Translations under genes and position numbers: made by a program
NCBI GenBank assembly: GCA_027021335.1
Contig: JALUUO010000016.1
Span: forward strand, 1,776-65,775
DNA: 64,000 nt
Source of the DNA: Nitrospirota bacterium
GTDB lineage: Bacteria > Nitrospirota > Thermodesulfovibrionia > SZUA-242
Direction: 5' to 3'
Shown: positions 1-64,000 of the stretch, piece by piece
Layout of the letters: each line of letters starts with the position of its first letter
Numbering within the stretch: the stretch's first letter is position 1
The notes under the pieces: generated by a model
Seen by the model: the letters and a program-made list of their open reading frames with translations, nothing else
The model's database searches: none
Told to the model about the DNA's origin: nothing

Positions 1-960
1 GATATCATTCTCGTCTGTCTGGCTGTCACAATCATTATCAATGCCGTCGTCACAGACCTCTCTTGCCTCTGGATACCTTGCCGGATCGTTATCGTCGCAG
101 TCGCCGGCGCACCATGCTACACCATCACCATCTGCGTCCACATCAGTGGATGGCCTGGCTCCGTCACAGTTTGAATCCTTGCCGTCGCAGATCTCAACAG
201 CGCCTGGATAGACACTCGAGTCATTGTCGTCACAGTCTATAGGACCGCACGCCCCACCTGAAGTTGAATATCCGTCTCCGTCCACGTCTGTTTCCACGCA
301 GGTAAGGCAATTTGGATCTGTTGCACAAGATGAATAATCAGCGCAATCGCTAAGCCCGTCGCAGTTGTTATCCTTGCCGTCACCGCATAGCTCGATAGCT
401 CCTGCATACACATCAGGATCACTATCATCACAGTCGTCACCACCACAAATCGTTAATGAATGTCCGTCACCGTCGTTATCCGGACAAACACATCCTGCCT
501 CATCCAGGCTACCGTCGCAGTTGTTGTCTTTATTGTCTCCACAGATTTCAATGTTGCCGGGATATACTGATGCATCAAAATCGTTGCAGTCGGGCGGATT
601 GTCACAGAGCCTTACTCCATCTCCGTCTGGGTCTCTTTCGTTATAGGGCAGTATACCGTTACAGTCGTCATCAATTTTATTACATAGCTCTACCGCGCCG
701 GGATATCTCGCCGGATCGTTATCATCGCAGTCGCCGGCGCACCATGCTACACCGTCACCATCAGCATCCACGTCAATAAATGACTGATATCCGTCACAGT
801 TTGAATCCTTACCGTCACAGATCTCGGCTGCATTTGGATGTACTTTGGCATCCTGATCATCACAGTCGGTCTGGCTCCCGTTTAAGCAACTTGTATCTCC
901 GGGGTTGCCGTAGCCGTCTTGATCGATGTCAATACACTGCGCCCGAAGATTCGGAGCCCA
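1..960. repeat. Direct repeat copy 1. 960 bp are identical to 2817..3776 and cover the MopE-repeat coding region of the two tandem paralogs
   Basis: Base-by-base comparison of lines 1-960 with 2817-3776. Identity ends at ...ttcggagccca (about 960 and about 3776), after which the sequences diverge. Confidence 0.85.
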
Positions 961-1033
961 CATGCATAAAACAAAAACAGCCCACAACATTATGCTTGAA
1001 TACTTTAGTAGACTTTTTAATAGAGTTTTCATG
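1..1033 (-). CDS. Partial CDS (N-terminal about 344 aa; C-terminus lies beyond the window start). Secreted protein with MopE-like Cys/Asp-rich metal-binding repeats, paralog of the next gene and probably also a multiheme cytochrome
   Basis: Minus-strand ATG at 1033 preceded by GGAGG RBS. Translated N-terminus MKTLLKSLLKYSSIMLWAVFVLCMWAPNLRAQCIDIDQDGYGNPGDT... matches the N-terminus of the 1050..3827 protein. nt 1-960 are identical to nt 2817-3776. Confidence 0.6.
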
Positions 1034-1049
1034 AATTCTCCTTCCTTTT

Positions 1050-3827
1050 TTAACGGCGGCGTCCGGTACGTCGTCTGTCTCCCCCCATGCGCGGTGGTTG
1101 AAATCCACGCTCATGTTTATGACACATTGTGCAATCTCGTCCTGAATTATGTGCCTGACCGCCTGGGGCTGTTCCGTCGGCCTGATGATGATTTGTTTGA
1201 GTGTGGCATGTATTACATATGTAGTTTTCCGTGGACATGTCATCCGGACGATCTATCAGATCATAGGCAAAACTGTAGGGTCCTGTCCTGGCTTCGAACA
1301 CCACCGGGGTTCCGCGAACCAGACTGCGTATAAATGCCAGATTTATATTATTGCGGAAATTGACCTGTTGTCTCATCGGGTTGTGGCACTCGACGCAATT
1401 GAGAGAGGCTAGTTGGCCGGTATATGGATCTACGTATTTGTCACTGTAATGGGCTATAACTTTGATATCAGAACCGCCGTTCTGGGCATTCGGACTATCA
1501 GCTTTATGACAACCGTAGCATTTGCTGTTGTCGATAGGAGAGTCAAAGACAGCATCCACTATATCCCCGTTTTCATCCGCCGTGTGACATACCACGCAAT
1601 CAAAAACATTATGAGGAGGAGGAGGTTGCGTCGGTAGGAAGGCGTTACTATGTGAATGACAGTTAGTACACTTTTTACCGTCATTGTGTCCTATATAACC
1701 GAATTCGTCATTATCCGCAGGCGCGCCTCCATCATAGTGATGATGGTTGGTTATGGTATGACAGGTTTCACATACGTTTTCATTGTGAGGAGGGCCATCT
1801 GCAAACGAATCCTCTCCCTGATGGCTTGTGAAAACTATATTGCTATCCGGTATGACACTACCTGAAAGAGTTGATCGTATAAGCTTTATATTTGTTTGTT
1901 CGAACATGGGATTATGACAATCCACACAGGAATTGTTGTAGATATATTTGCCAGATCCGTTTTCCGAGGTGTGGGCAAGCACATCCGGCGCTTCCGGAAA
2001 GCTATCTTTTAATATGCCTAAAGGCGTATGGCACTGCTTGCATTTTGCACTTGGTATTTCAGCACTGTAATCAATAATTCCGTTCCAGTCATCCATGTGA
2101 CAATAGTTACAGTTACTCAGGAAATCCTCTGTATTATGCGGCGGCTGGGGTGTTGCTCCTGCCGGTGAGAAACCTGCGGAGTGGAGATGGCACTCAGTGC
2201 ATTTTTTGCCGTCATTATGCGACTGTCCACCCGGGGCTGTTCCGTCGTTTTGGTGATGATTGGTTCGGGTATGGCAGGTTTCGCATATGTTTTCATTATG
2301 AGGAGGACCGTCTGCAAACGAGCCCGGACCTTCACCGGCCGTAAATTCAACATAGCTTTCGTTATGTTTACCAGTGGCTTGGTTGTCTAAACAGATATAT
2401 TCTTTAATAAGCTTGCCGTATGATGTCCCGTACTTACGGTTCTGCTCCTGTTGGTGAGGGTTGTGACAAGTTACACAATGCATATCCCAGTCTCCATACT
2501 TGGTTCCCAGTGTCAACGAGGAGTGAACCTTTACGTTTGGAGCAGAGCCGAAGCCGTAGGGAAAAGGATCTGGATATTGTGCTTTTAGCACTCCGTTTAG
2601 AGGATCAGATGTGTCAGCCGGATCTGCATGACAACGTTGGCATTGATAGTTTCCGCCCGGTACCGCATTGCCTTCCGCATCTTTATAATGACACTTGCCG
2701 CAGCGCAGCTCTGTATTGTCAGGGTGCAGGGATTCGTCCGGATTAAGCAGGTCAGCCAGATGCGGCGGGTCTTTTGGTGTTGTTTTGGTTCCGCAGGTCG
2801 GTGGACCGCAGTCGGCGATATCATTCTCGTCTGTCTGGCTGTCACAATCATTATCAATGCCGTCGTCACAGACCTCTCTTGCCTCTGGATACCTTGCCGG
2901 ATCGTTATCGTCGCAGTCGCCGGCGCACCATGCTACACCATCACCATCTGCGTCCACATCAGTGGATGGCCTGGCTCCGTCACAGTTTGAATCCTTGCCG
3001 TCGCAGATCTCAACAGCGCCTGGATAGACACTCGAGTCATTGTCGTCACAGTCTATAGGACCGCACGCCCCACCTGAAGTTGAATATCCGTCTCCGTCCA
3101 CGTCTGTTTCCACGCAGGTAAGGCAATTTGGATCTGTTGCACAAGATGAATAATCAGCGCAATCGCTAAGCCCGTCGCAGTTGTTATCCTTGCCGTCACC
3201 GCATAGCTCGATAGCTCCTGCATACACATCAGGATCACTATCATCACAGTCGTCACCACCACAAATCGTTAATGAATGTCCGTCACCGTCGTTATCCGGA
3301 CAAACACATCCTGCCTCATCCAGGCTACCGTCGCAGTTGTTGTCTTTATTGTCTCCACAGATTTCAATGTTGCCGGGATATACTGATGCATCAAAATCGT
3401 TGCAGTCGGGCGGATTGTCACAGAGCCTTACTCCATCTCCGTCTGGGTCTCTTTCGTTATAGGGCAGTATACCGTTACAGTCGTCATCAATTTTATTACA
3501 TAGCTCTACCGCGCCGGGATATCTCGCCGGATCGTTATCATCGCAGTCGCCGGCGCACCATGCTACACCGTCACCATCAGCATCCACGTCAATAAATGAC
3601 TGATATCCGTCACAGTTTGAATCCTTACCGTCACAGATCTCGGCTGCATTTGGATGTACTTTGGCATCCTGATCATCACAGTCGGTCTGGCTCCCGTTTA
3701 AGCAACTTGTATCTCCGGGGTTGCCGTAGCCGTCTTGATCGATGTCAATACACTGCGCCCGAAGATTCGGAGCCCAGACTACCAGAACTAAAATACAACT
3801 CAGAAGTAGCTTTAAAAAAAACTTCAT
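1050..3827 (-). CDS. Secreted fusion protein: N-terminal MopE-like (DxDxDGDG / CxxDCDDxDxxxxPGAxExCdGxDnDCdG) putative metal-binding repeats plus a C-terminal multiheme c-type cytochrome with 15 CxxCH motifs
   Basis: The ORF track shows a 932-aa ORF. The likely true start is MKFFLK at 3827 with a GGAGG RBS, followed by a signal peptide. I counted 15 CxxCH motifs: CGKCH, CQRCH, CVTCH, CETCH, CTECH, CNYCH, CKQCH, CVDCH, CETCH, CTNCH, CVVCH, CYGCH, CVECH, CNTCH and CTMCH. The module FADGPPHNENxCETCH...HNDGKKCTxCH is triplicated. Confidence 0.75.
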   Translation of the reverse strand: MKFFLKLLLSCILVLVVWAPNLRAQCIDIDQDGYGNPGDTSCLNGSQTDCDDQDAKVHPNAAEICDGKDSNCDGYQSFIDVDADGDGVAWCAGDCDDNDPARYPGAVELCNKIDDDCNGILPYNERDPDGDGVRLCDNPPDCNDFDASVYPGNIEICGDNKDNNCDGSLDEAGCVCPDNDGDGHSLTICGGDDCDDSDPDVYAGAIELCGDGKDNNCDGLSDCADYSSCATDPNCLTCVETDVDGDGYSTSGGACGPIDCDDNDSSVYPGAVEICDGKDSNCDGARPSTDVDADGDGVAWCAGDCDDNDPARYPEAREVCDDGIDNDCDSQTDENDIADCGPPTCGTKTTPKDPPHLADLLNPDESLHPDNTELRCGKCHYKDAEGNAVPGGNYQCQRCHADPADTSDPLNGVLKAQYPDPFPYGFGSAPNVKVHSSLTLGTKYGDWDMHCVTCHNPHQQEQNRKYGTSYGKLIKEYICLDNQATGKHNESYVEFTAGEGPGSFADGPPHNENICETCHTRTNHHQNDGTAPGGQSHNDGKKCTECHLHSAGFSPAGATPQPPHNTEDFLSNCNYCHMDDWNGIIDYSAEIPSAKCKQCHTPLGILKDSFPEAPDVLAHTSENGSGKYIYNNSCVDCHNPMFEQTNIKLIRSTLSGSVIPDSNIVFTSHQGEDSFADGPPHNENVCETCHTITNHHHYDGGAPADNDEFGYIGHNDGKKCTNCHSHSNAFLPTQPPPPHNVFDCVVCHTADENGDIVDAVFDSPIDNSKCYGCHKADSPNAQNGGSDIKVIAHYSDKYVDPYTGQLASLNCVECHNPMRQQVNFRNNINLAFIRSLVRGTPVVFEARTGPYSFAYDLIDRPDDMSTENYICNTCHTQTNHHQADGTAPGGQAHNSGRDCTMCHKHERGFQPPRMGGDRRRTGRRR
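2817..3776. repeat. Direct repeat copy 2 (see 1..960)
   Basis: Identical ORF-track entries 237..446 vs 3053..3262 and 365..646 vs 3181..3462 (offset 2816). Confidence 0.85.
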
Positions 3828-3883
3828 GACTCCTCCATAGTGACGCATAATAGGGTGTTTTTTTGTTTTAGGTTACTTTTAGG

Positions 3884-5623
3884 TTAATAGCTGAAACCCC
3901 GATGATTGCGTCCATGGCACCGCAAGTAGCATCTGCCTTTGAATGTTCCTAAGTCTTCGAATTTTAACTCACCACTCATTCTTTCAGGAGAAACAACGGA
4001 TGTGTCAAAATTGATAAGATGTGCGTTATTAACAGCATTCCCCTGAGAACTGCTTATGCCGTGAGGGTCGTGACATATTGCACATGGCGCGTTTTGTCTT
4101 ACTATATGAAAGTAGTGCCTGGCAAAACTTTCGTTGCCCAGTATGCTGTTTCTGTCGTGGCACTTATAACATAGCGCGTAGTTGTCAGGGCTTTCACTTG
4201 TGTAATCATTCATTATGTATTGCCTTTCAAGAAGGTAAGGATTTTGTGAGCCGTGAGGTCCTGCCGGGCCTGACCCTCCGGCCCCGGGGCCATTGTTATT
4301 GCTGTGACAGTCGGTGCAGTAGATGACACTGGCTGTTGTGTATCCAGGCAGAAGACTTGGAACGTTTGGGTTTCGTCCAGGCCCTTCGACCGGATGGTAT
4401 GCCGGGTTACTTAAATCAAACTGAAGCCGTCTGTTTAACTGACGTATCTGTCTTGGCACCGCTGTTGTACCCTCGGCGCTGTCTCCATGACATTTAAAAC
4501 ATATCTCATATTGGTAAGAAGCTGTTTTTACGGGCACTCCCTGGGCATTTACTCCGGTTACTCCCATTTGCACGCCTTTTACGTTTGGGGCGCTTGCCTC
4601 TGAACTGTTCACCTGGTGGGGGTTATGGCAATCCATGCATTCCACGTGTCTTTGTACTGTCAGAAAATTTTCTTTTGGTTCATGAATTCCGGCTGTACTG
4701 GCCACAGGATGAAAGGAAAGTTTTGAAAACTGGCTCTCGATATTCAGGGCAGCCACATTCCCATTATGACAAGGGAAACAATTGTTTTCTTCTGCATACT
4801 CATTAAGCAACCTTTCTTGACTGCCGGCGCTGTGTGGACGGTGGCAGTTTTCACATGCATTTTCTGCGACAGTAGTCCATTCGGTATGTTTCCATGGATC
4901 TGGAGCTATTCCGTTCCAAGTGGACGTAGAAAGATTATGCGAGCAGGAAGACCATCCTGTTTTCTGATGGCACTTAAGGCATAAAGCCGATGATGAATTG
5001 ACCACTCTAAGAAACTTACCATTGGCGTTGTTATGTGGGTCATGGCATGAAATACACTGTAACTCATTGTTTTTATCCAGCTTGACTTCATCGATAAGCA
5101 GTGAAGGGTTTTTGAATTCAGGGTTTACTATCGAAAGATAGCTGTCATATACAAAAGAGATAGGATGATCGTCCGAAAGGTCACTGGTAAGTGCTGCTGG
5201 ACCTGAATCCAGGTATCGTTGTGTCATATCGATTTCAAGTAGTCTGGAGCCGAGATCACCTAATGCTATGGTTCCGTCATGACAAGTCAAGCAGAGCCTT
5301 GAAGCACCTGTTGGCTGTCCGATGTTTGTCTGAATTGTTGTGCTGCTATAAGGTATGTAGGTGGCGGTAGAGTCCCGCTTATTCCATAACAGCCCCACTC
5401 CTTGCGCTTTGTGCGGTGTGTGGCAGAAAACGCATACTTCGCCTTCACTTATAGCTTTTATGGTTCCCGGGCCGGAAACCGAAAGATTGTGCTTGGAATC
5501 CACGACACTCATTGATGAGGCCGGCAGAGCTGACAGCAGGAGGATCAGCGGCACGGCAACATAAAACAACCATGTTGTATTAGATGAATTTATGAATTTT
5601 TTATATATATACGGTCTCTTCAT
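3884..5623 (-). CDS. Multiheme c-type cytochrome (11 CxxCH plus one CxxxCH), secreted
   Basis: 579-aa ORF with an N-terminal hydrophobic segment. Motifs: CVFCH, CLTCH, CISCH, CLKCH, CENCH, CFPCH, CMDCH, CFKCH, CTDCH, CYKCH, CAICH and CYLRCH. Confidence 0.8.
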   Translation of the reverse strand: MKRPYIYKKFINSSNTTWLFYVAVPLILLLSALPASSMSVVDSKHNLSVSGPGTIKAISEGEVCVFCHTPHKAQGVGLLWNKRDSTATYIPYSSTTIQTNIGQPTGASRLCLTCHDGTIALGDLGSRLLEIDMTQRYLDSGPAALTSDLSDDHPISFVYDSYLSIVNPEFKNPSLLIDEVKLDKNNELQCISCHDPHNNANGKFLRVVNSSSALCLKCHQKTGWSSCSHNLSTSTWNGIAPDPWKHTEWTTVAENACENCHRPHSAGSQERLLNEYAEENNCFPCHNGNVAALNIESQFSKLSFHPVASTAGIHEPKENFLTVQRHVECMDCHNPHQVNSSEASAPNVKGVQMGVTGVNAQGVPVKTASYQYEICFKCHGDSAEGTTAVPRQIRQLNRRLQFDLSNPAYHPVEGPGRNPNVPSLLPGYTTASVIYCTDCHSNNNGPGAGGSGPAGPHGSQNPYLLERQYIMNDYTSESPDNYALCYKCHDRNSILGNESFARHYFHIVRQNAPCAICHDPHGISSSQGNAVNNAHLINFDTSVVSPERMSGELKFEDLGTFKGRCYLRCHGRNHRGFSY

Positions 5624-5673
5624 AGCCTTTTTGGACCTCCTTGTTTTTCGGTTACATATTCCAACTTCTTAGG

Positions 5674-6735
5674 TTATTCCTTCACGTACTGGAAAACCTG
5701 TATTCTTTGGTTAAATGAATCGGATACATATATGCGGTCGTTACTGTCAATTAAAATGCCTGCAGGTAAATAGAACTCGCCCGGTTTACGGCCTGGAGTT
5801 CCAAAATAAAGCAGAGCATGCCCTTTGGGGTTGAATATCTGAATATTGTTGAATTCTGCATCAACCACATATATGTGGTTGTCACTGTCCACAGCTATGC
5901 CTCTTGGCTTGGAAAACGCTCCGGGGCCGTCGCCTGCTATACCGAAACTACTTAGAAAACCGCCGTCATTACCAAAAATCTGAACTCGGAAGTTCATAGA
6001 GTCTGTAACATACAGGTTTCCTTTAGTATCCAGACATATATTTGTAGGGTAATTAAATTCACCAGGCTTCTCTCCACGTTGACCTAAGTCAAATAACAGC
6101 TTTCCATTAGTACGGTTATAAACACGTATTTTATGCGCCATGGTATCAACAACATAAAGTTTTTCAAGCAGGCTGTCTACGACCAGACCGGTAGGCCTCA
6201 TGAATTCACCAATTGTTGTTTCCAGCAATCCATCTCGGTTAAATACATAAACCTTCTTTGCCACAGAGTCTGATACATATATTTTCCCATCCTCGGCCAC
6301 ATCTACGTCGATTGGGGAAAGGAAAACCATATTATCTTTTTTGGCAGGGATCTGACGGTATTTACCGTCCGGCAGATGAAATATATGTACTAACCTGCCT
6401 CCTGTGTCAACAATAAGAAGATTATCTTTTTTATCCAAGGCTAACCCGTATGGACGGATAAGCAAAGGCATATTTTTACCTAAAAACAGTTCTTTAACCC
6501 GATTTAAAAAGCCTGTGCTTTTAGATATATCCCTTGGAAAGTTTATCTCTCTTTCAAAAACTATCCTTGCCTTTTGTGGTGGCGGTGGCCATGTGATGGC
6601 CTGACTGTTTTTTTCTTTTTGCTGGAGTTGAGTTGTTTCAGAACATCCTGCAAAAAAAGCGCTTACGAGTATTAACATGCAGAAGATCTTTATTGCCGGA
6701 AAAAACGAAAGCCTGGCTGTTTTTGAAATTAACAT
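5674..6735 (-). CDS. NHL-repeat (six-bladed beta-propeller) lipoprotein
   Basis: Repeated NHL-type motifs: LYVTDSMNFRVQIF, IYVVDAEFNNIQIFNPKG and IYVSDSFNQRIQVF. The lipobox-like segment is AFFAGCSE. The ORF track extends the ORF to 6843, overlapping the upstream gene, so the start is taken at the internal Met (MLISK...) about 6735. Confidence 0.7.
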   Translation of the reverse strand: MLISKTARLSFFPAIKIFCMLILVSAFFAGCSETTQLQQKEKNSQAITWPPPPQKARIVFEREINFPRDISKSTGFLNRVKELFLGKNMPLLIRPYGLALDKKDNLLIVDTGGRLVHIFHLPDGKYRQIPAKKDNMVFLSPIDVDVAEDGKIYVSDSVAKKVYVFNRDGLLETTIGEFMRPTGLVVDSLLEKLYVVDTMAHKIRVYNRTNGKLLFDLGQRGEKPGEFNYPTNICLDTKGNLYVTDSMNFRVQIFGNDGGFLSSFGIAGDGPGAFSKPRGIAVDSDNHIYVVDAEFNNIQIFNPKGHALLYFGTPGRKPGEFYLPAGILIDSNDRIYVSDSFNQRIQVFQYVKE

Positions 6736-6745
6736 CAATTGTGTT

Positions 6746-8716
6746 TTACCTCCTGCTTCCAAAGAGCCTTCGAGCTCTGAGGTAGATGCGCTCACGTTTT
6801 TCTTTTCCAATGGTTGTTTCCTGGTTTCGATTAAGGTTTTCATAGGTTAAGGTTATATCCAAAGTTCTGTAGCGCCAACGTAAATTAGTACGGAAGTTGA
6901 ATGAAACCTGTTTTTCACCCACAAGTTCCTGGTTGCGGTACTGTGTTTCAATATCACACTTTGCTCTGTATGGAAGGAATAAAAACAACTTTGCGGAAAC
7001 TGTACGGTCGATTGAATCCTCAATATACTCGAATGTGGATGTTTCAGAGTAGCTGGCGTTTAGATTTAAAACAGGGTTGAAATATCGTAAATTTTTTAAT
7101 CTGAAAATGAGGACTTCGGAGTATTTTGTGGTTTTATATGGATTTCTAACAGACTTATGAATAGTTTTTTCTGCTCTGGTTGTTGAATTTTTCCACTTTA
7201 TTTCAGTGCCGAATGACTTGTCTCTTATATCTTCAAGCCTGCCGATATCGTTTCCGCCTTTTAGCGATTGATCAGAACTGCCCGCATAGTAAAATACCCT
7301 CCAAGCCCTTTTTATATCCAGTTGTCCCCCATAAGTTTGAGTTCGCGTTTCGAATTCGATTGGAGGAGTAGGTTCAAAGTCGTAGCTTATATAAACTGTC
7401 TTACCTAACAGAAAATCTCCATATGCCGGTAAGAGTCTTATTTTGGTAAGTGTTCCGGATTTTTCCAGTCTGTAGTGAAGCCCTTCTTCAATAGGAAGTC
7501 CGGTTACTGGATCGGTGATCTCAAGGCTGTCTTTATCCTCTATTTTAATTGTCGCCTCATCTACAAGATCCCGTTTTAGAAGAATTACATCATCGCCCTC
7601 CGGGTTTTCTCCAAAAAAATGTTCTTCTCTTGAAATGTGGCTTTTGTCTTCAGAAAAGTTTTCATCTGTGTTTTCTATGAAAGTACGGTAGTTGAGAGTC
7701 AGCCTGCCAAAAGAAAGGCGTTTACGGTAATTGAAACGTAATTCTGCAGAAAGTGTATCTTTTTTGCCTGAGTTTAATGTGTAATTTTCTCCGTTTAGTT
7801 CGACACCTGTACTAAGGCTTTCATAAAGTTGGTGTTTCAGGCCGGCGCGGTACCGGTGTTGTTTTGTCACTTTGCCTACCAGCCTGGAATCCTCATAGTC
7901 GTAACGATAGTAGGAATCAAGGTTTTTTGTATGTCTAATATAGATGTTTTCTCCTACTGTAATATCTCTGTATGGAATTGTGCCTGTCTGGTCTCGCCAG
8001 CGAAACAGGCTTGTCAATGCATGCTGCTCTTTAGAACCGAAGTGGTAAGTGTTTGAGGCATTGACCAGATCTGTCTGTAAATCCAGATGTGCCACAGCTT
8101 GGGACCTTCTTTCGTTTTCATACCTTAAGGTACTTGTCCCTAGCATGCCTTCGTTACGAATGCTCAGGTATGCTCTGTTAAGTTTGTCATTGGTTTTGTC
8201 CTGTCCCTCTCCAACAGAGCTCAGCGTGTCATAACCAAGGTCTGTAGGAAACAATTTATGCCGGTAATGAAGAGCAACCCCTTTTTGGGTGGTAGTGAGA
8301 CGTTGGCTTTCGAAAAAACTGCTGTTTGTATCCTGAGTGTTTCTGTTTGCAAGCAGGGTCATTGATATGGGATGAGACTTTAAAATAAGCATTGATAGGT
8401 TGTAATCAGTGTACTTGTCTCTTAACTCCTGCTGAAACTGCATATTGGATGTTTCAGACTCCTGCTTGAAAATAAACTTCGTGTCGGCTTTGAATTCGAG
8501 AAGGCGTGGGTGATAGACGTAGCCATCCACGCCCAATCCCAGTTCTTCAAATAATGCTTCGTCCAGTTCTTTAATAGGCATGTTCGTCCGCAAATTTTCG
8601 CGGTAATCATTTTCCCGCTCAGCTCCAAGTCCGATAAAACCTCCTAGTCTATTAAAACTGACTGAAGTGATAGGGGTAGTCTGGTTTTGGGCCTGTAATA
8701 AAGGAACCTGTAACAT
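6746..8716 (-). CDS. Hypothetical beta-rich protein, possibly an outer-membrane beta-barrel/porin-like component of the cytochrome cluster
   Basis: 656-aa ORF rich in Y/R/N/T/S with alternating-residue segments typical of beta-barrels. In-frame upstream translation (…KRFKIAIITCFYII-MLQVPLLQA↓QNQ) reads like a signal peptide, but I found no canonical start codon upstream. Confidence 0.5.
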   Translation of the reverse strand: MLQVPLLQAQNQTTPITSVSFNRLGGFIGLGAERENDYRENLRTNMPIKELDEALFEELGLGVDGYVYHPRLLEFKADTKFIFKQESETSNMQFQQELRDKYTDYNLSMLILKSHPISMTLLANRNTQDTNSSFFESQRLTTTQKGVALHYRHKLFPTDLGYDTLSSVGEGQDKTNDKLNRAYLSIRNEGMLGTSTLRYENERRSQAVAHLDLQTDLVNASNTYHFGSKEQHALTSLFRWRDQTGTIPYRDITVGENIYIRHTKNLDSYYRYDYEDSRLVGKVTKQHRYRAGLKHQLYESLSTGVELNGENYTLNSGKKDTLSAELRFNYRKRLSFGRLTLNYRTFIENTDENFSEDKSHISREEHFFGENPEGDDVILLKRDLVDEATIKIEDKDSLEITDPVTGLPIEEGLHYRLEKSGTLTKIRLLPAYGDFLLGKTVYISYDFEPTPPIEFETRTQTYGGQLDIKRAWRVFYYAGSSDQSLKGGNDIGRLEDIRDKSFGTEIKWKNSTTRAEKTIHKSVRNPYKTTKYSEVLIFRLKNLRYFNPVLNLNASYSETSTFEYIEDSIDRTVSAKLFLFLPYRAKCDIETQYRNQELVGEKQVSFNFRTNLRWRYRTLDITLTYENLNRNQETTIGKEKRERIYLRARRLFGSRR

Positions 8717-8853
8717 TATTATATAAAAGCAGGTGATAATTGCTATTTTAAATCTTTTTACTATGTTGCACCTCGTACATCACGTATTGAATTATTTTTT
8801 GTTTATACTTCGCTGATAAAACCATTAAAAACCATTAAAATATTAAACCGGCC

Positions 8854-9504
8854 TCACTCTGTTTTAAGCATAAAACGGGCCTGGCTTCCATGAGGGTCAT
8901 GACACTCTGTACAGGCTGTATCGTCTATTTCCTCATGAATCACTGTTTTTAAAAGTCGATTTTCGTTGTGGCATTTAAAGCAGAGCTTCTGAATAGGCCA
9001 GATCTGCAGCATATACGGGTTTGCGGTTTCATGAGGATGATGACACTCCAAGCAAGCCCCGAATTGAACAGGTGCATGTACCCATGCAAAAGTTTTGCCC
9101 AAATCCTCTTGTGACATATAGTCATGACATCTAAGGCAAATTCTGAGTTTTTTATCTAAAAGGGTGAAACCAACCGGAGCTGCAATAGTCCTTTTTGTTG
9201 TCTGGTGGCATCCATAACACATTTTTACGGCATATGGTGGATGTTGAACCGTTGTAGGAGACAGCTCTACCGGAGCTTTAGTTTGATCCTGGGTGTTTCT
9301 TTTAGCGGCGGTATTAAATTCTTTCCGGTCGGTCGGTTTGATCTCCGGTGGTGTGTCAGTTGTTTTTTTTGTCTTTTGTATTGGCGGAACGCCATCGAAA
9401 AAAAAGGATAAAACACGGTGTTTCGTCATCTGGTCACAACCCTGTAGCATAAAAAAGGCTATGAAAATTGCCGCTATCAAAGTCAATATTTTTTTTTTGA
9501 TCAT
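8854..9504 (-). CDS. Pentaheme c-type cytochrome lipoprotein
   Basis: 216-aa ORF. Signal/lipobox MIKKKILTLIAAIFIAFFMLQGC. Motifs: CYGCH, CLRCH, CLECH, CFKCH and CTECH. Confidence 0.8.
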   Translation of the reverse strand: MIKKKILTLIAAIFIAFFMLQGCDQMTKHRVLSFFFDGVPPIQKTKKTTDTPPEIKPTDRKEFNTAAKRNTQDQTKAPVELSPTTVQHPPYAVKMCYGCHQTTKRTIAAPVGFTLLDKKLRICLRCHDYMSQEDLGKTFAWVHAPVQFGACLECHHPHETANPYMLQIWPIQKLCFKCHNENRLLKTVIHEEIDDTACTECHDPHGSQARFMLKTE

Positions 9505-9505
9505 G

Positions 9506-10699
9506 CTATTTTGTCTTTTTATTTTTTAACGCTTTTGGAGCTCCTGACCCATGTTTTTTACCATATTCTTTCTGATTCTCAACTTCCCCTTTTGCAAGGG
9601 GGCTTCCTTCTCTTGCATTACCAAATCCATAAATATTGATGTATGGCGGTCCGTATTGGCTTGTGACTAAAATCAGGTGTTCTAAAATGAAATCATCATG
9701 GCTGAGCGAATTAAAATAAGACAGCAGGCTTTTGTCTGTTGTAATTCCGGCTGGAAGCCAGAGAGCTCCGGGCACCATGGCGTCTCCCCATCCACCAAAG
9801 AAGAGAGCCGGTTTTCCCTCTGCTGTGAATATTTGAACATTTTCAAACGCTGAATCGACGACATAGATGAAACCTTTATCATCAACAGCAACTCCCTTTG
9901 GCCTGGCAAAGGTTCCAACAGCATCTCCGCATTGTCCAATAACAAGGAGGACATTTCCATCCGGGTCAAACTTCTGTATTCTGCAGTTGAGCGTGTCCGA
10001 AACGTAAAGATTTCCATCTTTGTCAATTGTTAGATTTGTCGGGTGATAAAACTGTCCTTCGTCCTGTCCAGGATCACCGATAATGCTTAAACGTTCTCCG
10101 GTTTTTTTATCCAGGACTTCAACTTCATGGTCTCTTGAATCAGCAACATACAACTTATCCCCAAAGACGGCAACATCAGTCGGCTTAAACTGTTCTTTAT
10201 TGCCAAAAGCCCGCTTGAAATTATTATCCTTATCAAACACAACGACCTGGTGGCGGTCATAGTCGGCAACATATTTTGTCCCGTTTTTATCAAAAGCAAT
10301 ATTTATAGGGCGAATTAGATTTCCGGCTCCCTGGTCGTGAAACCAGTCAAACTTGTTGTTTACAACGTCAATAACCATGACAGTTCCGAACTGGACGTCA
10401 CATACATAGATAATACCGTTATACACTTCTATTCCGTAAGGTTTCCCAAAGTTTCTAACGCTTTCTCCTCCAACAACAAAGGTTTCGAATGCGGAGCGTT
10501 TCTCTACATCCCTGGAAGATGAGATACGTTTAAGAAACTGTACTTTTGGCGGTTGAGGCGGAGGTGGAAAGAACCTGGTGCCAAGTTTTTGCCCGGTTGT
10601 TGCGCATCCACTCATAAGCAGAAGGGTAGACAGGCATGTAACCATTAAATAAAAGGGTGTAACAGTATGTGAAAGGAACTTTATAACTATGGTTTGCAT
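9506..10699 (-). CDS. NHL-repeat beta-propeller lipoprotein, paralog of 5674..6735
   Basis: NHL-type motifs: IYVCDVQFGTVMVIDV, YVADYDRHQVVVFDKD, LYVADSRDHEVEVLDKK, LYVSDTLNCRIQKFDPDGN and IYVVDSAFENVQIF. Lipobox LLLMSGC. Confidence 0.75.
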   Translation of the reverse strand: MQTIVIKFLSHTVTPFYLMVTCLSTLLLMSGCATTGQKLGTRFFPPPPQPPKVQFLKRISSSRDVEKRSAFETFVVGGESVRNFGKPYGIEVYNGIIYVCDVQFGTVMVIDVVNNKFDWFHDQGAGNLIRPINIAFDKNGTKYVADYDRHQVVVFDKDNNFKRAFGNKEQFKPTDVAVFGDKLYVADSRDHEVEVLDKKTGERLSIIGDPGQDEGQFYHPTNLTIDKDGNLYVSDTLNCRIQKFDPDGNVLLVIGQCGDAVGTFARPKGVAVDDKGFIYVVDSAFENVQIFTAEGKPALFFGGWGDAMVPGALWLPAGITTDKSLLSYFNSLSHDDFILEHLILVTSQYGPPYINIYGFGNAREGSPLAKGEVENQKEYGKKHGSGAPKALKNKKTK

Positions 10700-10791
10700 G
10701 CTCTTTCCTCCGGCTTTAATGTGCTTTATAATATATTGATTTTATTCAGTAATGTAAACTTTATTGCCAAAAAAAATCAAGGCATTATTTT

Positions 10792-10831
10792 GCCGAAAAA
10801 AAGCCCTGCGCTCTTAATCGGGGCACAGGGC
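10792..10831 (-). terminator. Rho-independent terminator or attenuator on the minus strand, immediately after the first cytochrome gene
   Basis: Minus-strand sequence GCCCTGTGC-(loop 12 nt)-GCGCAGGGC forms a 9-bp stem including one G-U pair, followed by TTTTTTT. Confidence 0.5.
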
Positions 10832-10858
10832 CATAAATATGGTTGCTACAAATGCTAT

Positions 10859-11569
10859 TTATTTTATATGACAGGTTAGGCAAAGTCCGCTGGCTGTTCC
10901 ACCTTGATTCGCTGATTGAGCTACTCTCAACAGGTGAGTGTTAGGAACGGACTCCTGGTCATGGACGTCATGGCATGAACTGCACTGTACCCTGCCGTTG
11001 TCCAGAACATCTGAGATGGTTCCTGAGAGCCCCATAACCCTGGTTGTCGGATCCCAGAGATTTGGATCAGCTACATTATTATATTCAATAGATATCGGAT
11101 GAGTGTTGCTCATGTTTTTGTCGCCGCTTACGTCCGGGATGCCGGGTATCTGGAACTGGCCGCCTGCAAAGCTGTCAATATAAATTGATCCGCTATTTCC
11201 GTCAAACTGATCAATGCCTATTGTTCCATCGTGGCAGCCCAGGCAGAGCTTCGAAACACCCATGGGTTCAGGTTCGGCAGCGCCGTCTATGAAGTTGGCA
11301 TGACTATCCTCCGCATACATAAGATAGGTAGAGGAGCTTAGATCGTGGTTCCATAAAAGTCCGAAATCAGCTCTGTTACTGCCGAAATCATGGGGTACAT
11401 GGCATACACGGCATATTTCACCGCTGGTATTCCATGTTCTATCGCTAAAATCATGAGGAGATCCAACAATTCCTGCTCCGTTACCTTCTGCAAAAGAGAT
11501 GGTTGCAGTCATGCCTATTACCATTATTGCTGTACAACACAATGTAGCTAATTTTTTCATTTGTAACAC
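10859..11569 (-). CDS. Tetraheme c-type cytochrome, secreted. First gene of the operon
   Basis: 236-aa ORF. Signal peptide MLQMKKLATLCCTAIMVIGMTATISFA. Motifs: CRVCH, CLGCH, CSSCH and CLTCH. Confidence 0.8.
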   Translation of the reverse strand: MLQMKKLATLCCTAIMVIGMTATISFAEGNGAGIVGSPHDFSDRTWNTSGEICRVCHVPHDFGSNRADFGLLWNHDLSSSTYLMYAEDSHANFIDGAAEPEPMGVSKLCLGCHDGTIGIDQFDGNSGSIYIDSFAGGQFQIPGIPDVSGDKNMSNTHPISIEYNNVADPNLWDPTTRVMGLSGTISDVLDNGRVQCSSCHDVHDQESVPNTHLLRVAQSANQGGTASGLCLTCHIK

Positions 11570-11734
11570 CTTCCCTTAACTTAGTATTTAATTTAAAATT
11601 TATTTTGAAACTATATATGTATTTCTTAAATATTTTTACGTAAAATTAAAATATTATCAGAACCCTTCACCTCCTTTATTTTTATTAAAAACTATCCCTC
11701 CAAAATATTTTTATAGTTGATTTGCTTTTGTAAC

Positions 11735-11750
11735 TGCAATTACCGGGCCA
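11735..11750 (-). promoter_or_regulatory. Candidate sigma-54 (RpoN) -24/-12 promoter driving the cytochrome/NHL operon
   Basis: Minus-strand sequence is TGGCCCGGTAATTGCA, against the consensus TGGCAC-N5-TTGCW. There is one mismatch and the spacing is exact. It lies about 165 nt upstream of the ATG at 11569. Confidence 0.5.
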
Positions 11751-11859
11751 TGATTGGGTTTATCAGGTGACCTGCTAGAAAGCCTTGCTATAATTAAGAT
11801 AATTATAGAGAGTTTGATTGTTGTTAATGATCGGGAAAGAAAAGAAGTGCGTGTTATTT

Positions 11860-11893
11860 CCCACCAACTGAGCCAAAGCGCTCAGTTGGTGGG
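11860..11893. promoter_or_regulatory. 14-bp perfect inverted repeat (CCCACCAACTGAGC-N6-GCTCAGTTGGTGGG). Candidate enhancer-binding-protein (UAS) site or terminator hairpin
   Basis: Perfect palindrome read directly from the sequence. It is centred about 130 bp upstream of the sigma-54 candidate and about 60 nt downstream of the stop of the upstream cytochrome gene. Confidence 0.45.
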
Positions 11894-11955
11894 TGTAAGT
11901 AAAGGTCTTTTGTGCCGCTTATTTTCAGGATAAGAAGTGGTTTTCGACCCCAGAT

Positions 11956-13359
11956 TCAACGATTTTTCACAGCTTTTTCCCTGTTATACTTTCTTGGAAA
12001 GTGACATGCTGGTGCGCATCCGCCGCCGTTGTCATCTATCTTGAAGTTAAGTGGAAACTGCCATTTACCGAATTTTGTGATTTCCCTGATATGCTTTGGC
12101 CCTTTAGATCCATGGATATCATGACATACAACACATCTTCGTCCCTTTTTGGGGTCTTTCTTAACATGAACGTAATGGAGATTGGTTGTTCCGTTTCTAA
12201 AACCGGTGCTCTCGGATGTCTCCTTTTCTTGAACGAGTTCCTCATCATGGCAGCCGAAACATAGGCTATACTTTTCCGGCGCAAACTTGGTGTAAAACGT
12301 GGATGGAAACGCTCTGCGTAACATTCTCCATTCGTTTGAGCCATGAGGATTGTGGCAGGCGGCACAATCACCATCCATCAAAATCGGACCATGAAGTTGC
12401 GGGCGCTCTTTAAGCCATCTTTTCATGTTTATTAGTCTGCCTTTGTCGGTTTTTATTGCACGGTTATGACACTTCAGGCAGAGGTCCATAGTCTCCTCGG
12501 CTTTGAGCTGCTTTGGGAAATCTGATGCGTGTGGATCATGGCAGTTTACGCAGCTTCCCTCGGCCTGGATGGCTCCGTGTGGGGTCTTTACCTGTGTTAT
12601 ATGTTCTTCTTTATCCGAATGGCAGCCATAGCATAGCTCTGGTGGTGATAGAAGGAGTTGGTATTTATTTTCGGTGCCGTGTGGACTATGACATCCGGTG
12701 CACCCAACCATCTCAATGGCTGCGTGGACATACTTCTTGGTTGTAATTGCCTCTTCTTTATCGACATGGCACATAAGACAGACATCTTTGCCTTCAGCAG
12801 GCAGCCGGAAAGGATAGGGGGACTCGTGTGGATCGTGACATATTGTGCACTCTCCTGCTGCCACAGGAGCATGAACATATTTGTGTGTAGTTTTATCATC
12901 CTCATGACAGTTAAAGCAAAGCTTGCTGACCGGAGAGTCTAAAAGTTGATATGGGTTGGGTGATTGGTGAGGACTGTGACACATGGTACAGTCTCCGGAT
13001 GCCACCGGTACATGAACCTCTTTTTGAGTGTTTTTCGGATCATGACACATGTAGCACAAGACGTCACCGGTATCGATAACTTTAAATTTATTGTCTTTTG
13101 TAAGTTCATGACATACCGTGCAGTCCCCCATGGCAAAGGCGGCGTGAACATAGCCGTCTGGTGGAGGGGTGGCAAGATCTTTGTGACATTTAAAGCAGGT
13201 TGCAGGGTTTGAAGCATCAAGTCCTGCATGGCCGGCTTCAGCTGAAAAAGCAGCTTGTGGACTAAAGAGGAAAAGCCGGGAAATAAGTATGCCGGCAAAG
13301 ATAATTAAAGTTTTTTTCAAAAAGTGGTTATTGTTTAGATAATATTTTGGATACAGCAC
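11956..13359 (-). CDS. Multiheme c-type cytochrome (14 CxxCH plus one CxxxCH)
   Basis: 467-aa ORF starting at GTG. The likely real start is TTG at about 13321, giving MKKTLIIFAGILISRLFLFSPQAAFSA. Motifs: CFKCH, CTVCH, CYMCH, CTMCH, CFNCH, CTICH, CLMCH, CTGCH, CYGCH, CVNCH, CLKCH, CAACH, CFGCH, CVVCH and CAPACH. Confidence 0.8.
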   Translation of the reverse strand: MLYPKYYLNNNHFLKKTLIIFAGILISRLFLFSPQAAFSAEAGHAGLDASNPATCFKCHKDLATPPPDGYVHAAFAMGDCTVCHELTKDNKFKVIDTGDVLCYMCHDPKNTQKEVHVPVASGDCTMCHSPHQSPNPYQLLDSPVSKLCFNCHEDDKTTHKYVHAPVAAGECTICHDPHESPYPFRLPAEGKDVCLMCHVDKEEAITTKKYVHAAIEMVGCTGCHSPHGTENKYQLLLSPPELCYGCHSDKEEHITQVKTPHGAIQAEGSCVNCHDPHASDFPKQLKAEETMDLCLKCHNRAIKTDKGRLINMKRWLKERPQLHGPILMDGDCAACHNPHGSNEWRMLRRAFPSTFYTKFAPEKYSLCFGCHDEELVQEKETSESTGFRNGTTNLHYVHVKKDPKKGRRCVVCHDIHGSKGPKHIREITKFGKWQFPLNFKIDDNGGGCAPACHFPRKYNREKAVKNR

Positions 13360-13702
13360 TCCTGACCTCGTTTACCTGAAAAGGTTTATTAATAAAAGTA
13401 GTGACTCCGGCTCTTTTCGCTTCTTCTTTATCTAGCAGCGAATCGTATGCTGTCATCATTATAATTTTTGTGCTTGGTTGTAGTTCCATGGTTTTTTTCG
13501 CCACTTCTATGCCGTCGCAATCGGGCATGACAAAGTCGGTTATGATTACATCAAAATGTTTCTGTTTTATTTTTTCTATGGCTTCGGTTCCGTCCGAGGC
13601 CGAGACAACGTTGAATTTATCTTTGCCCATGGACTCTTGAATGGACCACCTCACAAGTTTTTCATCATCCACAATGAGTAAATTCATTTTATCTCTCATC
13701 AT
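13328..13702 (-). CDS. Single-domain response regulator (CheY-like receiver)
   Basis: LLIVDDEKLVRWSI...DVIITDFVMPDCDGIEV...KIIMMTAYDS, with the receiver-domain Asp residues present. Confidence 0.8.
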   Translation of the reverse strand: MMRDKMNLLIVDDEKLVRWSIQESMGKDKFNVVSASDGTEAIEKIKQKHFDVIITDFVMPDCDGIEVAKKTMELQPSTKIIMMTAYDSLLDKEEAKRAGVTTFINKPFQVNEVRSAVSKILSKQ

Positions 13703-13791
13703 GGCCTTGTTTATATGACTTTAGAGGGGTATCCATGTTTAGTTATATGCAATATCAATGCCACATGTTTTGCCCCTCCGTTTTTACCCGC

Positions 13792-15162
13792 TCAGAGAAG
13801 GTAGTATTTTTTCATGCGATATCTAAGGGCGTCTCTGCCCATGCTGAGCAGCTTTGCAGCATGGACCTGATTGCCATGTGCCGCTGCGAGAGCTTGTTGA
13901 ATAAGCTCTTTTTCGACCTCTTCAAGTGAAACGCCTTCAGAGGGAAGGCTGACGGTAGAGCTTGCCGCGCTTAACGCCTTTTCAGGTTGAGTGATTTCGA
14001 TAGGCAGGTGCTCAGGCAGAATAACCTCTTCGTTTTCTAGGATGATTGCACGCTCTATCACGTTTTTCAGTTCACGCACATTTCCGGGCCAGCGATAGCG
14101 TAACATCATTTCTTCAGCTTTTTGAGAGATTCCTTGAACTTTCTTTTTGAAATCCCTGTTAAAAACATTTATGAAATGTTGAATCAAAAGCGGGATATCC
14201 TCTTTACGCTTACGCAGTGGTGGCAGGAATATTGGAAATACCTTCAGACGATAATATAGATCTTCCCGAAAAGTGCCTTTTGCAGAGGCTTCTTTTAAAT
14301 CTTCGTTGGTTGCGGCTATAATTCTGGCATTCACCACGGTCTCCTTTATACCGCCCAGGCGTTTGAATGATTTGCTTTCGATCACTCTAAGAAGTTTTGC
14401 CTGTGTACTCATAGGCATGGCTCCAATCTCATCAAGTAAGATTGTTCCGCTGTCAGCCAGTTCAAAAAACCCTTTTTTCATGGCCTTTGCATCTGTGTAG
14501 GCGCCTTTTTCGTGGCCGAAGAGTTCACTCTCGATAAGGGTTTCTGGAAGAGAAGTGCAATTAATTTCCAGGTAAGGGTTTTCTGCTCTCTTGCTCTGGT
14601 AGTGAATCGCCTTGGCGATCACATCCTTTCCCGTCCCGCTTTCTCCTTGCAGAAGCACTGTTGTTGCATCACTCTTGGCTATTTTTTCAACCATTTCGAA
14701 TACATTTTTCATGGCCTCAGTCTGCCCTACGATGTTTTGCATTCCGTAAAGGCTTTTCTGCTGATTCTTAAAGACATGGACTTCCTTTTTTAGGCTTACA
14801 GTTTCGAGAGCCTTGGAGATAGTTATCTTCAATTTCTCAAAATTAAAAGGTTTTTCGATGAAATCATATGCTCCAAGCTTCATGGCTTTTACCGATGTAT
14901 TGACGTCTCCGTACGCAGTCATCATTATAACCAGCGAATCTTCACGCAGTTTCTTTACCTTTTCCAGGATTTCTATTCCATCGGCTCCTGGAAGTTTGAT
15001 ATCTTGAAGAATAAGATCAGGACGTTCCTGTTCTATGATTTCCATGGCTTCCTCTCCGCTGTTTGCGGTCAGAACTTCGTAGTCTTCCTTCTGCAGGTTT
15101 TCTTTAAGAGACCAGCAGATTAATTTTTCATCGTCCACTACCAGGATGGTTGCTTTAGACAT
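13792..15162 (-). CDS. Sigma-54-dependent transcriptional response regulator (NtrC/AtoC family: receiver, AAA+ sigma-54 activation and Fis-type HTH domains)
   Basis: ILVVDDEKLICWSL...; Walker A GESGTGKDVIAKAIH; GAYTDA motif; C-terminal HTH AAHGNQVHAAKLLSMGRDALRYRMKKY. Confidence 0.85.
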   Translation of the reverse strand: MSKATILVVDDEKLICWSLKENLQKEDYEVLTANSGEEAMEIIEQERPDLILQDIKLPGADGIEILEKVKKLREDSLVIMMTAYGDVNTSVKAMKLGAYDFIEKPFNFEKLKITISKALETVSLKKEVHVFKNQQKSLYGMQNIVGQTEAMKNVFEMVEKIAKSDATTVLLQGESGTGKDVIAKAIHYQSKRAENPYLEINCTSLPETLIESELFGHEKGAYTDAKAMKKGFFELADSGTILLDEIGAMPMSTQAKLLRVIESKSFKRLGGIKETVVNARIIAATNEDLKEASAKGTFREDLYYRLKVFPIFLPPLRKRKEDIPLLIQHFINVFNRDFKKKVQGISQKAEEMMLRYRWPGNVRELKNVIERAIILENEEVILPEHLPIEITQPEKALSAASSTVSLPSEGVSLEEVEKELIQQALAAAHGNQVHAAKLLSMGRDALRYRMKKYYLL

Positions 15163-15165
15163 TTC

Positions 15166-15528
15166 TTAACTATGCTCCTTTGTATATCTGGCAATATACT
15201 CCGCTAGGAGTTTCCGGCAGTGCTCATCACACTTTGTAAACCGGATACCTTTGCCAAAGACGGATTTTCCCCCTTTTTCAGCTTCTCCGGACCAGACTAC
15301 TTGCCCGGATATCCGCAACGGTTTTATTCCTCCAGGAGGGAGTGAAAATTCAAGTTGTATCTCGGTGCCTATTCCCATAGGAATGTCTGTTTTTATAAAA
15401 ATTCCCCCCTCTCCTATATTAACCGCTTCCACCTCATATACTTCCTTTCTTTCTTGCTGTCGTACCCAGTATGTTACAATAATCGACAGCGGTACACGCA
15501 GTGATAACCTTTTTTCCCTAAAGCTCAT
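15166..15528 (-). CDS. PilZ-domain protein (c-di-GMP-binding type)
   Basis: RLSLRVPL...(RxxxR) and ...VNIGEGGIFIKTD (DxSxGG-like). The start is taken at the internal MSFREK to avoid overlap with the upstream kinase. Confidence 0.55.
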   Translation of the reverse strand: MSFREKRLSLRVPLSIIVTYWVRQQERKEVYEVEAVNIGEGGIFIKTDIPMGIGTEIQLEFSLPPGGIKPLRISGQVVWSGEAEKGGKSVFGKGIRFTKCDEHCRKLLAEYIARYTKEHS

Positions 15529-15541
15529 ATGTCTAATCTTG

Positions 15542-17035
15542 TCACTTTGTCTTTTTGGCTGGAAGCAGAACTGTAAAACATGTTCCCTCCCCAATACGGC
15601 TGTTTACTTCTATCCTTCCGTTGTGTTGCTGGACAATCTTCTGGCTGATGGAGAGTCCCAGGCCAGTTCCGGTATGGCGTGTTGTGAAGAAGGGGGTAAA
15701 AATTCTGGACATGTCTTGAGGATATATTCCTTTGCCGGAATCTTTGACCCATATCTCTACAAAGCGTTCTTTGTCTGAGGCCTTCCAGCCTTTCGAAAAT
15801 ATTCTTAAAACTCCACCGTTGGGCATGGCCTGAATTCCGTTGAGCCCAAGGTTTACCAGTACTTGCTGAATCTGTTTCTCGTCTATTTCGACCTTTGGAA
15901 TGGTTTCGTCAAGTTCTGTAACCACCTCTACTCCCTTCTGTGCTGCTCGTTCTTGGATCAGAAACACCACTTGGCGGATCACATCGTTGATGTTGTGTTC
16001 AGCAAGAGCTGGTTTCGCGGTTTTTGCATAGCTTAATAGATCCTTGATGTTTTGATCTATCCGGTCGATCTGTTTCAAAATCTCTTCAAATATTTCGCGC
16101 CTGGGATCATTTTCAGGCAGATCTCCCATCAGGATTTGCATCGCTCCGCTAATACCGGCGATCGGGTTTTTAATTTCATGGGCGATACCGGCTGAAAGTT
16201 CACCCAATGTCGCAAGTCTGTCTGCGCGCTGCATTCGTTGTTCATGAAGTTTCTTTAAATCCTTCTGAGCCGTTTCCAGTTTTGAGATCATTGAGTTGAA
16301 GTTTCGGCCCAACTCTCCGAACTCTACTGTTTCATCCGGTTTGACTCTGGCCGTCAGATCTCCTTTTTCAGCTTTGCGCATAGTGGTTATCAGGCTTTTT
16401 ATAGGGCGGTTAACCAAGTATGACAACAAAAACACAATCGAGATGACTAGTGCAAAAAGAGTGACCAAAACAGAGATGATCATGAATCTTCGAACAGTAG
16501 AGATGCGTTCGTGAAACTTTTCCATGGAGACTTCAACTTCCAAAACCCCATTGATTTGATTAAGTACGGAACCGTGGCAACGAAAACATGGCGGTTGATT
16601 TCTGATAGGCTTGATGATATAGAAAACCGGCTGCTCAAAATTTTTCTGTTCAAATATAGTGTTGAAACTCTGCCGGTGAAAGGTTTCCAGCTCATCTGAG
16701 TTTACTTTCCTTCCTTTTTCTTCAGGAAGGCTGGAGAGCAGGATAGTTCCGTCTTTTGAAAAAATCCTAACCTTCTCAAAATCCGGAAGGGTTCCCACGG
16801 CTTCAATTATATTTCTAACCTCATTGCTCCATCCGTTCAACATGAAGGTTTTAAGGGTTGTCTCGACAGTTTCAGCAATATCCATCAGCCTTTCTTTCGA
16901 AACATCCATGAGTTGATTGTACTGGATACGAAGATGGAGATATGAAGAGACACTGATGGCAAGTGTCAGAATCAGGGTGAGAAAAACTATGAACCTGACT
17001 TTAAGGCTTCGATTTAGTTGTTTAAATGTTTCCAT
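15542..17035 (-). CDS. Sensor histidine kinase (TM, periplasmic domain, TM, HAMP, HisKA, HATPase) with a CxxCH heme-c binding motif in the periplasmic sensor domain
   Basis: H-box AHEIKNPIAGI; G-boxes GTGLGLSIS; periplasmic segment ...QPPCFRCHGSVLNQ... between two hydrophobic segments. Confidence 0.8.
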   Translation of the reverse strand: METFKQLNRSLKVRFIVFLTLILTLAISVSSYLHLRIQYNQLMDVSKERLMDIAETVETTLKTFMLNGWSNEVRNIIEAVGTLPDFEKVRIFSKDGTILLSSLPEEKGRKVNSDELETFHRQSFNTIFEQKNFEQPVFYIIKPIRNQPPCFRCHGSVLNQINGVLEVEVSMEKFHERISTVRRFMIISVLVTLFALVISIVFLLSYLVNRPIKSLITTMRKAEKGDLTARVKPDETVEFGELGRNFNSMISKLETAQKDLKKLHEQRMQRADRLATLGELSAGIAHEIKNPIAGISGAMQILMGDLPENDPRREIFEEILKQIDRIDQNIKDLLSYAKTAKPALAEHNINDVIRQVVFLIQERAAQKGVEVVTELDETIPKVEIDEKQIQQVLVNLGLNGIQAMPNGGVLRIFSKGWKASDKERFVEIWVKDSGKGIYPQDMSRIFTPFFTTRHTGTGLGLSISQKIVQQHNGRIEVNSRIGEGTCFTVLLPAKKTK

Positions 17036-17256
17036 AAGACAGAGTTACAATCGCGCTGTATCAGATTGCTGTATGGATGCTATAACCTGTAAATGTTAAC
17101 ATAAAAGAACCTGTAACACCCCGGTTTTTCTTAAGTCTGGGTTTAGTTGCAGCTTATATATGAGTTGACTTTTTATTCCGTTTTGTGATAAACACTCTGA
17201 AGTCAAAGCAGCTTTGGCTGTGAAATTTAAAAAATTAAGGAGGGGATGGTAGAGAA

Positions 17257-17778
17257 ATGAAGATGAAAACCTGGATGGTAATTGTGATGGCTGCGATGTT
17301 GGCGTTTGCAGTAGCAGATGGTGTAGATGCTGCTGATTATGTGGGGGTAAAAAAATGTAAGATGTGCCATATGAAACAGTACAAAAGCTGGAGCAAAACC
17401 AGAATGTCAAAGGCTTTTGAACTTCTGAAACCGGGCGTCGCAGCAGAGGCCAAGAAGGCTGCAGGTGTAGACCCAAACAAGGACTATACTGCAGATGCTT
17501 CGTGCCTGGGATGCCACACGACCAATGGAAAAGCTGATATGCCTGGTGTTCAGTGTGAGGCTTGTCACGGTGCTGGATCGGACTTCATGAAAGTCATGAT
17601 GACCAATCGGAACTATAAGCGTGAGGATATTAAGAAGAAGGGGTTGAATCCGGTGCCTGATGAAGCTGTATGTAAGAAGTGTCATAACAAGTCGAGTCCG
17701 TTTTATAAAGAGTTCAATTATGCTGAGCGTGTAAAAAAAGGAACACACGAGCACTTTCCGTTGAAAAAGCAGCATTAA
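17257..17778 (+). CDS. Tetraheme c-type cytochrome (c3/c7-like), periplasmic
   Basis: RBS AAGGAGGGG. Signal peptide MKMKTWMVIVMAAMLAFAVA. Motifs: CKMCH, CLGCH, CEACH and CKKCH. Confidence 0.8.
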   Translation: MKMKTWMVIVMAAMLAFAVADGVDAADYVGVKKCKMCHMKQYKSWSKTRMSKAFELLKPGVAAEAKKAAGVDPNKDYTADASCLGCHTTNGKADMPGVQCEACHGAGSDFMKVMMTNRNYKREDIKKKGLNPVPDEAVCKKCHNKSSPFYKEFNYAERVKKGTHEHFPLKKQH

Positions 17779-17815
17779 TACTTGCGGACAATATAAACTG
17801 TTTTAGTAGCTAAAG

Positions 17816-17852
17816 AAAGCCGGGTATATCGAATTCCGATACCCGGCTTTCT
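17816..17852 (+). terminator. Hairpin terminator after the tetraheme cytochrome gene
   Basis: AAAGCCGGGTAT-(loop)-ATACCCGGCTTT forms a 12-bp perfect stem followed by a T-containing tail. Confidence 0.5.
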
Positions 17853-17893
17853 TAATCAAAATGGAAATCTAAAAAAAAAAGGGGGACAAACTC

Positions 17894-18370
17894 GTGACAA
17901 TAGCTGAAGAACTTATACGTAGCAATTTATTTAGAGGGCTTTCAACCAGTGAGCTGGAGAAGGTGGCTGTAATTGCTAAAGAGGTTACTTTTCCTGCTGG
18001 CTTCCGAATATTTTCAGAAGGTGAAAGGGCCGAAACTCTTTATGTTATTAAAGAAGGTATTATAGACCTGACGTTTGGCTTTAAGCTAGGTAAGGTCAAA
18101 AGTGAAATTACCATAGAAACCAAAGGCCAAGGTGATTCGGTAGGTTGGTCCGCACTTATTCCACCTCATATCTATACCCTTTCCGGTGTAAGCCGAAACT
18201 TTGTACAGGCTCTGGTTTTTGATGGGAAATCCATGCTCCAGGTTTGCAAGGAAGATTCAAAATTCGGGGCCGTCTTTATGCAAAATGTTGCGGAACTGGT
18301 TGGGAACAGGCTTACACGGCTCCAATCCATGTTTATTCAAGAGGTTCAACGCGGAGTTTCTGTTATATAA
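17894..18370 (+). CDS. Cyclic-nucleotide-binding (cNMP/Crp-like effector domain) protein without an HTH
   Basis: FRGLSTSELEKVAVIAKEVTFPAGFRIFSEGERAETLYVIKEGIID..., a cNMP-binding domain signature. Confidence 0.65.
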   Translation: MTIAEELIRSNLFRGLSTSELEKVAVIAKEVTFPAGFRIFSEGERAETLYVIKEGIIDLTFGFKLGKVKSEITIETKGQGDSVGWSALIPPHIYTLSGVSRNFVQALVFDGKSMLQVCKEDSKFGAVFMQNVAELVGNRLTRLQSMFIQEVQRGVSVI

Positions 18371-18493
18371 AAAGATTTGAGCATCTCTTTTTATAATACC
18401 CGCCTTCAGACATATCCTTTCCTTAGCTGGATGCCGAATGTGTCAGTCCCGGCTAATGCCGGGAAGCATGACACTTTAAGTATCTGATTATAA

Positions 18494-18763
18494 TTATTTG
18501 TCTTTGTTCTTGAAGATTGAAGACGTCTCGTCCGACAACAGTCCGCATGCCGTGTAATTGACCACCCATAGAAGAATACTAGCTAGTGGGATAGCCACGA
18601 TTGCCAGACCTGTTCCTGGTCCGGTAGATTCGTGCAGCAGACTGGCAGAATGAATCATGTAAAAAAACCAGCTGAAGAACGAGAGAATAAAGGTGTTAAA
18701 ACCAAGCACCATTAGAATTTGAACAAAGTAGGCGCTTTTACTGTGCTTTGAAGTTTTAGTCAT
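18494..18763 (-). CDS. Small hypothetical membrane protein (two TM segments)
   Basis: Strong RBS AGGAGG 6 nt before the internal ATG (MTKTSKHSKSAYFVQILMVLGF...) and two hydrophobic stretches. The ORF-track version, 18494..18829, overlaps the upstream gene. Confidence 0.45.
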   Translation of the reverse strand: MTKTSKHSKSAYFVQILMVLGFNTFILSFFSWFFYMIHSASLLHESTGPGTGLAIVAIPLASILLWVVNYTACGLLSDETSSIFKNKDK

Positions 18764-20018
18764 TTGGAGATCCTCCTTGATTAGGTAGTTTTTTGCTGCT
18801 GTTGGAATTAGCCTGAATAACTTTTTCATCCCTGTCGATATGAATTTTCATTTCGGTCTTATGAATCAAGACAGGGTTGTAAAGATAACTCACAGAGGCA
18901 CTGACAATAACACTCTGATCCGCAGAAACCATAAACTTGAATTCTTCGGTTCGGGTCTCATTTGGGGTAAGACGGTTGTCATCAATAACCCGGCAAGGCT
19001 TCAACATAAGATCTGAATCATCTGTAAGTTCTTGCCCGTTTTTTTTGTATACAACTCTTTTTTTGTAAATTTGTCGGCGGATCATGGTTTCACCTTTTGG
19101 AGGTGTCCTGACTTCACAGACAAGAATGAGGCCTCGACTCGGCATGCCTGTGGGAATCATATGCCCGTAACCTGTATTTGTAACCTGTACAACTACTTTT
19201 AGATGTCCGCCGTTTCTTTCAACTTTATTTATTTTGACACTGATGTCATAGTCTATTATATTGAAACCGGAACTGTTTTGAGAACCTGTCTGCATGGCTT
19301 CTGCTTGACTAGGCAGGTCCTCCCTGAACTTCACCATTCGATGATCTTTCAGGTCATCTTTTTGTTTAGGCATATGACAATCCTGACATTCCACACCTTG
19401 TGCAGGATAGGGTCCTTTTTTCCACTCTGTAAATGTTCCCATCAAAACAACGTCATTTTCGTTTGTATAGTCGTGACAGCCGGCACAGAATTCTGATGAG
19501 TTGAGAATATCTGACTGTTTACTGCCATGGGACCAAGGATCTATCCCCCCAGCAGGTACGGCTTTCATCTGACTTTGCTCTATAACAAATGGATTTTTCC
19601 GGTTAGAGAGGTCGATCCCGGTTACTGTATGACAGAAGTCACAGGTAACCCCTTCCCGGGTAATTTCTAGTTCCTGATTAAAATCTCCAGTGATAATAGT
19701 CGTGGGTGCGTGACACCTCAGACATACTTTTGCAGCCCTTCCCCATGTTTTAGTATACGCTAGCGCATAAGTCGCTTTGAATATAGGATCATCCATTGCA
19801 TGAGCATGCATTGAGTTATTCCACATGGTGTATATTTTGGGATGACACTCCCTACAGACCTTAGCCGAGACGTAATCTCTTTTTTTTATTTTTTTATTTA
19901 TTTTGCTTTTTACAGCAATGTTGTCTTCAGCTTCAGCGCAGGCATATGTTGGTGCCAATACCTGAGCCGTAGATATAAGCATAATAAGAACTCCAAACAA
20001 GAATGATATCGAAAACAT
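18756..20018 (-). CDS. Membrane-anchored pentaheme c-type cytochrome with a C-terminal non-heme domain
   Basis: Motifs: CRECH, CLRCH, CDFCH, CAGCH and CQDCH. N-terminal TM helix MFSISFLFGVLIMLISTA. Confidence 0.7.
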   Translation of the reverse strand: MFSISFLFGVLIMLISTAQVLAPTYACAEAEDNIAVKSKINKKIKKRDYVSAKVCRECHPKIYTMWNNSMHAHAMDDPIFKATYALAYTKTWGRAAKVCLRCHAPTTIITGDFNQELEITREGVTCDFCHTVTGIDLSNRKNPFVIEQSQMKAVPAGGIDPWSHGSKQSDILNSSEFCAGCHDYTNENDVVLMGTFTEWKKGPYPAQGVECQDCHMPKQKDDLKDHRMVKFREDLPSQAEAMQTGSQNSSGFNIIDYDISVKINKVERNGGHLKVVVQVTNTGYGHMIPTGMPSRGLILVCEVRTPPKGETMIRRQIYKKRVVYKKNGQELTDDSDLMLKPCRVIDDNRLTPNETRTEEFKFMVSADQSVIVSASVSYLYNPVLIHKTEMKIHIDRDEKVIQANSNSSKKLPNQGGSPND

Positions 20019-20425
20019 TAATTGTAGTGGCTTACAATAATATTTAATGTTGCAACGGTTGTGCCACCTTAATCCCATTTTTTATTAAACATTAAAACAT
20101 ACTGTTTTTCAAGGGTTTTTATTAAAAGTAGTCTATTTTTAACTAGTGTCCGTAAATCGGACAGTGTCTAATAATTGTAAATCTTGTATTTAGTCTTTAT
20201 TTTCAGTGTGTTGTTTATGAATTTTCTTTCTGTTTTCAGATCGGTGTACGAAATTCGGTCAATATGCTGTGTAGGGGAGATGATAAGGTTAAAAGAGATA
20301 CTTTATTTTATAAAACAATAGGTTAGATACTATTTTTAGTTGTGCTCATAGTGTTGGCATATGACTTGCTTAATATCAGGACATTAAAGTATTTCGTGAC
20401 ATCAACTTGTGATGGAAGGGTGTGT

Positions 20426-20920
20426 ATGAGACAAAACCTGTTTAAGACGATATTTTTTACTTTGGTTTGTATCTTTTTTATTGGAGAAGGTGCAGGTGCG
20501 ACTGAGCAACCTATTCAGTATAACCACTACAAGCACACCCAGGAACTGGAGCTGGAATGCAGTATGTGTCACCAGGGGGTAAAAGACAAGGTTCGGGCTA
20601 CGATTCCCAGTGTTGAGGTCTGTATAGAGTGTCACTCTGAACCGGTTACAGACAGCCCTGAAGAAGAAAAGATTCGAGAGTTTTACTCAAAAGGTGAAGA
20701 GATTCCCTGGCAGCGGCTTTTTCGGGTTCCTGAGCATGTTTTCTTTTCCCATAGACGGCATGTGACTGTGGCTGGTATTGAGTGTGAGAATTGTCATGGA
20801 GACATGGCAAAAAGAACAAAGCCGCCTTCTAAGGCTCCTATGAAGATAAGCATGAATAAATGTCTTGCGTGTCACAGGAAGCTTCAGGCTAAAACAGATT
20901 GTGTTTCGTGTCATCGTTGA
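20426..20920 (+). CDS. Pentaheme c-type cytochrome subunit (QrcA/ActA-like) of a quinone-interacting respiratory complex
   Basis: Motifs: CSMCH, CIECH, CENCH, CLACH and CVSCH. It lies immediately upstream of the molybdopterin, FeS and NrfD genes. The start is taken at MRQNLFKTIFFTLVCIFF (signal/anchor). Confidence 0.7.
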   Translation: MRQNLFKTIFFTLVCIFFIGEGAGATEQPIQYNHYKHTQELELECSMCHQGVKDKVRATIPSVEVCIECHSEPVTDSPEEEKIREFYSKGEEIPWQRLFRVPEHVFFSHRRHVTVAGIECENCHGDMAKRTKPPSKAPMKISMNKCLACHRKLQAKTDCVSCHR

Positions 20921-20967
20921 TCCGGTGTATAAACGGTGCGGTTTGAGATTTTGACACTTTAAACGAG

Positions 20968-23463
20968 GTGAAGATGAGTAATATACGGAGAAGGGACTTT
21001 TTAAAGATCCTGACAGGCGCTTCATCCTTTGGTCTTGCATACAGCTATGGGTTGTTCCCTAATATCGTTGAGGGAAAAACACTGGCAAAACAGATGGCTG
21101 ATGCCTCGCTTAGGCCACCAGAGGAAAAATGGGTATCGTCGCTTTGTCAACAGTGTTCGGGCGGTTGTGGTATTCTTGTCCGCGTTTATGGAGACAGGGC
21201 GGTTAAGATTGATGGAAACCCCCTTCATCCCATCAACAGGGGGAAAGTCTGTGCCAGGGGGCAGTCAGGCCTTCAATATTTGTATGATCCTGACAGGATA
21301 AAGGGCCCCATGCTTCGAGTAGGGGAACGGGGTTCTGGAAACTGGAAGCAGATATCTTGGGATGAGGCGCTTGTTTCCGCCGGTGAGAAGCTGAAAGAGC
21401 TTCGTAAGCAGGGCAAGCCGAACTCGGTTGTTATGTTGACAGGCTCACAGGATAAGCTTGCTCAAGATGTTTCAGAGCGCTTTATGGCGGCTTATGGTTC
21501 TCCTAACCTGGTGCATTGTGGTTCAGACCATGCTGCAACCGGAATGGTGCCGGCTATTAATATGATGCAGGGTTGGGAGGCTGGTGTTGTATATGATATT
21601 GAGGCATCTTCCTTAATTGTCTCATTTAATAGTGCTTTTCTTGAGACACCGTGGTCTCCTGTGCAGACATTTCAGGCCTTTGGTAAGTTTCGTAGAGGGC
21701 AGGATGATGTTCGTGGAAAACTCATTCAGATTGAGCCTCGTCTTTCAGTGACTGGAGCAAAAGCAGATACATGGGTTCCGATCCGCCCGGGAACCGAAGG
21801 CGTTCTTGCCTTGGGTATTGCTTCGATGCTGGTACTTGAAAGAAATTATGATGAAGATTTTATGGCCAATAGAACATTTGGTTTTGAGGACTGGACGGAT
21901 AAAAAAGGGGTTCTTCACCCTGGTTTTAAAACTATGCTTATCCAGGAGTATCCCATAAGCAGAGTTGTCCGGGAAACCGGTGTGCCAAGAGATACCATAA
22001 TAAGTATATCCAGGGATCTTGCCAGGCATCAACCGGCATTGGTTATAGGCAATGACGCTGACGGTGTTGGTAATCAAGGTATTTATAACCGCATGGCTAT
22101 ACATGCATTAAACGCATTGATTGGTAGTATTCAGAAAACAGGAGGAGTGCTTTCACGTGCGAGAACTCCGGATTTATCGTTTCTTGCGCCATTTAAGCCG
22201 GATGCCGTAGCTGCCGCAGGATTATCCAGGCCCAGGGTAGATGGCGCTGGAAAAGACGTCTACTCATTAGCCCGGAATGTTCCGGCACGACTGGCCGAGC
22301 GGATTCAGAAGAAGCAGCCGTACCCTGTTGAAGCTCTTCTTCTAAACGGAGCTAATCCTCTTTTTAACAGCCATGACCCTGAGCAGTTCTTGTTGGCGAT
22401 AAAACGCCTGCCGACAATTATCAGTTTTTCTTCATTTATGGACGAAACAACACAGTATGCTGACCTTATTTTACCGGATTCGACTTACCTGGAAAAATGG
22501 CAATTGAGCAGTGCTCATACATTAAAAGGCAATCCGGTGGTCAGTATAGGTCAGCCGGTGATTGATCCTGTTTACGATACTCGTGACAGCGCCGAGGTTT
22601 TGATGTCTCTGGCTCAAACAATGGACAAGTCTGTTGCTGGTGCATTTCCAACTGCAAAATCTCAAGATCTTATAAAAAGCTCGATGAAGACACTTCACAA
22701 GGCCGGCAAGGGAACGTCTTTTGGGGCTCCTTTGGAAGAGCTGTGGACCAAACTATTGGAGCGAAGTGGCTGGAAGGTTCGGAGTCATGAACAGTTTGAA
22801 AAGTTTCTGATGGATGTTCAGGGGCAAGGAGGGTGGTGGGACCCTGTTTATTATCAGTGGGAGTGGAAACGTGTTTTAGGTACTCCGTCAGGAAAATTCG
22901 AGTTCTACTCTCTTGCAGCCAGTAAGTATATTCGTAGTTTGAAAAGCATGGAAAAAGATGTCTTTCTTGAAAAAACAACAGAAATGACCCATCTTGACAA
23001 AACGGACACAGCTTGCATGCCGCATGGTGATCCAGGTGTTCTCAAGGGTAATGAGTCGGTTTATAACCTTGAGTTGAATCCCTACTCTATTCCTATCTTA
23101 AGCGGGCTTTCCCATACAAACCAGGCCTGGCTTCAGGATATCACGGGTTTTCACGTTTATCAGAATTGGCATACCTGGGTGGAAATCAATCCTGAAACAG
23201 CTCATAAAGCAGGTGTTCATAATGGGGATAAGGTTTGGGTTGAGTCTTTGCAGGGTAAAATAGTTGCGAAGGTCCGGATTTATGACGGCGTAATGCCGGA
23301 TGTAATTAATCTGCCGGTTGGGCTGGGACATAAAACCGGTGGAAGATGGACTGAAGGAATTGGTGAGAATGTTCTTCAGATTCTGCAGTACAAGAAGGAA
23401 CCCTTTACCGGTGAAATAAGATTTACAAGATGCCGTGCCCGGTTAATAAAAGCAACGGCGTAA
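20968..23463 (+). CDS. Molybdopterin oxidoreductase-family catalytic-type subunit with a Tat signal (QrcB/ActB1/PsrA-like)
   Basis: Twin-arginine motif RRRDFLKILTGASSFGLA. N-terminal Cys cluster CQQCSGGCGILV...C. 831 aa. Confidence 0.8.
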   Translation: MKMSNIRRRDFLKILTGASSFGLAYSYGLFPNIVEGKTLAKQMADASLRPPEEKWVSSLCQQCSGGCGILVRVYGDRAVKIDGNPLHPINRGKVCARGQSGLQYLYDPDRIKGPMLRVGERGSGNWKQISWDEALVSAGEKLKELRKQGKPNSVVMLTGSQDKLAQDVSERFMAAYGSPNLVHCGSDHAATGMVPAINMMQGWEAGVVYDIEASSLIVSFNSAFLETPWSPVQTFQAFGKFRRGQDDVRGKLIQIEPRLSVTGAKADTWVPIRPGTEGVLALGIASMLVLERNYDEDFMANRTFGFEDWTDKKGVLHPGFKTMLIQEYPISRVVRETGVPRDTIISISRDLARHQPALVIGNDADGVGNQGIYNRMAIHALNALIGSIQKTGGVLSRARTPDLSFLAPFKPDAVAAAGLSRPRVDGAGKDVYSLARNVPARLAERIQKKQPYPVEALLLNGANPLFNSHDPEQFLLAIKRLPTIISFSSFMDETTQYADLILPDSTYLEKWQLSSAHTLKGNPVVSIGQPVIDPVYDTRDSAEVLMSLAQTMDKSVAGAFPTAKSQDLIKSSMKTLHKAGKGTSFGAPLEELWTKLLERSGWKVRSHEQFEKFLMDVQGQGGWWDPVYYQWEWKRVLGTPSGKFEFYSLAASKYIRSLKSMEKDVFLEKTTEMTHLDKTDTACMPHGDPGVLKGNESVYNLELNPYSIPILSGLSHTNQAWLQDITGFHVYQNWHTWVEINPETAHKAGVHNGDKVWVESLQGKIVAKVRIYDGVMPDVINLPVGLGHKTGGRWTEGIGENVLQILQYKKEPFTGEIRFTRCRARLIKATA

Positions 23464-23476
23464 AGGAGTAATACGA

Positions 23477-24160
23477 ATGGCAAAATGGGGGATGGTAATA
23501 GATCTGGATAAATGTTCAGCATGTCAGGCATGTGTTGTTGCCTGTCAAGCCGAAAACAATATCCCAAATTCGAATCCTGAAAGTGCAGCCAAGGGAAGAA
23601 ATATTCACTGGCTGGAGATGATACCTTTTATCGAGGAAGAGTATCCAAATACACAGATGAAGCTTGTGCCTCGTCCCTGTATGCATTGTGAACACCCACC
23701 TTGTATCAAGGTTTGTCCGGTTGGGGCAACCCAAATCAGCTCTGAAGGTATTGTTGGTCAGATTAACGCCCGGTGTATCGGATGCCGTTATTGTACCGCA
23801 GCATGTCCATATACGGTGAAGTCGTTTAACTGGTTTAAACCTCAATGGGCAAAAGGTATGGAGAGAGCCCTTAATCCAGATGTAACTGTTCGCTACAATG
23901 GTGTAGTGGAAAAGTGTACTTTTTGTCATCACAGGTTGCAAAAAGCCAAGGACAAGGCTCGTTATGAGGGACGTGAGTTGGGGCCGGATGACTACATACC
24001 TGCATGTGTTCAGACTTGTCCCAGTGAGGCAATGTACTTTGGAGATCTGGATAATCCTAAATCTAAGGTGGCTATTCTTGCGCGAAGCAGACGAGCTTTT
24101 CAGTTATTGGAAGACCTTGGTACCCATCCCAAGGTGATTTATTTAAATGAAGGAGTATGA
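23477..24160 (+). CDS. 4Fe-4S ferredoxin-type iron-sulfur subunit (QrcC/ActB2/PsrB-like)
   Basis: Four Cys clusters: CSACQACVVAC, CMHCEHPPCIKVCP, CIGCRYCTAACP and CTFCHHR...CVQTCP. Confidence 0.85.
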   Translation: MAKWGMVIDLDKCSACQACVVACQAENNIPNSNPESAAKGRNIHWLEMIPFIEEEYPNTQMKLVPRPCMHCEHPPCIKVCPVGATQISSEGIVGQINARCIGCRYCTAACPYTVKSFNWFKPQWAKGMERALNPDVTVRYNGVVEKCTFCHHRLQKAKDKARYEGRELGPDDYIPACVQTCPSEAMYFGDLDNPKSKVAILARSRRAFQLLEDLGTHPKVIYLNEGV

Positions 24161-25556
24161 CATGGACCTGAGCAAGGCCTTTGAACATGATGAAAAGATT
24201 CTCCTCAAGCCCATTCAAGAGGCGAATCGTAACTTTTACATTACAGTTGGTCTCCTTTCTCTTATTGTGGGTTGGGGATTTTATGCTTATTTTCAGCAGT
24301 TCCAAAATGGACTTGGTGTTACTGGTCTAAACCGACCGGTATACTGGGGATTTTATATCACTAACTTCGTTTTTTTCATAGGCATAAGTCATGCCGGAAC
24401 TCTGATATCGGCTATTCTTAGAATTGCCCAAGCCGAGTGGCGCCGGGCGATCACCCGATCCGCGGAAGTTATAACGGTAATGGTGATTCTGTTTGGCGTG
24501 GCCAGTATTTTGATGGATCTTGGCCGTCCGGACCGGATAATTAATATAATAAAGTTCGGGCGTTTTCAATCACCTCTTCTTTGGGACGTTACGAGTATAA
24601 CCATCTACTTGACCGGTAGTACGGTCTATCTGTATCTACCCCTGATTCCGGATATCGCTATTATGCGCGACAAGACCAAAAAGAGAAAGTGGTTATACAC
24701 TGTTTTGGCCCTGGGATGGGAAGGTACTCCAAAGCAGTGGCATCGCCTGGAGTTGGCTATTTCGGTTATGGCGATTCTTGTTATTCCTGTTGCTGTTTCG
24801 GTGCATACAGTGGTTTCTTTTGTCTTTGCGATGACTGTTCAGCCTATGTGGCATTCGGCAATCTTTGGACCCTATTTCGTGGTCGGGGCTATATATTCGG
24901 GTATTGCAGCTTTAATTGTTGCTATGGCTTTAATTCGCTGGGTGTACAAGTTGGATGATTACCTGAAAGACATTCATTTTACGAACCTGGGAATACTGCT
25001 CTTTGTGTTTACTTTGTTATGGACATACTTTACCTTTGCAGAGTACCTAACTACTTTTTACGGGGCAGAGCCCACCCATATGGCAGTTTTTTGGTCCAAG
25101 TTTAACGGAGAATACAAATATGAATTTTGGGGAATGGTGGTTTGTTGCCTTGTCATACCGGGTATCATTTTAAGCAATCGGAAGTTGCGTACTATTAAGG
25201 GGAGTGTTTTTGCATCCTTGGCCATTACAGTTGGAATGTGGTTAGAGCGCTTTATTATTGTGGTTCCTACCCTTGCCAACCCACGCCTTCCTTATGAACG
25301 CGGGGTTTATCACCCAACCTGGGTGGAATTGTCACTTCTGGCTGGTTGTTTTGCTTTCTTCATTCTGTTGTATGTGCTGTTTACCAAGTTTTTCCCTATT
25401 GTCTCGATTTGGGAAATAGCGGAGGGAAGAAAGCATGCGGTTGCTGAGGTGGCTGGCAGGGTTAAAACATACCTGCCCGATACCTATGGAGAGATGCACG
25501 GGGTGGTAGTCTCTGGGCAGGAAGAAAAAACCATTCTGAAAGACATTCAACAGTAA
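24147..25556 (+). CDS. NrfD/PsrC-family integral membrane quinone-interacting subunit (QrcD/ActC-like)
   Basis: 469 aa, highly hydrophobic with multiple TM helices. Its position after the FeS subunit fits the assignment. Confidence 0.75.
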   Translation: MKEYDMDLSKAFEHDEKILLKPIQEANRNFYITVGLLSLIVGWGFYAYFQQFQNGLGVTGLNRPVYWGFYITNFVFFIGISHAGTLISAILRIAQAEWRRAITRSAEVITVMVILFGVASILMDLGRPDRIINIIKFGRFQSPLLWDVTSITIYLTGSTVYLYLPLIPDIAIMRDKTKKRKWLYTVLALGWEGTPKQWHRLELAISVMAILVIPVAVSVHTVVSFVFAMTVQPMWHSAIFGPYFVVGAIYSGIAALIVAMALIRWVYKLDDYLKDIHFTNLGILLFVFTLLWTYFTFAEYLTTFYGAEPTHMAVFWSKFNGEYKYEFWGMVVCCLVIPGIILSNRKLRTIKGSVFASLAITVGMWLERFIIVVPTLANPRLPYERGVYHPTWVELSLLAGCFAFFILLYVLFTKFFPIVSIWEIAEGRKHAVAEVAGRVKTYLPDTYGEMHGVVVSGQEEKTILKDIQQ

Positions 25557-25558
25557 AA

Positions 25559-26839
25559 GTGTTCCGGGGGTATAACATTATGATAAAAAAACATCAGGTC
25601 AAATTATTAAAAGCGATCCCTTACCTTGTTTTTGTTACGCTCTGGACATTGGTTTGGACGGGGATCTCCATGTTTCCCGGTCTCCAAAGGGATGCAGTAG
25701 CCGTAGAGGACGTCTCGTTGGTTTTTCCCGAGGACGCCAGTACGGGGTGGAAGCTCTTTCTTTCTAAAAATTGTATTCGTTGCCATTCAATCTGGGGGCA
25801 GGGAGATGCTGTTATCGGGCCAGATCTTGGCAGGATACATATAAGTCACCTTTCTGAGGGGCAGCTTGCTACCAATATTGTCAATCATCTGCCTCAGATG
25901 TGGGAAAAAATGAGAGAAGAGGGAATCCGTTACCAATCTATGACCGAAGATGAAATGGCCTCTTTATTCTCGTTTCTTTACTTTATTCGCTATGTGGACG
26001 AGCCGGGTGATCCTGCAAAGGGGAAACTCTTATTGTCTGCCAAAGGATGTACAACCTGTCATTCTATTCTGGGCAAAGGCGGTAAGATCGGACCTGATTT
26101 GACCAAGTGGGGACTTTATATTAACCCTATCGTCTGGGCCCAAAAGATGTGGCAACATGCTCCTCAGATGGAAAAAGAGATGAAGAAGAGGGGGATTTCA
26201 TGGCCCAATCTTAATGCAAAAGATATGGTCAACCTGGTGGCATATGTTCAGACTATTGGGGGGAAAATCCAAGAGGAGTACCATCTGGAACCAGGATCGC
26301 CGGTACGTGGAAGAAAACTTTTTGCAAAAAATGGATGTAAGGATTGCCATTCTGTAGAGGGTTCGGGTGCACACGTGGGGCCTGATTTTGGAAAGATAGA
26401 GTTTCCAAGAACCTTAGCGGATATGGCATCTCGGATGTGGAATCATTCTCCGGATATGATGCGGATGATGAAGATCAAGAACATAAAAAGGAGGGATCTA
26501 ACACCTCAGGCAATGGCGGATGTTATCGCCTATCTATTTGCCGTACGTTACTTTGATCCACCAGGGGATGTTCTTCGTGGTGAAAAAATATTTGAAGAAA
26601 AAAACTGTGTTATTTGTCACACGGTGGGACCGGGTGGAAGAAACGGCTCTATTGGTCCGAACTTAAGTCGTCTTCCTAATATCTCTACGATAAAAATAAC
26701 ACAGTCCATATGGAATCACGGCCCTAAAATGATGAAAACAATGCGTGATTATGGTTTTTCATGGCCGGTTCTTAAAGGCACTGACATGAACGATATCGTG
26801 GCCTTTTTAAAGTCAGTAAGCGTCCATAAAAAGAAATAA
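25559..26839 (+). CDS. Membrane-anchored cytochrome c with four class-I monoheme domains
   Basis: N-terminal TM. Motifs CIRCH, CTTCH, CKDCH and CVICH, each about 100 aa apart. An alternative start is possible at MIKKHQ (25580). Confidence 0.7.
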   Translation: MFRGYNIMIKKHQVKLLKAIPYLVFVTLWTLVWTGISMFPGLQRDAVAVEDVSLVFPEDASTGWKLFLSKNCIRCHSIWGQGDAVIGPDLGRIHISHLSEGQLATNIVNHLPQMWEKMREEGIRYQSMTEDEMASLFSFLYFIRYVDEPGDPAKGKLLLSAKGCTTCHSILGKGGKIGPDLTKWGLYINPIVWAQKMWQHAPQMEKEMKKRGISWPNLNAKDMVNLVAYVQTIGGKIQEEYHLEPGSPVRGRKLFAKNGCKDCHSVEGSGAHVGPDFGKIEFPRTLADMASRMWNHSPDMMRMMKIKNIKRRDLTPQAMADVIAYLFAVRYFDPPGDVLRGEKIFEEKNCVICHTVGPGGRNGSIGPNLSRLPNISTIKITQSIWNHGPKMMKTMRDYGFSWPVLKGTDMNDIVAFLKSVSVHKKK

Positions 26840-26873
26840 AACTCCCTTTAAAATATTTAAGCATTATTCTATT

Positions 26874-26917
26874 GGCTTGCATAAAAGTACTTATTTTTAT
26901 GCAAGCCTCTTTTTTTA
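26874..26917. terminator. Rho-independent terminator, bidirectional, between convergent genes
   Basis: GGCTTGCATAAAA-(loop)-TTTTATGCAAGCC followed by TCTTTTTTT. Confidence 0.6.
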
Positions 26918-27116
26918 GTGAAATTGCTTGATTTGTTATGCAGAAAAAATGCGGGATTGTAGTCACAACGGCTGCTCGTTCCTTCCCCCGGTATGTACCC
27001 TTGGTGCGATATGCAAGAAGACAGTCAGCATCCGGTGATTCAACCTCTAAACTCCTGTTTGTTTGTTGAATTTACTTGCTGAATTAATCCGACTCGTGAA
27101 GTATTATAGGGGATGA

Positions 27117-27596
27117 TCAGTTCGTATCGCTTGTACGGATCTCTATCCAGGCAGGTGGACCTTCAAGCTGTTGTTCCGGGGCATCAACAAGCAGAGTCAC
27201 CTTATACTTGTAGGTAGCTCCTCGATCTACGTTTTGGTCTGAAAATGATGGCTGGAAAACAATTTTGCAGGTTTTTGAGCCGTCTTTTTCCATACGGCAT
27301 ACTCTGTACCTGCCTGAACCGGACCTCTCAACAGGCAATGACCATAAAAGGTAGATGGTGCCGTCCACAAATAAGCCCTTCAGGTTTTCAGGTGCGCCAG
27401 GTGCTATAGCAGAGGATGGCTTGGAAGCAGTGGTAACTGTTTCCTCAGGTTCTTTATCTTTCTCAAAGCTGGCAGCAGAGGAGGAGCTAGTAGCTTCTGC
27501 CGACATACGCCTGGAAGCATCAGGGGGGAGAGTTAAGGGGCCTTTTTTACCACAAGAAAAAAGGCATGGAATGAGAAGCAGTCCACCTATGGCCAA
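27117..27596 (-). CDS. Hypothetical lipoprotein
   Basis: The ORF-track version overlaps argH by more than 100 nt. A TTG start at about 27596 gives MAIGGLLLIPCLFSCGKKG, which has a lipobox. The C-terminal region is beta-rich. Confidence 0.4.
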   Translation of the reverse strand: MAIGGLLLIPCLFSCGKKGPLTLPPDASRRMSAEATSSSSAASFEKDKEPEETVTTASKPSSAIAPGAPENLKGLFVDGTIYLLWSLPVERSGSGRYRVCRMEKDGSKTCKIVFQPSFSDQNVDRGATYKYKVTLLVDAPEQQLEGPPAWIEIRTSDTN

Positions 27597-27606
27597 AAAG
27601 CTTCGG

Positions 27607-29001
27607 CTAACGCTTTTTGCCCTTGAGTTCTTTAAGTCTTGCAATAACGAGTTCCTTGGCCGTTCCGCCAAAAGATTTTCTGCGTGCCGCTGATCCTTCA
27701 ACCGAAAGCCAGTCATATACATCCTGAGTTACTCCGCCGGCAAACAGAGCCAGCTCCTCCAGGCTGAGGTCCTCAAGCTTTTTACCATTTTTATTTCCAG
27801 CTCCATGTTGTTTCAAACAGTATGCAACCAGTTTGCCTGCCGCTTCATGAGCCTGCCTGAAAGGCATTCCTGAGGCAGTCAGGTAATCTGCAAAATCCGT
27901 GGCGGTTGTAAAACCTCCAAGCGCTGCTTCTTTCATCCTATGTCTGTTTATCTTGAGTTTTTGAAGCATTCGTCCCATAAGGTCTAAGGCTGCCTTAACA
28001 GTGTCCACAGAATCGAAAAGAGCTTCTTTGTCTTCCTGCATGTCACGATTATACGCAAGTGGCAGTCCCTTCATAACTGTAAGAAGGGCAAAAAGATTGC
28101 CATAGACTCTTCCTGTCTTTCCCCTTGTAAGTTCGGCTACGTCCGGGTTTTTTTTCTGCGGCATAATGGAGGAGCCGGTTGCAAATGCATCCGGAAGTTC
28201 TATAAATCCAAATTCACCTGACGCCCACAGTATGATTTCCTCGCTGAGACGGGACAGATGCATCATGAGCACGGAACAGGCAGATAGAAACTCTATTACA
28301 AAATCCCTGTCGGATACAGTATCGATACTGTTTTTAGAAACATCCGGAAAACCAAGCTGCTTAGCCACGTAATGCCTATCAATAGGAAATGATGTTCCTG
28401 CCAAGGCTGCTGCTCCAAGCGGCATAACATTTATGCGTTGAAGTGCATCCTGGAAGCGTTCTGCATCTCTGTCAGCCATTTCGTAATATGCCAGTAGGTG
28501 GTGAGCAAACAGAACAGGCTGGGCCCTTTGAAGATGTGTGTAGCCCGGAAGAACCGCATCTATATTTTTCTCGGCAAGCTTGACCAAAGATTTCTTAAAC
28601 CGGCTAAGAAGGTTAATGATGGACTCTGTTTCTTCGCGAAGATAGAGCCGCGTATCAAGAGCCACCTGATCGTTTCGGCTTCTTGCTGTATGGAGTTTTC
28701 CACCGAGAGGCCCTATTTTCTCTGTAAGCCTTGCCTCGATATTCATGTGTATATCTTCGTGTTCTTTTCTGAACTGGAACTCGCCGCTACTTATTTCAGC
28801 AGCAATCTCTCGTAGCGCAGCCACTATCCTATCGGCCTCAGACTTCTTGATGATTTTCTGGCGGCCAAGCATTCTGGCGTGGGCAATGCTGCCTTTTATG
28901 TCGTACTGCCAGAGTCGGTAATCATATGAGATGGATTCGGTGTAAGATTCCACAATATCGTCAGTGGTATTGTTGAATCTTCCGGCCCAAAGTTTTTTCA
29001 T
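27607..29001 (-). CDS. argH: Argininosuccinate lyase
   Basis: 464 aa. Fumarate-lyase signature [17 protein letters not shown]-terminus MKKLWAGRF... Confidence 0.92.
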
Positions 29002-29280
29002 GATTTTATATTTTTAATTAAAAAATCCAAAGAATAAATTTTCCAAAGTTTGGTTGCTGTAAGTAATGCTGCAAACAGAAAAGTCGGCATCCAAGCAAAA
29101 AATATCTCAACTTGGGTAAAAACTTTTCGCATCAAAATATTAGCATATTTCATCGCTACAAATCATCACGGTTTAAGTAGAGTAATAAATGGCTCTATAC
29201 CAGCCGGTGGCGACCGACGGCTTGACAAACCAGCTGCCTGGCCTTGCCTTTTAGGGCGTCTTTAATTATACTTAATTGTC

Positions 29281-29952
29281 ATGCTTCAGTTTATGCAAAA
29301 ACATGCGAAGTGGTTCTTTCTGCCATTTCTGATGATAATCGTTACATTTATTTTCTGGGGAGTCGGTACCAATAACGCTAACCCTGTCCAGGTAGTGGCG
29401 GAAGTCGGCCCATACACAATAGATTCCCAGAGTTACTGGCGTAATTATGAGCGTATGCAAGATCTTTACCGGAATATTTTTCAAGGCCGGCTTACAGAAG
29501 AGATGCGGAAGAGTCTGGACTTAAAAAACAGGACCTTGGAAGAAATGATTTCTCAGAAGATTCTGCTTATAGCCGCGAAAGAAAATGGTATTCGAATAAG
29601 CGACAAGGAGCTTCAGAAAGCTATAATAAACGATCCTAACTTCATGCGTGACGGCCGCTTTGACAGGGATTTTTACCTAAATAGACTTAGGTTGAACAGA
29701 AGTACTGCTGCGCAGTATGAACAGTTACTCAGGGAGGATATGGCTGCTGACAGGATCAGAAAGATGGTAATGGAAGCCTTTATGCCGTATTCTTCCAAAG
29801 AGGCTTCTGGTGATAAAGACAATAAAATAGACAAAGCTCCGATGCTTAAGCGGCAGCAGACAGCTCTTAAAGCCTATATTGAAGGCTATAAAAGAAAACT
29901 GAGAAGACAAGGCGAGTACACTCTGAATCTGGACGTCATTTCCTCTTCTTAG
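29281..29952 (+). CDS. SurA N-terminal-domain-like periplasmic chaperone fragment (PpiD/SurA family). It appears short, so it is possibly truncated
   Basis: N-terminal TM MLQFMQKHAKWFFLPFLMIIVTFIFW, followed by a domain resembling the SurA/PpiD N-terminal chaperone domain. Confidence 0.4.
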   Translation: MLQFMQKHAKWFFLPFLMIIVTFIFWGVGTNNANPVQVVAEVGPYTIDSQSYWRNYERMQDLYRNIFQGRLTEEMRKSLDLKNRTLEEMISQKILLIAAKENGIRISDKELQKAIINDPNFMRDGRFDRDFYLNRLRLNRSTAAQYEQLLREDMAADRIRKMVMEAFMPYSSKEASGDKDNKIDKAPMLKRQQTALKAYIEGYKRKLRRQGEYTLNLDVISSS

Positions 29953-30033
29953 TAGAACTCAAAGCCGGTATCTTCTAAGCACAAAGATTATTTCAAAAAA
30001 AAGCCTTGACAGACAGACCTTGCAGGTATGCCT

Positions 30034-30519
30034 CTATTTGGGTAGCGCCTTAAACTCCCCGCTTTTCCCTCCCCGTTTTTCGAGCAGGTGTATATTGGTT
30101 ATAGAGATTCTACGGTCTACGGATTTACACATATCATAGATCGTAAGGGCGGCTGTTGAAACGGCTACAAGGGCTTCCATTTCCACACCGGTTCGTCCGT
30201 TTATTCTTACTGTAGAACGGATTTCTATTTGAGGAGGAATTTGCTTTACTTCGATGTCAACAGTTACAAAATTAATGTTTAAAGGGTGACAAAGAGGAAT
30301 CAGAGAAGATGTTTTTTTTGCCGCCATAATGCCGGCTAAACGGGCTACTGCCAGAACATCACCCTTTGCTATACCACCCTTCTGTATCAACCGCAGGGTT
30401 TCAGGTGCCATATTTACGATCCCTGCAGCCACAGCTTCACGTAGAGTGACCGGCTTTTCGCCCACATCGACCATACGGCAACATCCGTGTTCATCCAGGT
30501 GCGTTAGTTTATTATCCAC
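30034..30519 (-). CDS. moaC: Cyclic pyranopterin monophosphate synthase accessory protein MoaC
   Basis: 161 aa with a MoaC-family sequence (...[22 protein letters not shown]...). Confidence 0.9.
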
Positions 30520-30556
30520 CAGAAAATAGCCTCAGATTCTGCGCAAAGACAACCCC

Positions 30557-31489
30557 TTACCTCGTCGTTTTGCTGATAGCCTTGAGTTTTCTTTTTGCAA
30601 GCTCTGCCTGGTGGGTTCCCGGAAACTTCTTCTCTACTCCATCGAGTAAAACTCTGGCAGTGCGCTCATCGCCGAGTTCTACAAAGGCGTAACCCTGTTT
30701 AAGCATAGCTGCTGGTACTTTTTCGCTCTGCCTGTACTTTCTGAGGACATCTTCGTATGCCAGTATAGCGTTTTCATAATCCTTTTCGGAGTAATATGTT
30801 TCGCCGATCCAGAACTGTGCATTTCCAGCATATTCATGGTTCGGAAATTTTTCTAGAAATGCTTTAAATGTCTCACGAGCTTTTACAAAATCCTTGGATT
30901 TATAAAGGTTATGCCCACGTTTGTATAAAGCCAGCGCTGATTCATCGGGTGTTTGGTCAATAACCTCCTCTTTCCCTTTAATTCCAGGAGATGCTGTTTC
31001 AGCAGCCGGTTGCGTGGGTAATGGTGGTGTTTGGGTGGAGGGTGTTGGCGAGAAAAGCCTAAATCTTTCCTCAAGGGCGCTGATTCTTATCATCAGCAGA
31101 TCTTTCTGATCGTTGAGTTTGTTAAGAGCCTGTTCCGTGTTGTATTGCATTTCGTCCAGGCGGCCCAGAAGCGATCTTGTTTCTCGATACAGATCTTCCA
31201 GCCGGAGTCCTAACTCTGCCTGGCTCTGTCTTATGTTCGTAAGAACTCCATTGTCGTCTGTAGCTGGCTTGTCAAATGCCTGGCGACCTGTTTCGCTTAT
31301 AGCAATACGATCACTTATTTCACGAACCTTGTTACGGTTTTCATAGGCAATTCTACGAGCTTCGTTTAAGTCGGCCTGCACTGTTCGCAAATCTTCAGTC
31401 GTAGCGCAACCGGCTATTGAAAATATGATGCAGACAGATGCCGCAAGCAATAAGCAGCGGCTGGAACCGACCCTATATGCGTTTTTCAT
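30557..31489 (-). CDS. ybgF: Tol-Pal system protein YbgF/CpoB (coiled-coil plus TPR)
   Basis: Signal peptide with lipobox-like AGC, a coiled-coil region and C-terminal TPR repeats. It lies downstream of pal. Confidence 0.75.
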   Translation of the reverse strand: MKNAYRVGSSRCLLLAASVCIIFSIAGCATTEDLRTVQADLNEARRIAYENRNKVREISDRIAISETGRQAFDKPATDDNGVLTNIRQSQAELGLRLEDLYRETRSLLGRLDEMQYNTEQALNKLNDQKDLLMIRISALEERFRLFSPTPSTQTPPLPTQPAAETASPGIKGKEEVIDQTPDESALALYKRGHNLYKSKDFVKARETFKAFLEKFPNHEYAGNAQFWIGETYYSEKDYENAILAYEDVLRKYRQSEKVPAAMLKQGYAFVELGDERTARVLLDGVEKKFPGTHQAELAKRKLKAISKTTR

Positions 31490-31501
31490 TTATTTATCTG
31501 T

Positions 31502-32089
31502 TTATTCTATTATGACAAAGTGACCGCGGCGGTTTTTTCTCCAGGCTTCCTCGTTATGTCCAGGGTCAAGTGGCCGTTCTTCACCATAAGTAATTGTTGC
31601 TATACGGTCTTTATCGACTCCTGAGGCTAAAAGATAGTTTTTTGCAGCCCTTGCCCGGCGTTCTCCGAGTGCAAGATTGTATTCGTCGGTGCCTCGTTCG
31701 TCGCAATGCCCTTCAATAGTAACCTTGCTATATGGGTTTTTTATCATCCAATCTGCCAAACGTGCCAACGTGGCTTGATCTTCAGGTCTTATATCATACT
31801 TGTCGTAATCGAAGTGAATGTCTTTAAAGTCTTTCTGAATTTTTTCTTCTTCCACGACGGCAGGAGGCTGTGTGCCAACATCAATCTGTTCACGAGGGAC
31901 TCCTGCAACCTCCACTTCCTCCGGGCTTATAGGTTCTACTACCTCCACTCCTGAAACAGCCGGTTCAGCCTGGACATCTTCCTGTTGCTGCGGTTCCGGT
32001 TGAACCACAGTATGTTTCTTTGAACAAGAACTGAAGAGAACTGCTGTTGCAAGCAGAATCAATCCTGTGTAAAATCCTCTTTTCATCAT
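31502..32089 (-). CDS. pal: Peptidoglycan-associated lipoprotein (OmpA-like domain)
   Basis: Lipobox LFSSCS. OmpA-C motif IEGHCDERGTDEYNLALGERRA. Confidence 0.9.
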   Translation of the reverse strand: MMKRGFYTGLILLATAVLFSSCSKKHTVVQPEPQQQEDVQAEPAVSGVEVVEPISPEEVEVAGVPREQIDVGTQPPAVVEEEKIQKDFKDIHFDYDKYDIRPEDQATLARLADWMIKNPYSKVTIEGHCDERGTDEYNLALGERRARAAKNYLLASGVDKDRIATITYGEERPLDPGHNEEAWRKNRRGHFVIIE

Positions 32090-32261
32090 TATTATTATCC
32101 TCCATTAAGATTTAGTTGTTTGTGTTTGTTCGGACGCTGCTTTGTCGTTCGAAACTAAAACGTAACATTCATTTTATATTAAATGTTTTTTTTGCTCAAG
32201 TCTGTTGGCTTTTTTTCTTTCTTTAATCAAAATTACAATACTTATTTTTTAATTGTTTAAC

Positions 32262-33551
32262 TCAAAAACGAAGCAACGGCGACCAGCTGGGTGATGTGGC
32301 ATTCTGGCCTTTTGACGATATACGGCGTTTTTTATCACCGTTTGCCAGCATTATGTAAATAGAGCTTTCACCTTTCCAGCCCGACGAGAAAGCTATGTAA
32401 CGTCCATCCGGGGACCATGCCGGAGAGTCGTTCGACCTTTTACTGGTAAGTTGTGTAAGCGCATTTCCCTCAGGAGTGACCGTAAATATATGCAAGGCTC
32501 CATCTGTTCTTCCGACAAAAGCGATCCTGTCACCCCTTGGAGACCAAGCTGGGGATGTATTGTAATTGCCTTTGAATGTTATGCGCTTGGCAGGACCGCC
32601 TCTTACGCTCATAACATAAATCTGGGGTGTCCCACCCCTGTCTGAAACAAAAGCTATTCGCCTTCCATCAGGGCTTACCGTAGGAGATACATCAATTCCT
32701 ATGTCGTTAGTGATTTTTCTCAAATTTTTGCCGTTCAGTCCTATTCTGAACAGTTTTGTACCCCCTTTTTGCGAGGCTGAGAAATACAGGGTTTGGCTGT
32801 CAGGATCGAATGAACCGGGCAGGCTTAGATTGCTGTTTCCGTAGAGAAGACGTTCGTCCGCCTTTGAAAGGTCCAGCAGGTAAAGCCCCCACCTGCCTTG
32901 ACGAAGTGATGAGTATGCCATGTAACGTCCTGTCCGAGACCATTTTGGAAGCATTGTAAGGGTATGGGTTCTCGTCATTCTTCTGGCACGTTTGCCATCC
33001 CAGTCCATGAGATAGATTTCTTTACCGCTGCCTGATTTTACCACGTAGGCTATCCTGGTACGAAAAACACTATCATGCCCGGTAAGCGCTTCATACACGT
33101 CACTCGAAATCTGGTGGGCCAGGCTTCTTAGCAGTGTAACATCGCTTTGATACTGACGCTGGAAAATAGCACGGTTTTCTATTGGGTCGTACAAAGAGGC
33201 CTCAGCCAGAAGTTTCTGGCCTGTTTTATCAAACTTTACAGTACCTTTCAGCACTGCTTCAACATTTAAAGGTAACCAGTTGTCCTGAGAAAAGGGAGAA
33301 CCTGGAGACTCTAAATATGCTTTTGGATTGATCACCTGAAATGCATGTGTGAACTCAAGGTCACTCCGTATTATTGCTGCCAGGCCGGGATCTGATGTGA
33401 AGTTTGAAATAGCCACCGGCATACGAATGTCAAAAGATGTGATATCAATATATACCCTGGCCAAGCCACGCACCGGCGAAAGAAAAACGACGGCTGCAAC
33501 AACAACTTGAAAACAAAGCTTCAGAAGATATTGAAATTTTGATTTATACAT
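32262..33551 (-). CDS. tolB: Tol-Pal system beta-propeller protein TolB
   Basis: 429 aa with a signal peptide and repeated WD40-like/TolB beta-propeller motifs (PAWSPDGRYIAF, SPSWSP). Confidence 0.88.
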   Translation of the reverse strand: MYKSKFQYLLKLCFQVVVAAVVFLSPVRGLARVYIDITSFDIRMPVAISNFTSDPGLAAIIRSDLEFTHAFQVINPKAYLESPGSPFSQDNWLPLNVEAVLKGTVKFDKTGQKLLAEASLYDPIENRAIFQRQYQSDVTLLRSLAHQISSDVYEALTGHDSVFRTRIAYVVKSGSGKEIYLMDWDGKRARRMTRTHTLTMLPKWSRTGRYMAYSSLRQGRWGLYLLDLSKADERLLYGNSNLSLPGSFDPDSQTLYFSASQKGGTKLFRIGLNGKNLRKITNDIGIDVSPTVSPDGRRIAFVSDRGGTPQIYVMSVRGGPAKRITFKGNYNTSPAWSPRGDRIAFVGRTDGALHIFTVTPEGNALTQLTSKRSNDSPAWSPDGRYIAFSSGWKGESSIYIMLANGDKKRRISSKGQNATSPSWSPLLRF

Positions 33552-34364
33552 TTATTGAATATCTTCAGGCCTGAACCTGAATTGGATCTCAGTGTCTACA
33601 CCTTCCGGCGGTGGTGGAAACGGAGAGGCTTTGGCTATCGCTCTTAGCACAGAACGGTCGAAGTCTGGATTTCCTGAACTTTTTACAATACTTTGTTTCT
33701 GCACGCCACCCTGTTTACTTAATGAAATAAGCACTTCAGCCTCCAGCCTGTCAACTGCTTTTCCGGTGTAGACCCACCGCTCAAGCACTCGATATCGAAT
33801 TATACCGTAGTAAACCGCTGTAGCCTCCGGCGAGATGGTTTTTTGCCTTTTGGCCGCAGTCTCCTCACCCTCTTTTTCCAGTTTGTATCCGCCGATAGAA
33901 GCCCTCAACTTTTTCAGCCGTTCAAGCCGGTCAATTTTTTTAAGCCTCTCTATTTTGTTCCTAACTATTTCTTCGGGCGACTCTTTCGACTCGGGTTCCG
34001 GCTTTTTTGTACGATTGTTGCGGAGCGCCGGACTGCTGTCCGGCTTAACTGCAGGGGGTTTCTTTTTTGCTTTGGCTGCTGGTTTCTTCTTTGTTGCCTT
34101 TTTTGTTTTCTTAGCCGCCGGCTTTTTTTTCTTTTTTATCGATTTTGGTGCTGGTTTCTTTTTTTTTGCCGTTTTTGCCGATTTCTTTGGTATTTTTTTA
34201 GCCGGCTGCGATGGCGTTACCAGGTTTACAAAATAAGGATTTGGAGTCACATAACGGCGTGTCTTAAAGGAAAAGGTCAGTCCTGAAAGCAAAATGACCG
34301 CAGCATGCACCAGTAGCGATACGAAAGCCATCCTTCCAAACGAGGGATCACGTCTTAAAAACAC
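33552..34364 (-). CDS. tolA: TolA (TonB-family energy transducer, with a Lys/Pro/Ala-rich linker and TonB_C-like domain)
   Basis: N-terminal TM, a KKKKPAPKSIKKKKKPAAKK... linker and a C-terminal TonB/TolA domain. It lies between tolR and tolB. Confidence 0.75.
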   Translation of the reverse strand: MFLRRDPSFGRMAFVSLLVHAAVILLSGLTFSFKTRRYVTPNPYFVNLVTPSQPAKKIPKKSAKTAKKKKPAPKSIKKKKKPAAKKTKKATKKKPAAKAKKKPPAVKPDSSPALRNNRTKKPEPESKESPEEIVRNKIERLKKIDRLERLKKLRASIGGYKLEKEGEETAAKRQKTISPEATAVYYGIIRYRVLERWVYTGKAVDRLEAEVLISLSKQGGVQKQSIVKSSGNPDFDRSVLRAIAKASPFPPPPEGVDTEIQFRFRPEDIQ

Positions 34365-34370
34365 CCTGTT

Positions 34371-34775
34371 TTACCTCTGAAGGGGCTCTGTTACCATCCC
34401 CAGTTTATCTATTCCAGCCTCCCGTATCTCACCCATAACCGTTGCGACCAAACCATAGGGTATGTTTTTATCCGCTTTTAGGAAAATTTCTTTGTTTTCC
34501 CTGTTTGCGAAAATCAGCTTAAGTTTTTTTTGAAGTTCAGGCACTGCAATTTCCGCCTTATTGATGTAGACCTTCGAGTTTTTCTTTATGGTAACAACAA
34601 CCCTTTCCTTGGCCGGCAGGGCTTTTCCCTTGGCTTGGGGAAGGTTTACATCCACGCCTTGCTGTAACATGGGTGCGGTAACCATAAATATGACCAGAAG
34701 AACCATCATGACGTCAACGAAAGGCGTCACATTGATTTCAGACATGGCACGGCCTCTTAATCTATTGCTCTGCAT
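34371..34775 (-). CDS. tolR: TolR/ExbD biopolymer transport protein
   Basis: 134 aa. ExbD/TolR family, with a single TM VTPFVDVMMVLLVIFMV. Confidence 0.85.
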   Translation of the reverse strand: MQSNRLRGRAMSEINVTPFVDVMMVLLVIFMVTAPMLQQGVDVNLPQAKGKALPAKERVVVTIKKNSKVYINKAEIAVPELQKKLKLIFANRENKEIFLKADKNIPYGLVATVMGEIREAGIDKLGMVTEPLQR

Positions 34776-35388
34776 CGCTCCTCGTGAAGTACTCCACCAG
34801 CGCCTGGTCGAAGTCTTCCATCTGTATTGTGATCAGCCGTACTCGGCTGAGATAGTAGTTATATGCTATTACTGCAGGTATAGCGGCCACAAGACCGGCT
34901 GCGGTGGCGATTAGAGCTTCCGCTATACCAGGGGCTACCACAGCCAGGTTGGCTGCTCCAGCAGCGCCTATACCGCGAAACGAGTTCATAATTCCCCATA
35001 CTGTTCCGAAAAGCCCGATAAAAGGGGTGGTCGACCCCGTAGTCGCCAGAAAATTAAGGTATCGCTCCATCCTGGCTGTTTCAAGCCCTTCCACTCGTCT
35101 GACAATATGCCGATATTCGTCCCGGTCTGTTCCTGGCGGTTCTTCGGCCATAGCTCTGAACAGGGTGGCCATAGGGCTGTAACGCATTCCACGAATTAGA
35201 CTTTCGATGTTCTTGTGCCGCTGGAAATTTCGGGTAAACTTATCGTTTTCCTTTTCTACCCGTCTGAGAAATGAGAATTTATACAGTATAATCGCCCAAG
35301 AATAAACAGAGAAGAACAAAAGAAGCGCCATGACCCCCTTGACCACAAAGTCGGCGTTTGAGATAAGATGGAAAATACTGGTATTCAT
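34762..35388 (-). CDS. tolQ: TolQ/ExbB proton-channel protein
   Basis: 208 aa. MotA/TolQ/ExbB family with three TM helices. Confidence 0.85.
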   Translation of the reverse strand: MNTSIFHLISNADFVVKGVMALLLFFSVYSWAIILYKFSFLRRVEKENDKFTRNFQRHKNIESLIRGMRYSPMATLFRAMAEEPPGTDRDEYRHIVRRVEGLETARMERYLNFLATTGSTTPFIGLFGTVWGIMNSFRGIGAAGAANLAVVAPGIAEALIATAAGLVAAIPAVIAYNYYLSRVRLITIQMEDFDQALVEYFTRSDAEQ

Positions 35389-35512
35389 AGCTCCTTGTTA
35401 AAACCTCAATGAAAAAAATGAATTGTTATGGTGCCGGTGTTTCATTTACACCCAGGCGCAATCTATAATAACAGAAAGTAAAAAATATGTTGACCCAAGA
35501 AGTTAATTTAAT

Positions 35513-36907
35513 ATGATTGACAAATTTCACGAGGAATGCGGTGTTTTAGGTGTTTACAACCACAGTGAAGCCGCCAACCTGGCGTATCTGGGTCTTTACG
35601 CACTCCAGCACCGCGGGCAAGAGGGCGCCGGTATCTGCTCATCGGACGGCAAACAGCTGCATCTTGAGAAAGGCATGGGTCTTGTAGCGGATATTTTTAC
35701 CGAGAGACGTCTTCAAAAGCTTCATGGACATATGGCGGTAGGACATAACCGTTACTCCACGGCCGGTTCTTCGGCTTTGAAGAACGTTCAGCCTATACTG
35801 GTCAACTACTCGCTTGGTTCTTTAACCATAGCTCACAACGGAAACCTCATAAATGCTTCTGAAATTAGAAAAGAACTGGAAGAAGAAGGAGCTATATTTC
35901 AATCGAACTCCGACAGCGAGGTAATTGTTCACCTGATTGCTCATGCCAAGTCGGGTGATCTGCATGAACGCATAGTAGAGGCGGTAAAACGAATATCAGG
36001 CGCTTTCAGTCTGATTCTGATGACGGAAAGAGAAATGATCGTAGTGCGTGATCCGTATGGTTTTCGGCCCCTCTCCATAGGCGAACATGATGGCGCCTGG
36101 ATTATCAGCTCTGAAACCTGTGCTTTTGACCTGGTCGGAGCCCAATATGTGCGGGATGTGGAACCGGGGGAGATACTGATAATCAACGAGAACGGTCTTC
36201 AATCTCTAACGTTTTCAAACGCGCAGCGGCAGACGCACTGCATATTTGAGTTTATCTATTTTTCCAGGCCTGACAGCAATATTTTTGGAAACCTGAGCGT
36301 GAATGAAATCCGGAAGGACCTTGGGCGTGAATTAGCCCGTAACTACGGTGTGGAGGCTGATCTTGTTATTCCGGTGCCTGATTCAGGTGTGCCTGCCGCT
36401 CTTGGATATGCTGAAGCCAGCGGTATTCCTTTTGACTTCGGACTTGTGCGTAACCATTATGTCGGTCGTACGTTTATCGAGCCGCGGCAGACTATCAGAC
36501 ATTTTGGGGTGAAGATAAAACTTAATCCTGTCCGAAAGCTTCTTGAAGGCAGGCGGGTTGTTGTTGTGGATGATTCTATCGTGCGGGGTACCACAAGCAA
36601 GAAGATTGTTAAGATGCTAAAAGAGAGCGGCGGCGCAAAAGAAGTGCATATGCGAATCAGTTCACCACCGACAATTGCTCCATGCTATTATGGTATTGAT
36701 ACGCCAAGCAAAAGAGAGTTGATAGCATCAAACCACAGTATTGAAGAGATAAAAAAATACATAACCGCAGATTCCATGGCTTACCTGAATACTGAAAACC
36801 TTCTGAGTGTGGTTCCAAACCCGGATGACTACTGCACAGCCTGTTTCGACAACCAGTACCCGCTCAGGTTTCCGCTTCAGCAACTTAACCAAATGTCGTT
36901 GTTTTAA
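35513..36907 (+). CDS. purF: Amidophosphoribosyltransferase
   Basis: N-terminal M-CGVLGVY (Ntn glutaminase Cys). PRTase motif VVVVDDSIVRGTT. C-terminal FeS cysteines CYYG...C..C. Confidence 0.92.
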   Translation: MIDKFHEECGVLGVYNHSEAANLAYLGLYALQHRGQEGAGICSSDGKQLHLEKGMGLVADIFTERRLQKLHGHMAVGHNRYSTAGSSALKNVQPILVNYSLGSLTIAHNGNLINASEIRKELEEEGAIFQSNSDSEVIVHLIAHAKSGDLHERIVEAVKRISGAFSLILMTEREMIVVRDPYGFRPLSIGEHDGAWIISSETCAFDLVGAQYVRDVEPGEILIINENGLQSLTFSNAQRQTHCIFEFIYFSRPDSNIFGNLSVNEIRKDLGRELARNYGVEADLVIPVPDSGVPAALGYAEASGIPFDFGLVRNHYVGRTFIEPRQTIRHFGVKIKLNPVRKLLEGRRVVVVDDSIVRGTTSKKIVKMLKESGGAKEVHMRISSPPTIAPCYYGIDTPSKRELIASNHSIEEIKKYITADSMAYLNTENLLSVVPNPDDYCTACFDNQYPLRFPLQQLNQMSLF

Positions 36908-37037
36908 AACAGAAATTGAGTATATTCTTATATGTAATATTTACTGGTTTAGGATTGATTGGCTTTATGAGATTGACGTGGCTTATTTAGTAAATCAACC
37001 AGTGTATCTCCTTGGCGGTTTTATACTTATTTTCGTT

Positions 37038-37547
37038 CTACTTATAGCGGTTTACACTAAAACGCTGAATTTCAACGTTAGTGTCTGAAGGATCTATGCC
37101 GGCCTTGCGCTTAGCAATATCGATTTGTTCCAAAGCAGTCTCAACACCTTCGATGTCCGGAAGAAGCAGGCCTCGTGCATTTCCTTTTGTTACAATAACT
37201 CCGAAACGTTTAGGATCAAGATCCTCAGGCCCTGTAACTGGCTCTGAAGGCCCAAGAACGTCTACAGTATAGCTGAGTTCACTGAGTTCCTCCGGTCTGA
37301 CAGCAGGAAAGCGCGGGTCTTTTGAGCATGCACTGATCGCATTTTCGATAACTTCATCGGCCATAGAAGGTTGTTTTGGTGTAAGTGTGCCTATACAGCC
37401 ACGCAGCTGTGCTGATTTTTTAATACAGATAAAAACGGCAGAAGGCCTAAGAAACTCGTCTGCTATATCTTCAGGAACAGCTAACCGCTCTTTGTGTTCA
37501 ACAAATGTTTCAACCGCTTTTTTTGCGAGCTTTACAAGCGGATGCAT
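37038..37547 (-). CDS. AMMECR1-domain protein
   Basis: AMMECR1-like core (...AVFICIKKSAQLRGCIGT...). The start is taken at the internal MHPLVKLAKK, just after the ispB-like stop. Confidence 0.6.
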   Translation of the reverse strand: MHPLVKLAKKAVETFVEHKERLAVPEDIADEFLRPSAVFICIKKSAQLRGCIGTLTPKQPSMADEVIENAISACSKDPRFPAVRPEELSELSYTVDVLGPSEPVTGPEDLDPKRFGVIVTKGNARGLLLPDIEGVETALEQIDIAKRKAGIDPSDTNVEIQRFSVNRYK

Positions 37548-37548
37548 G

Positions 37549-38535
37549 TTAGTGTTCCCGGTATAGGGCGTAATCTGCAATAGCCAAAAGCGAATCTTTG
37601 GCGCGGGATGGCGGAAAATCACTCAGCATTGCCTTTGCTTCCTCCATGATTTCCCTGGCACGTGCAAGGGAAGTCTCCAGGGTGCCATACTTATTGAATA
37701 ATCCCATTATATAGTCCAGGTCTGATTCTTCCAGTGTGTCCGAGGCGATAATGCTGCTTACACGCGAGTGTTCCGAGGGGTTGGCTTCGCGAAGAAGGTA
37801 TATAACAGGCAAGGTGATTTTCCCTTCGGCAAGGTCTTTGCCCAGGCTTTTGCCCAGTTTGTCTTCCGCCGCCTTATAGTCGAGAAGGTCATCCGCTATC
37901 TGAAAAGCAATGCCCAACTTCAACCCGAAACCGGCCAAGGCCTCTTCCTGCCATGAAGGACCTTTAGAGAGTATCGGCCCCATACGGCAAGCGGCTGATA
38001 TCAACGCTGCTGTTTTTCCTCTTACTATCTGCATATAGTCGTCTTCAACAATAGATGGATCGCCTATCCTTGATAGTTGCAGGAGTTCAGCTTCGGTCAT
38101 GCGGGTTGTGGCCTCTGAGAGAGTGTCCATTATTTTCTGGCTTTTAAGGGAAACTGCAATTCTGAGGGCGTTTGAGTACATGAAGTCTCCTACAAGCACT
38201 ATCACTTCGTTTCCCCACACGGAGTGGGCCGCAGGCTTACCGCGCCTGACAACGGCATCATCCACGATATCGTCATGAAGCAGAGATGCGGTATGAATGG
38301 TTTCGATAACACTGCCAAGCACTTTGGTGTACTTGCCGGTATAACCGGATATTTCAGCGCCGAGTATGACAAGAAACGGCCGCAGGCGTTTGCCGCCGCA
38401 TACAAGGTACCTGCCTATGGCTGGAATCTGAGGAACAGGTGAAGACAGGTCCTTAAGAATCTGCTCGTCTACCTCGTCCAGAGTCTGCCGGTATGCATCC
38501 CAGATATCCTGGATGGTCATGTCTTTCACAATCAT
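37549..38535 (-). CDS. ispB: Polyprenyl diphosphate synthase (trans-IPPS; octaprenyl/heptaprenyl type)
   Basis: First DDxxD motif LLHDDIVDDAVVRRG and second DDxxD motif FQIADDLLD. 328 aa. Confidence 0.8.
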   Translation of the reverse strand: MIVKDMTIQDIWDAYRQTLDEVDEQILKDLSSPVPQIPAIGRYLVCGGKRLRPFLVILGAEISGYTGKYTKVLGSVIETIHTASLLHDDIVDDAVVRRGKPAAHSVWGNEVIVLVGDFMYSNALRIAVSLKSQKIMDTLSEATTRMTEAELLQLSRIGDPSIVEDDYMQIVRGKTAALISAACRMGPILSKGPSWQEEALAGFGLKLGIAFQIADDLLDYKAAEDKLGKSLGKDLAEGKITLPVIYLLREANPSEHSRVSSIIASDTLEESDLDYIMGLFNKYGTLETSLARAREIMEEAKAMLSDFPPSRAKDSLLAIADYALYREH

Positions 38536-39653
38536 GATTTAGATCTCGCAGCGGTCGCATCATTCGCGGTGGTCGCACCACTTGAGACCGTATCAATACG
38601 GATTGCTTCCAGGTCCTGGGCAGGGTCTTTTAGTTTTTTCAGGTCTGACGGACGAAAGGCTCCTTTTTCCGTAAAAAAAGCAGCTACATAGCGTGCCGGT
38701 GTAACATCAAAGGCCGGGTTGCGCACCTTGACACCCTCAGGGGCGATTCTACATCGTCCGAAAACGTTAGTCACCTCTTCGCTGTCTCGTTCCTCTATTG
38801 GTATCATAGCGCCGTTTTTTATAGAAAGGTCGATACTGCTCAGAGGAGCGGCTACATAAAATGGAATACCGTTTTCAGCGGCCAGCACAGCGACGGGGTA
38901 AGTGCCTATTTTATTAGCAACGTCTCCATTTCTTACTGTTCTGTCCGTGCCCACAATGACAAGATCGACTTCGCCATTAAGCATCAGGCTGCCGGCCGCA
39001 ACATCAGAGATCAGTGTTACGTCTATTCCGTCTTCCATGAGTTCCCACGCTGTAAGACGCGCACCTTGAAGCACAGGTCGTGTTTCATCCGCAATCACCT
39101 TTATTTTTTTTCCTTGCTCATGCGCTACACGGATAGCTGCTGTAGCGGTTCCGTAATAGCCTCCAGTGGCCAGGGAGCCTGCATTGCAGTGTGTAAGAAT
39201 TGTATCTCCGTCACGTATAAATGATGCGCCGGCTTCACCGATTGCGCGGTTGATCTCTATGTCTTCCTCCAGAATCTTCTGCGATTCGTCTTTCAAGCGT
39301 TTTTTAAGCGCTTCTATCGACTCATTCCTGTGTTTTTCCAGCATATCGAACATGTGTTCCATGGCCCATTGTATATTGACTGCTGTAGGACGGGTGGCAA
39401 GAATAGAATCACGTACCGGCGCCAGTTTCTTTATGAACTCTTCGTATGTTTCTGCCGAAAGATCGGATGCTCCCAGGGCAAGACCCATGGCTGCGGCTAT
39501 GCCTATGGCGGGAGCTCCCCTTATCCAGAGCTTTTGAATGCCTTCCGCCACTTTAATGTAGTCATCACAGTCAACATAGATGGTCTCAAGGGGAAGGCGG
39601 CTCTGATCAAGCATCTTTACGATACCGTTTTCCCAGTATATTGTTTTTATCAT
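38532..39653 (-). CDS. mtnA: S-methyl-5-thioribose-1-phosphate isomerase (eIF-2B-related)
   Basis: MIKTIYWENGIVKMLDQSRLPLETIYVDC...RGAPAIGIAAAMG, the MtnA/eIF2B family. Confidence 0.85.
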   Translation of the reverse strand: MIKTIYWENGIVKMLDQSRLPLETIYVDCDDYIKVAEGIQKLWIRGAPAIGIAAAMGLALGASDLSAETYEEFIKKLAPVRDSILATRPTAVNIQWAMEHMFDMLEKHRNESIEALKKRLKDESQKILEEDIEINRAIGEAGASFIRDGDTILTHCNAGSLATGGYYGTATAAIRVAHEQGKKIKVIADETRPVLQGARLTAWELMEDGIDVTLISDVAAGSLMLNGEVDLVIVGTDRTVRNGDVANKIGTYPVAVLAAENGIPFYVAAPLSSIDLSIKNGAMIPIEERDSEEVTNVFGRCRIAPEGVKVRNPAFDVTPARYVAAFFTEKGAFRPSDLKKLKDPAQDLEAIRIDTVSSGATTANDATAARSKS

Positions 39654-39836
39654 TACTCCTGCTCCCCCTTCTTGTTTAATAAAACTTATCGTTTAAAATT
39701 TTGGATACCGCCACGAAACAACACGGCTATAATTTTAGCACTAAGGAAGCCTTACAGGCAATAAGCTCCGGGCTTATAGATTTAGAGCTATTTGCCGAAA
39801 CAATAATATAAGGGTAAAATTGTAACGTTTATAGCT

Positions 39837-40178
39837 ATGGATAATAATGATAATTCCTACATAGTTGTTCTGGTAACGGCTTCATCCCCGGATGAAGCGG
39901 CAGGTATTGCTAAAAAGCTTGTGGCCGACCGTCTTGCGGCCTGTGTAAACATTCTGCCTTCAATCCGTTCCATATACAGGTGGCAGGGCAAGATCTGTGA
40001 TGATTCGGAAGTGTTGCTTGTAATAAAAACGCAAGATCGCAAGCTGGATCGTCTTATGGATAGAATCAAGGAGATTCATAGCTACGACTTACCTGAGATG
40101 ATAGTCTTACCCATAATCGGGGGATGGGAGCCATACCTTGCGTGGCTGAAAAAGGAAACAGCCGATGATTGTCTGTAG
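39837..40178 (+). CDS. cutA: Divalent-cation tolerance protein CutA
   Basis: 113 aa. CutA1 family (...VLVTASSPDEAAGIAKKLVADRLAACVNI...). Confidence 0.85.
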   Translation: MDNNDNSYIVVLVTASSPDEAAGIAKKLVADRLAACVNILPSIRSIYRWQGKICDDSEVLLVIKTQDRKLDRLMDRIKEIHSYDLPEMIVLPIIGGWEPYLAWLKKETADDCL

Positions 40179-40232
40179 TAACAGCCTTAGAGTCAGCTTA
40201 TATAATTACCTTCTTAAATAGATATTTTTTTA

Positions 40233-41825
40233 ATGATGATAAGTAAAGCTAATAAGCAGACTTTGGTTCCAGCCGGAGGAACATTTCCGGGAGTTCTTCT
40301 GGAGTGCATGGATGAGGCAGTGTTTGCAGTTGACTGCGATGGAAACATCTGCCTTGCAAATACGGCAGCCGTCTCTATATCCGGTTATACGGTGGAAGAG
40401 CTAAATGGAGCGAAAATATCAAGTATAGTTCCCTTTCTGGCTGATGACTTAAGAAGCACAATGGCTGGCTGTACTAATTCAGCGGTCCCCCAGACTTCAG
40501 TGGCAGACAGTTCTACTTCGTTGGCCGAGGGGCTTCTTAGAAAAAAAACATCTGAGACAATCGAGGTCTTACTCCGCTTGAGTCGATTTTTGCATGAAGG
40601 AGAAGACCTGCTTCTTGTTCTGGTACGGGATATAAGCGAGCTTAAAGGGGCTAAACACGAGTGCGAAGAATTGAGGCGGCAGGTCATACGAGCCCAGAGG
40701 CTGGAGTCCATAGGAACTCTGACAGGAGGTATAGCCCATGATTTCAACAATCTACTTGGAGGAATACTTGGTTATGCGTCCTTCTCTAAAACGTTTGTTG
40801 ATAAAAACAGCCGTGTTTTTAGAGCAATAAGCGCCATAGAGACCACAGCAATTAGGGCTGCAGCTCTTACCAGGCAGTTGCTCGGTATGATTCGTGGAGA
40901 TACATATGAAGTACGACCGACCGACCTTAATAAGGTCGTTATGGAGGTGGTGCGTCTTCTGAGCCGAACAATCAACAAGAACATCTCGATCGAAACTTTT
41001 TTAGAGGATAATCTGCCGGTTGTGAAGGCTGATGATGGGCAGATCCAGCAGGTGCTTCTTAATATCTGTATAAATGCCAGGGATGCCATGCCGGATGGAG
41101 GCAGGCTTATTATCAGCACGAAATCTTTCGAGATGGATGACGAGTTCTGCCGTATGAACGAAGGTGCCAAATCTGGAAAGTATGTTTACATAGTTGTAGC
41201 TGACACCGGTATTGGAATGGATGACTTGACCAGAAGCAAGATATTCGAACCCTTCTTCACCACCAAGGACAAGAACTTTGGCACAGGTCTCGGCCTTTCC
41301 ATGGTATGGAGCATAGTGAAAAATCACAAGGGATATATAAAAGTTGAGACCAAGCCGGGAGAGGGGAGCACGTTTCATATTTACCTGCCTGTAACGGATT
41401 TACGAGCCGGTTATAAAGACTTGCCCGGGAAGGACCGCCCGATTCAAAGCGGCAGTGAAACAATTCTTGTGGTTGATGATGAAGAGGTGATTCGTGAGAT
41501 GACACGGCAGGCTCTGGAAGGATATGGTTACAAGGTTCTGACCTGTTCATCAGGGCAATCGGCGATTGATATATTCAAGAATAGGCATGATGAAATTGAT
41601 CTTGTTATCATCGATAGGATTATGCCGGATATGAGTGGAAAAGAAACTTTTATAGAGCTTGAAAAGATATCCCCTGACGTAAAAGCTCTTCTTATTACCG
41701 GTTATGGAGCCGAATCCGAAGTCCGGGAAGAGTTGGGGTTGGGTATTCGTGGGTTTATGCAGAAACCGTTTCAGATAGCAGATCTCTGCGAGGAAATAAG
41801 ACTAATAATCGAGGAAAAAGATTGA
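40233..41825 (+). CDS. Hybrid sensor histidine kinase/response regulator (PAS, HisKA, HATPase and REC domains)
   Basis: H-box GGIAHDFNNLLGGI; G-boxes GIGMD and GTGLGLSMV; C-terminal receiver ILVVDDEEVIREM...DLVIIDRIMPDMSG. Confidence 0.85.
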   Translation: MMISKANKQTLVPAGGTFPGVLLECMDEAVFAVDCDGNICLANTAAVSISGYTVEELNGAKISSIVPFLADDLRSTMAGCTNSAVPQTSVADSSTSLAEGLLRKKTSETIEVLLRLSRFLHEGEDLLLVLVRDISELKGAKHECEELRRQVIRAQRLESIGTLTGGIAHDFNNLLGGILGYASFSKTFVDKNSRVFRAISAIETTAIRAAALTRQLLGMIRGDTYEVRPTDLNKVVMEVVRLLSRTINKNISIETFLEDNLPVVKADDGQIQQVLLNICINARDAMPDGGRLIISTKSFEMDDEFCRMNEGAKSGKYVYIVVADTGIGMDDLTRSKIFEPFFTTKDKNFGTGLGLSMVWSIVKNHKGYIKVETKPGEGSTFHIYLPVTDLRAGYKDLPGKDRPIQSGSETILVVDDEEVIREMTRQALEGYGYKVLTCSSGQSAIDIFKNRHDEIDLVIIDRIMPDMSGKETFIELEKISPDVKALLITGYGAESEVREELGLGIRGFMQKPFQIADLCEEIRLIIEEKD

Positions 41826-41920
41826 AATCCACTTAACAATCACAATTAAAAATCTCACTCATCACTCAGGGCGCCCTCTGTGATTTTTATTTATCACAGA
41901 GGGCGCAAAGACCGTAAAGG

Positions 41921-44900
41921 TTACTGAATCACCACTACCTGTAGTGGTGTTGAACTGCAGTATGATGGCGCACATGCGTATGCTTCGATGCACTCTTCAA
42001 TTGTTTCTGCTCCCAGTTGGCCGCTTCCGTTACTTCCCCATATCCATACTGTGCCATCGGCTCTTAAAGAAACAGTATGACGGTCTCCTGCGGCTACGGC
42101 TACGACATCTGTTAGTCCACTTATCTGTAGTGGCGTGGTGTTGCGAACCGTCGTTTCATTTCCCAGTTGTCCTAATGAATTCTCTCCCCATGTCCATACT
42201 GTCCCGTCGGTTTTAACCACAATGGAAAGATGGCCGTCACTTATTCCTCCGCCCGCAATAGTGGCTGCGTCTGCAATGCCGCTTACCTGTTCCGGGATTA
42301 CAGCATATATCAATTCTCCATTTTCCAATATACCTAACTCGTTGTTTCCCCACATCCATACCGTGCCGTCGGTTTTAAGCGCAAGCGTATGATAAGATCC
42401 GGCTGAGATGGCTGCTATGTTTGTAAGCCCGCTTACCTGAACAGGTGTGAAGCTGTCTATAGTCGTGCCGTCGCCAAGTTGGCCGTACTGGTTATTTCCC
42501 CATGCCCATACCGTGCCGTCGCTTTTAAGCGCGATAACATGACGGTCTCCGACCGTTATTGATGTAACGTTTGTTAGGGCGTTTATTTGTACAGGAGTGT
42601 AGCTGGATGTTGTTGTTTCGTCACCAAGTTGACCATATAAATTATTACCCCATGCCCATACTGTACCATCGTTTTTAAGTGCTACGGTATTGTGACCTCC
42701 GGCTGCGACTGCTGTGATGCCTGTAAGGCCGCTTACCTGAACAGGTGTGAGACTCATTGTAGTGGTTCCATCTCCAAGTTGACCGTAGATATTCATGCCC
42801 CATGCCCATACCGTGCCGTCGCTTTTAAGTGCTATGGTATGAGCTACTCCAGCGGCCACGGCAGTGACACCGGTAAGGCCTTCTACTTGTACAACCACGG
42901 AGCCGCCTATTCTTGTTCCGTCACCAAGTTGACCATATCCATTATTCCCCCACGCCCATACCGTACCATCGGTTCTAATCGAAACGGTATGGTTACTGCC
43001 TGCGGCTATGGCTGTGACATCCGTAAATACATTGAAACATATGATATTTATATCGGTTACATTTGCGGCGTTAACTCTTCCGCTGGTGACACTACTGCAT
43101 ACCTGATCTAGTGGCTGGTTTAAAATTGTTACCTCATAAACTTCGAGGTCTGCAAGTTCTGCAGTAAAGGTGAACGGTCCATCTGCCGTAATCGTAATAT
43201 CGTCTACATTGTTGTTTTGAAGTACCAGCGTACCAGTAAGACCGCTTACCGTGCCGCCAATACTGTAAAGGTTGGTTGTGCTTTCTCTTGTTGACACAGC
43301 AGTTAAACTGCAGTTGACATCAGAGTTATCACCACATAAATCAGTTGTTACTGCGCCTAGTTGTCCTGAACTGTTATCTCCCCACGTCCATACCGTGCCG
43401 GTTGCGTTAAACGCGACAGAATGGGTCATGCCGGCAGCTATACCGCTTGTGCCTGTAAGGCCGCTTATCTGCAACGGTATGAGGCTGTTCGTAATTGTTC
43501 CATCTCCCAGTTGGCCGTACTGGTTATTACCCCATGCCCAGATTGTGCCATCGGTTCTTTGTGCAATAGTATGACTATCTCCGGCTGCTATGGCTGCGAT
43601 ATTTGTGATGCCGCTTACTTGTACCGGAATGGTGCTTCTTTCTATTGTTCCGTTACCCAGTTGCCCTGCGTTGTTATCGCCCCATGCCCATACAGTACCG
43701 TCGGTTTTAAAGGCAACGGTATGGAATCGTCCTGATGCTATGCCGGTAACTTCTGTAAGACCGCTTACTTGTACCGGTGTGATGCTGTCGATCTTTGTGC
43801 CGTCTCCCAGTTGTCCGCGCCAGTTATTTCCCCACGCCCATACAGTACCGTCGGCTTTAAGCGCGAGTGAATGTACTCCTCCGCTTTCTATGGAAGTTAC
43901 ATCTGTAAGCAGGGCTGTCTCTACCGGTATGGTGCTGCAGGCTATAGAGTAACTACATGTTTCTGTTGTTTCAGCTCCAAGTTGGCTGTATTGGTTGCTT
44001 CCCCATGCCCATACAGTACCGTCGGCTTTAAGCGCGAGTGAATGAGCGCCTCCGCCGGCAACGGCAACAACATCAGTCAATTCCGATACTTGAACCGGAA
44101 TGGTGGAGCAAGGCACGTGTGCGTAACATGTTTCTGTTGTTGTAACTCCGAGTTGGCTGTATTCGTTCCTGCCCCAAGTCCATACGGTACCATCGGCTTT
44201 AACCGCAATAGTATGGTCTTCTCCTGCGGCTATAGCGATAATGCCTGTAAGCCCGCTTACCTGTATTGGGGCCGGACTGTTCGTTATTGTTCCGTCACCA
44301 AGCTGGCCGTACTGGTTATTTCCCCAGGCCCACACTCTGCCGTCTGACCTAAGTTCAATTGAATGAGAACGTCCACCCACTATTTCGATGGTTTTTGCAA
44401 GCAAAGTGGAGTCAAAACAATTAATCTGTATGTCTGTTACATCTGTGGCTTTAATGCTTCCAGTGTTGCTGTTTATGACTTCGCAGGCCTGACCATCCGG
44501 CTGACCTGAAATTGTTATTTCGTAAACAGCAAGATTTTCAAGCTTTGTTGCAAATGTAAACGGACCGTTTTCTGTGATTATCAGACTATCTCCGCCATTG
44601 TTTTGAAGTTCCAGTGTTCCGAGAAGTCCGCTCACTGTGCCACCTACGCTGTAAGTAACCTTAACCTTTACAGGTGTAACGCTGTCCGTTGTTGTTCCAT
44701 CGCCCAACTGTCCACTGCTGTTGCCACCCCATGACCAAACATCCCCACTGCTTTTAAGGGCTACGGAATGGAAAGTGCCGCCTGCTATGGCGGTTGCATA
44801 ACTAATGCCGCTTACCTGCAAAGGAGTCGACTCATACGTTGTCGGTCCATAGCCAAGCTGAGCTGAGTCGTTTCTGCCCCATGCCCATACAGTAGTGTCG

Positions 44901-45811
44901 CTTTTAATTACGATCGTATGAGATGTTCCGGTTGCAAGACTTACGACATCTGTGATTCCGCTTACCTGTACAGGCGTGAGTTGATTATTTCTTCCCCACT
45001 CCCATACAGTGCCGTCTGTTTTAAGCGCGCTGGAAAATGAAAGTCCCCCGGCAATCACTCTTATGCCTGTAAGGTTGTTTACTTGTACCGGCGTTGTACT
45101 GTATATATTTGTTCCGTTTCCAAGCTGCCCTGAGCTGTTATCTCCCCAAGCCCATACAGTGCCGTCTGTTTTAAGCGCGAGTGAGTGAGCGCCTCCGCCG
45201 GAAATTCTTGCAACACTTATAAGACTGCTTACTTGTACCGGCGTTGTACTGTATATATTTGTTCCGTTTCCAAGCTGCCCTGAACTGTTATCCCCCCAAG
45301 CCCATACAGTGCCGTCTGTTTTAAGCGCGAGTGAATGAGCGCCTCCGCCGGAGACTGCTATGACATTGGCAAGGTTGCTTACCTTAACAGGTGTGGTTCT
45401 ATCTGTTGTTGTCCCGTCACCCAATTGTCCTGAACTGTTATCCCCCCAAGCCCATACAGTGCCGTCTGTTTTAAGCGCGAGTGAATGAGCGCCTCCGCCG
45501 GAGACTGCTATGACATTGGCAAGGTTGCTTACCTTAACAGGTGTGGTTCTATCTGTTGTTGTCCCGTCACCCAATTGTCCTGAACTGTTACTTCCCCATG
45601 TCAAGACAGTCCCTCCACTTATAATTGCGATTGTATGCGCATTTCCAGAGGCAATGGCAACAAACTCTGTATGTGGATAGCGATGCCTATGGTCTCCCCT
45701 TCGTCTCGTATCACTGTGCCGTGCTTCTGCAAAATCTCCGGCAATCCACAAACCGGCAAAAAGAAGAACAAGTGTACTCATAAAAACAATAAACCAGGTT
45801 TTTTTCACCAT
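41921..45811 (-). CDS. Giant secreted RCC1-repeat (beta-propeller) protein, 1296 aa
   Basis: Signal peptide. More than 20 repeats of GGxHSLALKxDGTVWAWGxNxxGQLGDGTxxxxxTPVQVSGL, the RCC1/BLIP-II signature. Confidence 0.8.
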   Translation of the reverse strand: MVKKTWFIVFMSTLVLLFAGLWIAGDFAEARHSDTRRRGDHRHRYPHTEFVAIASGNAHTIAIISGGTVLTWGSNSSGQLGDGTTTDRTTPVKVSNLANVIAVSGGGAHSLALKTDGTVWAWGDNSSGQLGDGTTTDRTTPVKVSNLANVIAVSGGGAHSLALKTDGTVWAWGDNSSGQLGNGTNIYSTTPVQVSSLISVARISGGGAHSLALKTDGTVWAWGDNSSGQLGNGTNIYSTTPVQVNNLTGIRVIAGGLSFSSALKTDGTVWEWGRNNQLTPVQVSGITDVVSLATGTSHTIVIKSDTTVWAWGRNDSAQLGYGPTTYESTPLQVSGISYATAIAGGTFHSVALKSSGDVWSWGGNSSGQLGDGTTTDSVTPVKVKVTYSVGGTVSGLLGTLELQNNGGDSLIITENGPFTFATKLENLAVYEITISGQPDGQACEVINSNTGSIKATDVTDIQINCFDSTLLAKTIEIVGGRSHSIELRSDGRVWAWGNNQYGQLGDGTITNSPAPIQVSGLTGIIAIAAGEDHTIAVKADGTVWTWGRNEYSQLGVTTTETCYAHVPCSTIPVQVSELTDVVAVAGGGAHSLALKADGTVWAWGSNQYSQLGAETTETCSYSIACSTIPVETALLTDVTSIESGGVHSLALKADGTVWAWGNNWRGQLGDGTKIDSITPVQVSGLTEVTGIASGRFHTVAFKTDGTVWAWGDNNAGQLGNGTIERSTIPVQVSGITNIAAIAAGDSHTIAQRTDGTIWAWGNNQYGQLGDGTITNSLIPLQISGLTGTSGIAAGMTHSVAFNATGTVWTWGDNSSGQLGAVTTDLCGDNSDVNCSLTAVSTRESTTNLYSIGGTVSGLTGTLVLQNNNVDDITITADGPFTFTAELADLEVYEVTILNQPLDQVCSSVTSGRVNAANVTDINIICFNVFTDVTAIAAGSNHTVSIRTDGTVWAWGNNGYGQLGDGTRIGGSVVVQVEGLTGVTAVAAGVAHTIALKSDGTVWAWGMNIYGQLGDGTTTMSLTPVQVSGLTGITAVAAGGHNTVALKNDGTVWAWGNNLYGQLGDETTTSSYTPVQINALTNVTSITVGDRHVIALKSDGTVWAWGNNQYGQLGDGTTIDSFTPVQVSGLTNIAAISAGSYHTLALKTDGTVWMWGNNELGILENGELIYAVIPEQVSGIADAATIAGGGISDGHLSIVVKTDGTVWTWGENSLGQLGNETTVRNTTPLQISGLTDVVAVAAGDRHTVSLRADGTVWIWGSNGSGQLGAETIEECIEAYACAPSYCSSTPLQVVVIQ
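45091..45600. repeat. Tandem array of about 150-bp repeats inside the RCC1-repeat gene. The last two copies (45301-45450 and 45451-45600) are nearly identical
   Basis: Lines 45301-45450 and 45451-45600 are nearly identical. Copies at about 45091-45300 are about 90% identical. Confidence 0.8.
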
Positions 45812-46169
45812 AACAAACTTCTCCCTTTCTTCCCCCCCAGTTAAGTTGTTCTCTTTTTTAATTTGCGTTAATCTTTGGTCGATAAGGTTTTAGAACAGAG
45901 TTTTCTGACAAATTACTCAACCTGAAACTAAATTAAAGTTTTACATTAAGTCTACCCAGTTTACAGTTAGGTGGCTAATGTAAGTTATTGACTTGATTTA
46001 CCCGGGAATTTGTCTGAAATATCAAGTTCTAAAAATTGACTTTTTGAATATCTTATATTATTATATATTATTCTAATAGTTTCTGCTAGTTTCTGTTTAT
46101 TGCACTCTCTAGCTATATTCAGAATTATCAATATAAACAAGAGATTTATTTAATTAAGGAAATGTATTA

Positions 46170-47150
46170 ATGATACTTGTTGTTGGTGGGGCAGGTTATA
46201 TCGGTTCACATATAAATAAACTTTTAAATAAAAAAGGTTATAAAACAGCTGTATTTGACAACTTGATCTATGGTCATAGAGAGTTTGTTAAGTGGGGAGA
46301 TTTCATCTTAGGGGATCTGGCTGATATTGAACAGATCAGGCTCGTCTTTAAGAAAAATCCTATTAAGGCTGTTATGCATTTTGCAGCTCTTGCATATGTT
46401 GGAGAATCGGTTGAAGATCCACAAAAATATTATATAAATAATGTTGCTAATACATTAAATATCTTGCGGGTAATGAGAGAGTTTAATGTAAAGTTTTTTA
46501 TCTTTTCATCAACTTGTGCAACCTATGGTAATCCGATAGAAACTCCAATAGTTGAGAATCACCCTCAGAATCCTATAAATCCGTATGGACAGAGTAAATT
46601 AATGGTGGAGAAGATTCTTTCCGACTATAATAATGCCTATGGACTAAAATACGCTACTTTAAGATATTTCAATGCTGCGGGTGCAGATCCAGATAATGAA
46701 ATTGGAGAGTGGCATGAACCTGAAACTCATTTAATTCCATTGGTATTGGATGCTGCTATTGGTAAAAGGGAAGACATAAAAATCTTTGGAACAGACTATG
46801 ATACGCCTGACTCGACATGTATAAGAGACTACATACATGTTACAGATTTGGCAGACGCTCACATATTAGCTTTAGAATACCTGTTTAATGGTGGAAAAAG
46901 TGAGGTTTTTAACCTTGGAAACGGCAATGGGGTTTCAGTTATAGAAGTTATAGAAACAGCAAGAAGAGTAACTGGAAAAAATATTAAGAGTGTTGAGTCT
47001 CCAAGAAGACCCGGAGACCCGGCAGTACTTGTGGGAAGTGCTCGGAAGGCAACAGAGATTTTAAATTGGCAACCAAGATACTTCGGGTTAAACAATATAA
47101 TTGAAACCGCTTGGTCTTGGCATCAAAAACAGCAGAACATTCAGGACTGA
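46170..47150 (+). CDS. galE: UDP-glucose 4-epimerase
   Basis: MILVVGGAGYIGSH (NAD-binding) and YGQSK catalytic motif. 326 aa. Low GC. Confidence 0.88.
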   Translation: MILVVGGAGYIGSHINKLLNKKGYKTAVFDNLIYGHREFVKWGDFILGDLADIEQIRLVFKKNPIKAVMHFAALAYVGESVEDPQKYYINNVANTLNILRVMREFNVKFFIFSSTCATYGNPIETPIVENHPQNPINPYGQSKLMVEKILSDYNNAYGLKYATLRYFNAAGADPDNEIGEWHEPETHLIPLVLDAAIGKREDIKIFGTDYDTPDSTCIRDYIHVTDLADAHILALEYLFNGGKSEVFNLGNGNGVSVIEVIETARRVTGKNIKSVESPRRPGDPAVLVGSARKATEILNWQPRYFGLNNIIETAWSWHQKQQNIQD

Positions 47151-47164
47151 ATAAGGAATAATTA

Positions 47165-48268
47165 ATGTATCTAATAATAGGCTCAGGCCTGTCAGGTATT
47201 GTAATTGCCGAAAGAATAGCAAACGTATTAAAAAAAGAGGTATTGATAATTGAAAAGAGAAATCATATTGCCGGTAATATTTATGATTTCAAAGATGAAA
47301 ATGGAATTTTTATCCATAAATATGGACCTCACGCATTTCATACCAATAGTAAAAAGGTCTGGGATTATTTAAGTAGATTTACAGGTTGGTATCCATACTT
47401 CCATAAAGTCAGAGCCGTAGTTGATGGCATAGAAGTGCCGCTCCCCTTTAATTTAAACTCTATCTATAAGGCGTTTCCACCCACCCTTGCCGCTAAATTG
47501 GAAGCTAAGCTTATTGATAGCTTTGGTTACAATGAAAAAATTCCGATTCTTAAGTTGAAAGAGTTTGATGATAAGGATTTACAATTTTTATCAAACTATA
47601 TTTATGAGAAAGTATTTCTTGGATACACTTTAAAACAGTGGGGACTAAGCCCGGAAAAACTTTATTCTTCCGTTACTGCAAGGGTGCCTGTATATATAAG
47701 TAGGGATGACAGGTATTTTCAGGATAAATACCAGGGAATTCCTGAGAACGGCTATACCGCCATGGTCGAAAATATCAGGGATAATCCTCTTATAAAAATT
47801 GAGCTGAACACGGATTATAAGGATATTAAAAATAAACTCAAATTTGAAAAACTTATATATACAGGTTGTATTGATGAGTTTTTTGACTTTAAGTTCGGAG
47901 AGCTTTGCTACAGAAGTCTTAACTTTAAACCCAAAACTTATGATGTTGAGTTTTTTCAGTCCCTGGCACAAATGAATTATCCTGAAAATCATGACTACAC
48001 AAGAGTTACGGAGTATAAATATTTTTTAAATACACAAGCTTCCGCAACAACTGTTTCATTCGAATATCCTCAAAAATATGAGACCGGTAAAAATGATCCT
48101 TACTATCCCATACCAAACGATGATAATAACAATATGTATATAAAATACAAAGAAGAAGCTGAGAAGCTTGATGATGTAATTTTCGTCGGAAGGCTAGCGG
48201 AATACAAATACTATAACATGGACCAGATTATAGCAAGGGCGCTGGAAGTGTTCGAGACGGTTTTTTAA
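47165..48268 (+). CDS. glf: UDP-galactopyranose mutase
   Basis: FAD-binding N-terminus MYLIIGSGLSGIVIAERIA. Typical Glf length (367 aa) and motifs. Low GC. Confidence 0.8.
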   Translation: MYLIIGSGLSGIVIAERIANVLKKEVLIIEKRNHIAGNIYDFKDENGIFIHKYGPHAFHTNSKKVWDYLSRFTGWYPYFHKVRAVVDGIEVPLPFNLNSIYKAFPPTLAAKLEAKLIDSFGYNEKIPILKLKEFDDKDLQFLSNYIYEKVFLGYTLKQWGLSPEKLYSSVTARVPVYISRDDRYFQDKYQGIPENGYTAMVENIRDNPLIKIELNTDYKDIKNKLKFEKLIYTGCIDEFFDFKFGELCYRSLNFKPKTYDVEFFQSLAQMNYPENHDYTRVTEYKYFLNTQASATTVSFEYPQKYETGKNDPYYPIPNDDNNNMYIKYKEEAEKLDDVIFVGRLAEYKYYNMDQIIARALEVFETVF

Positions 48269-49204
48269 ATGCTTGAGACGGAATTACCCTTACTAACCGT
48301 TAATATACTTGCATATAACAGGAAAGAAGAGGTAAAAACGACTTTAAATAATATCATAAATAAGCTTGATTATCCAGGAGAAAAATTAGAGATTATAGTC
48401 AACGATAATGCCTCAGTTGATGGAACATCTGAGATGATTTCAGATGAGTTCCCTCAGGTTAAACTGATAAGGATACCCGAAAATGTAGGAATTGCAGGAT
48501 GGAATTATGGTTTTGTAAATGGTAGGGGGGAGTATTTTATTGTCTTGGATGATGATTCTCATCCTGTTGGGGGGGTAAAGGATGCTGTTGTTTTTATGGA
48601 AGAGAACAAAAATATAGGCATTCTGGCATGTAAAATAATAGGGGGAGCTTTTAAAACAGAGGGCCTTACAGATCTGCAGGATTGGATAGGATTTATAGGC
48701 GCTGGAGCAATAATTAGAAAAGATGTTATCACTAAAGTTGGTGGTTACGGGAGCTGGATGTTTATATACTCTCACGAGTGGGAGTATGGAATAAGGGTAT
48801 TAGATGCAGGATTTGATATTAAATATTTCGAAAAGTGTGTTGTAAATCACAGGACTTCAACCATAAACAGAAGTTTCAAACGTTTGAGAACCTATACGAC
48901 AAGAAATGAGCTGGCAATAATTTATTTATCTTTTCCGTGGAGGAAAATCCCTGCGCTGCTTTTCCGGACTGTTTTCTGGAATATGTTGAGATTCAGAAGG
49001 GAAGGGATCAATAGTCTTTTTTATCCTTTAAAAGGATTTATCTTGTTTCTAACGATCATTCCTGAAATTAGGGTAAAAAGAAAGGTTGTAAATGATAATG
49101 TACAAAACATTTATAGTTCAACCTTCTGGTCTGTTCGACCAGTTTTAGGACGAGTGCCTAAAAAAATAAAATCACTAATTGTTGGACGATCAAGTCATGT
49201 TTGA
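48269..49204 (+). CDS. Family-2 glycosyltransferase (likely galactofuranosyl transferase)
   Basis: GT-A motifs NDNASVDGTSE and VLDDDSHP. It immediately follows glf. Confidence 0.7.
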   Translation: MLETELPLLTVNILAYNRKEEVKTTLNNIINKLDYPGEKLEIIVNDNASVDGTSEMISDEFPQVKLIRIPENVGIAGWNYGFVNGRGEYFIVLDDDSHPVGGVKDAVVFMEENKNIGILACKIIGGAFKTEGLTDLQDWIGFIGAGAIIRKDVITKVGGYGSWMFIYSHEWEYGIRVLDAGFDIKYFEKCVVNHRTSTINRSFKRLRTYTTRNELAIIYLSFPWRKIPALLFRTVFWNMLRFRREGINSLFYPLKGFILFLTIIPEIRVKRKVVNDNVQNIYSSTFWSVRPVLGRVPKKIKSLIVGRSSHV

Positions 49205-49241
49205 TTAATAGCATGGGGTTTGAATATTAATAAGGATAATT

Positions 49242-50702
49242 ATGACAAATACAAATAACAATACGCTACCATTTGTTGCCGTTCTTGTAAATAACTGGAA
49301 TAGAAAAACGGACCTTCTTAATCTTTTTAGCGCACTACGAAAAATAGAATACGACCGTAACCGATATAAAATAGTTCTTGTGGACAATGCGTCTACAGAC
49401 GGATCAGTGGAAGCTGTAAGAGAGCAGTTTCCAGAGGTAATAGTACTCCAGAACAAAGAAAACCTCGGCAGTACCGGCGGTTTTGATTCAGGCCTTAGGT
49501 ATATTCTGCAAGGGACAGCTGGCGAGTTTGACTATATCTGGCTTCTTGACAATGATGCGCTGGTTGAGCCATCGGCACTTAGAGAGCTGGTAAATGTTGC
49601 AGAGCTGGACCCGAATATTGGATTGGTCGGGTCGAAGATAATGAATCCTGATATGCCAGACAATATTGTGGAGATTGGAGTGCATATGAGTTGGCGGTAC
49701 GGAACCGTTTTACCCAACCTGAGGAATATCCCAAACAGGGAAGGGTTGAAAGATTATTATGACGTTACAGCGGTTGCAGGATGTTCTGCAATGGCAAGGG
49801 TTTCAGCTATTAAAAAAGTCGGACTCATGGATGAACGGTGTTTTGTTTACTGGGATGATATGGAATGGGGGATTTCGTTTAGGCGTCACGGATATCGAGT
49901 GGTAGCCGTTACTAAGTCGGCTGTTTATCATCGTTCATTTTCTGAAAGACGCGTCTGGTCTCCTGCCAATGGATATTATGAGGTTAGAAACCGCTTGTTG
50001 GTTTTCAGCAAACATACAAGAGGGGTGAGCCGTATTTTATCCCTCTTTAATATTGTTCGTACGGCTACGAAGAAGAACTGTTCACTCTGGATTTCCGGTA
50101 GGACCAAGATGGCTAAGCTTCAAATGTTATCTTTTCTAGATTTTATTCGCAACAAATGGGGAAAGTATAGTTACGATACGAGTTTGCCTAATAACAATAA
50201 TTATATAAAAAATTTCTCCGATTATAAGCGGTTTATAGTCATACCTTCAGGCGATATATCATCGTTTGAAAATACGATTAAACAGATTCGGGAACAAGTA
50301 AAAAATCCTTATATATGTTTGTTGGTTACGATAAATCGTCTCAATCTTTTTTCGGACGCTGATGCTGATGAAACAATAGTTTTGGATTTCACGAAAAAGA
50401 ATGCCTATTTAAAGACTTTAATTACTCTTCTGCGGAAAAAATTTGATATCGCTGTAGTTCCTCCGCACGGAACACTGGGAACCTTTAATTATCTTGCCTA
50501 TACGGTGAAGAAAACCTGTGTGTTAGATGAAGATAAAAACCTTTTCAGGCTGGATCAGCCGGGCGGCAAGTTATGGAAGCTACCGCTGTCGATAATTGTA
50601 GGAGAAGTCTTTTCATGCCTTATATTTCCGATCATTTTCTTGTCCAGTTTTCGTTACAAGACCAAAATTGTTGACGAAACACTTCTTGATAACAGAAACT
50701 AA
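49242..50702 (+). CDS. Family-2 glycosyltransferase (larger, two-domain)
   Basis: VDNASTDGS and LLDNDAL motifs. 486 aa. Confidence 0.7.
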   Translation: MTNTNNNTLPFVAVLVNNWNRKTDLLNLFSALRKIEYDRNRYKIVLVDNASTDGSVEAVREQFPEVIVLQNKENLGSTGGFDSGLRYILQGTAGEFDYIWLLDNDALVEPSALRELVNVAELDPNIGLVGSKIMNPDMPDNIVEIGVHMSWRYGTVLPNLRNIPNREGLKDYYDVTAVAGCSAMARVSAIKKVGLMDERCFVYWDDMEWGISFRRHGYRVVAVTKSAVYHRSFSERRVWSPANGYYEVRNRLLVFSKHTRGVSRILSLFNIVRTATKKNCSLWISGRTKMAKLQMLSFLDFIRNKWGKYSYDTSLPNNNNYIKNFSDYKRFIVIPSGDISSFENTIKQIREQVKNPYICLLVTINRLNLFSDADADETIVLDFTKKNAYLKTLITLLRKKFDIAVVPPHGTLGTFNYLAYTVKKTCVLDEDKNLFRLDQPGGKLWKLPLSIIVGEVFSCLIFPIIFLSSFRYKTKIVDETLLDNRN

Positions 50703-50817
50703 CTTATCAGATAACCTAATTATTGCATAAACTTTTGTATTGAGAGCGTTTTCCGATAGTGTGTTTTGATAGTCACTGTTGACATTCCGACAATTTGATA
50801 TTACTCAGGTATAGTGC

Positions 50818-51462
50818 ATGATAATAGCAATAGATGGGCCTGCCGGTGCCGGCAAAAGCACTGTTGCACGCCTGCTGGCAGATAAACTTGGTTTTGCCTA
50901 CCTTGATACCGGGGCTTTGTACAGGGCTTCGGCGCTTAAGGCCAAAAGGATGAACCTCTCATTTGAGGAGTCACCTGAAATACGAACTATGATGTCTGAA
51001 ATCGATATTCGTTTTGAAGGGGATAGGGTTTATCTGGATGGTGAAGATGTGAGTGAGGAAATCCGGACTCCTCAGGTAAGCCATCTTGCTTCGGTTATAT
51101 CGGCTATACCTTCTGTGCGCGAGCTGCTTCTTCCGCTTCAGCGTCGTGTTGGGCATGCGCAAAACACCGTGGCTGACGGCCGTGATATGGGAACGGTGGT
51201 TTTTCCCGACGCAGAGAATAAGATTTTTCTTGATGCATCATTAAAAGAAAGAGCAAGAAGGAGGTTTCTGGAGCTGCTTCAAAAAGGAGAAAAAAACAGT
51301 TCAGAAAAAGAGGTGGCGCAGGAAATAAAGATACGTGATGAACGCGATTCCTCACGGGTAGCAGCCCCTCTTAGGCGGGCTGTGGATGCAGTATATATAA
51401 ATACGGATAAACTGAACATAGACAAGGTCTTGGAAAAGATGCTGGAGTATATTGTTCTGTGA
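50818..51462 (+). CDS. cmk: Cytidylate kinase
   Basis: MIIAIDGPAGAGKSTVARLLA P-loop. 214 aa. Confidence 0.92.
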   Translation: MIIAIDGPAGAGKSTVARLLADKLGFAYLDTGALYRASALKAKRMNLSFEESPEIRTMMSEIDIRFEGDRVYLDGEDVSEEIRTPQVSHLASVISAIPSVRELLLPLQRRVGHAQNTVADGRDMGTVVFPDAENKIFLDASLKERARRRFLELLQKGEKNSSEKEVAQEIKIRDERDSSRVAAPLRRAVDAVYINTDKLNIDKVLEKMLEYIVL

Positions 51463-52316
51463 AGGTTATAACAGCAGGTAAGGCGGGGTTCTGTTTCGGT
51501 GTCAAAAGAGCTATTCAGATAGCTTTTGACACTGCTAAAGCTGATCCGACCGGAGTATTTACACTTGGTCCGATTATACATAACCCACAGGTGGTTGAGA
51601 AACTTAAGCTCGAAGGTGTGGGTGTGCTTGATGTAATGGATAATTTTGACGATGTTCGTGTTGTAATAGTTCGCTCTCACGGTGTTTCGCCGTTTGTTCA
51701 CGAAGAGATAAAAAATAAGGGATGCAAGGTGATTGATGCCACCTGTCCTTTTGTTAAGAAGGCCCAGGGTTATGCCCGAGGTCTGCACAAGGAAGGGTAC
51801 CAGGTGCTTATTGTGGGGGAAGAGGCGCATCCTGAGGTGCAGGGAATACTCGGCTATGCTGGTGGAGACGCTTTGGTTGTCGGGAAAGACGTTCATCTTG
51901 ATAATTTTTCAATCAAGCCTAAAATTGGTATAATTGCTCAGACAACTCAATCGTTCGGAAACTTGCAACGGGTTGTTAACGCTGCTTTACCCAGAGTAGC
52001 CGAACTTAAGGTTTATAACACCACATGTAACGCTACCAGAAAGCGACAGTTGGAAACAGCAAGGTTGGCCGGACAGGTTAACCTGATGTTTGTGGTGGGC
52101 GGCAAGAACAGCGCTAACACCAAGCGGTTAAAGACTATATGCGTGGAGAAGGGTGTGCATGTTTATCACGTGGAAACGGCCGAAGAGATAAAACCGGAAT
52201 GGCTGGAAGGCATCGAAACCGTGGGCATAACCGGAGGCGCCTCCACGCCTGACTGGATCATCCAGCAGGTGGAGAATCGACTTAAGGAGGTTAGCCAGAC
52301 TATCAACAATGACTGA
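51459..52316 (+). CDS. ispH: 4-hydroxy-3-methylbut-2-enyl diphosphate reductase
   Basis: LytB family with conserved Cys residues (CPFV..., ...TCNAT...). It lies in the conserved cmk-ispH-rpsA order. Confidence 0.88.
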   Translation: MKVITAGKAGFCFGVKRAIQIAFDTAKADPTGVFTLGPIIHNPQVVEKLKLEGVGVLDVMDNFDDVRVVIVRSHGVSPFVHEEIKNKGCKVIDATCPFVKKAQGYARGLHKEGYQVLIVGEEAHPEVQGILGYAGGDALVVGKDVHLDNFSIKPKIGIIAQTTQSFGNLQRVVNAALPRVAELKVYNTTCNATRKRQLETARLAGQVNLMFVVGGKNSANTKRLKTICVEKGVHVYHVETAEEIKPEWLEGIETVGITGGASTPDWIIQQVENRLKEVSQTINND

Positions 52317-53931
52317 GCCAAGAGAAAAAGAAACCGAAAAAGAAACATCAAAAGATGCTGGGCTGGAGGCGCTTTATGCCGAAAGTCTGAAACCTCTTGA
52401 GTCAGGCACAATTGTAAGAGGTGTGGTGGTTGATGTAAATCCCACCGGAGTAATGGTTGATATCGGATACAAGTCCGAAGGTGTGGTGCCTGCCGGAGAG
52501 TTTTCGGAAGAGGAGATTAAATCACTTAAACCCGGTGATGATATTTCTGTTTTTATTGTACATGTGAATGAATCCGAGGGAATAGTCTCTCTTTCCAAGG
52601 AGAGGGCCCGCAACGTTGAACTCTGGGATCGCCTGGAGGATGCATTTGCCAATAAAACGCCTGTGGAAGGTTCTATCGTGGCTAAGGTGAAGGGTGGAAT
52701 GAGTGTGGATATAGGCGGCGAGACGGTATTTCTTCCAGGTTCGCATATAAGTTTGAAGGTAGTTCATAACATGGATGAGTATCTCGGTTTGAAATGTCCC
52801 TTCAGAGTTATAAAAATAAATAAACATCGAAGAAATGCTATTGTTTCCAGAAGAATACTGCTTGAAGAAGATGTTCGCAAAAAAAGAGAGCAGACTATAG
52901 CCTCTCTTAAAGAGGGGGCTGTTATTGAAGGCACCGTTAAAAACATTACTGATTACGGTGTTTTTGTCGATTTAGGCGGTATTGACGGTCTTCTTCATAT
53001 TTCTGATATTTCCTGGGGGCGCATAAAACATCCATCTGAAAAATTTTCGGTGGGTGATTCAGTTTCTGTAGAGGTTTTAAGCTACAACCGGGAATCTGGA
53101 AAAGTAGCGCTTGGATACAAGAAAACCCCGGATCCATGGATTTCTGTAAACGAACGTTATTCTGCAGGAGACAGGGTTAAGGGCATAGTAAGAGGACTCA
53201 CAAATTATGGCATTTTTGTAGAGATAGAGGAAGGGGTCGAGGGGCTTGTCCATGTTTCAGAGCTGGTTTGGGGAGCCCGTCCCCGGCATGCCTCAGAGCT
53301 TTTCTCAAAGGGTGATACAGTTGAAGCGCTTGTCCTTAAGGTTGATAGTCAGAATAGACGAATCTCCCTCAGCATGAAGCGTCTTCAGCCTAATCCGTGG
53401 GAGACTGTACATGAACGTTACCACGAAGGGCAGTTGGTTCGTGGCCGAATTAAGAATCTTACAGATTTTGGGGCATTTGTGGGGCTCGAAAACGGAATCG
53501 ACGGGCTTATACATGTATCCGACATGTCCTGGACCAAGCACATAAGGCATCCCTCAGAAATATTGAAGAAGGGTGATGAGGTGGAAGCGATGACGCTGTC
53601 AGTTGAACCGGCAAGGGAGCGTATAGCTTTGGGGTTGAAGCAGTTGAGTCCCGATCCATGGCTTGCCGGACTTCCACAGCGTTTGAAGGTTGGGGATGTC
53701 TTCCCGGGACGTGTGATCAAAATGGTCGATTTCGGAATATTTGTAGAAATAGAAGATGCGGTAGAAGGCCTTGTTTACTCGTCTGAAATAGACCAGGAAC
53801 TGAATAAGGATCTACGGGAAAAAATTCACCCCGGAGACGTTATTAACGTTCGTGTTATTAAAGTTGATGCGAATGAGAGAAAGATAGGGCTCAGTATACA
53901 AGGGATGTCTCAGCAACATAATCAACAGTAG
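52309..53931 (+). CDS. rpsA: 30S ribosomal protein S1
   Basis: Multiple S1 RNA-binding domains (GxV...DxGGxDGLLHISD repeats). 540 aa. Confidence 0.92.
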   Translation: MTEPREKETEKETSKDAGLEALYAESLKPLESGTIVRGVVVDVNPTGVMVDIGYKSEGVVPAGEFSEEEIKSLKPGDDISVFIVHVNESEGIVSLSKERARNVELWDRLEDAFANKTPVEGSIVAKVKGGMSVDIGGETVFLPGSHISLKVVHNMDEYLGLKCPFRVIKINKHRRNAIVSRRILLEEDVRKKREQTIASLKEGAVIEGTVKNITDYGVFVDLGGIDGLLHISDISWGRIKHPSEKFSVGDSVSVEVLSYNRESGKVALGYKKTPDPWISVNERYSAGDRVKGIVRGLTNYGIFVEIEEGVEGLVHVSELVWGARPRHASELFSKGDTVEALVLKVDSQNRRISLSMKRLQPNPWETVHERYHEGQLVRGRIKNLTDFGAFVGLENGIDGLIHVSDMSWTKHIRHPSEILKKGDEVEAMTLSVEPARERIALGLKQLSPDPWLAGLPQRLKVGDVFPGRVIKMVDFGIFVEIEDAVEGLVYSSEIDQELNKDLREKIHPGDVINVRVIKVDANERKIGLSIQGMSQQHNQQ

Positions 53932-53975
53932 GGGGTATTTCTACTGATGAAAAAAGCTGTTTACGGTGATATATT

Positions 53976-54857
53976 ATGAAAAAAGGTTGTATTATAGCTG
54001 CGGGATTCATAGCTTTTTTAATCATAGTGAGCTTGGGTTTAACGCTGATTAGCGGGAGTCCGTCATCGGTTTTAAAGGGTAAGGTTGCTCTTGTAAAGAT
54101 AGAGGGAGTTCTGGGTATGGATGTTGATGCTTCTTCGATTATCGAGCAAGTGAAACAGTACCGTAAGGATTCCTCCATTAAGGCCATGGTGCTTCGTGTA
54201 AACAGCCCTGGTGGAGCGGTTGCTCCGGCTCAGGAGATTTATGCAGAGCTAAGAAAGTTCAGTGAGGAAAAAAGCATTGTTGCATCTATGGGAACCCTTG
54301 CCGCATCCGGAGGATACTATGTGTCTATTGCTGCCGAAAAAATATTAGCTAATCCCGGCACTATGACAGGCTCTATAGGTGTTATAATGGAAATCCCAAA
54401 TGTTGAGGGATTAATGAGTAAAGTTGGTATAAAAACCGAAGTCATAAAAAGCGGACGGCATAAAGATATGGCTTCTATGTTCCGCAGAATGTCAAAAGAG
54501 GAGAGGGATCTTCTTCAATCTCTTCTGGATGATGTTCATGATCAATTTATCGAGGCTGTTGCCGAGGGAAGGAACATGGATGTTGCTGATGTTCGTAAAA
54601 TTGCGGACGGAAGAGTTTTTACGGGTCGGCAGGCTATGAAGATGGGTCTGGTTGATGAATTGGGAACTCTTGAAGACGCGATTCTTATGGCCGCACAGTT
54701 TGGAGGAATAGAAGGAGAGCCGGAGGTTGTATCCAGGAAACGACATTTTTCAATAATGGATTTTTTGCGGGGGGATCTAAACGAAATGTTTGCTCACCTG
54801 GTTGGAAGAAGAGGTGTAATTCCGGCAATAGGATTGAAGTTCCTTTTCTCACCATAA
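53976..54857 (+). CDS. sppA: Signal peptide peptidase SppA (S49 family, 36K type)
   Basis: N-terminal TM. Catalytic region MGTLAASGGYYVSIAAEKI... Confidence 0.85.
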   Translation: MKKGCIIAAGFIAFLIIVSLGLTLISGSPSSVLKGKVALVKIEGVLGMDVDASSIIEQVKQYRKDSSIKAMVLRVNSPGGAVAPAQEIYAELRKFSEEKSIVASMGTLAASGGYYVSIAAEKILANPGTMTGSIGVIMEIPNVEGLMSKVGIKTEVIKSGRHKDMASMFRRMSKEERDLLQSLLDDVHDQFIEAVAEGRNMDVADVRKIADGRVFTGRQAMKMGLVDELGTLEDAILMAAQFGGIEGEPEVVSRKRHFSIMDFLRGDLNEMFAHLVGRRGVIPAIGLKFLFSP

Positions 54858-54966
54858 CGGCTTGGGCTAAAATAATTAATTAATACGGATAAAAACATGT
54901 ATTGCGATATGCCTTTGCAGCTTTTTAATTTTCAGTCTAAATATCAAATTAAAGGAGAATTGGATT

Positions 54967-55263
54967 ATGACTAGATCAGAACTTATGCGTCTTGTGTCGG
55001 AAAAGGTGCCTGGTTTTACCAAGCGTGAGATCGAAAATATAGTCAAGGAGATTCTCGAAGGCATAAAAGAGGCGCTTGCAATGGGAGAAAAGGTTGAAAT
55101 TCGTGGATTTGGAAATTTCAAGTTACGTCACCGCCGCGAACGTAGGGGCAGAAATCCTAAAACAGGAGATACCGTGAATGTCCCTGTAAAAAAGGTTCCA
55201 TTTTTCAAGGTAGGCAAAGAGTTCAGAGAGATGGTTAACCGGAAATCCTCTGCCGGTGACTGA
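54967..55263 (+). CDS. ihfB: Integration host factor beta subunit / HU-family DNA-binding protein
   Basis: MTRSELMRLVSEKVPGFTKREIENIVKEILEGIKEAL...GRNPKTGDTVNVPVKKVPFFKVGKEFRE. It lies downstream of rpsA, as in many proteobacteria. Confidence 0.85.
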   Translation: MTRSELMRLVSEKVPGFTKREIENIVKEILEGIKEALAMGEKVEIRGFGNFKLRHRRERRGRNPKTGDTVNVPVKKVPFFKVGKEFREMVNRKSSAGD

Positions 55264-55275
55264 GGACTCTCTTAG

Positions 55276-55677
55276 ATGGGGAACTCTCTGCGTGATATGC
55301 TCAAAGAATTAAATAGCATTCAGCACGGTCTGAGCCGACTGGTTGATGATGTAAGGTTGCGGCAGAACGAACGTTTGCAGGGGGGGGCATGGTGCCCTGC
55401 TGCTGATGTTTACGAATCTGAGAGCACCGTGGTTGTGAAGTTGGAAGTTCCTGGTGTGCAGCTTAATAATCTTGAAATATCATTTAAACACAACAGGCTT
55501 ATGCTTCGCGGCGAGAGGCGGTTTTCGAAAGACAGGGATCTGGAGAATTATCACCGTCTGGAGCGGCCCTACGGGGCTTTTAATAGGATTTTTCTGTTGC
55601 CAATCATTCCTGACCCCTCGTCTGTAAAGGCTGAGTACAAAGACGGCCTGCTAACTATTACAATACCTTTTTTGTAA
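55276..55677 (+). CDS. Small heat-shock protein (Hsp20/alpha-crystallin family)
   Basis: 133 aa with an alpha-crystallin domain (...VPGVQLNNLEISFKHNRLMLRGER...YGAFNRIFLLP...). Confidence 0.8.
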   Translation: MGNSLRDMLKELNSIQHGLSRLVDDVRLRQNERLQGGAWCPAADVYESESTVVVKLEVPGVQLNNLEISFKHNRLMLRGERRFSKDRDLENYHRLERPYGAFNRIFLLPIIPDPSSVKAEYKDGLLTITIPFL

Positions 55678-55704
55678 GAAAGGGTTGAACGGGTAGGTTT
55701 GCCA

Positions 55705-56631
55705 CTATAATTTTCTGCCAAGCAACTTGCGCATAAAGTTAGGTACCAGCGATGTTTTTTCTTTTAAAAGGTGTTTGATAGCCGGTAGCGATCTCTCTGC
55801 AGCCTCTTGTCCTTTCTGTACGCATTCTTCAAAGGACTCAAAGTCCGCCCAACTGATCTCCGGAATTTCCGGGACAATAAGAAAATCCGCATCCTTAGCC
55901 TGAAGATTGCTGAGGGTATAGCGGGTTATAGCGTTAGTTCTGCGTAGGATATCAAGAGCATTGTCAAGGGAATAGTCTTGTTCCAGCTTTCTGGCCACAT
56001 CTACGGCTATAACTATATTTGCTCCCAGCTTCCGGCATGGACCTACCGGAAGTTGGTCCACCCATCCTCCGTCCACGAGCAACCTGCCGTCAAAGTCTAT
56101 TGGCGGGAATATGCCGGGAATGGCTGAGGATGCAGCAACAGCCGGTCTTAAAGGGCCTTCTGTTAAGACCATTTCTTCGCCGGTATTGATATTTGTGCAG
56201 ATTACAGCAAGTGGAACTCTGGTATCCTGTATGGATATGTCATCAATTACGGAAGATATGTTTAGCATGTAGTTTTCGATGCTGACATAGGACTGCCTGG
56301 TCATTGAGACGCTGTAAAATATGCTTTTCTTCAGGTAGCGGGAAACCGCGGCAAAAAGACCATCTTCTACCGCAGCCTCATCTGCTACTTTCAGGAGATC
56401 GAATTTGATTTTACTGAATTTATCACTGCTTAAATATTCCCTGATTCTGCCAAGGATGATATCCGTATCCATATGCACGGCAAAGAGTGAGGCGATTATG
56501 GCTCCCATGCTTGTGCCGACAATTATATCGGGCCTTATGCCTTCTCTGAGAAGGACTTTAAGCACGCCTATGTGGGCAAACCCCCTGGCGGCTCCTCCAC
56601 CCAGAACAATACCTATTTTTTTATGTTTCAT
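55705..56631 (-). CDS. Patatin-like phospholipase
   Basis: GxGxxG (GIVLGGGAARG), GTSMGA serine nucleophile and a DGG motif. Confidence 0.85.
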   Translation of the reverse strand: MKHKKIGIVLGGGAARGFAHIGVLKVLLREGIRPDIIVGTSMGAIIASLFAVHMDTDIILGRIREYLSSDKFSKIKFDLLKVADEAAVEDGLFAAVSRYLKKSIFYSVSMTRQSYVSIENYMLNISSVIDDISIQDTRVPLAVICTNINTGEEMVLTEGPLRPAVAASSAIPGIFPPIDFDGRLLVDGGWVDQLPVGPCRKLGANIVIAVDVARKLEQDYSLDNALDILRRTNAITRYTLSNLQAKDADFLIVPEIPEISWADFESFEECVQKGQEAAERSLPAIKHLLKEKTSLVPNFMRKLLGRKL

Positions 56632-56651
56632 AATCAGGTGATTTGGGTGAT

Positions 56652-57194
56652 CTATTTTCCGGTTACTCCGCCGGATACTATGAATGTCATTACCCTGCCG
56701 CTTTCGGCGTCAAGCGGCGTCACCTTGTCTTTCGGCACCAAAATCAAGTTGCCTGCAAAGTTGTAGGATTGCGGCAGGTAGACCGCCACACGGTCGGCAT
56801 GTCCCCACTCTGCCATCGACTCCCTTGTGACAAAACCTGCAACCTTAATGCAGCCGTCTCCTGTTAATGTTACCAGCACGGGCTTATCAAAACTTTTTTT
56901 GTCGCCCACAAAGGCGCTCACAAGATCTTTTATAGAGGAGTACAGGAGCTTGATAAGAGGAAGTCGATTAAATATTTTATCCAGTAATCCCAGCAGCCGG
57001 CGTGTAAGTATGTTGGATGCCAAAAATCCTATTACCGTGATTACTGCGATCGTTACAAGGAAACCTGCGCCTGGAACAGGCAAGTCGATGAAGTTGTCAA
57101 TTTTAAGAAATGCAATATAGAAAACATAAACAGTAACAGCTAGAGGCACAAGAAACAGTAGTCCTTCAAAAAAATATTTTGTAAGTCTCTTCAC
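56652..57194 (-). CDS. DUF502-family membrane protein
   Basis: 180 aa with two N-terminal TM helices, resembling the DUF502 family. Confidence 0.6.
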   Translation of the reverse strand: MKRLTKYFFEGLLFLVPLAVTVYVFYIAFLKIDNFIDLPVPGAGFLVTIAVITVIGFLASNILTRRLLGLLDKIFNRLPLIKLLYSSIKDLVSAFVGDKKSFDKPVLVTLTGDGCIKVAGFVTRESMAEWGHADRVAVYLPQSYNFAGNLILVPKDKVTPLDAESGRVMTFIVSGGVTGK

Positions 57195-57481
57195 GTTTCA
57201 ATCTCCTTATTTAAAAGATCAAGACAATTATACAAATTAAAATTATAGTCTTGCTTTACGAATATAACACCTGCCTTTGTGCAAGTTAAAAAGCACCGGA
57301 CCGTTATGTGCTAAAACATGATACTTTTTTCTTGACATACATGGTACAGGATGCTAGTTTGATACTATCCATGATACGGTAAAACCGGCAATCACGGTGC
57401 CTGCTGTTTTATGAGTTTTTTATGAATTGTTATTAATTACAGGACCGGCTGTTGTGCCTGCCCCGTTTAAAGGAGAAGAAC

Positions 57482-58009
57482 ATGGAACCACCTGTTGTTG
57501 AGTATCGTTTTGTAAACTCATTCCATAAAATTTTTTTATTGTTAGTCTTAATCTTGTTGTTTAGTTATCCTGTTTTGTTTCCTGTGTATGTTTCATCTGG
57601 AGAGCCGCAGCAACAAACTAAGAAAGAAAAAGAAGAAGCTATATTAATTCTTCAAGTAGGGATAAGTTTAATTAAGCAAGAAATTAAGAGGGATCAGTCG
57701 ATTGTTTCTGCCGGTATCAGGGTTTCAAGGGACATAAGGAGAGTTAGGGAAACTTTAAGAAACGGTATAGCTAAAAAAGAAAAATTAATAGTTGACCTTA
57801 GATCATCGTTAGCCTCCAGTCTGCCTGCTGAAATTGATGCTTTGCAGGAGAATCTTGACCAGGAAAAAGAAATCTCGGGTGGTTTCATAACTTCCTCCAG
57901 AGTAAGAAGGCTGACTACGGAGACTATTAAACAATCTATCCCTGTAAAGCAGGATGTTTTGGCTGCTTTTGAACAGTTATTGTCAGAGTTAAAGCAGGAT
58001 TCAACTTAA
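57482..58009 (+). CDS. Hypothetical secreted/membrane coiled-coil protein
   Basis: AAGGAG RBS before ATG (MEPPVVEYRF...), a TM/signal segment and charged coiled-coil-like repeats. Confidence 0.45.
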   Translation: MEPPVVEYRFVNSFHKIFLLLVLILLFSYPVLFPVYVSSGEPQQQTKKEKEEAILILQVGISLIKQEIKRDQSIVSAGIRVSRDIRRVRETLRNGIAKKEKLIVDLRSSLASSLPAEIDALQENLDQEKEISGGFITSSRVRRLTTETIKQSIPVKQDVLAAFEQLLSELKQDST

Positions 58010-58206
58010 GTTTTTTCACAGTCATCCCATAAGCTCGTAAAGCAGGCCTAAAACTCCTTAGTCCCTAGCGAATTTCCTTAATTTGTCTCGCAGTTTTACT
58101 TGACATGTGTAGTTTAGAGTGATAGTTTTGTTGTACAAATACATGATTCAGAGTGGCGGCTATTTAGTAGTTGGTGCGGTCTTTCTTTGCCTGGAGGTTT
58201 GTTTCT

Positions 58207-58464
58207 ATGCAGAAGAAAGTTATTCTCCTGGTAGAGGATAATGCAGATGATGAAGATCTTACTTTACGTGCGCTTAAGAAAAGTAATATTCTGAATGAAG
58301 TTGTGATTCTTACATCATCAGATCAGGGTAAGGATGTTGTTAAAAGTTATGATTTAGGCTGTAACAGCTATATACGCAAACCTGTGGGTTTTACCCAATT
58401 TCACGAAGCGGTTCGGCATCTGGGTTTGTACCGGCTCCTGCTGAACATTGCTCCATCCAGGTAG
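58207..58464 (+). CDS. Single-domain response regulator receiver
   Basis: [26 protein letters not shown]... Confidence 0.65.
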
Positions 58465-58476
58465 GGGGGCTTAATA

Positions 58477-59763
58477 ATGGGTAGACCAATTCGTGTTTTA
58501 ACTGTTGAAGATTCTGAAGACGACGCTCTGTTGCTTGTGCGTGAATTGCGGCGTGGCGGTTATGAGCCGTCTTTTAAACGCGTAGAGACAGGTGAAACGT
58601 TTTCTTCGGCCCTGGAAAATGAAACATGGGATGTCATCATTTCTGATTATTCGATGCCTGGATTCAGCTCGCCTGCTGCACTGGAACTCTTGAAAAAAAG
58701 CGGGCTTGATCTGCCGTTTATTATTGTTTCCGGAAAGATAGGTGAGGATACTGCTGTTGCAGCCATGAAGGCAGGGGCGCATGACTATATTATGAAGGAC
58801 AATATGGCACGGCTTATCCCTGTGGTCGACCGGGAGCTGCGCGAGGCGGAAGTGCGCAGGCAGAGAAAGCGTGCGGAAGAGCAGTTTTTACAATCACAAA
58901 AGATGGAGTCTATCGGCAGGCTGGCCGGAGGTATCGCCCATGATTTCAATAACCTGTTAACGAGCATTCTGGGTTATGGTGACTTGGCGCTCAGGCAGTC
59001 CAGCAAGAATAGTCCTCTTTATAGGGATATTAAAGAAATGATAAAAGCGGGTGAGAGGGCTGCAGTATTGACACGCCAGCTTCTGGCTTTCAGCCGTAAG
59101 CAGATTCTTGAACCAAATGTATTGCAGTTAAACAGTATTGTATCCGGCATAAACAAAATGTTCAGCCGTTTGATCGGCAAGGATATTGAGCTTGTTACGA
59201 TACTTGATCCTAAGTTGGGACGTATTAAAGCTGACTCCGGACAGATTGAGCAGGTAATTATGAACCTTGTCATCAATGCACGCGACGCCATGCCTCGGGG
59301 CGGAAAGCTCACTATCCAGACAAGTAACGTCTGCCTGGATGAAACATCTGTTCTTACGCATGATGAGGATATGCCGCCGGGCCGTTACGTAATGATGAGT
59401 GTTTCCGATACGGGAGTTGGTATGAACCATAAAGTTATGGCTCATATCTTCGAGCCTTTTTTTACCACAAAGGAACAGGGTAAGGGAACGGGGCTGGGAC
59501 TTTCGACTGTTTACGGAATTATAAAGCAGAGCGGAGGCTTTGTTTCTGTTGAAAGTATGCCGGGTATGGGAACAACATTTAATGTATACCTGCCGGACGT
59601 GGAAAAAGCGGCTCCGGTTGTTATGCATGAAGAATATCGAACCAACTCTTCTCACGGCAGCGAGACTGTTCTGGTGGTGGAGAATGAGGAGAGTGTTCGG
59701 GAATTGGTCTGTAGAGTTTTAAAGATGCAGGGCTATAATGTTCAACAGAAGTTTAAGAGATAA
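58477..59763 (+). CDS. Hybrid histidine kinase (N-terminal REC, HisKA, HATPase). The C-terminal second receiver domain is cut off after about 30 residues, so the gene is possibly truncated
   Basis: IRVLTVEDSEDDALLL...DVIISDYSMPGFS; GGIAHDFNNLLTSI; GVGMN; GTGLGLSTV. It ends ...VLVVENEESVRELVCRVLKMQGYNVQQKFKR*. Confidence 0.8.
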   Translation: MGRPIRVLTVEDSEDDALLLVRELRRGGYEPSFKRVETGETFSSALENETWDVIISDYSMPGFSSPAALELLKKSGLDLPFIIVSGKIGEDTAVAAMKAGAHDYIMKDNMARLIPVVDRELREAEVRRQRKRAEEQFLQSQKMESIGRLAGGIAHDFNNLLTSILGYGDLALRQSSKNSPLYRDIKEMIKAGERAAVLTRQLLAFSRKQILEPNVLQLNSIVSGINKMFSRLIGKDIELVTILDPKLGRIKADSGQIEQVIMNLVINARDAMPRGGKLTIQTSNVCLDETSVLTHDEDMPPGRYVMMSVSDTGVGMNHKVMAHIFEPFFTTKEQGKGTGLGLSTVYGIIKQSGGFVSVESMPGMGTTFNVYLPDVEKAAPVVMHEEYRTNSSHGSETVLVVENEESVRELVCRVLKMQGYNVQQKFKR

Positions 59764-59830
59764 AGTCTCTTTCTGTCTGTAACCCCGCAGGAGACTCTAT
59801 ATCTATTAATAACTGTCGCCTGATGAATTC

Positions 59831-59859
59831 TTGACATTAAAAGTTTTATTATATTATTT
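59831..59859 (+). promoter_or_regulatory. Candidate sigma-70 promoter for the TonB-dependent receptor (TTGACA -35 plus an AT-rich -10)
   Basis: cTTGACAttaaaagttttatTATATTATtt. The exact -10 position is ambiguous. Confidence 0.35.
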
Positions 59860-59932
59860 CACACAAAAGCAGGTACCCACACCTGCAGGTCTGCCCTTAC
59901 TGCGAACTCTGCCTAGGAAAAGTAAAAACTTT

Positions 59933-61933
59933 ATGACACGACATTCAAAAATAGATCTGGTTATTTGCCGAGAGCTTCTCGTTCGGCCTGGGGGCTTTCG
60001 GCGAACAGGCCCAACAGTCAGAAAAGACGTTTCGTTTCTCATCTGTCTGGCCGTATTATTGTTTTTGTTTACCACGCCTGCGGTTGCTATCGATGGTCTT
60101 TCGGAAGAAGAACTGACAACACTGTCCATGTTCTATGATGAGAAAGACCTTGTGGTCACGCCCACCAGGGCGCCGAAGCCCATCTCGCAGGTTGCCGAAA
60201 ACATGACCATCATCACTGCCAAGGAAATAGAGCAGATGAACGCCCACACCGTGGCCGAAGTGCTTAACCGCGTCACAGGGGTGTTTGTGGATTTTAACGG
60301 CCAGGATTTCGGGAGCGCCTCTATGTTAAAGATTCAGGGTTCTAGCGAACAGCAAGTTCTTGTTCTGCTTGATGGTATACCCTGGAATTATTTTAATTCT
60401 GCTACTGCCGAGACAAACACTGTTCCCATACACGCTGTTGAACGCATAGAGATCATCAAGGGGCCGGCATCCTCGGCCTGGGGTTCATCCCTGGGTGGCG
60501 TAATAAATATCGTAACCAAATCGACAGGCAAGACAAAAAAACCAAAAGGCACTGTGAGCGCCTCGTACGGCGAGCAAAGCTCTATGGAGCAATTCGCTGA
60601 TCTATATGGAAAATCAGGCGCGGTCGGGTATTACCTGTATGCCGGAGGGCAGACGTCAAACGGTCTTAGGGACAATAGATATTTTGATAATTACAGCTTC
60701 TATTCCAAACTGAAAATAAATACAGGCAGCGATTCCGCTGTTACGCTTACAGCCGGCTACAGCGAGCCGCACCTGAAGTGGGGGGATTTCCCGGACAACG
60801 ATCTTACCTCGAGCGGCATCCTTCGCATATTCTTGACAACGGCATCTTTTGAGGCCGGCCTTACTGAGGGGCTTGATCTTTATGTGTCTCTTTACAGGTT
60901 CGAACAGAAATTTGTACAGATGAACGATGTGCTCGGCATGGGCATGTACGGCAATGCAGGGGATCTTTTCATGGACAATATCTATGATGAGGAGACCACA
61001 GGCGTACGTAGCCGGCTGGTATGGAGAAAGGGAAGGCAGACCCTGGTTGTGGGCGTAGATTACAGGTACGGAAAACTGGACTATACATCCAATAACGGGC
61101 CCTGGCTTCAACAGGGAGGTGGCCTGCCGGCCGCTTCCACGGCAACACCGGACCTGGAGGAATGGGCTGTATATGCAAACGATTCCATAGCCGTTGGTAA
61201 ATGGTCGGTTACTCCGGGAATCCGCCACGACCACAACAACATAAGCGGCCCTTTTACAAGCCCGAGCCTCGGCATAACATACAGGCTTTCGCCTGACACC
61301 ATCCTTCGCACCTCGGCAGCCCGCGGATTCACATCACCTTCACTTGCCCAAACATCCACAGGAGGGTTATGGCTTAATCCAAACCCTGATCTTGACCCTG
61401 AAATGGTCTGGTCTTACCAGGCCGGGGTCGAATCCGTGCTGGGCAAGCATCTCAAGGCAAAGGCCACGGCCTTCCAGCACGACCAGAAAGACAAACTGAC
61501 GGTCGATACAGACATTACGGTAAACGGCGGGAAGGTCAGGCGCCGGGGCGGCGAGGTAGAGGCTGAAACAGTGCCGGTTCTGAATATATCGTTCAAGGGC
61601 GGCTTTGCCTACGTAGACTCAAAGGACTTCACAACGTCAGAAACATCAAACAGATATACCTGGAACCTGGGGCTTGCCTACGACGATCTCCGATCGATCA
61701 GGGCAGAGATCTTCGGCCATTACGTCTGGTGGGACAAGAAAGCATCATTCGAGGCCGAATACAGCGATTTTCTCTGGGATCTAAATATTATTAAAAGACT
61801 AACAACCTTCTCCAGCATAAAAACCGAACTGTTTTTTACGGTCCGTAATATTCTAAATGGCGAGCAATACAGCGCTGCTTATGCCAAAAATCCAGAGAGA
61901 TGGATCGAGAGCGGCATCAGGGCCAGGTTCTGA
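59933..61933 (+). CDS. TonB-dependent outer-membrane receptor
   Basis: Signal peptide ...VSFLICLAVLLFLFTTPAVAIDG. Plug domain (...DLVVTPTRAPKPISQVAENMTIITAKEIEQ...), a 22-strand barrel region and a C-terminal aromatic (…GIRARF). The ORF-track start at 59831 lies inside the promoter, so ATG 59933 is preferred. Confidence 0.8.
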   Translation: MTRHSKIDLVICRELLVRPGGFRRTGPTVRKDVSFLICLAVLLFLFTTPAVAIDGLSEEELTTLSMFYDEKDLVVTPTRAPKPISQVAENMTIITAKEIEQMNAHTVAEVLNRVTGVFVDFNGQDFGSASMLKIQGSSEQQVLVLLDGIPWNYFNSATAETNTVPIHAVERIEIIKGPASSAWGSSLGGVINIVTKSTGKTKKPKGTVSASYGEQSSMEQFADLYGKSGAVGYYLYAGGQTSNGLRDNRYFDNYSFYSKLKINTGSDSAVTLTAGYSEPHLKWGDFPDNDLTSSGILRIFLTTASFEAGLTEGLDLYVSLYRFEQKFVQMNDVLGMGMYGNAGDLFMDNIYDEETTGVRSRLVWRKGRQTLVVGVDYRYGKLDYTSNNGPWLQQGGGLPAASTATPDLEEWAVYANDSIAVGKWSVTPGIRHDHNNISGPFTSPSLGITYRLSPDTILRTSAARGFTSPSLAQTSTGGLWLNPNPDLDPEMVWSYQAGVESVLGKHLKAKATAFQHDQKDKLTVDTDITVNGGKVRRRGGEVEAETVPVLNISFKGGFAYVDSKDFTTSETSNRYTWNLGLAYDDLRSIRAEIFGHYVWWDKKASFEAEYSDFLWDLNIIKRLTTFSSIKTELFFTVRNILNGEQYSAAYAKNPERWIESGIRARF

Positions 61934-62088
61934 AATCATGAGCCAACCTTGTGATTTTGCAGAACCTTTATGATATTTGTTTGTCGAGCTTACTAAAGTC
62001 TTCAATGTTAGTGACGATATGTAAGGTAAGACCCAAGCGGGCACCCTGTCTTTCGACAGGCTGATACTTTTATTTGAAGGAGGAAAAA

Positions 62089-62202
62089 GTGGAAGGAAAA
62101 AAGATTATCGTGCTTGACACCGGTATTGATATGGATGAGATAAGCTTGAGCTTCGGCTGCTGTTCTGGAGCAGTGTCGCCGTTAAAACCAGGCGACGATT
62201 AG
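62089..62202 (+). CDS. Small 37-aa peptide, candidate RiPP precursor: V/MEGKKIIVLDTGIDMDEISLSFGCCSGAVSPLKPGDD
   Basis: GTG start 5 nt after a strong AAGGAGG RBS (62077-62083). The ORF is 114 nt and is absent from the ORF track because it is under 60 aa. A perfect terminator hairpin follows it, then a radical SAM/SPASM gene. Confidence 0.55.
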   Translation: MEGKKIIVLDTGIDMDEISLSFGCCSGAVSPLKPGDD

Positions 62203-62209
62203 AAAACCA

Positions 62210-62240
62210 GCGGGGAGCTTTACGCTCCCCGCGTATTTCT
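62210..62240 (+). terminator. Rho-independent terminator/attenuator between the precursor peptide and the rSAM maturase
   Basis: GCGGGGAGC-TTTAC-GCTCCCCGC gives a perfect 9-bp GC-rich stem with a 5-nt loop, followed by GTATTTCT. Confidence 0.65.
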
Positions 62241-62259
62241 CTGAATTACGTTAAATTTT

Positions 62260-63561
62260 ATGCATTTATCCCGCTATTTAAAAATCTACCCATACGAAGA
62301 AAAGCCAGGCTACCTGCTTCTTTTCTCCACTAAAAAAACCTCCAAGGTTCTCATCACTGAAGAAACATACCGGGCCGCCAAGGCCGGTACGTTATCAGAT
62401 TCCGACCAGAAGCTTCTAATAAAGCTCGGCATGCTTGTGCCGGACAGAGATGTTGAAAAACAGGAAATGCTCGGTTTTGTGGATGAGCTTAACCGCAGAA
62501 ACACCAGCCTCAACATCACGGTTGTTTTAAACCTCGACTGCAACTTCGCCTGCCTCTATTGCTACGAGGGCGGCATAAAAGGCAAGCTTTACATGTCGGA
62601 TAAAACCGCTGATTCAGTTATAGACTTTATAAAAGCCAGGCTTACAAACGGTAAAAAATTTCTTAACATCGACTTCTACGGTGGTGAGCCGCTTCTTGCT
62701 GTTGATACTATTAAGAGGATAACCGGGACGCTGAAAAAACAGGCTGAAACCATTGGAGCATCCTTCAGCTTTACACTTGTGACAAACGGTTCCCTGCTTA
62801 CTCGCAATAGAGTTGAGGAGCTGGTTCCACTTGGCTTAAAAGGGGTAAAGATTACCCTGGACGGCCCGCCGGAAAACCATAACCGGTACAGGCCATTTAA
62901 GAGCGGTGCTGGAAGTTTTGACGTAATTATCCAAAATATAAAGGATTCTTGCGATATTCTTAAAATAGGTGTGGGCGGCAACTACGACAGAAATAATTAC
63001 GAACAATTCACCAACCTGCTTGATCTTCTTGAGGCCGAAGGTCTCACGCCTGACCGGCTTGCCAGTGTGAAGTTCGATCCGGTAATGAAACACCCTGAAG
63101 GGGAAGAAGCTCCAAGCGACTACCGTGACGGCTGTATGTCGGTTAACGAACTTTGGATTACAGAGGCAGAAAAACTGCTGCGCGGTGCAATAATCAAAAA
63201 AGGCTACAATACTTCTTCGCAGAGGCCATCGCCATGCCAAATAGAGTTTGGTGAGATGCATGTGATCAACTTTGACGGCAGATTGTATAAATGCCCGGCC
63301 TTTATCGGCAAGGAAGGATTTGATCTGGGCGATATAAAAACAGGCATGGCCGGCGACATAAACAGCGTATACAGGCCCGGCATATGGAAAAACGAGGAGA
63401 AATGTTTTGACTGTGAATACCTGCCCTTATGCTTTGGCGGCTGCCGATACATGGCTTATCTTCAAAATGGAAGCCTGGACAAACTCGACTGTAAGAAGGA
63501 GTATCTCGACCGCTCCCTGGAGATCTCGATAAAACAGGATATTTTAAACAGTCCAGGTTGA
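62260..63561 (+). CDS. Radical SAM / SPASM-domain peptide-modifying enzyme (anSME-like maturase) with a putative N-terminal peptide-recognition domain
   Basis: CX3CX2C radical SAM motif CNFACLYC. GGEPLL motif. C-terminal SPASM Cys cluster C...CPAF...CFDCEYLPLCFGGC. An N-terminal extension of about 85 aa precedes the rSAM core. Confidence 0.8.
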   Translation: MHLSRYLKIYPYEEKPGYLLLFSTKKTSKVLITEETYRAAKAGTLSDSDQKLLIKLGMLVPDRDVEKQEMLGFVDELNRRNTSLNITVVLNLDCNFACLYCYEGGIKGKLYMSDKTADSVIDFIKARLTNGKKFLNIDFYGGEPLLAVDTIKRITGTLKKQAETIGASFSFTLVTNGSLLTRNRVEELVPLGLKGVKITLDGPPENHNRYRPFKSGAGSFDVIIQNIKDSCDILKIGVGGNYDRNNYEQFTNLLDLLEAEGLTPDRLASVKFDPVMKHPEGEEAPSDYRDGCMSVNELWITEAEKLLRGAIIKKGYNTSSQRPSPCQIEFGEMHVINFDGRLYKCPAFIGKEGFDLGDIKTGMAGDINSVYRPGIWKNEEKCFDCEYLPLCFGGCRYMAYLQNGSLDKLDCKKEYLDRSLEISIKQDILNSPG

Positions 63562-63616
63562 TCTTTTTTCCTGCCTTTGAACTGTTTTTTCCACTTAAAG
63601 AAAAATATATTTATGT

Positions 63617-64000
63617 TTACGACCTCTCTACTGGAAGGAATATTTTTACTCCCCTGGGAAGTTTTTTAAAATCCTTGATTTTATCTCCTGTTTTTAATGT
63701 TTTATTCGGAAACAGGTAAACCGTTTTATGGTGGTTGTACCTAGTCCCTGCAACTTTACCGGGAGGCTTTCTTTTTGTAATCCTGTAGGGACCGTGATAT
63801 CCGACTATTATCCTGGTATGCATGGGCAGTTCATCCCAGTCGGAGATACGCCTGCCACTTTTTATTTTGCCATCCGGGAAAAAGTAGAACGTGGTCTTTT
63901 TTTTATACTCGGCACCGGCAAAAGTCCAGGCTGTCAGTCCATTTGTTATTGTCTTAACAGGTCCTTCGGATAGCTTAATGTTTGACTTACGTTCCTGGTT
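63617..64000 (-). CDS. 3' part of a hypothetical protein whose gene continues past the window end
   Basis: The open minus-strand frame runs from the window end to a stop at 63617 (…ITKRKPPGKVAGTRYNHHKTVYLFPNKTLKTGDKIKDFKKLPRGVKIFLPVERS*). It contains the 68-aa ORF-track entry. Confidence 0.4.
   Translation of the reverse strand, partial: NQERKSNIKLSEGPVKTITNGLTAWTFAGAEYKKKTTFYFFPDGKIKSGRRISDWDELPMHTRIIVGYHGPYRITKRKPPGKVAGTRYNHHKTVYLFPNKTLKTGDKIKDFKKLPRGVKIFLPVERS

Follow-up and report, generated by a model that had tools for sequence, protein, structure and literature searches.

Clusters that combine multiheme cytochromes with NHL propeller proteins have been published for Desulfovibrio ferrophilus (2018), for the Uet system of Tenderiales (2022) and for omcE clusters (2025). 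The minimal omcE cluster is made of "two beta-propeller lipoproteins ... and a large beta-barrel" together with two multiheme cytochromes and OmcE (bioRxiv 10.1101/2025.10.22.684050), and the anchoring and wiring of OmcE filaments across the outer membrane is left as an open question in that paper. The Uet part list comprises a 28-strand barrel, two NHL proteins (uetH/uetI, in Ca. Tenderia), a tetraheme and an undecaheme cytochrome (bioRxiv 10.1101/2022.05.06.490989). In D. ferrophilus, NHL propellers are paired with multiheme cytochromes in DFE_448-451 and DFE_461-465 and were proposed to stabilise an outer-membrane cytochrome complex (PMC5815863, PMC8322314). NHL domains and propellers are absent from PMC11475568 and PMC11434368.

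Here we analyzed a cluster of this type in a 64,000-nucleotide stretch of DNA from a Nitrospirota bacterium (the window). A preliminary description had presented the association of NHL propellers with multiheme cytochromes as an undescribed architecture, a claim that the three published precedents overturn. The cluster belongs to a widespread, recently described kind and is not a new architecture; it contains all the components of the minimal omcE cluster as defined in bioRxiv 10.1101/2025.10.22.684050.

Gene content and conservation of the locus

Five complete multiheme cytochrome genes lie co-oriented on the minus strand of window positions 1-13702, alongside two NHL propeller lipoprotein genes and one gene encoding a 656-aa barrel on the same strand (Table 1). 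All the minus-strand genes named in the preliminary description are real. Its count of more than 45 heme-binding motifs is right, since the complete genes encode 49 CXXCH and 2 CXXXCH (CX3CH) motifs, but its ordered list left out the 14-CXXCH cytochrome and the CheY-like receiver. The cytochrome-NHL module indeed occurs twice: the two NHL proteins are paralogs of each other (32% identity, E=6e-52) and the tetraheme protein resembles the N-terminus of the 11-CXXCH (undecaheme) protein (30% identity, E=1e-23). The intergenic gaps, described as tiny, reach 386 bp and 159 bp in two places that carry promoter- or terminator-like signals. The genes are co-oriented, but a single large operon is an oversimplification, and there are probably at least three transcription units.

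Table 1 Features of the cytochrome cluster and its upstream flank in the window.
Feature	Position	Strand	Description
Truncated MopE-repeat cytochrome gene	1..1032	-	5' part, 344 codons, the rest cut by the window edge; PF11617 x6
MopE-15-heme cytochrome, 932 aa, secreted	1050..3848	-	Six MopE-type Cys/Asp-rich motifs and 15 CXXCH
Undecaheme protein, 579 aa	3884..5623	-	11 CXXCH and one CX3CH; Sec signal peptide
NHL-B lipoprotein	5674..6738	-	Pfam NHL and DUF5128; lipobox FAGC
Outer-membrane beta-barrel	6746..8764 (annotated ATG 8716, 656 aa)	-	Predicted structure; C-terminal RRxF-type signal
Pentaheme lipoprotein, 216 aa	8854..9504	-	5 CXXCH; lipobox LQGC; Paired_CXXCH Pfam match
NHL-A lipoprotein	9506..10699	-	NHL beta-propeller; lipobox LMSGC; NHL-B paralog
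Intrinsic terminator (predicted)	10796..10830	-	GC-rich hairpin and U7, directly 3' of the OmcE-like gene
OmcE-like tetraheme protein, 233-236 aa	10859..11569	-	4 CXXCH; Sec signal peptide; OmcE homology
Sigma-54-type -24/-12 element TGGCCCGGTAATTGCA	11735..11750	-	166 nt upstream of the OmcE-like gene
Periplasmic cytochrome, 467 aa, MtrA/DmsE-like	11956..13359	-	14 CXXCH and 1 CX3CH
Stand-alone CheY-like receiver	13328..13702	-	PF00072; overlaps the start of the 14-heme gene
Sigma-54-type -24/-12 element TGGCATTGATATTGCA	13748..13763	-	Upstream of the receiver/14-heme unit
NtrC-type sigma-54 activator	13792-15162	-	
PilZ protein	15166-15528	-	
HAMP histidine kinase	15542-17035	-	One CXXCH in the periplasmic loop

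The OmcE-like gene is predicted to have its own sigma-54-type promoter and its own terminator. The region of the terminator (10690-10870) folds with z=-2.8, and an equivalent terminator lies 3' of the tetraheme homolog in 6 related loci, as it does 3' of true omcE in 3 Geobacter-type loci. A sigma-54-type element was found upstream of the tetraheme homolog in 5 of 17 related loci, for a background of 0.04 per 400 nt. The total of sigma-54-like matches over the whole window is no higher than in shuffled sequences, so that only the positions of the matches are telling. An Rfam search of the window gave no match.

We scanned a genome collection with a barrel alignment of five close sequences. The six-gene order tetraheme, NHL-A, pentaheme lipoprotein, barrel, NHL-B and 11-CXXCH protein recurs in 24 other loci, which belong to Planctomycetota, Binatia, Hydrogenedentota, Acidobacteriota, Nitrospirota, Gamma- and Betaproteobacteria and unclassified MAGs, that is to at least seven phylum-level lineages. 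This recurrence indicates that the grouping is functional and not due to chance, and it answers the concern, raised beforehand, that homologous genes might prove scattered in related genomes. Three related loci (L002, L004 and L006) have flanks long enough to include the site of the CheY-like receiver, and all three have a receiver there. The NtrC-type activator and histidine kinase are neighbours of the cassette in roughly half of the related loci. The barrel was not found in a plasmid search.

In contrast to these conserved genes, none of the 24 related loci has a full-length counterpart of the MopE-15-heme protein at the corresponding site, and weak MopE-repeat matches lie nearby only in L002 and L004. 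The 15 CXXCH of this protein are arranged in three repeats of about five hemes, and its heme part had no relative in the PDB. The truncated gene at the window edge is its tandem paralog, about 960 nt being 100% identical and the differences being confined to the signal peptide. Judged by these sequence comparisons, the MopE-15-heme protein is a lineage-specific addition outside the conserved cassette.

OmcE-like proteins, barrel and MtrA-like cytochromes

In OmcE, one of the four distal His ligates the heme of the neighbouring subunit. The tetraheme protein of the window has the length (about 220-240 aa), the four CXXCH and the end-to-end homology of an OmcE-type subunit. It matched both solved OmcE structures over its full length (9yuq_N, E=9.4e-12; 7tfs_A, E=2.8e-10), and its family aligned to the OmcE family profiles with an hhalign probability of 100% (E=7.5e-49, 208 columns). 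The four CXXCH are kept, and H39, H60, H157 and H203 align with the distal His of both solved proteins. By these alignments it is homologous over its whole length to the OmcE nanowire subunit, and it is a candidate polymerising extracellular subunit. This homology, which the preliminary description missed, moves the best comparison from the Pcc conduits of Geobacter to OmcE/Uet-type clusters.

The undecaheme protein carries a complete OmcE-like tetraheme module at residues ~27-221, with matches to 7tfs_A (the OmcE filament, E=9.4e-25) and 9yuq_N (E=1.2e-21) and a probability of 100% (E=5e-49) for its head against the OmcE family profile. Its CX3CH is invariant among homologs, so that together with the 11 CXXCH the protein probably binds 12 hemes. 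It has no lipobox and at least 7343 homologs, and its AlphaFold2 model, with a pLDDT of 48, is too poor to rely on. We also considered whether it consists of three tandem OmcE modules. Its segments gave hhalign probabilities of 93-97% with one another, but they scored 97-98% against the unrelated 14-heme family, indicating that the likeness is generic multiheme similarity, and we make no claim of tandem modules.

The 656-aa protein, put forward earlier as a putative outer-membrane protein, gave a confident barrel model of about 28-30 strands with a small beta domain inserted at residues ~368-447, which speaks against a cytoplasmic or non-barrel protein. A Foldseek search with this model matched barrels only; MtrB was the best match by aligned length and TM-score, the latter being only 0.39-0.40, and the FimD usher was among the best. 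The sequence had no match in Pfam or NCBIfam, MtrB_PioB (PF11854) included. Barrel homologs have signal peptides and end in RRxF. The gene has no canonical start codon before its signal peptide, which is regained if translation starts at a conserved ATA at 8764 preceded by an SD sequence; this non-canonical codon is the probable start. A 1-nt error in an A5 run, causing a frameshift that removes the signal peptide, was rejected because a second assembly has identical bases. A relative with 83% identity also argues against it, having an upstream ATG followed immediately by TAA, with the in-frame ATA and GAGGTG conserved.

NHL-B is a six-bladed NHL beta-propeller whose orthologs occupy the same position in related loci. 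Against the G. sulfurreducens omcE locus it matched the NHL lipoprotein adjoining omcE (E=3e-57), while the 14-heme cytochrome matched the 9-heme cytochrome (E=2e-70) and OmcE was matched by window proteins with E=4e-29 and 4e-14. A lipobox was found in 11/22 homologs of the pentaheme protein, 11/20 of NHL-A and 15/21 of NHL-B, counts made on longest-ORF starts, which hide further lipoboxes. Both the pentaheme (E=1.9e-9) and the 14-heme protein (E=2.9e-16) are related to MtrA (6r2q_A). The latter also has partial matches to TIGR03508 (151.7 bits, below the 192-bit cut-off) and to the GSU2203 family.

Comparison with described clusters

The omcE clusters of Geobacter and Desulfuromonas (PDB 7TFS; D. 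soudanensis OmcE bundle 9YUQ; Petersen et al. 2025 preprint) share with the window cluster the set of two cytochromes, two propeller lipoproteins, OmcE and a barrel, and they likewise have a tetraheme gene with its own terminator, MtrA-like cytochromes and a very large barrel without a Pfam family. Their OmcE is however a distant relative of the window tetraheme (E~1e-10), and their barrel (~750 aa, against ~660 aa in the window) belongs to a different sequence family: the window barrel gave no hmmsearch match and an hhalign probability of 1% with the 752-aa barrel of G. sulfurreducens, and its profile also misses the barrels of L026 and L027. Geobacter-type clusters encode cytochromes with 8 and 9 hemes but lack a 12-heme protein with an OmcE-like head. 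They are also arranged in another gene order and lie beside resB/ccsB, often followed by glycosyltransferases. With no detectable sequence relationship between the barrels, and with no undecaheme in the Geobacter-type clusters, the window cluster is not orthologous to the omcE cluster that has been characterised.

By part list the closest system is Uet, of Ca. Tenderia electrophaga and some Gallionella, likened here by its description and not by sequence. It shares the tetraheme UetA, the barrel UetC with 28 predicted strands, and UetH/I, one NHL protein adjoining the extracellular UetJ with 11 CXXCH. The PPIase UetB has a counterpart 3' of the cassette in the relatives L002 and L004, where alone a SurA-like PPIase was found, and the window-type cassette also occurs in Gamma- and Betaproteobacteria. 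In contrast, the pentaheme lipoprotein and the 14-heme MtrA-like cytochrome of the window are replaced in Uet by three triheme c7 cytochromes and a cupredoxin, and the gene order of Uet differs; window positions 1-17000 contain no triheme c7 cytochromes, no cupredoxin (UetDEFG) and no PPIase UetB. The island of D. ferrophilus IS5 (DFE_0448-0451, DFE_0461-0465), likened by its published description alone, shares a 14-heme cytochrome, a pentaheme lipoprotein and six-bladed propeller lipoproteins, and also has predicted extracellular multiheme cytochromes and a PPIase, but no large barrel has been reported for it. The likeness to Geobacter Pcc conduits proposed earlier holds for the MtrA-like periplasmic cytochrome and the large barrel, which are common to MtrCAB/Pcc, but OmcE/Uet-type clusters compare better. 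MtrB has 26 strands against 28-30 in the window, which lacks both an MtrB_PioB match and an MtrC-type lipoprotein decaheme, and has instead the NHL lipoproteins and the OmcE-like subunit.

Proposed working and alternatives

The cytochrome homologies, the barrel and the conserved synteny support the earlier proposal of an extracellular electron-transfer module. The homologies, barrel fold, lipoboxes, synteny and regulatory motifs reported above come from this analysis, and we infer complex formation, polymerisation and, tentatively, a role of the 12-heme protein in anchoring. We favour, with moderate confidence, the reading of this region as an OmcE/Uet-type module for electron transfer at the outer membrane and outside the cell, with the conserved six-gene cassette as its core. 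The 14/15-heme protein and the pentaheme lipoprotein, both MtrA-like, would carry electrons between the periplasm and the 28-30-strand barrel. The NHL lipoproteins may act as membrane-anchored scaffolds that dock on the barrel and keep the cytochromes in place or chaperone them, much like BamB on BamA; a scaffold role agrees with published proposals for D. ferrophilus and omcE clusters. The 12-heme cytochrome, presumably rod-like, would occupy or cap the barrel, its OmcE-like head presenting the head-to-tail heme/His interface that the free tetraheme also has. The tetraheme would be expressed in surplus from a sigma-54 promoter and terminator of its own and would polymerise or dock outside the cell. 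The kinase and the NtrC-type activator would switch the system on, and the two MopE-15-heme proteins would be lineage-specific surface additions. As to the direction of electron flow, we lean towards uptake because of a neighbouring Qrc-like quinone reductase and of relatives in iron-oxidising and cathode-oxidising bacteria.

A bolder and rather doubtful extension is that the 12-heme protein serves OmcE-type filaments as a base or adaptor, its head nucleating or capping the polymer while the eight remaining hemes thread the barrel, held by the NHL pair, and reach the MtrA-like cytochromes. If this were true, the cassette, which has thousands of homologs in no fewer than seven phylum-level lineages and probably takes in Uet and the D. 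ferrophilus island, would reveal how cytochrome nanowires are fixed to the outer membrane and electrically connected across it.

Alternatively, the locus could encode a plain MtrCAB/Pcc conduit without a filament, essentially as first described, in which an MtrA-like cytochrome runs through the barrel, the 12-heme protein acts as terminal reductase or oxidase at the surface, the tetraheme stays a loosely bound extracellular monomer and the NHL proteins are accessory stabilisers. We consider this unlikely, although it would account for the MtrA homology of the 14-heme and pentaheme proteins, for MtrB being the closest large barrel and for the Pfam matches to MtrC/MtrF domains II/IV on cytochromes of the locus. 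The resemblance of the tetraheme and of the undecaheme head is specifically to OmcE, with all four distal His kept, the inter-subunit ligation set included; the layout of subunit gene and terminator is common to true omcE, the barrel is outside MtrB_PioB, and the 12-heme protein, unlike MtrC, has no lipobox. Less probable still is that the barrel and NHL lipoproteins serve mainly as an usher-like secretion or assembly machine for extracellular cytochromes and not as a permanent electrical conduit. A "secretion or anchor" role has been proposed for omcE clusters (10.1101/2025.10.22.684050) and an usher-like role for OscEFG with OmcS, according to the passage of PMC13194489 that cites Shen et al. 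2025, and both the FimD match and the SurA-like PPIase of L002 and L004 would fit such a machine; the conservation of two MtrA-like cytochromes inside or beside the cassette, however, fits a standing conduit. Secretion and conduit roles of the barrel and NHL proteins are not exclusive. That the genes are mere neighbours with no joint function, as the internal promoter- and terminator-like signals and the two long gaps might suggest, is hardly conceivable, being already contradicted by a gene order shared by the 24 loci of at least seven phylum-level lineages at barrel identities as low as 19-25%.

For the window itself, the favoured reading of an OmcE/Uet-type module mainly amounts to the correct annotation of a known type of system. 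More broadly, the cassette bears on the secretion, anchoring and periplasmic wiring of extracellular cytochrome filaments, uniting in a conserved set an OmcE-like subunit, an OmcE-headed 12-heme protein, a barrel larger than MtrB and two propeller lipoproteins. It also connects OmcE nanowires, Uet and the D. ferrophilus island, each of which has so far had a literature of its own. Many uncultured lineages carry the cassette, among them relatives of iron-oxidising, cathode-oxidising and corrosive bacteria, and its ~660-aa barrel family, for which there is no Pfam model, provides a compact marker for electroactive bacteria in metagenomes.

Gene content and conservation of the cluster

Between positions 1 and 17035 the minus strand encodes a series of co-oriented genes, and the complete ones contain 49 CXXCH and two CX3CH heme motifs. 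Lipoprotein signal peptides are present on NHL-A (LMSGC), NHL-B (FAGC) and the pentaheme protein (LQGC); on the remaining cytochromes the signal peptide is of the ordinary Sec type. This gene list, with its motif counts and lipoboxes, confirms the preliminary description of multiheme cytochromes alternating with NHL propeller lipoproteins and a porin-like protein. Among homologs, a lipobox is found in 11 of 22 pentaheme proteins, 11 of 20 NHL-A and 15 of 21 NHL-B. The two propellers share 32% identity; they belong to separate orthologous groups, each specific to its position, and are ancient paralogs.

Features of the cluster and of its surroundings in the window
Feature	Position	Strand	Remarks
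HAMP histidine kinase	15542-17035	-	
PilZ protein	15166-15528	-	
NtrC-type sigma-54 activator	13792-15162	-	
Sigma-54-type element	13748-13763	-	upstream of receiver/14-heme unit
CheY-like receiver	13328-13702	-	
14-heme cytochrome	11956-13359	-	467 aa, 14 CXXCH + 1 CX3CH
Sigma-54-type element	11735-11750	-	166 nt upstream of OmcE-like gene
OmcE-like tetraheme	10859-11569	-	236 aa
Intrinsic terminator	10796-10830	-	strong, directly 3' of OmcE-like gene
NHL-A	9506-10699	-	NHL propeller
Pentaheme	8854-9504	-	216 aa
Barrel	6746-8716	-	656 aa, no Pfam or NCBIfam family
NHL-B	5674-6738	-	second NHL propeller
Undecaheme	3884-5623	-	579 aa, 11 CXXCH + 1 CX3CH
MopE-15-heme protein	1050-3848	-	932 aa, six MopE-type motifs + 15 CXXCH
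Tandem paralog of the 932-aa protein	1-1032	-	start only
c554-like tetraheme	17257-17778	+	
ExtKL-like multiheme protein	18756-20078	-	440 aa
TGGCAC-N5-TTGCA	20051-20066	-	perfect, near start of ExtKL-like gene
QrcABCD-like complex	20342-26839	+	
RCC1-repeat protein	41921-45811	-	1296 aa, almost all RCC1 repeats (17-18)
Low-GC island	46000-51000		34-39% GC versus ~45%

The cluster was compared with 24 other loci fetched via barrel or undecaheme homologs. All 24 contain the barrel and the contig-covered part of a six-gene cassette in the order tetraheme, NHL-A, pentaheme lipoprotein, barrel, NHL-B and 11-CXXCH cytochrome. A 13-14-heme MtrA-like cytochrome lies close by in related loci, and a kinase and/or sigma-54 activator is near the cassette in about half. 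These loci come from Planctomycetota, Binatia, Hydrogenedentota, Thermoanaerobaculia/Acidobacteriota, Nitrospirota, Woeseia (Gammaproteobacteria), one betaproteobacterium and unclassified MAGs. Barrel identity among relatives goes down to about 19-25%; the undecaheme is 53-68% identical among its best-scoring 120 homologs and has at least 7343 homologs at E<=1e-20. In the Woeseia locus a gene for an MtrB_PioB-family porin directly adjoins the cassette (L028 11713-13023), so that two barrel types coexist there.

No full-length counterpart of the MopE-15-heme genes was found in the 24 other loci. In the two closest complete relatives their place after the undecaheme gene is occupied by a SurA-like peptidyl-prolyl isomerase (PPIase; L002 15643-16644, L004 14996-15964), which recalls UetB, DFE_0457 and OscH. 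The heme part of the MopE-15-heme protein consists of three ~5-heme repeats. The two copies share ~960 nt of 100% identical DNA (1-960 and 2889-3848), their differences being confined to the signal peptides, and an independent assembly (L001) ends within this repeat. The genes are a recent, lineage-specific addition, and the shared stretch points to duplication or gene conversion that took place very recently.

The barrel protein and its start codon

An AlphaFold2 model of the 656-aa protein (14 homologs as input, mean pLDDT 88.2) is built nearly entirely from some 28-30 long antiparallel strands and has a small beta domain inserted at residues ~368-447. When this model was searched against the PDB with Foldseek, MtrB gave the best TM-score (0.39-0.40), followed by LptD and usher barrels. 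Homologs have signal peptides and a C-terminal RRxF-type motif. Together these features bear out the barrel proposed for the conduit, and the model identifies the protein as an outer-membrane barrel. The family has no Pfam model but is large, with 2938 cluster representatives when the threshold is E<=1e-3 and 1753 when it is E<=1e-30.

Read from its annotated ATG, the window barrel seemingly has no signal peptide, and no ATG, GTG or TTG start that would provide one is present in the gene (8716-8775, minus strand). An in-frame ATA (8764) is located 16 codons upstream, preceded by GAGGTG at Shine-Dalgarno distance, and translation from it gives (M)VKRFKIAIITCFYIIMLQVPLLQA|QNQ. A frameshift error was rejected because the bases are identical in a second assembly and because an 83%-identical relative (L023 1160-1430) retains both GAGGTG and ATA as well as a frame that reads like a signal peptide, with no canonical start across some 80 codons and an out-of-frame ATG that hits TAA at once. 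AUA initiation at 8764 is thus the best reading of this start and a probable one; it perhaps limits barrel synthesis.

Cytochrome identities and relation to known clusters

The tetraheme aligns end to end with both solved subunits of OmcE nanowires (D. soudanensis 9yuq_N, E=9.4e-12; G. sulfurreducens 7tfs_A, E=2.8e-10), with all four CXXCH motifs and four distal histidines conserved. When its family profile was compared with one built from 80 OmcE-family sequences, the match spanned 208 columns (probability 100%, E=7.5e-49). Residues ~27-221 of the undecaheme form a second OmcE-like module (7tfs_A, E=9.4e-25; profile, E=5e-49), which is nearer still to OmcE than the tetraheme is. The undecaheme probably binds 12 hemes, because a CX3CH close to its C-terminus is invariant in 51 homologs. 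Likeness to MtrA (6r2q_A) was found for the 14-heme protein (E=2.9e-16) and the pentaheme (E=1.9e-9).

The reading as a conserved conduit for electron transfer, with a genuine barrel, therefore stands, but the claim of an undescribed architecture does not, since NHL propellers within cytochrome clusters are already published. In D. ferrophilus (DFE_448-451 and 461-465) propellers were proposed to stabilise an outer-membrane cytochrome complex (PMC5815863), and the island further encodes a PPIase along with a pentaheme lipoprotein and propeller lipoproteins of six blades (PMC8322314). In SEEP-SRB1 a core operon joins one propeller and a PPIase to two cytochromes (PMC5539420). The Ca. Tenderia Uet cluster comprises tetraheme UetA, PPIase UetB, 28-strand barrel UetC, NHL proteins UetH/I and undecaheme UetJ (10.1101/2022.05.06.490989). 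By part list the window cassette is nearest to Uet, Uet and D. ferrophilus being compared by published description.

Direct comparison with the G. sulfurreducens omcE locus gave matches of its NHL lipoprotein to NHL-B (3e-57) and NHL-A (4e-44), of its 9-heme cytochrome to the 14-heme protein (2e-70), and of OmcE to both the undecaheme head (4e-29) and the tetraheme (4e-14). In contrast, its 752-aa barrel gave no hmmsearch match to the window barrel family (hhalign probability 1%), and the undecaheme is absent from the locus. Geobacter-type loci (those with true omcE) of Steroidobacteraceae and Rhodocyclaceae follow the same pattern, with a barrel not detectably related to the window family and no undecaheme. 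The window cassette and the omcE cluster are therefore sister types. Glycosylation genes follow Geobacter-type omcE clusters, whereas the low-GC island, which encodes an NAD-dependent epimerase/dehydratase, UDP-galactopyranose mutase and family-2 glycosyltransferases, is 30 kb off and we make no link between it and the cluster.

Expression and proposed electron flow

Both long intergenic regions contain a correctly oriented sigma-54-type -24/-12 element with one mismatch. Over the whole window the number of such elements is not above chance; however, matches with at most one mismatch number only five in 128 kb (both strands), and two of them fall within ~0.8 kb of cluster intergenic DNA. Of 17 other loci, 5 have such an element ahead of the tetraheme homolog, the background rate being 0.04 per 400 nt. 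An equivalent of the terminator behind the OmcE-like gene stands 3' of that gene's homolog in six related loci and 3' of true omcE in 3 of 3 Geobacter-type loci, and a sigma-70-like promoter lies upstream of NHL-A. Given these internal promoter elements and the terminator, the cluster probably forms at least three transcription units. The OmcE-like gene is probably a monocistron with expression of its own, probably at a high level, which fits a structural subunit required in excess. The kinase adjoining the sigma-54 activator carries just one CXXCH (C150-F-R-C-H), located in the periplasmic loop, and may control the cluster as a redox sensor with heme c; a kinase beside the L005 cassette likewise has one CXXCH.

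The QrcABCD-like genes, 3 kb from the cluster and named from best NCBIfam matches under the cut-off, encode a multiheme QrcA-like, a molybdopterin-family QrcB-like, an FeS QrcC-like and an NrfD/DsrP-like membrane subunit. After them comes the gene for a 426-aa protein that contains four class-I cytochrome c domains. The complex could plausibly link periplasmic cytochromes with the menaquinone pool. A cNMP-binding protein is encoded between the c554-like and ExtKL-like genes.

We consider it very likely that the cluster is a module for extracellular electron transfer and a relative of those of OmcE, Uet and D. ferrophilus, and hold the following picture as a whole to be moderately probable. MtrA-like cytochromes would link the periplasm to the 28-30-strand barrel, and the NHL-A and NHL-B lipoproteins would be a scaffold for the barrel-cytochrome assembly. 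The 12-heme protein would occupy or cap the barrel, its OmcE-like head touching, outside the cell, the OmcE-like tetraheme, which may polymerise. Complex formation, polymerisation, the anchoring role of the 12-heme protein and the direction of flow are all inferred. True OmcE has a role in Fe(III) oxide reduction. Here we lean towards uptake, because relatives are present in organisms named as iron oxidisers and in published electron-uptake systems, and a QrcABCD-like quinone reductase is nearby. Of most further value is the OmcE-like head on a conserved 12-heme cytochrome, a candidate filament base, together with the ~660-aa barrel family without a Pfam model, the spread of the cassette over phyla and the probable AUA start of the barrel.

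Follow-up and report, generated by a model that had tools for sequence, protein, structure and literature searches.

Gene conversion as the likely origin of a perfectly identical tract in two tandem MopE-repeat multihaem cytochrome genes of an uncultured Nitrospirota bacterium

How do two neighbouring cytochrome genes come to share a long stretch of DNA without a single difference between the copies? The preliminary description of the window (the whole 64-kb stretch of DNA that was analysed) had reported that nt 1-960 are identical to nt 2817-3776. Self-alignment showed 0 mismatches when all 960 positions were compared directly, and blastn gave 100% identity, so that no mismatch had been overlooked. 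The identity ended sharply at the 5' border, where positions 961 and 3777 were mismatched, and past this border the two stretches were essentially unrelated, with mismatches at 1370 of the 1856 remaining offset positions. Identity over 960 nt with such an abrupt end cannot be due to chance. No third copy of the repeat was found by blastn in the 64-kb window. The remaining repeats within the gene, which had been put at about 90% identity, were slightly less alike than this, with maxima of 85.6% over 125 bp and 85.9% over 71 bp and with the others at 72-78% (blastn).

The two copies lie in tandem cytochrome paralogues, the second of which continues past the window start, as originally described. 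As both genes lie on the minus strand, the copies are read from 960 to 1 and from 3776 to 2817. Gene A (1050..3827, minus strand) encodes P0123, a secreted MopE-repeat / 15-haem c-type cytochrome of 925 aa. It probably starts at the ATG at 3827, behind a GGAGGA ribosome-binding site, with the longer ORF from 3848 unused. Gene B has its first 344 codons in the window (1..1032, minus strand) and extends past the window start by about 1,161 nt; its full product is P0001 (730 aa). P0123 and P0001 are encoded on one 66,853-bp contig, on which gene B is complete; the contig does not end at the window start, and the two genes are adjacent in the window. Gene A codes for 15 CxxCH motifs and gene B for 10.

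In this uncultured Nitrospirota bacterium, genes A and B come last in an operon-like series of genes for multihaem cytochromes and NHL-propeller proteins. Upstream of them, a 579-aa multihaem cytochrome (3884..5623, minus strand) served as the synteny anchor to the relatives and to an independent assembly. The spacer between genes A and B is 17 nt long (1033..1049, minus strand), reaching from the gene A stop codon (1050-1052) to the gene B ATG, and holds the ribosome-binding site GGAAGGAG. In the promoter and terminator scan, counts were not above those of shuffled sequences, and no promoter- or terminator-like sites were found in this spacer. Because 17 nt leave no room for a promoter or terminator, genes A and B are presumably co-transcribed. 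The tRNA and Rfam scans of the window were both empty.

The duplication had been given as 960 bp. This proved too short, since the window edge cuts the repeat: full-length comparison of P0123 with P0001 showed 540 identical residues, which implies a tract of probably about 1,620 bp. In gene A the full shared tract would occupy 2157..3776 (minus strand; codons 18-557, 1,620 bp), of which 2817..3776 (minus strand) matches the visible part of gene B. The copy in gene B (1..960, minus strand; codons 25-344 of P0001) is cut by the window start and probably runs on for about 660 bp more. These 660 bp outside the window are supported at the protein level only, and the 3' border, after residue 557 of A and residue 564 of B, is likewise known from the proteins only. 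The two copies agreed at all 123 four-fold codons of the visible tract (0/123 differing), and the four-fold sites compared with the relative L002 differed at 0.37 in the tract and at 0.42 in the upstream gene.

The secreted products of genes A and B share a common layout, in which a signal peptide is followed by six Cys/Asp-rich repeats of MopE type and these by c-type haem modules in a chain. What the visible 960 bp code for is the last part of the signal peptide together with MopE-type Cys/Asp repeats, without the haem-binding part. The full tract spans the end of the signal peptide (c-region WAPNLRAQ, within 2157..3776, minus strand, and part of the 540-residue identity), the six MopE-type repeats (about 2811..3752 in gene A, minus strand; Pfam PF11617, six times) and the first, five-haem module M1 (2169..2810 in gene A by the module limits, minus strand; five CxxCH). 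In both genes the hydrophobic N-terminal signal, read by eye, ends in LRA followed by Q. PF11617 matched six stretches in the shared tract with 207.1 bits against a cut-off of 27, and the Pfam c7, c3_2 and MtrC/MtrF II-IV domains (PF14522, PF14537 and PF22113, respectively) were also above their cut-offs. With several CxxCH motifs each, an export signal and matches to cytochrome domains, both products belong among the multihaem c-type cytochromes. No NCBIfam model reached its cut-off; with TIGR03508 (DmsE/MtrA-type decahaem) P0001 scored 30.8 bits against a cut-off of 192.2 and gene A had no match. Sequence searches against solved structures returned weak generic multihaem and MopE matches only (best multihaem match E 3e-5; 3OV0 E 0.06), and the match to MopE (2VOV) was weak as well, with E 0.0077 for the single sequence and 6.9e-5 for the profile.

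Outside the tract the two genes differ. Their signal-peptide n/h-regions, MKFFLKLLLSCILVLVV in gene A (3777..3827, minus strand) and MKTLLKSLLKYSSIMLWAVFVLCM in gene B (961..1032, minus strand), are unrelated in DNA. The preliminary description had held that signal peptide and promoter-proximal sequence both differ completely upstream of the repeat, and this stands for the signal peptides; it does not stand for the promoter-proximal region of gene B, where there is only the 17-nt spacer with its ribosome-binding site. On the other side, gene A has a C-terminus of its own (1053..2156, minus strand) made up of haem modules A2 (codons 558-731) and A3 (codons 732-925), and it stops abruptly past A3, while its closest homologues run on for 400+ residues.

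The C-terminal remainders of A and B were 57.8% identical, and A2 was 57.5% identical to the terminal module of gene B. A2 was 71.7% identical to P0017 and 63.8% to P0036, with A2 and A3 both about 72-73% identical to modules of P0017, which belongs to another organism. The gene B module was 86.7% identical to that of the relative and 60-65% identical to P0023, P0010 and P0008. By pairwise scores, P0017, P0032 and P0036 were nearer to A2 than the gene B module is, and P0121, P0023 and P0010 were nearer to the gene B module than A2 is, each of the two modules having its nearer counterparts in other organisms. By their sequences, genes A and B are old paralogues outside the tract, and their C-terminal modules are of different, widely shared types (A2+A3 versus B-type). 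The tract groups by genome and the flanks by gene type, with the body 100% identical between A and B and about 87-97% identical to the relative, as judged from pairwise scores rather than from a full tree. The pattern found is that of a conversion tract, a stretch of near-identity with abrupt borders between homologous but diverged flanks, in which the signal peptides are unrelated.

We infer recent interlocus gene conversion between the tandem paralogues as the origin of the identity, with a probability of roughly 0.6. The earlier suggestion of a very recent duplication or gene conversion is thereby supported, and conversion is the better fit because both flanks of the tract are homologous but anciently diverged. 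A simple recent tandem duplication of the whole gene was rejected: the 2,816-bp period is identical over about 1,620 bp only, and the rest is anciently diverged. In the proposed conversion, homologous, non-reciprocal recombination would have copied about 1.6 kb of one gene into the other, a tract that takes in the final eight codons of the signal peptide and extends four codons beyond the first haem module. All divergence within it would have been wiped out, with sharp borders remaining. The long direct repeat so created would then itself be a substrate for recombination, and a crossover between the copies would remove 2,816 bp and join the start of gene A to the end of gene B. The fused form so produced would be the form seen in the nearest relatives.

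A single fused gene, with the signal peptide of A, the body and the C-terminus of B, was found in all four assemblies of the nearest clade (L002, L082, L156 and the contig with P0122), with no two-gene form among them and thus no close outgroup in which two diverged bodies are seen. The contig L156 (a k = 31 Logan contig) passes through both junctions of the fused gene. This gene is the expected product of recombination between the repeats, and together with the break of an independent assembly k = 141 nt into the repeat it bears out the view that such a repeat is a hotspot for recombination and assembly failure. Same-strand neighbouring paralogues of the family recur in other genomes (L084, L161 and L162), adjacent or within about 1.4 kb of each other and with 67-77% DNA identity. 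In L084, 1.4 kb separates an A2-type gene from a B-type gene, and the two are 73.7% identical in DNA over 825 bp; their orthology to A and B is weak, given this distance and the different N-terminal architecture of P0036. The exact 48-mer of the gene B junction did not occur in the species-representative genomes, and the metagenome scan gave relatives only among its matches.

We infer that the two-gene form was lost in the relatives rather than gained in the lineage of the window. For a gain, a single-gene ancestor of the fused type would have had to acquire a unit of 2,816 bp made up of a copy of the body, A2-A3, the spacer and signal peptide B, either through recombination with a strain or paralogous locus in which such a pair already existed, or through duplication of the body joined to other modules. 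This we consider unlikely, although several observations are in its favour. Only the fused gene is present in all four assemblies of the nearest clade, and the abrupt end of gene A after A3, with homologues 400+ residues longer, gives the junction with gene B the look of a rearrangement scar. Synonymous divergence between the window and the relative showed no step along the body of the kind that an old crossover would leave and that would have favoured an ancestral pair with later deletion; it was uniform and equal to that of the flanking genes, which fits a body that was single-copy until recently equally well. However, a gain needs several steps, or else a donor with a tandem pair, by which the origin is merely moved elsewhere, whereas one crossover between the repeats explains the gene of the relatives in a single step. 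The base composition of the A-specific segment also argues against a gain, being unremarkable and not marked as foreign.

The contig itself might also mislead. MEGAHIT contig k141_5060 is 99.975% identical and ends at window position 3636, exactly 141 nt (its k) inside the repeat, and such a stop implies that both junctions are present in another read set. A stop of this kind marks a branch where the repeat begins and not the unbranched single path of an artefact. Upstream, the two copies are joined to different signal peptides (A or B), and downstream they continue differently (into A2, or into the B module in P0001); neither copy lacks unique junctions or lies at a contig end, as an artefact would. 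The perfect identity could still be imposed in part by the assembler, since short-read assemblers write identical copies, despite slight real differences, when they pass through one graph node twice. That the perfection as such is an assembly product, with two very similar copies (say 98-99.9%) or a variable copy number in the population written twice as one consensus, we hold to be distinctly unlikely. The source is apparently a metagenome contig (the 66,853-bp contig with these proteins is present at both NCBI and JGI), near-identical 1.6-kb repeats are inseparable for De Bruijn assemblers, and the MEGAHIT assembly of the same population broke at this place. No direct repeats of at least 300 bp at at least 97% identity were found in the fetched loci scanned, which suggests that contigs spanning such repeats are rare; the same absence is biased, because short-read contigs that hold such repeats rarely assemble. 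Against this, the break at exactly k = 141 means that identity in the reads extends over the first 141 nt or more. An assembly product would, moreover, change the degree of identity only, and the tract, far more alike than its flanks, would need the same biological cause. It is extremely improbable that there is no tandem duplication and that the contig is chimeric between strains or loci, for example between a strain with the fused gene and an unrelated locus. Chimeric metagenome contigs are possible and the fused form is known in related organisms, but the A-specific modules, the 17-nt spacer and the signal peptide of gene B form unbroken unique sequence with the tract on both sides, and this order without a tandem array would demand a 2.8-kb circle of the cytochrome gene only. 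In addition, the independent assembly has a second path into the tract at exactly the same base, and no fused protein of the window strain was present in the 90% cluster.

The shared identical stretch is real, and the gene conversion to which we attribute it is of an ordinary kind and involves no new mechanism. In practice, short-read assemblies will break or collapse at the locus, as happened in one independent assembly. Reads or peptides from the first 540 codons cannot distinguish genes A and B, and for such MAGs the number of multihaem cytochrome genes counted here is not reliable. The locus is also a clean case of modular extracellular cytochrome evolution, in which old haem modules were kept and the common N-terminal half was homogenised, and in which one crossover can fuse the pair. 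A highly speculative extension, to which we give very little weight, is that the direct repeat is put to use, with a shared export-and-anchor body carrying alternative haem-wire tails and with RecA-mediated switching between the two-gene and fused states, the fused state having been fixed in the related clade. Through deletion, re-duplication or conversion between the two bodies, a population would then pass between a state with two proteins, a long one with 15 haems and a short one with 10, and a state with one fused protein, so that an extracellular electron-transfer protein would vary heritably in length or type. What the MopE-repeat / multihaem family does is a more interesting question than the duplication.

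The classical case of concerted evolution by RecA-dependent gene conversion is that of tufA and tufB of Salmonella and E. coli. The rRNA operons are another case of concerted evolution of duplicated bacterial genes (PMC8022953). The likeness to genes A and B is that non-reciprocal homologous recombination keeps paralogues of the same genome identical or almost identical, with far more identity than their age would give. However, whole dispersed genes are homogenised in the tuf and rRNA cases (the tuf genes being inverted), while here an internal 1.6-kb tract is shared by adjacent, co-oriented genes. Unlike in those cases, the flanks of genes A and B encode different modules and the direct orientation permits deletion. 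Partial conversion tracts are described between the ancient paralogues prfA and prfB, the class-I release factor genes (PMC4530459). The likeness lies in a mosaic, sharp-bordered converted segment within otherwise anciently diverged genes; prfA and prfB belong to another protein family and are not tandem, and the tract of genes A and B is unusually long and perfectly identical.

At the protein level, MopE of Methylococcus capsulatus (PDB 2VOV), after which PF11617 is named, is a surface protein that binds copper. Its likeness to the products of genes A and B is confined to a short Cys/Asp motif, and copper binding by their repeats is putative. To our knowledge MopE is without a haem domain, unlike the products of genes A and B. 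Modular multihaem c-type cytochromes built from repeated units include the dodecahaem GSU1996 of Geobacter (3OV0), NrfB, MccA and MtrA, in none of which we know of a fusion with MopE repeats. The products of genes A and B resemble these proteins in having many CxxCH motifs arranged in repeated modules, and their genes sit among those of other multihaem cytochromes.

Window positions 1-960 and 2817-3776 showed no mismatch when compared position by position, and blastn self-comparison likewise returned 960 identities out of 960, as the preliminary description had claimed. The border of identity was sharp: base 961 differed from base 3777, and 1,370 mismatches followed in the next 1,856 offset positions. 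No third copy of the repeat was found within the 64-kb window. The other repeats within the gene, put earlier at about 90% identity, were indeed weaker than the main repeat, but the top two reached only 85.6% (125 bp) and 85.9% (71 bp) and the others 72-78%.

Both genes carrying the repeat lie on the minus strand, contrary to what had been implied. Gene A was called as an ORF at 1050..3848 (-); translation probably begins at ATG 3827, which has a GGAGGA ribosome-binding site ahead of it and gives a 925-aa product (P0123) ending at the stop codon at 1050-1052. Gene B starts with the ATG at 1032 (-) and continues out of the window; database records place its full 730-aa product (P0001) and P0123 on one 66,853-bp contig. 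The 17-nt spacer between the gene A stop and the gene B ATG contains GGAAGGAG. A scan of this spacer found no promoter or terminator, for which there is insufficient room, so we infer that genes A and B are co-transcribed.

P0123 and P0001 share 540 identical residues (W18/W25 through G557/G564), so the tract in gene A spans 2157..3776 (-), or 1,620 bp. The 960 bp originally described therefore stand for the visible part, because the window edge cuts the repeat; the final 660 bp of the gene B copy rest on protein identity only. The tract starts within the signal peptide, at the common c-region WAPNLRAQ, ends four residues past the first haem module, and contains six PF11617 MopE-type motifs (207 bits) and five CxxCH sites. 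The mature proteins would be exactly alike over their first ~530 residues, with differences confined to the tails.

Outside the tract, the signal-peptide n/h-regions were unrelated in DNA and barely alike in protein, bearing out the difference noted previously. The gene A tail consists of two more haem modules, A2 and A3 (15 CxxCH in total), and the gene B tail of a single terminal module (10 in total). A2 and the B module were 57.5% identical, and both were nearer to modules of other organisms: A2 to the database proteins P0017 (71.7%), P0032 (65.3%) and P0036 (63.8%), the B module to P0121 of a near relative (86.7%) and to P0023, P0010 and P0008 (60-65%). A3 was closest to P0017 (72.8%). An insertion, CHTPxGxLKxxFPxAPxVLxH, was common to A2-type modules and absent from B-type modules. 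The tails thus belong to old paralogous lineages, joined to a body without any divergence. The gene A terminus (1053..1120, -) reads ...CHKHERGFQPPRMGGDRRRTGRRR before the stop. The closest A2-A3 homologues (P0017, P0029, P0016 and P0022) run on ...GFQPVGGGNCLVCHNQSPP... for 400+ residues, so gene A looks truncated at the spacer before gene B, and the truncation point may be a rearrangement scar.

The copies differed at none of the 123 four-fold degenerate codons in the visible tract. Measured against the nearest relative (VAPH01012797.1, L002), four-fold divergence was 0.37 for this tract and 0.42 for the cytochrome gene upstream. The homogenising event is therefore far younger than the split from L002, and the initial interpretation, very recent duplication or gene conversion of tandem cytochrome paralogues, was judged correct.

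Each tract copy had unique junctions on both sides, and the A-specific modules, the spacer and the gene B signal peptide formed one continuous unique sequence with the tract on either side. A real tandem array appears to be the sole explanation of that order. An independent assembly (ENA ERZ27262676, contig k141_5060, 61,874 bp) was 99.975% identical to the window across 11,988 bp and ended at window position 3636, exactly 141 nt inside the tract. This break supports a real duplication, since with a second path joining at the repeat border a de Bruijn contig of k=141 halts 141 nt into the tract. An assembler passing twice through one repeat node writes identical copies even where the real copies differ slightly, so the perfect identity means that the copies are indistinguishable in this assembly.

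The closest sequences came from uncultured Nitrospirota at ~82-85% DNA identity: L002, CAYWZR010000206.1 (L082), Logan contig L156 and a JGI contig encoding P0122. In L002 and L156 an orthologous 574/581-aa cytochrome was followed by a single ~725-aa gene combining the gene A signal peptide, the body and the gene B terminal module. P0122 was the same chimera, and L082 started just within the body and continued through the B-type module. L156 (k=31) passed both junctions unbroken, so this clade really has a single copy. L158 (6008-7210) and L159 (2031-3233), Logan contigs that come from separate sequencing runs, share an exact stop point within the fused gene of the relative: 1,203 nt in, where the conserved haem motif YQCQRCHA lies. 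The stop probably reflects a 31-mer common to another paralogue in that genome.

The fused gene matches exactly the product expected of one crossover between the two direct repeats. We consider the best explanation (probability about 0.6) to be that resident tandem paralogues A and B underwent interlocus gene conversion, and that in the relatives a deletion between the direct repeats yielded the fused gene. The main rival takes the single gene of the relatives as the ancestral form and has this lineage acquire by recombination a 2,816-bp unit (body copy, A2-A3, spacer and gene B signal peptide); it seems less likely, as it requires several steps or a donor already possessing the pair. Two observations fit it: synonymous divergence from the relative is even along the body, and gene A stops abruptly at the end of A3, past which its nearest homologues go on. 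Conversion and gain have identical present anatomy and identical consequences. The main use of the finding is as a caution for assembly and annotation, and it illustrates modular cytochrome evolution.

No NCBIfam model matched the gene A or B protein at cut-off. Sequence searches of solved structures gave weak matches only, to the generic multihaem cytochromes MccA, NrfB, MtrA and NrfA (E ~1e-5) and to MopE (2VOV). Beyond gene A, an operon-like run (3884..17035, -) encodes multihaem cytochromes of 579, 216, 236 and 467 aa, two NHL beta-propeller proteins and a 656-aa protein (6746..8716, -) with no Pfam or NCBIfam match; the order of its cytochrome/propeller part was kept in L002 and L156. A mechanical ORF at 5674..6843 (-, 389 aa) runs 98 nt into the end of the 656-aa gene; the gene call of the independent contig, 354 aa with a start equivalent to window position 6738, removes the overlap. 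The run is preceded by genes for a response regulator, a sigma-54 response regulator, a PilZ protein and a HAMP histidine kinase. Further redox genes lie at 17257..23463 (+), encoding a c554-type cytochrome (173 aa), a cNMP-binding protein and an 831-aa molybdopterin oxidoreductase, with a 440-aa multihaem cytochrome at 18756..20078 (-). A sigma-54 two-component system is also among the neighbours of genes A and B. The two proteins may plausibly take part in electron transfer, either periplasmic or extracellular. Elsewhere, 41921..45811 (-) encodes a 1,296-aa protein of nearly all RCC1 repeats (17-18 copies; PF00415, 780 bits; PF25390, 890 bits), and neither tRNA genes nor Rfam families at gathering threshold were found across the 64-kb window.

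More distant genomes often had two to three same-strand MopE-repeat/multihaem paralogues, adjacent or at most ~1.4 kb apart. One locus (L084) had an A2-type protein of 922 aa and a B-type protein of 711 aa, and same-strand tandem rows occurred in L161 (688, 1046 and 1304 aa; 25-12336) and L162 (1037 and 1427 aa; 8001-15607). ResB and CcsA-type cytochrome c assembly genes come after the three-gene row of L161. Paralogue DNA identity within these three loci was only 67-77%. Neighbouring paralogy is thus a habit of the family, and the unusual feature here is the identical tract, itself a fresh instance of a well-known process.

Follow-up and report, generated by a model that had tools for sequence, protein, structure and literature searches.

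For large surface cytochromes, the means by which they are held and placed outside the cell are little understood, except in the lipid-anchored MtrC/OmcA type, whose Shewanella members (the decahemes MtrC, OmcA and MtrF) consist of pentaheme blocks and are proposed to form the extracellular end of an electron conduit. Other conduits are known from the Uet clusters of Candidatus Tenderia and Gallionella, which encode an undecaheme cytochrome, two NHL proteins, a beta-barrel, a PPIase and CcsAB (10.1101/2022.05.06.490989), and from PCC3, with extracellular cytochromes of 10-35 hemes (PMC9900912) in which the heme number varies in repeat units (PMC5566968). The methanotroph proteins MopE and CorA, in turn, are secreted or surface proteins that are stabilised by Ca2+ (PMC3423442, PMC3912023). 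In MopE*, Cu(I) is bound by His132, His203 and kynurenine-130; the PF11617-like stretch, residues 6-44, is invisible or cleaved in the crystals, and removal of the first 24 residues, the first half of this motif, abolishes Cu(II) column binding (PMC3423442). The only solved relative of such repeats, the teneurin C-rich domain, holds three structural Ca2+ ions via Asp residues and has all of its Cys in disulfides (PMC9058538).

Here we describe a locus in which features of these systems are combined. It lies in a window of 64,000 nucleotides of DNA from a Nitrospirota bacterium (the whole stretch that was analysed) and encodes a protein of 925 aa that, judged from its sequence, is a Sec-exported multiheme c-type cytochrome with PF11617 repeats N-terminal to 15 CxxCH motifs. 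Literature searches found no description of MopE/PF11617 repeats fused to a multiheme cytochrome. By homology, the fusion of repeats to a multiheme chain is not unique to this protein: it recurred in 57 of the best 120 matches, mostly from Nitrospirota MAGs and with 10-25 hemes, and the repeats were N-terminal in all 57.

The gene and its N-terminal repeats

The gene is contained in an open reading frame at 1050-3848 on the minus strand, with a probable start at ATG 3827 (MKFF...). We favoured this start over the upstream ATG 3848 because a Shine-Dalgarno sequence, GGAGGAG (3830..3836, minus strand), sits two bases 5' of it; it gives a product of 925 aa, and the coordinates 1050-3827 given in a preliminary description of this DNA were therefore correct. 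Residues 1-24 (3756..3827, minus strand) read as a Sec signal peptide (MKFFLKLLLSCILVLVVWAPNLRA|QC) that is probably cleaved in the type I manner after LRA, and a similar hydrophobic leader is found at the N-terminus of nearly all full-length homologues. We also considered the first Cys as a lipoprotein site and rejected it, as RAQC, with Gln at the -1 position, is not a lipobox; a lipoprotein reading is possible for some of the homologues, which have LAAC or AAAC. No NCBIfam model matched the 925-aa protein, and Pfam returned no non-heme domain other than PF11617.

The N-domain (residues 25-345; 2793..3755, minus strand) was resolved by Pfam and a repeat alignment into six PF11617 Cys/Asp repeats of ~47-64 aa each, which start at residues 27, 79, 126, 177, 241 and 289. 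PF11617 matched the whole protein at E 2.7e-62 (207.1 bits against a gathering cut-off of 27, six repeats) and residues 25-345 alone at E 1.2e-65 (217.8 bits, six stretches). The MopE-like repeat array that had been proposed for the N-terminus is thus real. Nor does it consist of disordered linkers only, given the significant PF11617 match and a predicted ordered structure: the AF2 model of the N-domain reached a mean pLDDT of 88.4, almost without regular secondary structure. Among its 321 residues are 74 Asp (23%), 33 Cys (10%), two His and no Met, the pI is 4.05 and the net charge about -73; across 30 homologues, the invariant columns are Cys and Asp. The thrombospondin-type-3-like character that had also been ascribed to these repeats was borne out at the level of motifs, with six DxDxDG motifs counted, but not at the level of the family, as Pfam TSP_3 (PF02412) did not match the 925-aa protein at E<=1. 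Two homologues, P0042 and P0046, carry a precomputed PF02412 match.

Compared with MopE and CorA, the 925-aa protein would likewise be secreted, and its Ca2+ stabilisation is putative. Residues 6-44 of MopE* (PDB 2VOV) aligned with residues 178-220 at E 0.008, that is, over one ~40-residue copy of the motif, while residues 47-336, which include His132, His203 and Kyn130, were unaligned. The MopE motif has two of the four Cys, whereas the 925-aa protein has six full repeats, 15 predicted hemes and no MopE core, so that the beta-sandwich domain with the Cu(I) site of MopE is without counterpart. Teneurin-4 (7PLP) and thrombospondin type-3 have in common with the N-domain an acidic/Cys motif, C.D..DN.(C/G)DG..DC, and DxDxDG loops. 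The alignment of 7PLP to residues 204-235 was weak (E 0.04; E 0.16 with the family profile), and in it most acidic residues that bind Ca2+ in teneurin-4 appear to be kept in repeat 4 (ligand list in PMC9058538). The teneurin C-rich domain and the modelled N-domain are both irregular folds without regular secondary structure, but the four-Cys pattern of the bacterial repeats differs from the 1-3, 2-5, 4-6 pairing of teneurin. A Foldseek search of the PDB with the N-domain model gave sub-threshold matches only (AOAH and an OmpA with TSP3 repeats), none of them significant; the AOAH region was also weakly matched by the N-domain, and similarity to teneurin/AOAH ranged from E 0.04 to 0.006.

Heme modules and putative cysteine pairing

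The remainder of the protein carries 15 CxxCH motifs and no CxnCH variant, in agreement with the 15-heme domain described earlier, and is made of three paralogous pentaheme modules with 42-50% pairwise identity, all on the minus strand. Residues 346-560 (2148..2792) comprise a junction (TKTTPKDPPH...), conserved in the consensus of the fusion family, and module 1, with CxxCH at 376, 396, 451, 515 and 543. Module 2 (residues 561-735; 1623..2147; CxxCH at 573, 596, 634, 686 and 720) is 50% identical to module 1, and module 3 (residues 736-925; 1050..1622; CxxCH at 744, 770, 811, 871 and 899) ends in an Arg-rich tail (PRMGGDRRRTGRRR) followed by the stop codon at 1050-1052. A triplicated FADGPPHNENxCETCH...KKCTxCH unit had been reported for this region; two copies are literal and the third is degenerate (SFAYDL...ENYICNTCH...GRDCTMCH).

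The whole protein scored 60.6 bits with PF14522 (cut-off 24.8), 51 with PF14537 (25) and 44.7 with PF22113 (30), the model of MtrC/MtrF domains II/IV. Each of the three modules passed PF14522 and/or PF14537, module 1 reaching 32.6 bits with PF14537 against the cut-off of 25; by these models the protein belongs to the multiheme c-type cytochromes with class III / c7-type modules. With PF22113, single modules gave 20.6 bits, no match and 27.9 bits, the last being the best stretch in module 3 (profile positions 8-167 of 176) and under the cut-off of 30. Every module has enough conserved extra His for bis-His ligation; those of module 1, in an alignment of 37 sequences, are H12, H91, H114, H181, H193 and H205. 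A profile search of the PDB returned generic NrfA and octaheme matches only (1e-6 to 1e-4), with no match to OmcS, OmcE, OmcZ, MtrC, OmcA, MtrF or UndA at E<=1. For the heme domain, AlphaFold gave a poor model (pLDDT 55.9), with which Foldseek found nothing; a linear-wire geometry of the heme chain is assumed. The protein shares with MtrC, OmcA and MtrF the pentaheme blocks and the proposed position at the extracellular conduit end, but differs from them in having neither beta-barrel domains I and III nor a lipoprotein signal, and in arranging three modules in series instead of two that are crossed.

We used Cys co-loss and parity as a proxy for disulfide geometry. Among 1359 repeats, losses of two Cys left the pattern.C.C in 20 cases and C.C. 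in none. Counted irrespective of kinship, 40 of 45 full-length fusions had an odd number of Cys in both domains and 42 of 46 fusions an even total, while repeat-less relatives had an even number of extra Cys. Such parity would be expected if disulfide pairing were complete and included one bond that staples the two domains together. In this bond, Cys479 (KEYIC; codon 2391..2393, minus strand), the sole non-heme Cys of the heme part, may pair with the 33rd, odd Cys in the repeats. A Zn or Fe-S site made by the four repeat Cys was ranked low, since Cys parity and the extracellular-type partner domains oppose it. At one related locus (L085), a DsbA-family gene directly follows the homologue.

The neighbouring porin-cytochrome-like cluster

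The 925-aa protein gene is preceded, at a distance of 56 nt, by a gene for a 579-aa secreted cytochrome of the undecaheme type with a doubled-CXXCH domain (3884..5623; 11 CxxCH and one Cx3-4CH). Next to it, and like it on the minus strand, are genes for an NHL six-bladed beta-propeller lipoprotein (5674..6843; lipobox FAGC), a ~660-aa putative outer-membrane beta-barrel (6746..8761), a 216-aa pentaheme lipoprotein of the DmsE/doubled-CXXCH type (8854..9504; lipobox LQGC), a second NHL beta-propeller lipoprotein (9506..10699; lipobox MSGC), a 236-aa cytochrome with four hemes (10859-11569) and a 467-aa DmsE/GSU2203-like cytochrome with 14 CxxCH and one Cx3-4CH (11956-13359). A sigma-54-dependent response regulator (13792-15162) and a HAMP histidine kinase (15542-17035), again on the minus strand, stand at the head of the cluster, and genes for an ACIII-like complex occupy 20342-26839. 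We infer a beta-barrel fold for the ~660-aa protein, which had no Pfam or NCBIfam match. Its alternating hydrophobicity was 0.33 vs 0.19 +/- 0.04 in shuffles, a TM helix is absent, its homologues have signal peptides and a C-terminal ...RRxF, and a signal-peptide-like in-frame segment lies upstream of its first canonical start (8716). The pentaheme lipoprotein is a candidate periplasmic or in-pore cytochrome.

Five of these genes (NHL lipoprotein, pentaheme lipoprotein, ~650-aa putative beta-barrel, NHL lipoprotein and undecaheme) recur as a module that adjoins MopE-MHC genes in six of eight loci, namely the window, L002, L003, L081, L085 and L086, and is absent from the other two (L082 and L083). 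In all five loci outside the window that have the module, undecaheme orthologues with 54-70% identity adjoin the MopE-MHC genes. In L086, gene order and strand match those of the window, and a second MopE protein is encoded as well. By parts list, the module resembles Uet-type porin-cytochrome conduits: it has in common with Uet/PCC3 two NHL proteins, small periplasmic cytochromes, a doubled-CXXCH cytochrome with 11-12 hemes and a large, here putative, barrel, and loci related to that of the window add a SurA-type PPIase and ResB/CcsA, as in the Uet list. The Uet and PCC3 descriptions differ from it in that they include no PF11617 repeat domain and that their hosts are Proteobacteria, not Nitrospirota.

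No secretion-system gene was found near the 925-aa protein gene. Scans for sigma-70 promoters and terminators stayed at chance level, with no terminator in the 56-nt and 17-nt gaps between genes; a search with the sigma-54 consensus gave 5 sites vs 2.3 expected, which is a lead only.

Possible roles of the fusion and its tandem paralogue

Our preferred reading, to which we assign a probability of roughly 55%, is that the 925-aa protein is a heme wire which stands on a Ca2+/disulfide scaffold outside the outer membrane and extends the neighbouring conduit. An outer-surface role in electron transfer fits because the gene adjoins a conserved porin-cytochrome-like cluster, and to this extent the electron-transfer terminal suggested by the preliminary description is supported for the secreted heme chain; its metal- or mineral-binding part is unsupported. 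Electrons would be carried across the outer membrane by the conduit module (pentaheme lipoprotein, beta-barrel, two NHL lipoproteins and undecaheme) and relayed by the 925-aa protein along 15 bis-His-type hemes in three tandem pentaheme modules. The six repeats would provide a rigid scaffold, stabilised both by numerous Ca2+ ions in Asp loops of the DxDxDG type and by ~17 disulfides; one of these disulfides probably ties the scaffold to heme module 1. The extracellular location, Ca2+ binding, disulfides and anchoring role are putative, as are the direction and the substrate of electron flow. In the fusions, the repeats would take the N-terminal place of the lipid anchor seen in repeat-less relatives, six of eight of which have lipoprotein signals; since they occupy this position, they most likely anchor, space or dock the wire at the surface or matrix. 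The fusion family therefore suggests an alternative to the lipid anchor, a Ca2+/disulfide repeat stalk stapled to the first heme module, and together with the Uet-like conduit it could mark extracellular electron transfer in Nitrospirota, where this process is little characterised.

The preliminary description had instead suggested a terminal that binds metal ions or minerals. In such a model, which we consider doubtful, the Asp/Cys repeats would hold the redox substrate (Cu, Fe or Mn ions, or a mineral face) next to the heme chain, and the protein would act as a terminal reductase or oxidase of metals. PF11617 is named after a copper protein, MopE* shortened by 24 residues no longer binds to Cu(II)-IMAC (PMC3423442), a net charge of about -73 would attract Fe, Mn and Cu cations as well as positive oxide surfaces, and the N-domain is covalently next to heme module 1 across a conserved junction. 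The Cu(I) site of MopE (His/His/kynurenine), however, lies outside the motif, and no column of the repeats is rich in His or Met, with His in at most 14% and Met in at most 5% of the 1359 repeats at every column; MopE-type copper or metal binding is therefore unsupported. The same applies to docking of a substrate metal or mineral by the N-domain, as Cys parity fits disulfides and not thiolate ligands, and in the closest solved relative the equivalent Asp residues bind structural Ca2+. Moreover, the repeats are placed at the cell-proximal N-terminus, in the lipid-anchor position of the relatives, and elsewhere, in hosts with no sign of extracellular electron transfer, they are joined to FG-GAP, lectin, Ig, FN3 and peptidase domains; many non-redox surface proteins of Myxococcota, Bacteroidota, CPR bacteria and DPANN archaea carry them. 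From its sequence features, the N-domain is most likely not a redox-metal site, which disfavours its reading as a copper- or iron-binding enzyme, and the database label 'Cu-binding MopE' should not count as evidence of copper chemistry. Because truncated MopE* loses Cu(II)-column binding, the Asp-rich loops may bind cations weakly and have some transition-metal affinity.

We consider it unlikely that the repeat array is a mineral- or metal-ion-docking module that makes the heme wire a substrate-specific terminal oxidoreductase. Its carboxylate loops could then, for example, bind Fe2+/Cu2+ or the faces of Fe(III)/Mn oxides, with the array disulfide-stapled to the first pentaheme module. If true, Nitrospirota would have a means of respiring or oxidising solid metals that has not been described before, in which the paralogues with 10 and 15 hemes would differ in reach or redox window.

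A periplasmic electron store or relay, leading from an inner-membrane quinol oxidoreductase to the porin complex with the repeats as a spacer, is quite unlikely. It would be compatible with a Sec signal only, no lipobox and no nearby secretion system, with the ACIII-like complex at 20342-26839 and with the large periplasmic multiheme cytochromes proposed for PCC3 (PMC9900912). A periplasmic role is, however, already fitted by the pentaheme, tetraheme and 14-heme DmsE-like cytochromes of the cluster, and PF11617 repeats otherwise accompany extracellular adhesion-type domains. In addition, most of the repeat-less relatives are predicted lipoproteins, like surface MtrC and OmcA.

We regard it as very unlikely that the repeats mediate Ca2+-dependent self-assembly or NHL-propeller binding, yielding a conductive matrix or filament of several proteins. 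Genes for two NHL propellers always accompany the fusion, teneurins have an NHL domain besides a PF11617-like C-rich domain and are compacted under the control of Ca2+ (PMC9058538), and polymerisation was raised as a possibility by the authors of the Uet study (10.1101/2022.05.06.490989), but the PDB profile search found no similarity to the filament-forming OmcS, OmcE or OmcZ at E<=1.

Under our preferred reading of an extracellular wire, a tandem 10-heme paralogue would have the same scaffold and first module, only its distal module(s) being different. The 5' part of this paralogue (P0001, 730 aa, 10 hemes) occupies 1..1032 on the minus strand, runs off the window and has its own signal peptide (MKTLLKSLLK...). 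Positions 1-960 are 100% identical DNA to 2817-3776, which the preliminary description had missed; the two genes are identical over ~1.6 kb, 960 nt of it visible in the window. Their products have an identical N-domain and module 1 (to ~residue 557), followed by 53% identity. An independent assembly of the same region breaks inside the repeat, 248 nt past the undecaheme gene, and exact look-ups of the 932-aa product, the 925-aa product and P0001 matched no contig; the neighbouring gene did match. That the exact repeat misled the assembly into creating the 15-heme fusion or the tandem pair, where the genome truly has one gene or different partners, is hardly credible: the ~1.6-kb identity is unusual and the second assembly stops within it, but a swap across the repeat would still yield two repeat-plus-heme fusions, 15-heme fusions occur independently (P0020, P0027, P0030, P0038 and P0039), tandem pairs are also found in L082 and L086, and the two genes differ in their signal peptides and 3' halves. 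The fusion family is common among uncultured Nitrospirota of subsurface-type metagenomes.

Architecture of the repeat-cytochrome fusion

The open reading frame of the 15-heme cytochrome runs from 3848 to 1050 on the minus strand. Since GGAGGAG lies two bases 5' of an ATG at 3827, the product most likely starts there and comprises 925 residues, as the preliminary description had assumed. Its N-terminal leader is of the Sec type (MKFFLKLLLSCILVLVVWAPNLRA followed by QC); the sequence at the leader end, RAQC, does not qualify as a lipobox. Residues 25–345 (the N-domain) hold six Pfam matches to the PF11617 ("MopE") repeat, with E-values of 2.7e-62 for the whole protein and 1.2e-65 for the domain alone, while in residues 346–925 all 15 heme motifs are of the plain CxxCH form; this bears out the proposed fusion of a repeat array to a 15-heme cytochrome. 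The heme part is built from three pentaheme modules with pairwise identities of 42–50%. A triplicated FADGPPHNENxCETCH...KKCTxCH element had also been described; this string occurs literally twice, whereas the third copy is degenerate.

Among the generic multiheme models, PF14537, PF14522 or both score above their cut-offs in each of the three modules. For PF22113 (MtrC/MtrF pentaheme), the score summed over the protein, 44.7 bits, passes the cut-off of 30, but the individual modules all stay below it (20.6 bits for module 1, no hit for module 2 and 27.9 bits for module 3). Searching the PDB with the family profile at E ≤ 1 returned only generic NrfA and octaheme matches, and no MtrC, OmcA, OmcS, OmcE or OmcZ. 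Each module also contains six conserved histidines outside the motifs, which would allow bis-His ligation. CHNPM is conserved in modules 2 and 3, with CHNPH at the same place in module 1. An AlphaFold model of the heme part had too low a confidence (pLDDT 55.9) to be interpreted.

The repeat domain as a candidate calcium/disulfide scaffold

The possibility that the repeats are only a disordered linker was not borne out by structure prediction. Indeed, AlphaFold2 (input alignment of 30 sequences) gave the N-domain a mean pLDDT of 88.4 with almost no helix or strand, so that an ordered irregular knot is predicted and a disordered linker disfavoured. The domain is acidic (pI 4.05), with 74 Asp, 33 Cys, 2 His and no Met, and Cys and Asp form the invariant columns among its homologues. 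Across 1359 repeats drawn from 120 homologues, all four cysteines were present in 83%, and no His- or Met-rich column was found (maximum 14% His and 5% Met). Where two cysteines were lost, the pattern.C.C survived (n = 20) and C.C. never did (n = 0), which suggests pairing of C1 with C3 and of C2 with C4.

The heme part has a single non-heme cysteine, Cys479 (KEYIC). Cysteine counts were odd in both domains in 40 of 45 full-length fusions, with N-domain numbers ranging from 7 to 79, and the total was even in 42 of 46; the extra cysteines of repeat-less relatives are even in number. The binomial probability of this parity is 5e-9 if the sequences are counted as unrelated by ancestry. These counts agree with a fully disulfide-paired protein that has one bond between the two domains, and disagree with cysteines acting as thiolate ligands of metals. 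In one homologue locus (L085), a gene for a DsbA-family thiol-disulfide oxidoreductase (12831–13643) lies directly 3' of the MopE-cytochrome homologue and before the putative conduit module that the window also has.

What the MopE label implies can be gauged from the only two PDB sequence matches of the repeats, namely residues 6–44 of MopE* (E 0.008), the form of MopE in a crystal study, and the C-rich domain of teneurin-4 (7PLP; E 0.04). The high-affinity Cu(I) site of MopE* consists of His132, His203 and kynurenine-130, and the first 46 residues, which include the motif, are cleaved or invisible in the crystals (PMC3423442). In the teneurin domain, eight acidic residues hold three Ca2+ in thrombospondin-T3-like and LDL-A-like sites, and all six cysteines are disulfide-bonded (PMC9058538); most of the acidic Ca2+-ligand positions of the teneurin-4 domain are kept in repeat 4 of the 15-heme protein. 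The thrombospondin-type-3-like motifs noted earlier correspond to six DxDxDG motifs in residues 25–345, although a Pfam search of the protein gave no TSP_3 match. Foldseek with the N-domain model yielded sub-threshold matches only (an acyloxyacyl hydrolase region and an OmpA with T3 repeats), and a profile search reached AOAH with an E-value of 0.005. Other partner domains of the repeats are FG-GAP/VCBS, C-type lectin, Ig-like, FN3 and peptidase domains, and the repeats are also present in Myxococcota, Bacteroidota, CPR bacteria and DPANN archaea. Taken together, these matches, partners and taxa suggest that the repeats are a scaffold of general extracellular use, held by Ca2+ and disulfides, and we propose that the N-terminal repeats would serve as such a scaffold or as an anchor, stapled to heme module 1.

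Alternatively, the repeats could be a direct metal- or mineral-binding head, which we consider unlikely and less probable than the scaffold. The PF11617 repeats themselves stand, and MopE* lacking its first 24 residues loses Cu(II) column binding (PMC3423442), which is the only hint of metal affinity. However, the Cu(I) site of MopE* lies outside the motif and the repeats have no His- or Met-rich column; of the preliminary description, the match to the MopE repeat family is supported and the MopE-type copper/metal binding is not.

Distribution of the fusion and its tandem paralogue

The fusion is real and conserved. Among the 120 best database matches, 57 were fusions (at least two repeats and at least five hemes), all with the repeats at the N-terminus. 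Ten hemes were found in 33 of these proteins and 15 in five, with a maximum of 25, and strict DNDCD-type motifs numbered 2–16 per protein. Named members are proteins from Nitrospirota/Nitrospirae MAGs annotated as 'MopE-related' or hypothetical, and the closest homologue locus also belongs to a Nitrospirota MAG. The argininosuccinate lyase encoded in the window shares about 60–63% identity with sequences from named Nitrospirota/Thermodesulfovibrionales MAGs and up to 90% with its nearest matches. A scan of 1.84 billion representatives, with the junction and module 1 as query, retrieved 713 relatives, of which 218 had E-values of 1e-10 or lower and 47 had values of 1e-30 or lower. Repeats were present in 14 of the 47 closest, and the remoter relatives are giants with 20–46 hemes that lack the repeats. 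Of the eight repeat-less relatives among the best matches, six carry a lipoprotein signal; the repeats thus sit in the position otherwise taken by the lipid anchor. The junction C..P.C.TKT.PKD.PH is conserved in the family, which indicates that the fusion is old; a literature search found no paper on it. In three loci from 'Gammaproteobacteria' MAGs (L004–L006), the same pentaheme module builds proteins of 23–30 hemes, and in L006 the hemes come first and the MopE-type motifs follow on their C-terminal side, opposite to all 57 fusions.

A second gene starts at 1032 on the minus strand, 17 nt past the stop of the 15-heme gene, with its own Shine-Dalgarno sequence and a signal peptide unlike that of its neighbour. 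Its full product, encoded on the same 66,853-nt contig, has 730 residues and 10 hemes; the two proteins are identical over the repeat domain and module 1, to about residue 557, and share 53% identity beyond. This protein-level identity spans roughly 1.6 kb, of which 960 nt are exact in the window (1–960 equals 2817–3776 at every base). A second, independent assembly of the region breaks within the repeat, 248 nt beyond the upstream cytochrome gene, which is the behaviour expected of a real long repeat in short-read assembly. The shared stretch reflects either recent gene conversion, duplication of a 'constant' part (repeat domain and module 1) or assembler consensus. Further tandem pairs occur in homologue loci L082 and L086.

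A putative Uet-like conduit cluster and other features of the window

Closely spaced on the same strand, 5' of the 15-heme gene, lies a cytochrome cluster headed by a sigma-54 response regulator and a histidine kinase. It encodes a 14-heme DmsE/GSU2203-like cytochrome and a tetraheme, a first NHL-propeller lipoprotein, a pentaheme lipoprotein, a 656-residue protein matching no family, a second NHL lipoprotein and, 56 nt from the 15-heme gene, a secreted undecaheme. Homologues of the 656-residue protein have signal peptides, no TM helix, a C-terminus ending ...RRxF and an alternating hydrophobicity of 0.33, compared with 0.19 ± 0.04 in shuffles; by these features it is probably an outer-membrane beta-barrel.

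Compared by parts only, the neighbourhood matches the parts list of the published Uet porin-cytochrome cluster (10.1101/2022.05.06.490989) and resembles PCC3 (PMC9900912, PMC5566968). Full-length orthologues of five core genes lie beside MopE-cytochrome genes in L002, L003, L081, L085 and L086, and the core module is absent from L082 and L083. L086 keeps the gene order and strand of the window, with an extra MopE protein and SurA/FKBP isomerases, and L081 additionally encodes SurA and ResB/CcsA. The best-supported reading is that the 15-heme protein would act as an extracellular, or at least envelope-distal, relay of a Uet-like conduit. Teneurins combine NHL and PF11617-type Cys-rich domains within one protein, whereas here they are co-encoded separately (5674–10699 and 2793–3755); this could be fortuitous, or could hint that the two interact in a conserved way.

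The ORF of the 656-residue protein begins with an ATG without a signal peptide. Just 5' of it (8717–8761, minus strand), in frame and after a stop, lies a good signal peptide (...NIVKRFKIAIITCFYIIMLQVPLLQA followed by QNQ) without ATG, GTG or TTG, which suggests either that translation begins at a rare codon (ATA/ATT) or that the sequence contains an error; signal peptides of the homologues are normal. The C-terminus of the 15-heme protein is an Arg-rich tail (PRMGGDRRRTGRRR; 1053–1094, minus strand) that is missing in the 10-heme paralogue and in the L001 homologue, and the putative barrel likewise terminates ...GSRR, after its ...RLF. Two intergenic elements resembling sigma-54 -24/-12 sites, each with a single mismatch (11735–11750 and 13748–13763, minus strand), lie upstream of the tetraheme and 14-heme genes and near the sigma-54 response regulator; window-wide, such elements were not above chance (5 versus 2.3 expected).

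Beyond the cluster, a plus-strand gene row at 20342–26839 resembles Alternative Complex III or a Psr/Qrc-like complex in gene content (a pentaheme c7-type cytochrome, a molybdopterin-family subunit, a 4Fe-4S protein, an NrfD membrane subunit and a multi-domain cytochrome c) and is a possible link of the cytochrome cluster to the quinone pool. Two cytochrome c554-like genes (17257–17778, plus strand; 18756–20078, minus strand) lie in between. On the minus strand, 41921–45811 encodes a 1296-residue protein, large by bacterial measure, composed almost entirely of 17–18 RCC1/RLD beta-propeller repeats (E about 1e-240). Finally, a low-GC plus-strand stretch at 46000–50700 (0.34–0.39 versus about 0.45), with genes for an NAD-dependent epimerase/dehydratase family protein, UDP-galactopyranose mutase and glycosyltransferases, is a typical surface-polysaccharide island that was possibly acquired.

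Follow-up and report, generated by a model that had tools for sequence, protein, structure and literature searches.

A predicted activator-dependent sigma-54 promoter with tandem enhancer dyads upstream of an OmcE-type nanowire cluster in a Nitrospirota bacterium

Results

Organization of the Locus

The 395-bp minus-strand spacer (11955-11561) between the genes of a 467-amino acid multihaem cytochrome and a 233-amino acid OmcE-like cytochrome probably holds an activator-dependent sigma-54 promoter driving a predicted OmcE-type nanowire cluster (11560 to 3884, minus strand), a reading to which a probability of about 0.75 is assigned from the sequence. The features of the spacer and its surroundings are collected in Table 1, with positions counted along the window, which is the whole 64,000-nucleotide stretch of DNA analyzed.

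Table 1. Coordinates of genes and sequence elements around the spacer
Feature	Position	Strand	Remarks
HAMP histidine kinase	15542-17035	-	Pfam; CFRCH haem-c motif in sensor domain
PilZ protein	15528-15166	-	
NtrC-type activator	13792-15162	-	Pfam REC + Sigma54_activat + HTH_8 (Fis-type HTH)
Second sigma-54 motif TGGCATTGATATTGCA	13748-13763	-	
REC-only protein	13702-13328	-	
467-amino acid multihaem cytochrome	13359-11956	-	Stop codon at 11956
Full palindrome	11860-11893		Perfect 14-N6-14
Site A, candidate enhancer dyad	11869-11884		Palindrome core
Site B, candidate enhancer dyad TGGGAAATAACACGCA	11848-11863	-	
AT-rich palindrome CTATAATTA-TCT-TAATTATAG	11788-11808		Read from sequence
Candidate sigma-54 -24/-12 element TGGCCCGGTAATTGCA	11735-11750	-	
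233-amino acid tetrahaem cytochrome, OmcE-like	10859-11560	-	ATG at 11560; first gene of cluster
Rest of omcE-type cluster	3884-10699	-	Five genes, one with no Pfam match

The orthologous loci (64-94% protein identity) retain the succession of REC gene, large cytochrome gene, long spacer and OmcE-like gene. A longer order, starting with the kinase and activator genes and continuing through the REC and cytochrome genes to the OmcE-like gene, is found in the window, L002/L089, L003/L091 and L006. The window is a metagenomic contig (ENA ERZ27262676) of an uncultured Nitrospirota bacterium, and the named relatives closest to it are Nitrospirota MAGs.

The 233-amino acid protein carries a signal peptide and four CxxCH motifs and matches PDB entries 7TFS (E = 3e-10) and 9YUQ (E = 9e-12) over nearly its full length. 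The PDB label of 7TFS is merely "Cytochrome c"; the entry is presumably the G. sulfurreducens OmcE filament, and by these matches the tetrahaem protein is a homologue of the OmcE nanowire cytochrome. The genes that follow it between 10699 and 3884 encode an NHL beta-propeller, a 216-amino acid cytochrome, a 656-amino acid protein, a second NHL beta-propeller and a 579-amino acid cytochrome. The 656-amino acid protein has no Pfam match and occupies the position of the large beta-barrel protein. In the smallest omcE cluster of the Desulfuromonadia the OmcE subunit is encoded together with two multihaem cytochromes, a pair of beta-propeller lipoproteins and a large beta-barrel protein, and homologues have been reported in Nitrospirota (bioRxiv 10.1101/2025.10.22.684050). 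The six-gene set of the window has this same composition, with the barrel assigned by position only, and what an earlier note on this DNA had called a cytochrome operon does contain cytochrome genes and is more specifically a predicted OmcE-type nanowire cluster.

A Conserved Sigma-54 Element Precedes the OmcE-like Gene

The -24/-12 element TGGCCCGGTAATTGCA (11750-11735) is intergenic, points toward the OmcE-like gene and matches 10 of the 11 specified positions of TGGCAC-N5-TTGCW with exact GG-N10-GC spacing, as the earlier note had described. The single mismatch falls in the -24 hexamer, which reads TGGCCC and departs from TGGCAC/T; the closest relatives have TGGCCT and TGGTCT in this position. 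The 3' end of the element is 174 nt from the ATG, and transcription is predicted to start at about 11724, some 12 nt past the GC, leaving a predicted 5' UTR of about 164 nt. The sigma-54 pattern with at most one mismatch occurs 5 times in the window compared with 2.29 expected, and the match by itself is not significant there because 11 of 100 shuffles reach at least 5. The four matches in the window of at least 10/11 (11735, 13748 and 20051 on the minus strand and 20355 on the plus strand) each lie at the 5' end of a gene.

TGG-N9-TTGCA is kept in all eight orthologous intergenic regions, including those of the relatives L089, L010, L003, L011, L007, L012 and L052 (50-94% protein identity), at 162-175 nt before the ATG where this could be measured exactly and at 188 nt in L010, where the distance comes from an approximate start estimate. 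In the MAFFT alignment of the eight spacers the TGG and TTGCA are invariant, and the sequence around them is unalignable. The orthologous motifs are TGGCCTGTTAGTTGCA (L089), TGGTCTGGTAGTTGCA (L010), TGGCATGAGGTTTGCA (L003), TGGCATGGGGTTTGCA (L011), TGGCATAGCTATTGCA (L007) and TGGCATAGCGATTGCA (L012). For the wider gene family, the sequences upstream of homologues in Nitrospirota, Planctomycetota, Zixibacteria, Acidobacteriota, Hydrogenophilales, "Deltaproteobacteria" and other groups were scanned (165 distinct regions), and the coding strand was compared with the opposite strand and with shuffled sequences. A match of at least 10/11 is present on the coding strand in 54/165 regions, on the opposite strand in 2/165 and after shuffling in 0/165; at a threshold of at least 9/11 the corresponding counts are 79/165, 7/165 and 7/165, and the median distance from motif to gene start across the family is 119 nt. 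With conservation in every orthologous locus and across the wider family, the earlier reading of this element as a sigma-54 promoter is upheld, and a sigma-54 promoter before the OmcE-like gene is well supported and very probable on the sequence data.

Neither an RpoN-box motif nor rpoN was found within the 64-kb window. The predicted leader was inspected separately. The consensus fold of the eight orthologous 5' UTRs contains zero pairs, and a conserved leader structure is therefore rejected. A leader peptide at the conserved AAGGAGGTGA block was also discarded, with reading frames that vary from 3 to 18 codons and a start codon lying inside a Shine-Dalgarno-like sequence. Rfam returned no match for 11450-12050 at E <= 1.

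Tandem Dyads Lie at Enhancer Distance from the Promoter

The sole other conserved upstream block in the eight-spacer alignment is CTGnGnnAAAnnnCnCA-N5-CTGnGGnAnnnCnCnCA, which runs from the palindrome core through the arm nearer the promoter to a point 12 nt beyond it and thereby covers two copies, 21 bp apart, of a 16-bp dyad of the general type TGnGnG-N4-CnCnCA. Site A (TGAGCG-CTTT-GGCTCA, read from 11884 to 11869) is the exact center of the palindrome; it has the family form TGnGnG-N4-nnCnCA and aligns with TGCGTG-AAAT-AGCTCA and similar sites in the relatives. Site B (TGGGAA-ATAA-CACGCA, 11863 to 11848) follows after a spacer of 4-5 nt, has the family form TGrGGn-N4-CACGCA in all relatives, and is the stronger of the two while lying mostly outside the palindrome. 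Relative to the predicted start the centers are at about -152 to -153 for site A and about -132 for site B, and the separation of 21 bp places both dyads on the same helix face.

A matrix built from the relatives' sites only was used to rank 128,000 window positions. Site B ranks 2nd and is the top match of the whole locus L001, and site A comes 12th on one strand and 23rd on the other, with a weak match of about 9 bits compared with 14-23 bits in the relatives. The highest-scoring match elsewhere in the window (37610-37625) is inside a coding region and is taken as chance. A further matrix match is present at 1583-1598.

Position relative to the -24 element is maintained well beyond the closest relatives. 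Strong dyads are placed at -131 to -138 from it in L052, L013, L018, L016 and L074, a position shared by site A (-134), and the distant relatives have a near-perfect TGCGYG-N4-CRCGCA dyad at the distance of the palindrome center. In five loci that did not contribute to the matrix (L013, L018, L016, L074 and L046) the best or second-best match of the locus lies at -134 to -138, with the dyads TGCGTGAGACCGCGCA in L013, TGCGCGAAAGCACGCA in L018, TGCGTGATATGGCACA in L016 and TGCGCGAGACCACGCA in L074. Weaker or less clearly placed matches occur at -116/-117 in L138 and L155. Other clades have different tandem repeats in the same place, such as TGYCA-N3-TGRCA twice or TTTCATAATGAAA twice, as is expected if different activators are recruited there. 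The two dyads are best described, on this comparative evidence, as putative tandem enhancer sites of an enhancer-binding protein. The earlier proposal that the palindrome is an enhancer is thus supported for its center, which coincides with conserved site A, and does not extend to the nine outermost base pairs of the arms, which are lineage-specific; the enhancer position it gave agrees with the comparative data, and the unit is a tandem dyad pair with the stronger site B mostly outside the palindrome and not a single palindromic site.

Between enhancer and promoter the AT-rich palindrome, centered at about -74, has no conservation in the relatives. It may form a bending or IHF-type region; no convincing WATCAANNNNTTR match to an IHF site was seen by eye between enhancer and promoter.

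A Second Sigma-54 Element Precedes the REC-only Gene

The element TGGCATTGATATTGCA, overlooked in the earlier note, is a closer match to the consensus than TGGCCCGGTAATTGCA and is equally conserved, being present in L002, L003, L006 and L007. It immediately follows the activator gene; 45 nt further on comes the REC-only gene, and then the 467-amino acid cytochrome gene. The dyad motif recurs 190-210 nt upstream of the sigma-54 element of the REC gene in L003, L006, L007 and L012, the main sites having per-position p values between about 2e-5 and 7e-5 with the matrix made from OmcE-promoter sites only. L003 and L006 have a clear tandem pair at this promoter, GGTGTG-ATAT-CACACA gtca TGCGTG-TATT-CACGCT. 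The matrix scan did not find a dyad at the REC-gene promoter of the window itself.

The Palindrome Arms Extend beyond the Conserved Dyad

The palindrome CCCACCAACTGAGC-N6-GCTCAGTTGGTGGG is perfect and occurs once in the window, and about 127 bp separate its center (11876.5) from the downstream -24 element, in agreement with the perfect inverted repeat at some 130 bp noted previously. By arithmetic about 0.007 perfect 14-bp inverted repeats with a short loop are expected per 64 kb, and only three or four perfect hairpins of at least 14 bp are present in the window. The outer arms CCCACCAAC/GTTGGTGGG add nine complementary base pairs on each side of site A. The closest relatives (92-94% protein identity) do not have these outer 9 bp, which are therefore placed outside the conserved enhancer; L089 and L010 have the left flank CACCGCAACCAAC and not the complementary right flank. 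The arm is found nowhere else in the window and, among 168 loci, only in the identical contig L001, and a repeat or mobile element is rejected on this ground. The dyad core recurs at the promoters of the relatives; the full arm does not.

The palindrome might be mainly or only an RNA element, either a terminator or a hairpin stabilizing a 3' end, with its overlap with the enhancer position being incidental. It starts 62 nt past the stop codon of the 467-amino acid cytochrome gene and folds with an energy of about -30 kcal/mol (z = -5). Other perfect 14-15-bp hairpins of the window also lie just past gene ends (17813-17853, 41871-41906 between convergent genes, and 26874-26907), and two of these three have no T-run. 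Nine additional perfect pairs on each side are too many to arise by chance (4^-9, by arithmetic) and extend beyond the footprint of one activator dimer, and in L013 the dyad lies, independently, within an 11-bp stem about 70-90 nt past the upstream ORF. Against an RNA element as the whole explanation, the stem is followed by GAAAUAACACGCAC with no U-tract or T-run, and a terminator scan of 11400-12100 is empty, whereas the host has canonical terminators elsewhere, among them the hairpin at 26874-26907 and, following the OmcE-like gene, a 9-bp stem with U7. The hairpin energy is reached in the window only; the best hairpins of the seven relatives are non-homologous and range from -10 to -22 kcal/mol (about -11 kcal/mol in L089 and L010), yet the core and site B are conserved in sequence in the closest relatives, which do not have the hairpin. 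Moreover, the motif is found again at a further sigma-54 promoter and follows the recognition-helix type of the activator (see below), a signature at the level of DNA. An RNA element as the sole role of the palindrome is unlikely.

As an addition to the enhancer dyads an RNA-level role for the arms is quite plausible, if at somewhat less than even odds, since the extra pairs are non-random, the gene-end hairpins of the window are alike and L013 offers a parallel. The arms would then supply a transcript-end hairpin for the REC-cytochrome unit.

The Dyads Co-occur with One Type of Activator

The Pfam assignments agree with the NtrC/AtoC-family activator and kinase neighbors that had been pointed out, the Sigma54_activat domain of the activator being matched with E = 9e-68. 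The aromatic residue and the threonine are the critical positions of the GAFTGA loop, which contacts sigma-54. In the window this loop departs from the canonical sequence, a caveat for the proposed activator, and reads GAYTDA, in which Phe is replaced by Tyr and Gly by Asp with the aromatic residue and the threonine kept, and the activators of the relatives have GAFTDA or GAFTGA.

A recognition helix of the GRDALRYRMKK type is present in the activators of the window, L010, L089, L092, L011, L046, L016, L018 and L015. With this helix type the dyad is the rank-1 or rank-2 match of the locus in 5/5 loci not used for the matrix, 244-319 nt upstream of the OmcE-like gene. With other helix types the dyad is present in 1/13 loci, the exception being L072, which has a similar helix (SYDAMRYQVKK); the difference has a Fisher exact p of about 7e-4 by arithmetic. 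This co-variation of motif and recognition helix is the best available evidence for the binder and makes the adjacent NtrC-type activator the likely candidate. Of the 62 well-flanked loci of the family, 23 have an activator-like gene no more than about 6 kb away, and the sigma-54 motif is weakly linked to such a neighbor, being present in 11/23 loci that have one and in 12/39 that do not.

The dyads could instead be bound by another enhancer-binding protein, a repressor or a co-regulator, in which case the neighboring two-component system would control something else. Dyads are present in L007 and L012, where an adjacent activator gene is absent, the REC-gene promoter of the window has no dyad although it lies beside the activator gene, and the TGTG../..CACA half-sites loosely resemble those of other regulator families. 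Such a regulator is nevertheless improbable, as the dyad tracks the GRDALRYRMKK-type helix, its position and tandem phasing are typical for enhancer-binding proteins, and the kinase-to-OmcE synteny is maintained in the loci listed above. The adjacent activator is thus preferred, and the regulatory circuit that the earlier note had drawn around it appears essentially right, with the dyad occurring only together with the same type of activator helix.

The CxxCH motif of the kinase sensor domain (CFRCH) is conserved in the orthologues, which suggests that the signal is haem-based and probably redox. A Pfam match of this domain to Tll0287-like is sub-threshold, and the synteny of the kinase is kept in L002, L006 and L089.

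It is very improbable that the -24/-12 match has no promoter function and that transcription is due to read-through or to a sigma-70-type promoter within the AT-rich spacer, for in spite of the window statistics and the imperfect -24 hexamer given above and of a 9/12 sigma-70-like sequence TTAACA-17-AATTAT at 11827-11799 (minus strand), such sigma-70-like matches are at background frequency (4 compared with 2.4 expected, and 29 compared with 24.8) in a region that is not conserved, whereas TGG-N9-TTGCA is invariant in the eight orthologues and the sigma-54 motif is strand-specifically enriched across the family.

Discussion

The arrangement of the elements suggests how the predicted promoter may operate. 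Sigma-54 RNA polymerase would occupy the -24/-12 element as a closed complex, and the neighboring kinase with the haem-c motif would phosphorylate the adjacent NtrC-type activator. The phosphorylated activator would bind dyads A and B and oligomerise, with looping of the AT-rich spacer DNA, and its use of ATP would open the promoter for a start near 11724. The extra pairs of the arms would be unneeded for enhancer function; in the end of the upstream REC-cytochrome transcript they may fold into a stable hairpin by which the 3' end is stabilized or terminated, and the OmcE promoter would thereby be insulated from read-through.

NtrC at glnAp2 and NifA, with its upstream activating sequence TGT-N10-ACA, act from dyads of 16-17 bp located about 100-150 bp upstream of the -24/-12 element. 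The arrangement proposed here resembles them in its tandem dyads, which keep helical phase by whole turns, in a Fis-type HTH dimer as the binder and in DNA looping. It differs in its half-site (TGnGnG-N4-CnCnCA), in the placing of one dyad inside a much longer perfect palindrome, and in serving respiratory or extracellular electron transfer and not nitrogen metabolism. The palindrome also resembles an intrinsic terminator, being a GC-rich perfect stem-loop soon after a stop codon with similar hairpins at other gene ends of the contig, but it has no U-tract, its hairpin is not conserved and its core is a conserved DNA dyad.

A close parallel is the sigma-54-dependent cbcBA operon of G. sulfurreducens, for which dependence on BccR (GSU0598) has been shown genetically (bioRxiv 10.1101/2021.04.15.440034). 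In both cases an activator with REC, sigma-54 interaction and HTH domains is encoded beside a cytochrome operon with a sigma-54 promoter, predicted in the window, and a stand-alone response-regulator gene is part of an operon. Induction in the BccR/cbcBA system is linked to redox conditions, and a redox signal is presumed here from the kinase sensor. The target differs, being an OmcE-type nanowire cluster in the window and an inner-membrane bc-type complex in G. sulfurreducens. The activator gene of the window is co-directional with its target and accompanied by a kinase gene, whereas that of BccR is divergent, and the present host is a Nitrospirota bacterium. Compared with the omcE cluster of bioRxiv 10.1101/2025.10.22.684050, in which the words "sigma" and "promoter" do not appear and "regulat..." appears once, the locus described here includes a two-component system, a predicted sigma-54 promoter and a putative enhancer. 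The literature searched yielded no description of omcE promoters or of sigma-54/RpoN control of omcE clusters.

What is new is that the association with sigma-54 extends across the family, that a dyad is defined for one subfamily of activators, and that one sequence may serve both as enhancer and as hairpin; the advance is incremental because the architecture is a textbook one.

Extracellular electron transfer depends centrally on cytochrome nanowires such as OmcE, OmcS and OmcZ, whose regulation has been studied mainly in Geobacter. The sequence comparisons support the view that OmcE-type clusters are very often driven by sigma-54, that they are frequently paired with a neighboring two-component activator, and that one subfamily of these activators has a defined recognition dyad. 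More tentatively, and at well below even odds, a periplasmic haem-c sensor kinase, an NtrC-type activator and sigma-54 together might form a widespread and possibly ancestral control of OmcE clusters across phyla, with the dyad in this lineage extended to a dual-use element. Should this hold, the making of nanowires would as a rule be gated by an activator and decided by redox sensing; the extension of the dyad might have come about by templated quasi-palindrome mutation, and the resulting DNA enhancer and RNA transcript-end hairpin would insulate the nanowire promoter from the upstream cytochrome operon. The regulatory model obtained in this way can be tested, and its motif can serve to predict regulons in other phyla as well as in uncultured Nitrospirota. 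The analysis may also offer a handle for heterologous expression of the cluster, for example with a constitutively active activator.

A second sigma-54 motif and the sensor kinase

The regulatory genes upstream of the OmcE-like cytochrome gene carry a second sigma-54 motif, which lies closer to the sigma-54 consensus than the reported promoter motif (11735-11750) and is placed directly past the stop codon of the NtrC-type activator gene, 45 nt ahead of a REC-only gene. A sigma-54 motif before the REC-only gene is kept in four homologous loci of the OmcE-like gene used for comparison (L002, L003, L006 and L007), and in L003, L006 and L007 the same dyad motif as in the predicted enhancer (TGnGnG-N4-CnCnCA) occurs approximately 200 nt further upstream. 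A dyad upstream of the window's own REC-gene motif was looked for and none was seen. Within the periplasmic sensor domain of the histidine kinase lies a conserved CxxCH haem-c motif; this domain gives a sub-threshold match to the Pfam Tll0287-like family. The neighboring PilZ-domain gene, present in L006 too and absent in L002, encodes a domain implying c-di-GMP binding, and together with the kinase CxxCH motif it hints at redox and c-di-GMP inputs.

Features of the regulatory genes, leader and wider window (window positions)
Feature	Position	Strand	Remark
Intrinsic terminator	~10796-10830	-	canonical; 9-bp GC-rich stem and U7
Block AAAGGAGGTGA	11666-11676	-	5' UTR, ~105 nt before ATG
Palindrome CTATAATTA-TCT-TAATTATAG	11788-11808		AT-rich, perfect; ~-74, between enhancer and promoter
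Second sigma-54 motif TGGCATTGATATTGCA	13748-13763	-	consensus match
PilZ-domain gene	15166-15528	-	between kinase and activator genes
Histidine kinase gene	15542-17035	-	HAMP
Sigma-54 motif TGGCACAACCGTTGCA	20051-20066	-	perfect
Dyad TGTCCG-TAAAT-CGGACA	20147-20163		of another type; between the two adjoining sigma-54 motifs
Sigma-54 motif TGGCATATGACTTGCT	20355-20370	+	outward-facing
Dyad matrix match	1583-1598	+	high-scoring
Dyad matrix match	37610-37625	+	high-scoring
Hairpins	17813-17853, 26874-26907, 41871-41906		perfect or near-perfect, 14-16 bp

The leader and 3' end of the OmcE-like gene

The block AAAGGAGGTGA is near-perfectly complementary to the 3' end of 16S rRNA, and its AAGGnGGTGA form is invariant in all eight orthologous leaders. 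It is associated with no usable start codon and no conserved small ORF, and the leader shows no conserved fold among the orthologs and no Rfam match. Another GGAGG-like motif is found 30-45 nt upstream. The block might be a standby ribosome site or a protein-binding site. The AT-rich palindrome shows no conservation among relatives; it may serve as a bending or IHF-type site. Beginning approximately 28 nt past the OmcE-like stop codon, ahead of the NHL propeller gene, the terminator resembles attenuators found after major-subunit genes of filament operons. The three further hairpins sit 35-60 nt past gene ends, two of them without a T-run, and suggest that the organism has a class of such hairpins at gene ends.

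Other sigma-54 motifs and inverted repeats

The two sigma-54 motifs near 20 kb point outward from a single 290-bp region. The one on the minus strand closely precedes a likely later start (MFSISF...) for the gene that ends at 18756 and encodes a multihaem cytochrome. The window contains no second activator gene. The dyad matrix, built from the relatives' sites, has two high-scoring matches elsewhere, of which the one at 37610 falls within a coding region and is probably due to chance. In other clades of OmcE-like genes, tandem inverted repeats of other types are located upstream of the sigma-54 motifs, 70-100 nt from the -24 elements (L017, L027, L050, L075, L101; L060, L079; L044), with examples being TGYCA-N3-TGRCA, TTTCATAATGAAA and TTGCAAAATCTGCAA, each present twice. 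This variety of repeats among clades implies that the gene family has recruited several different activators.
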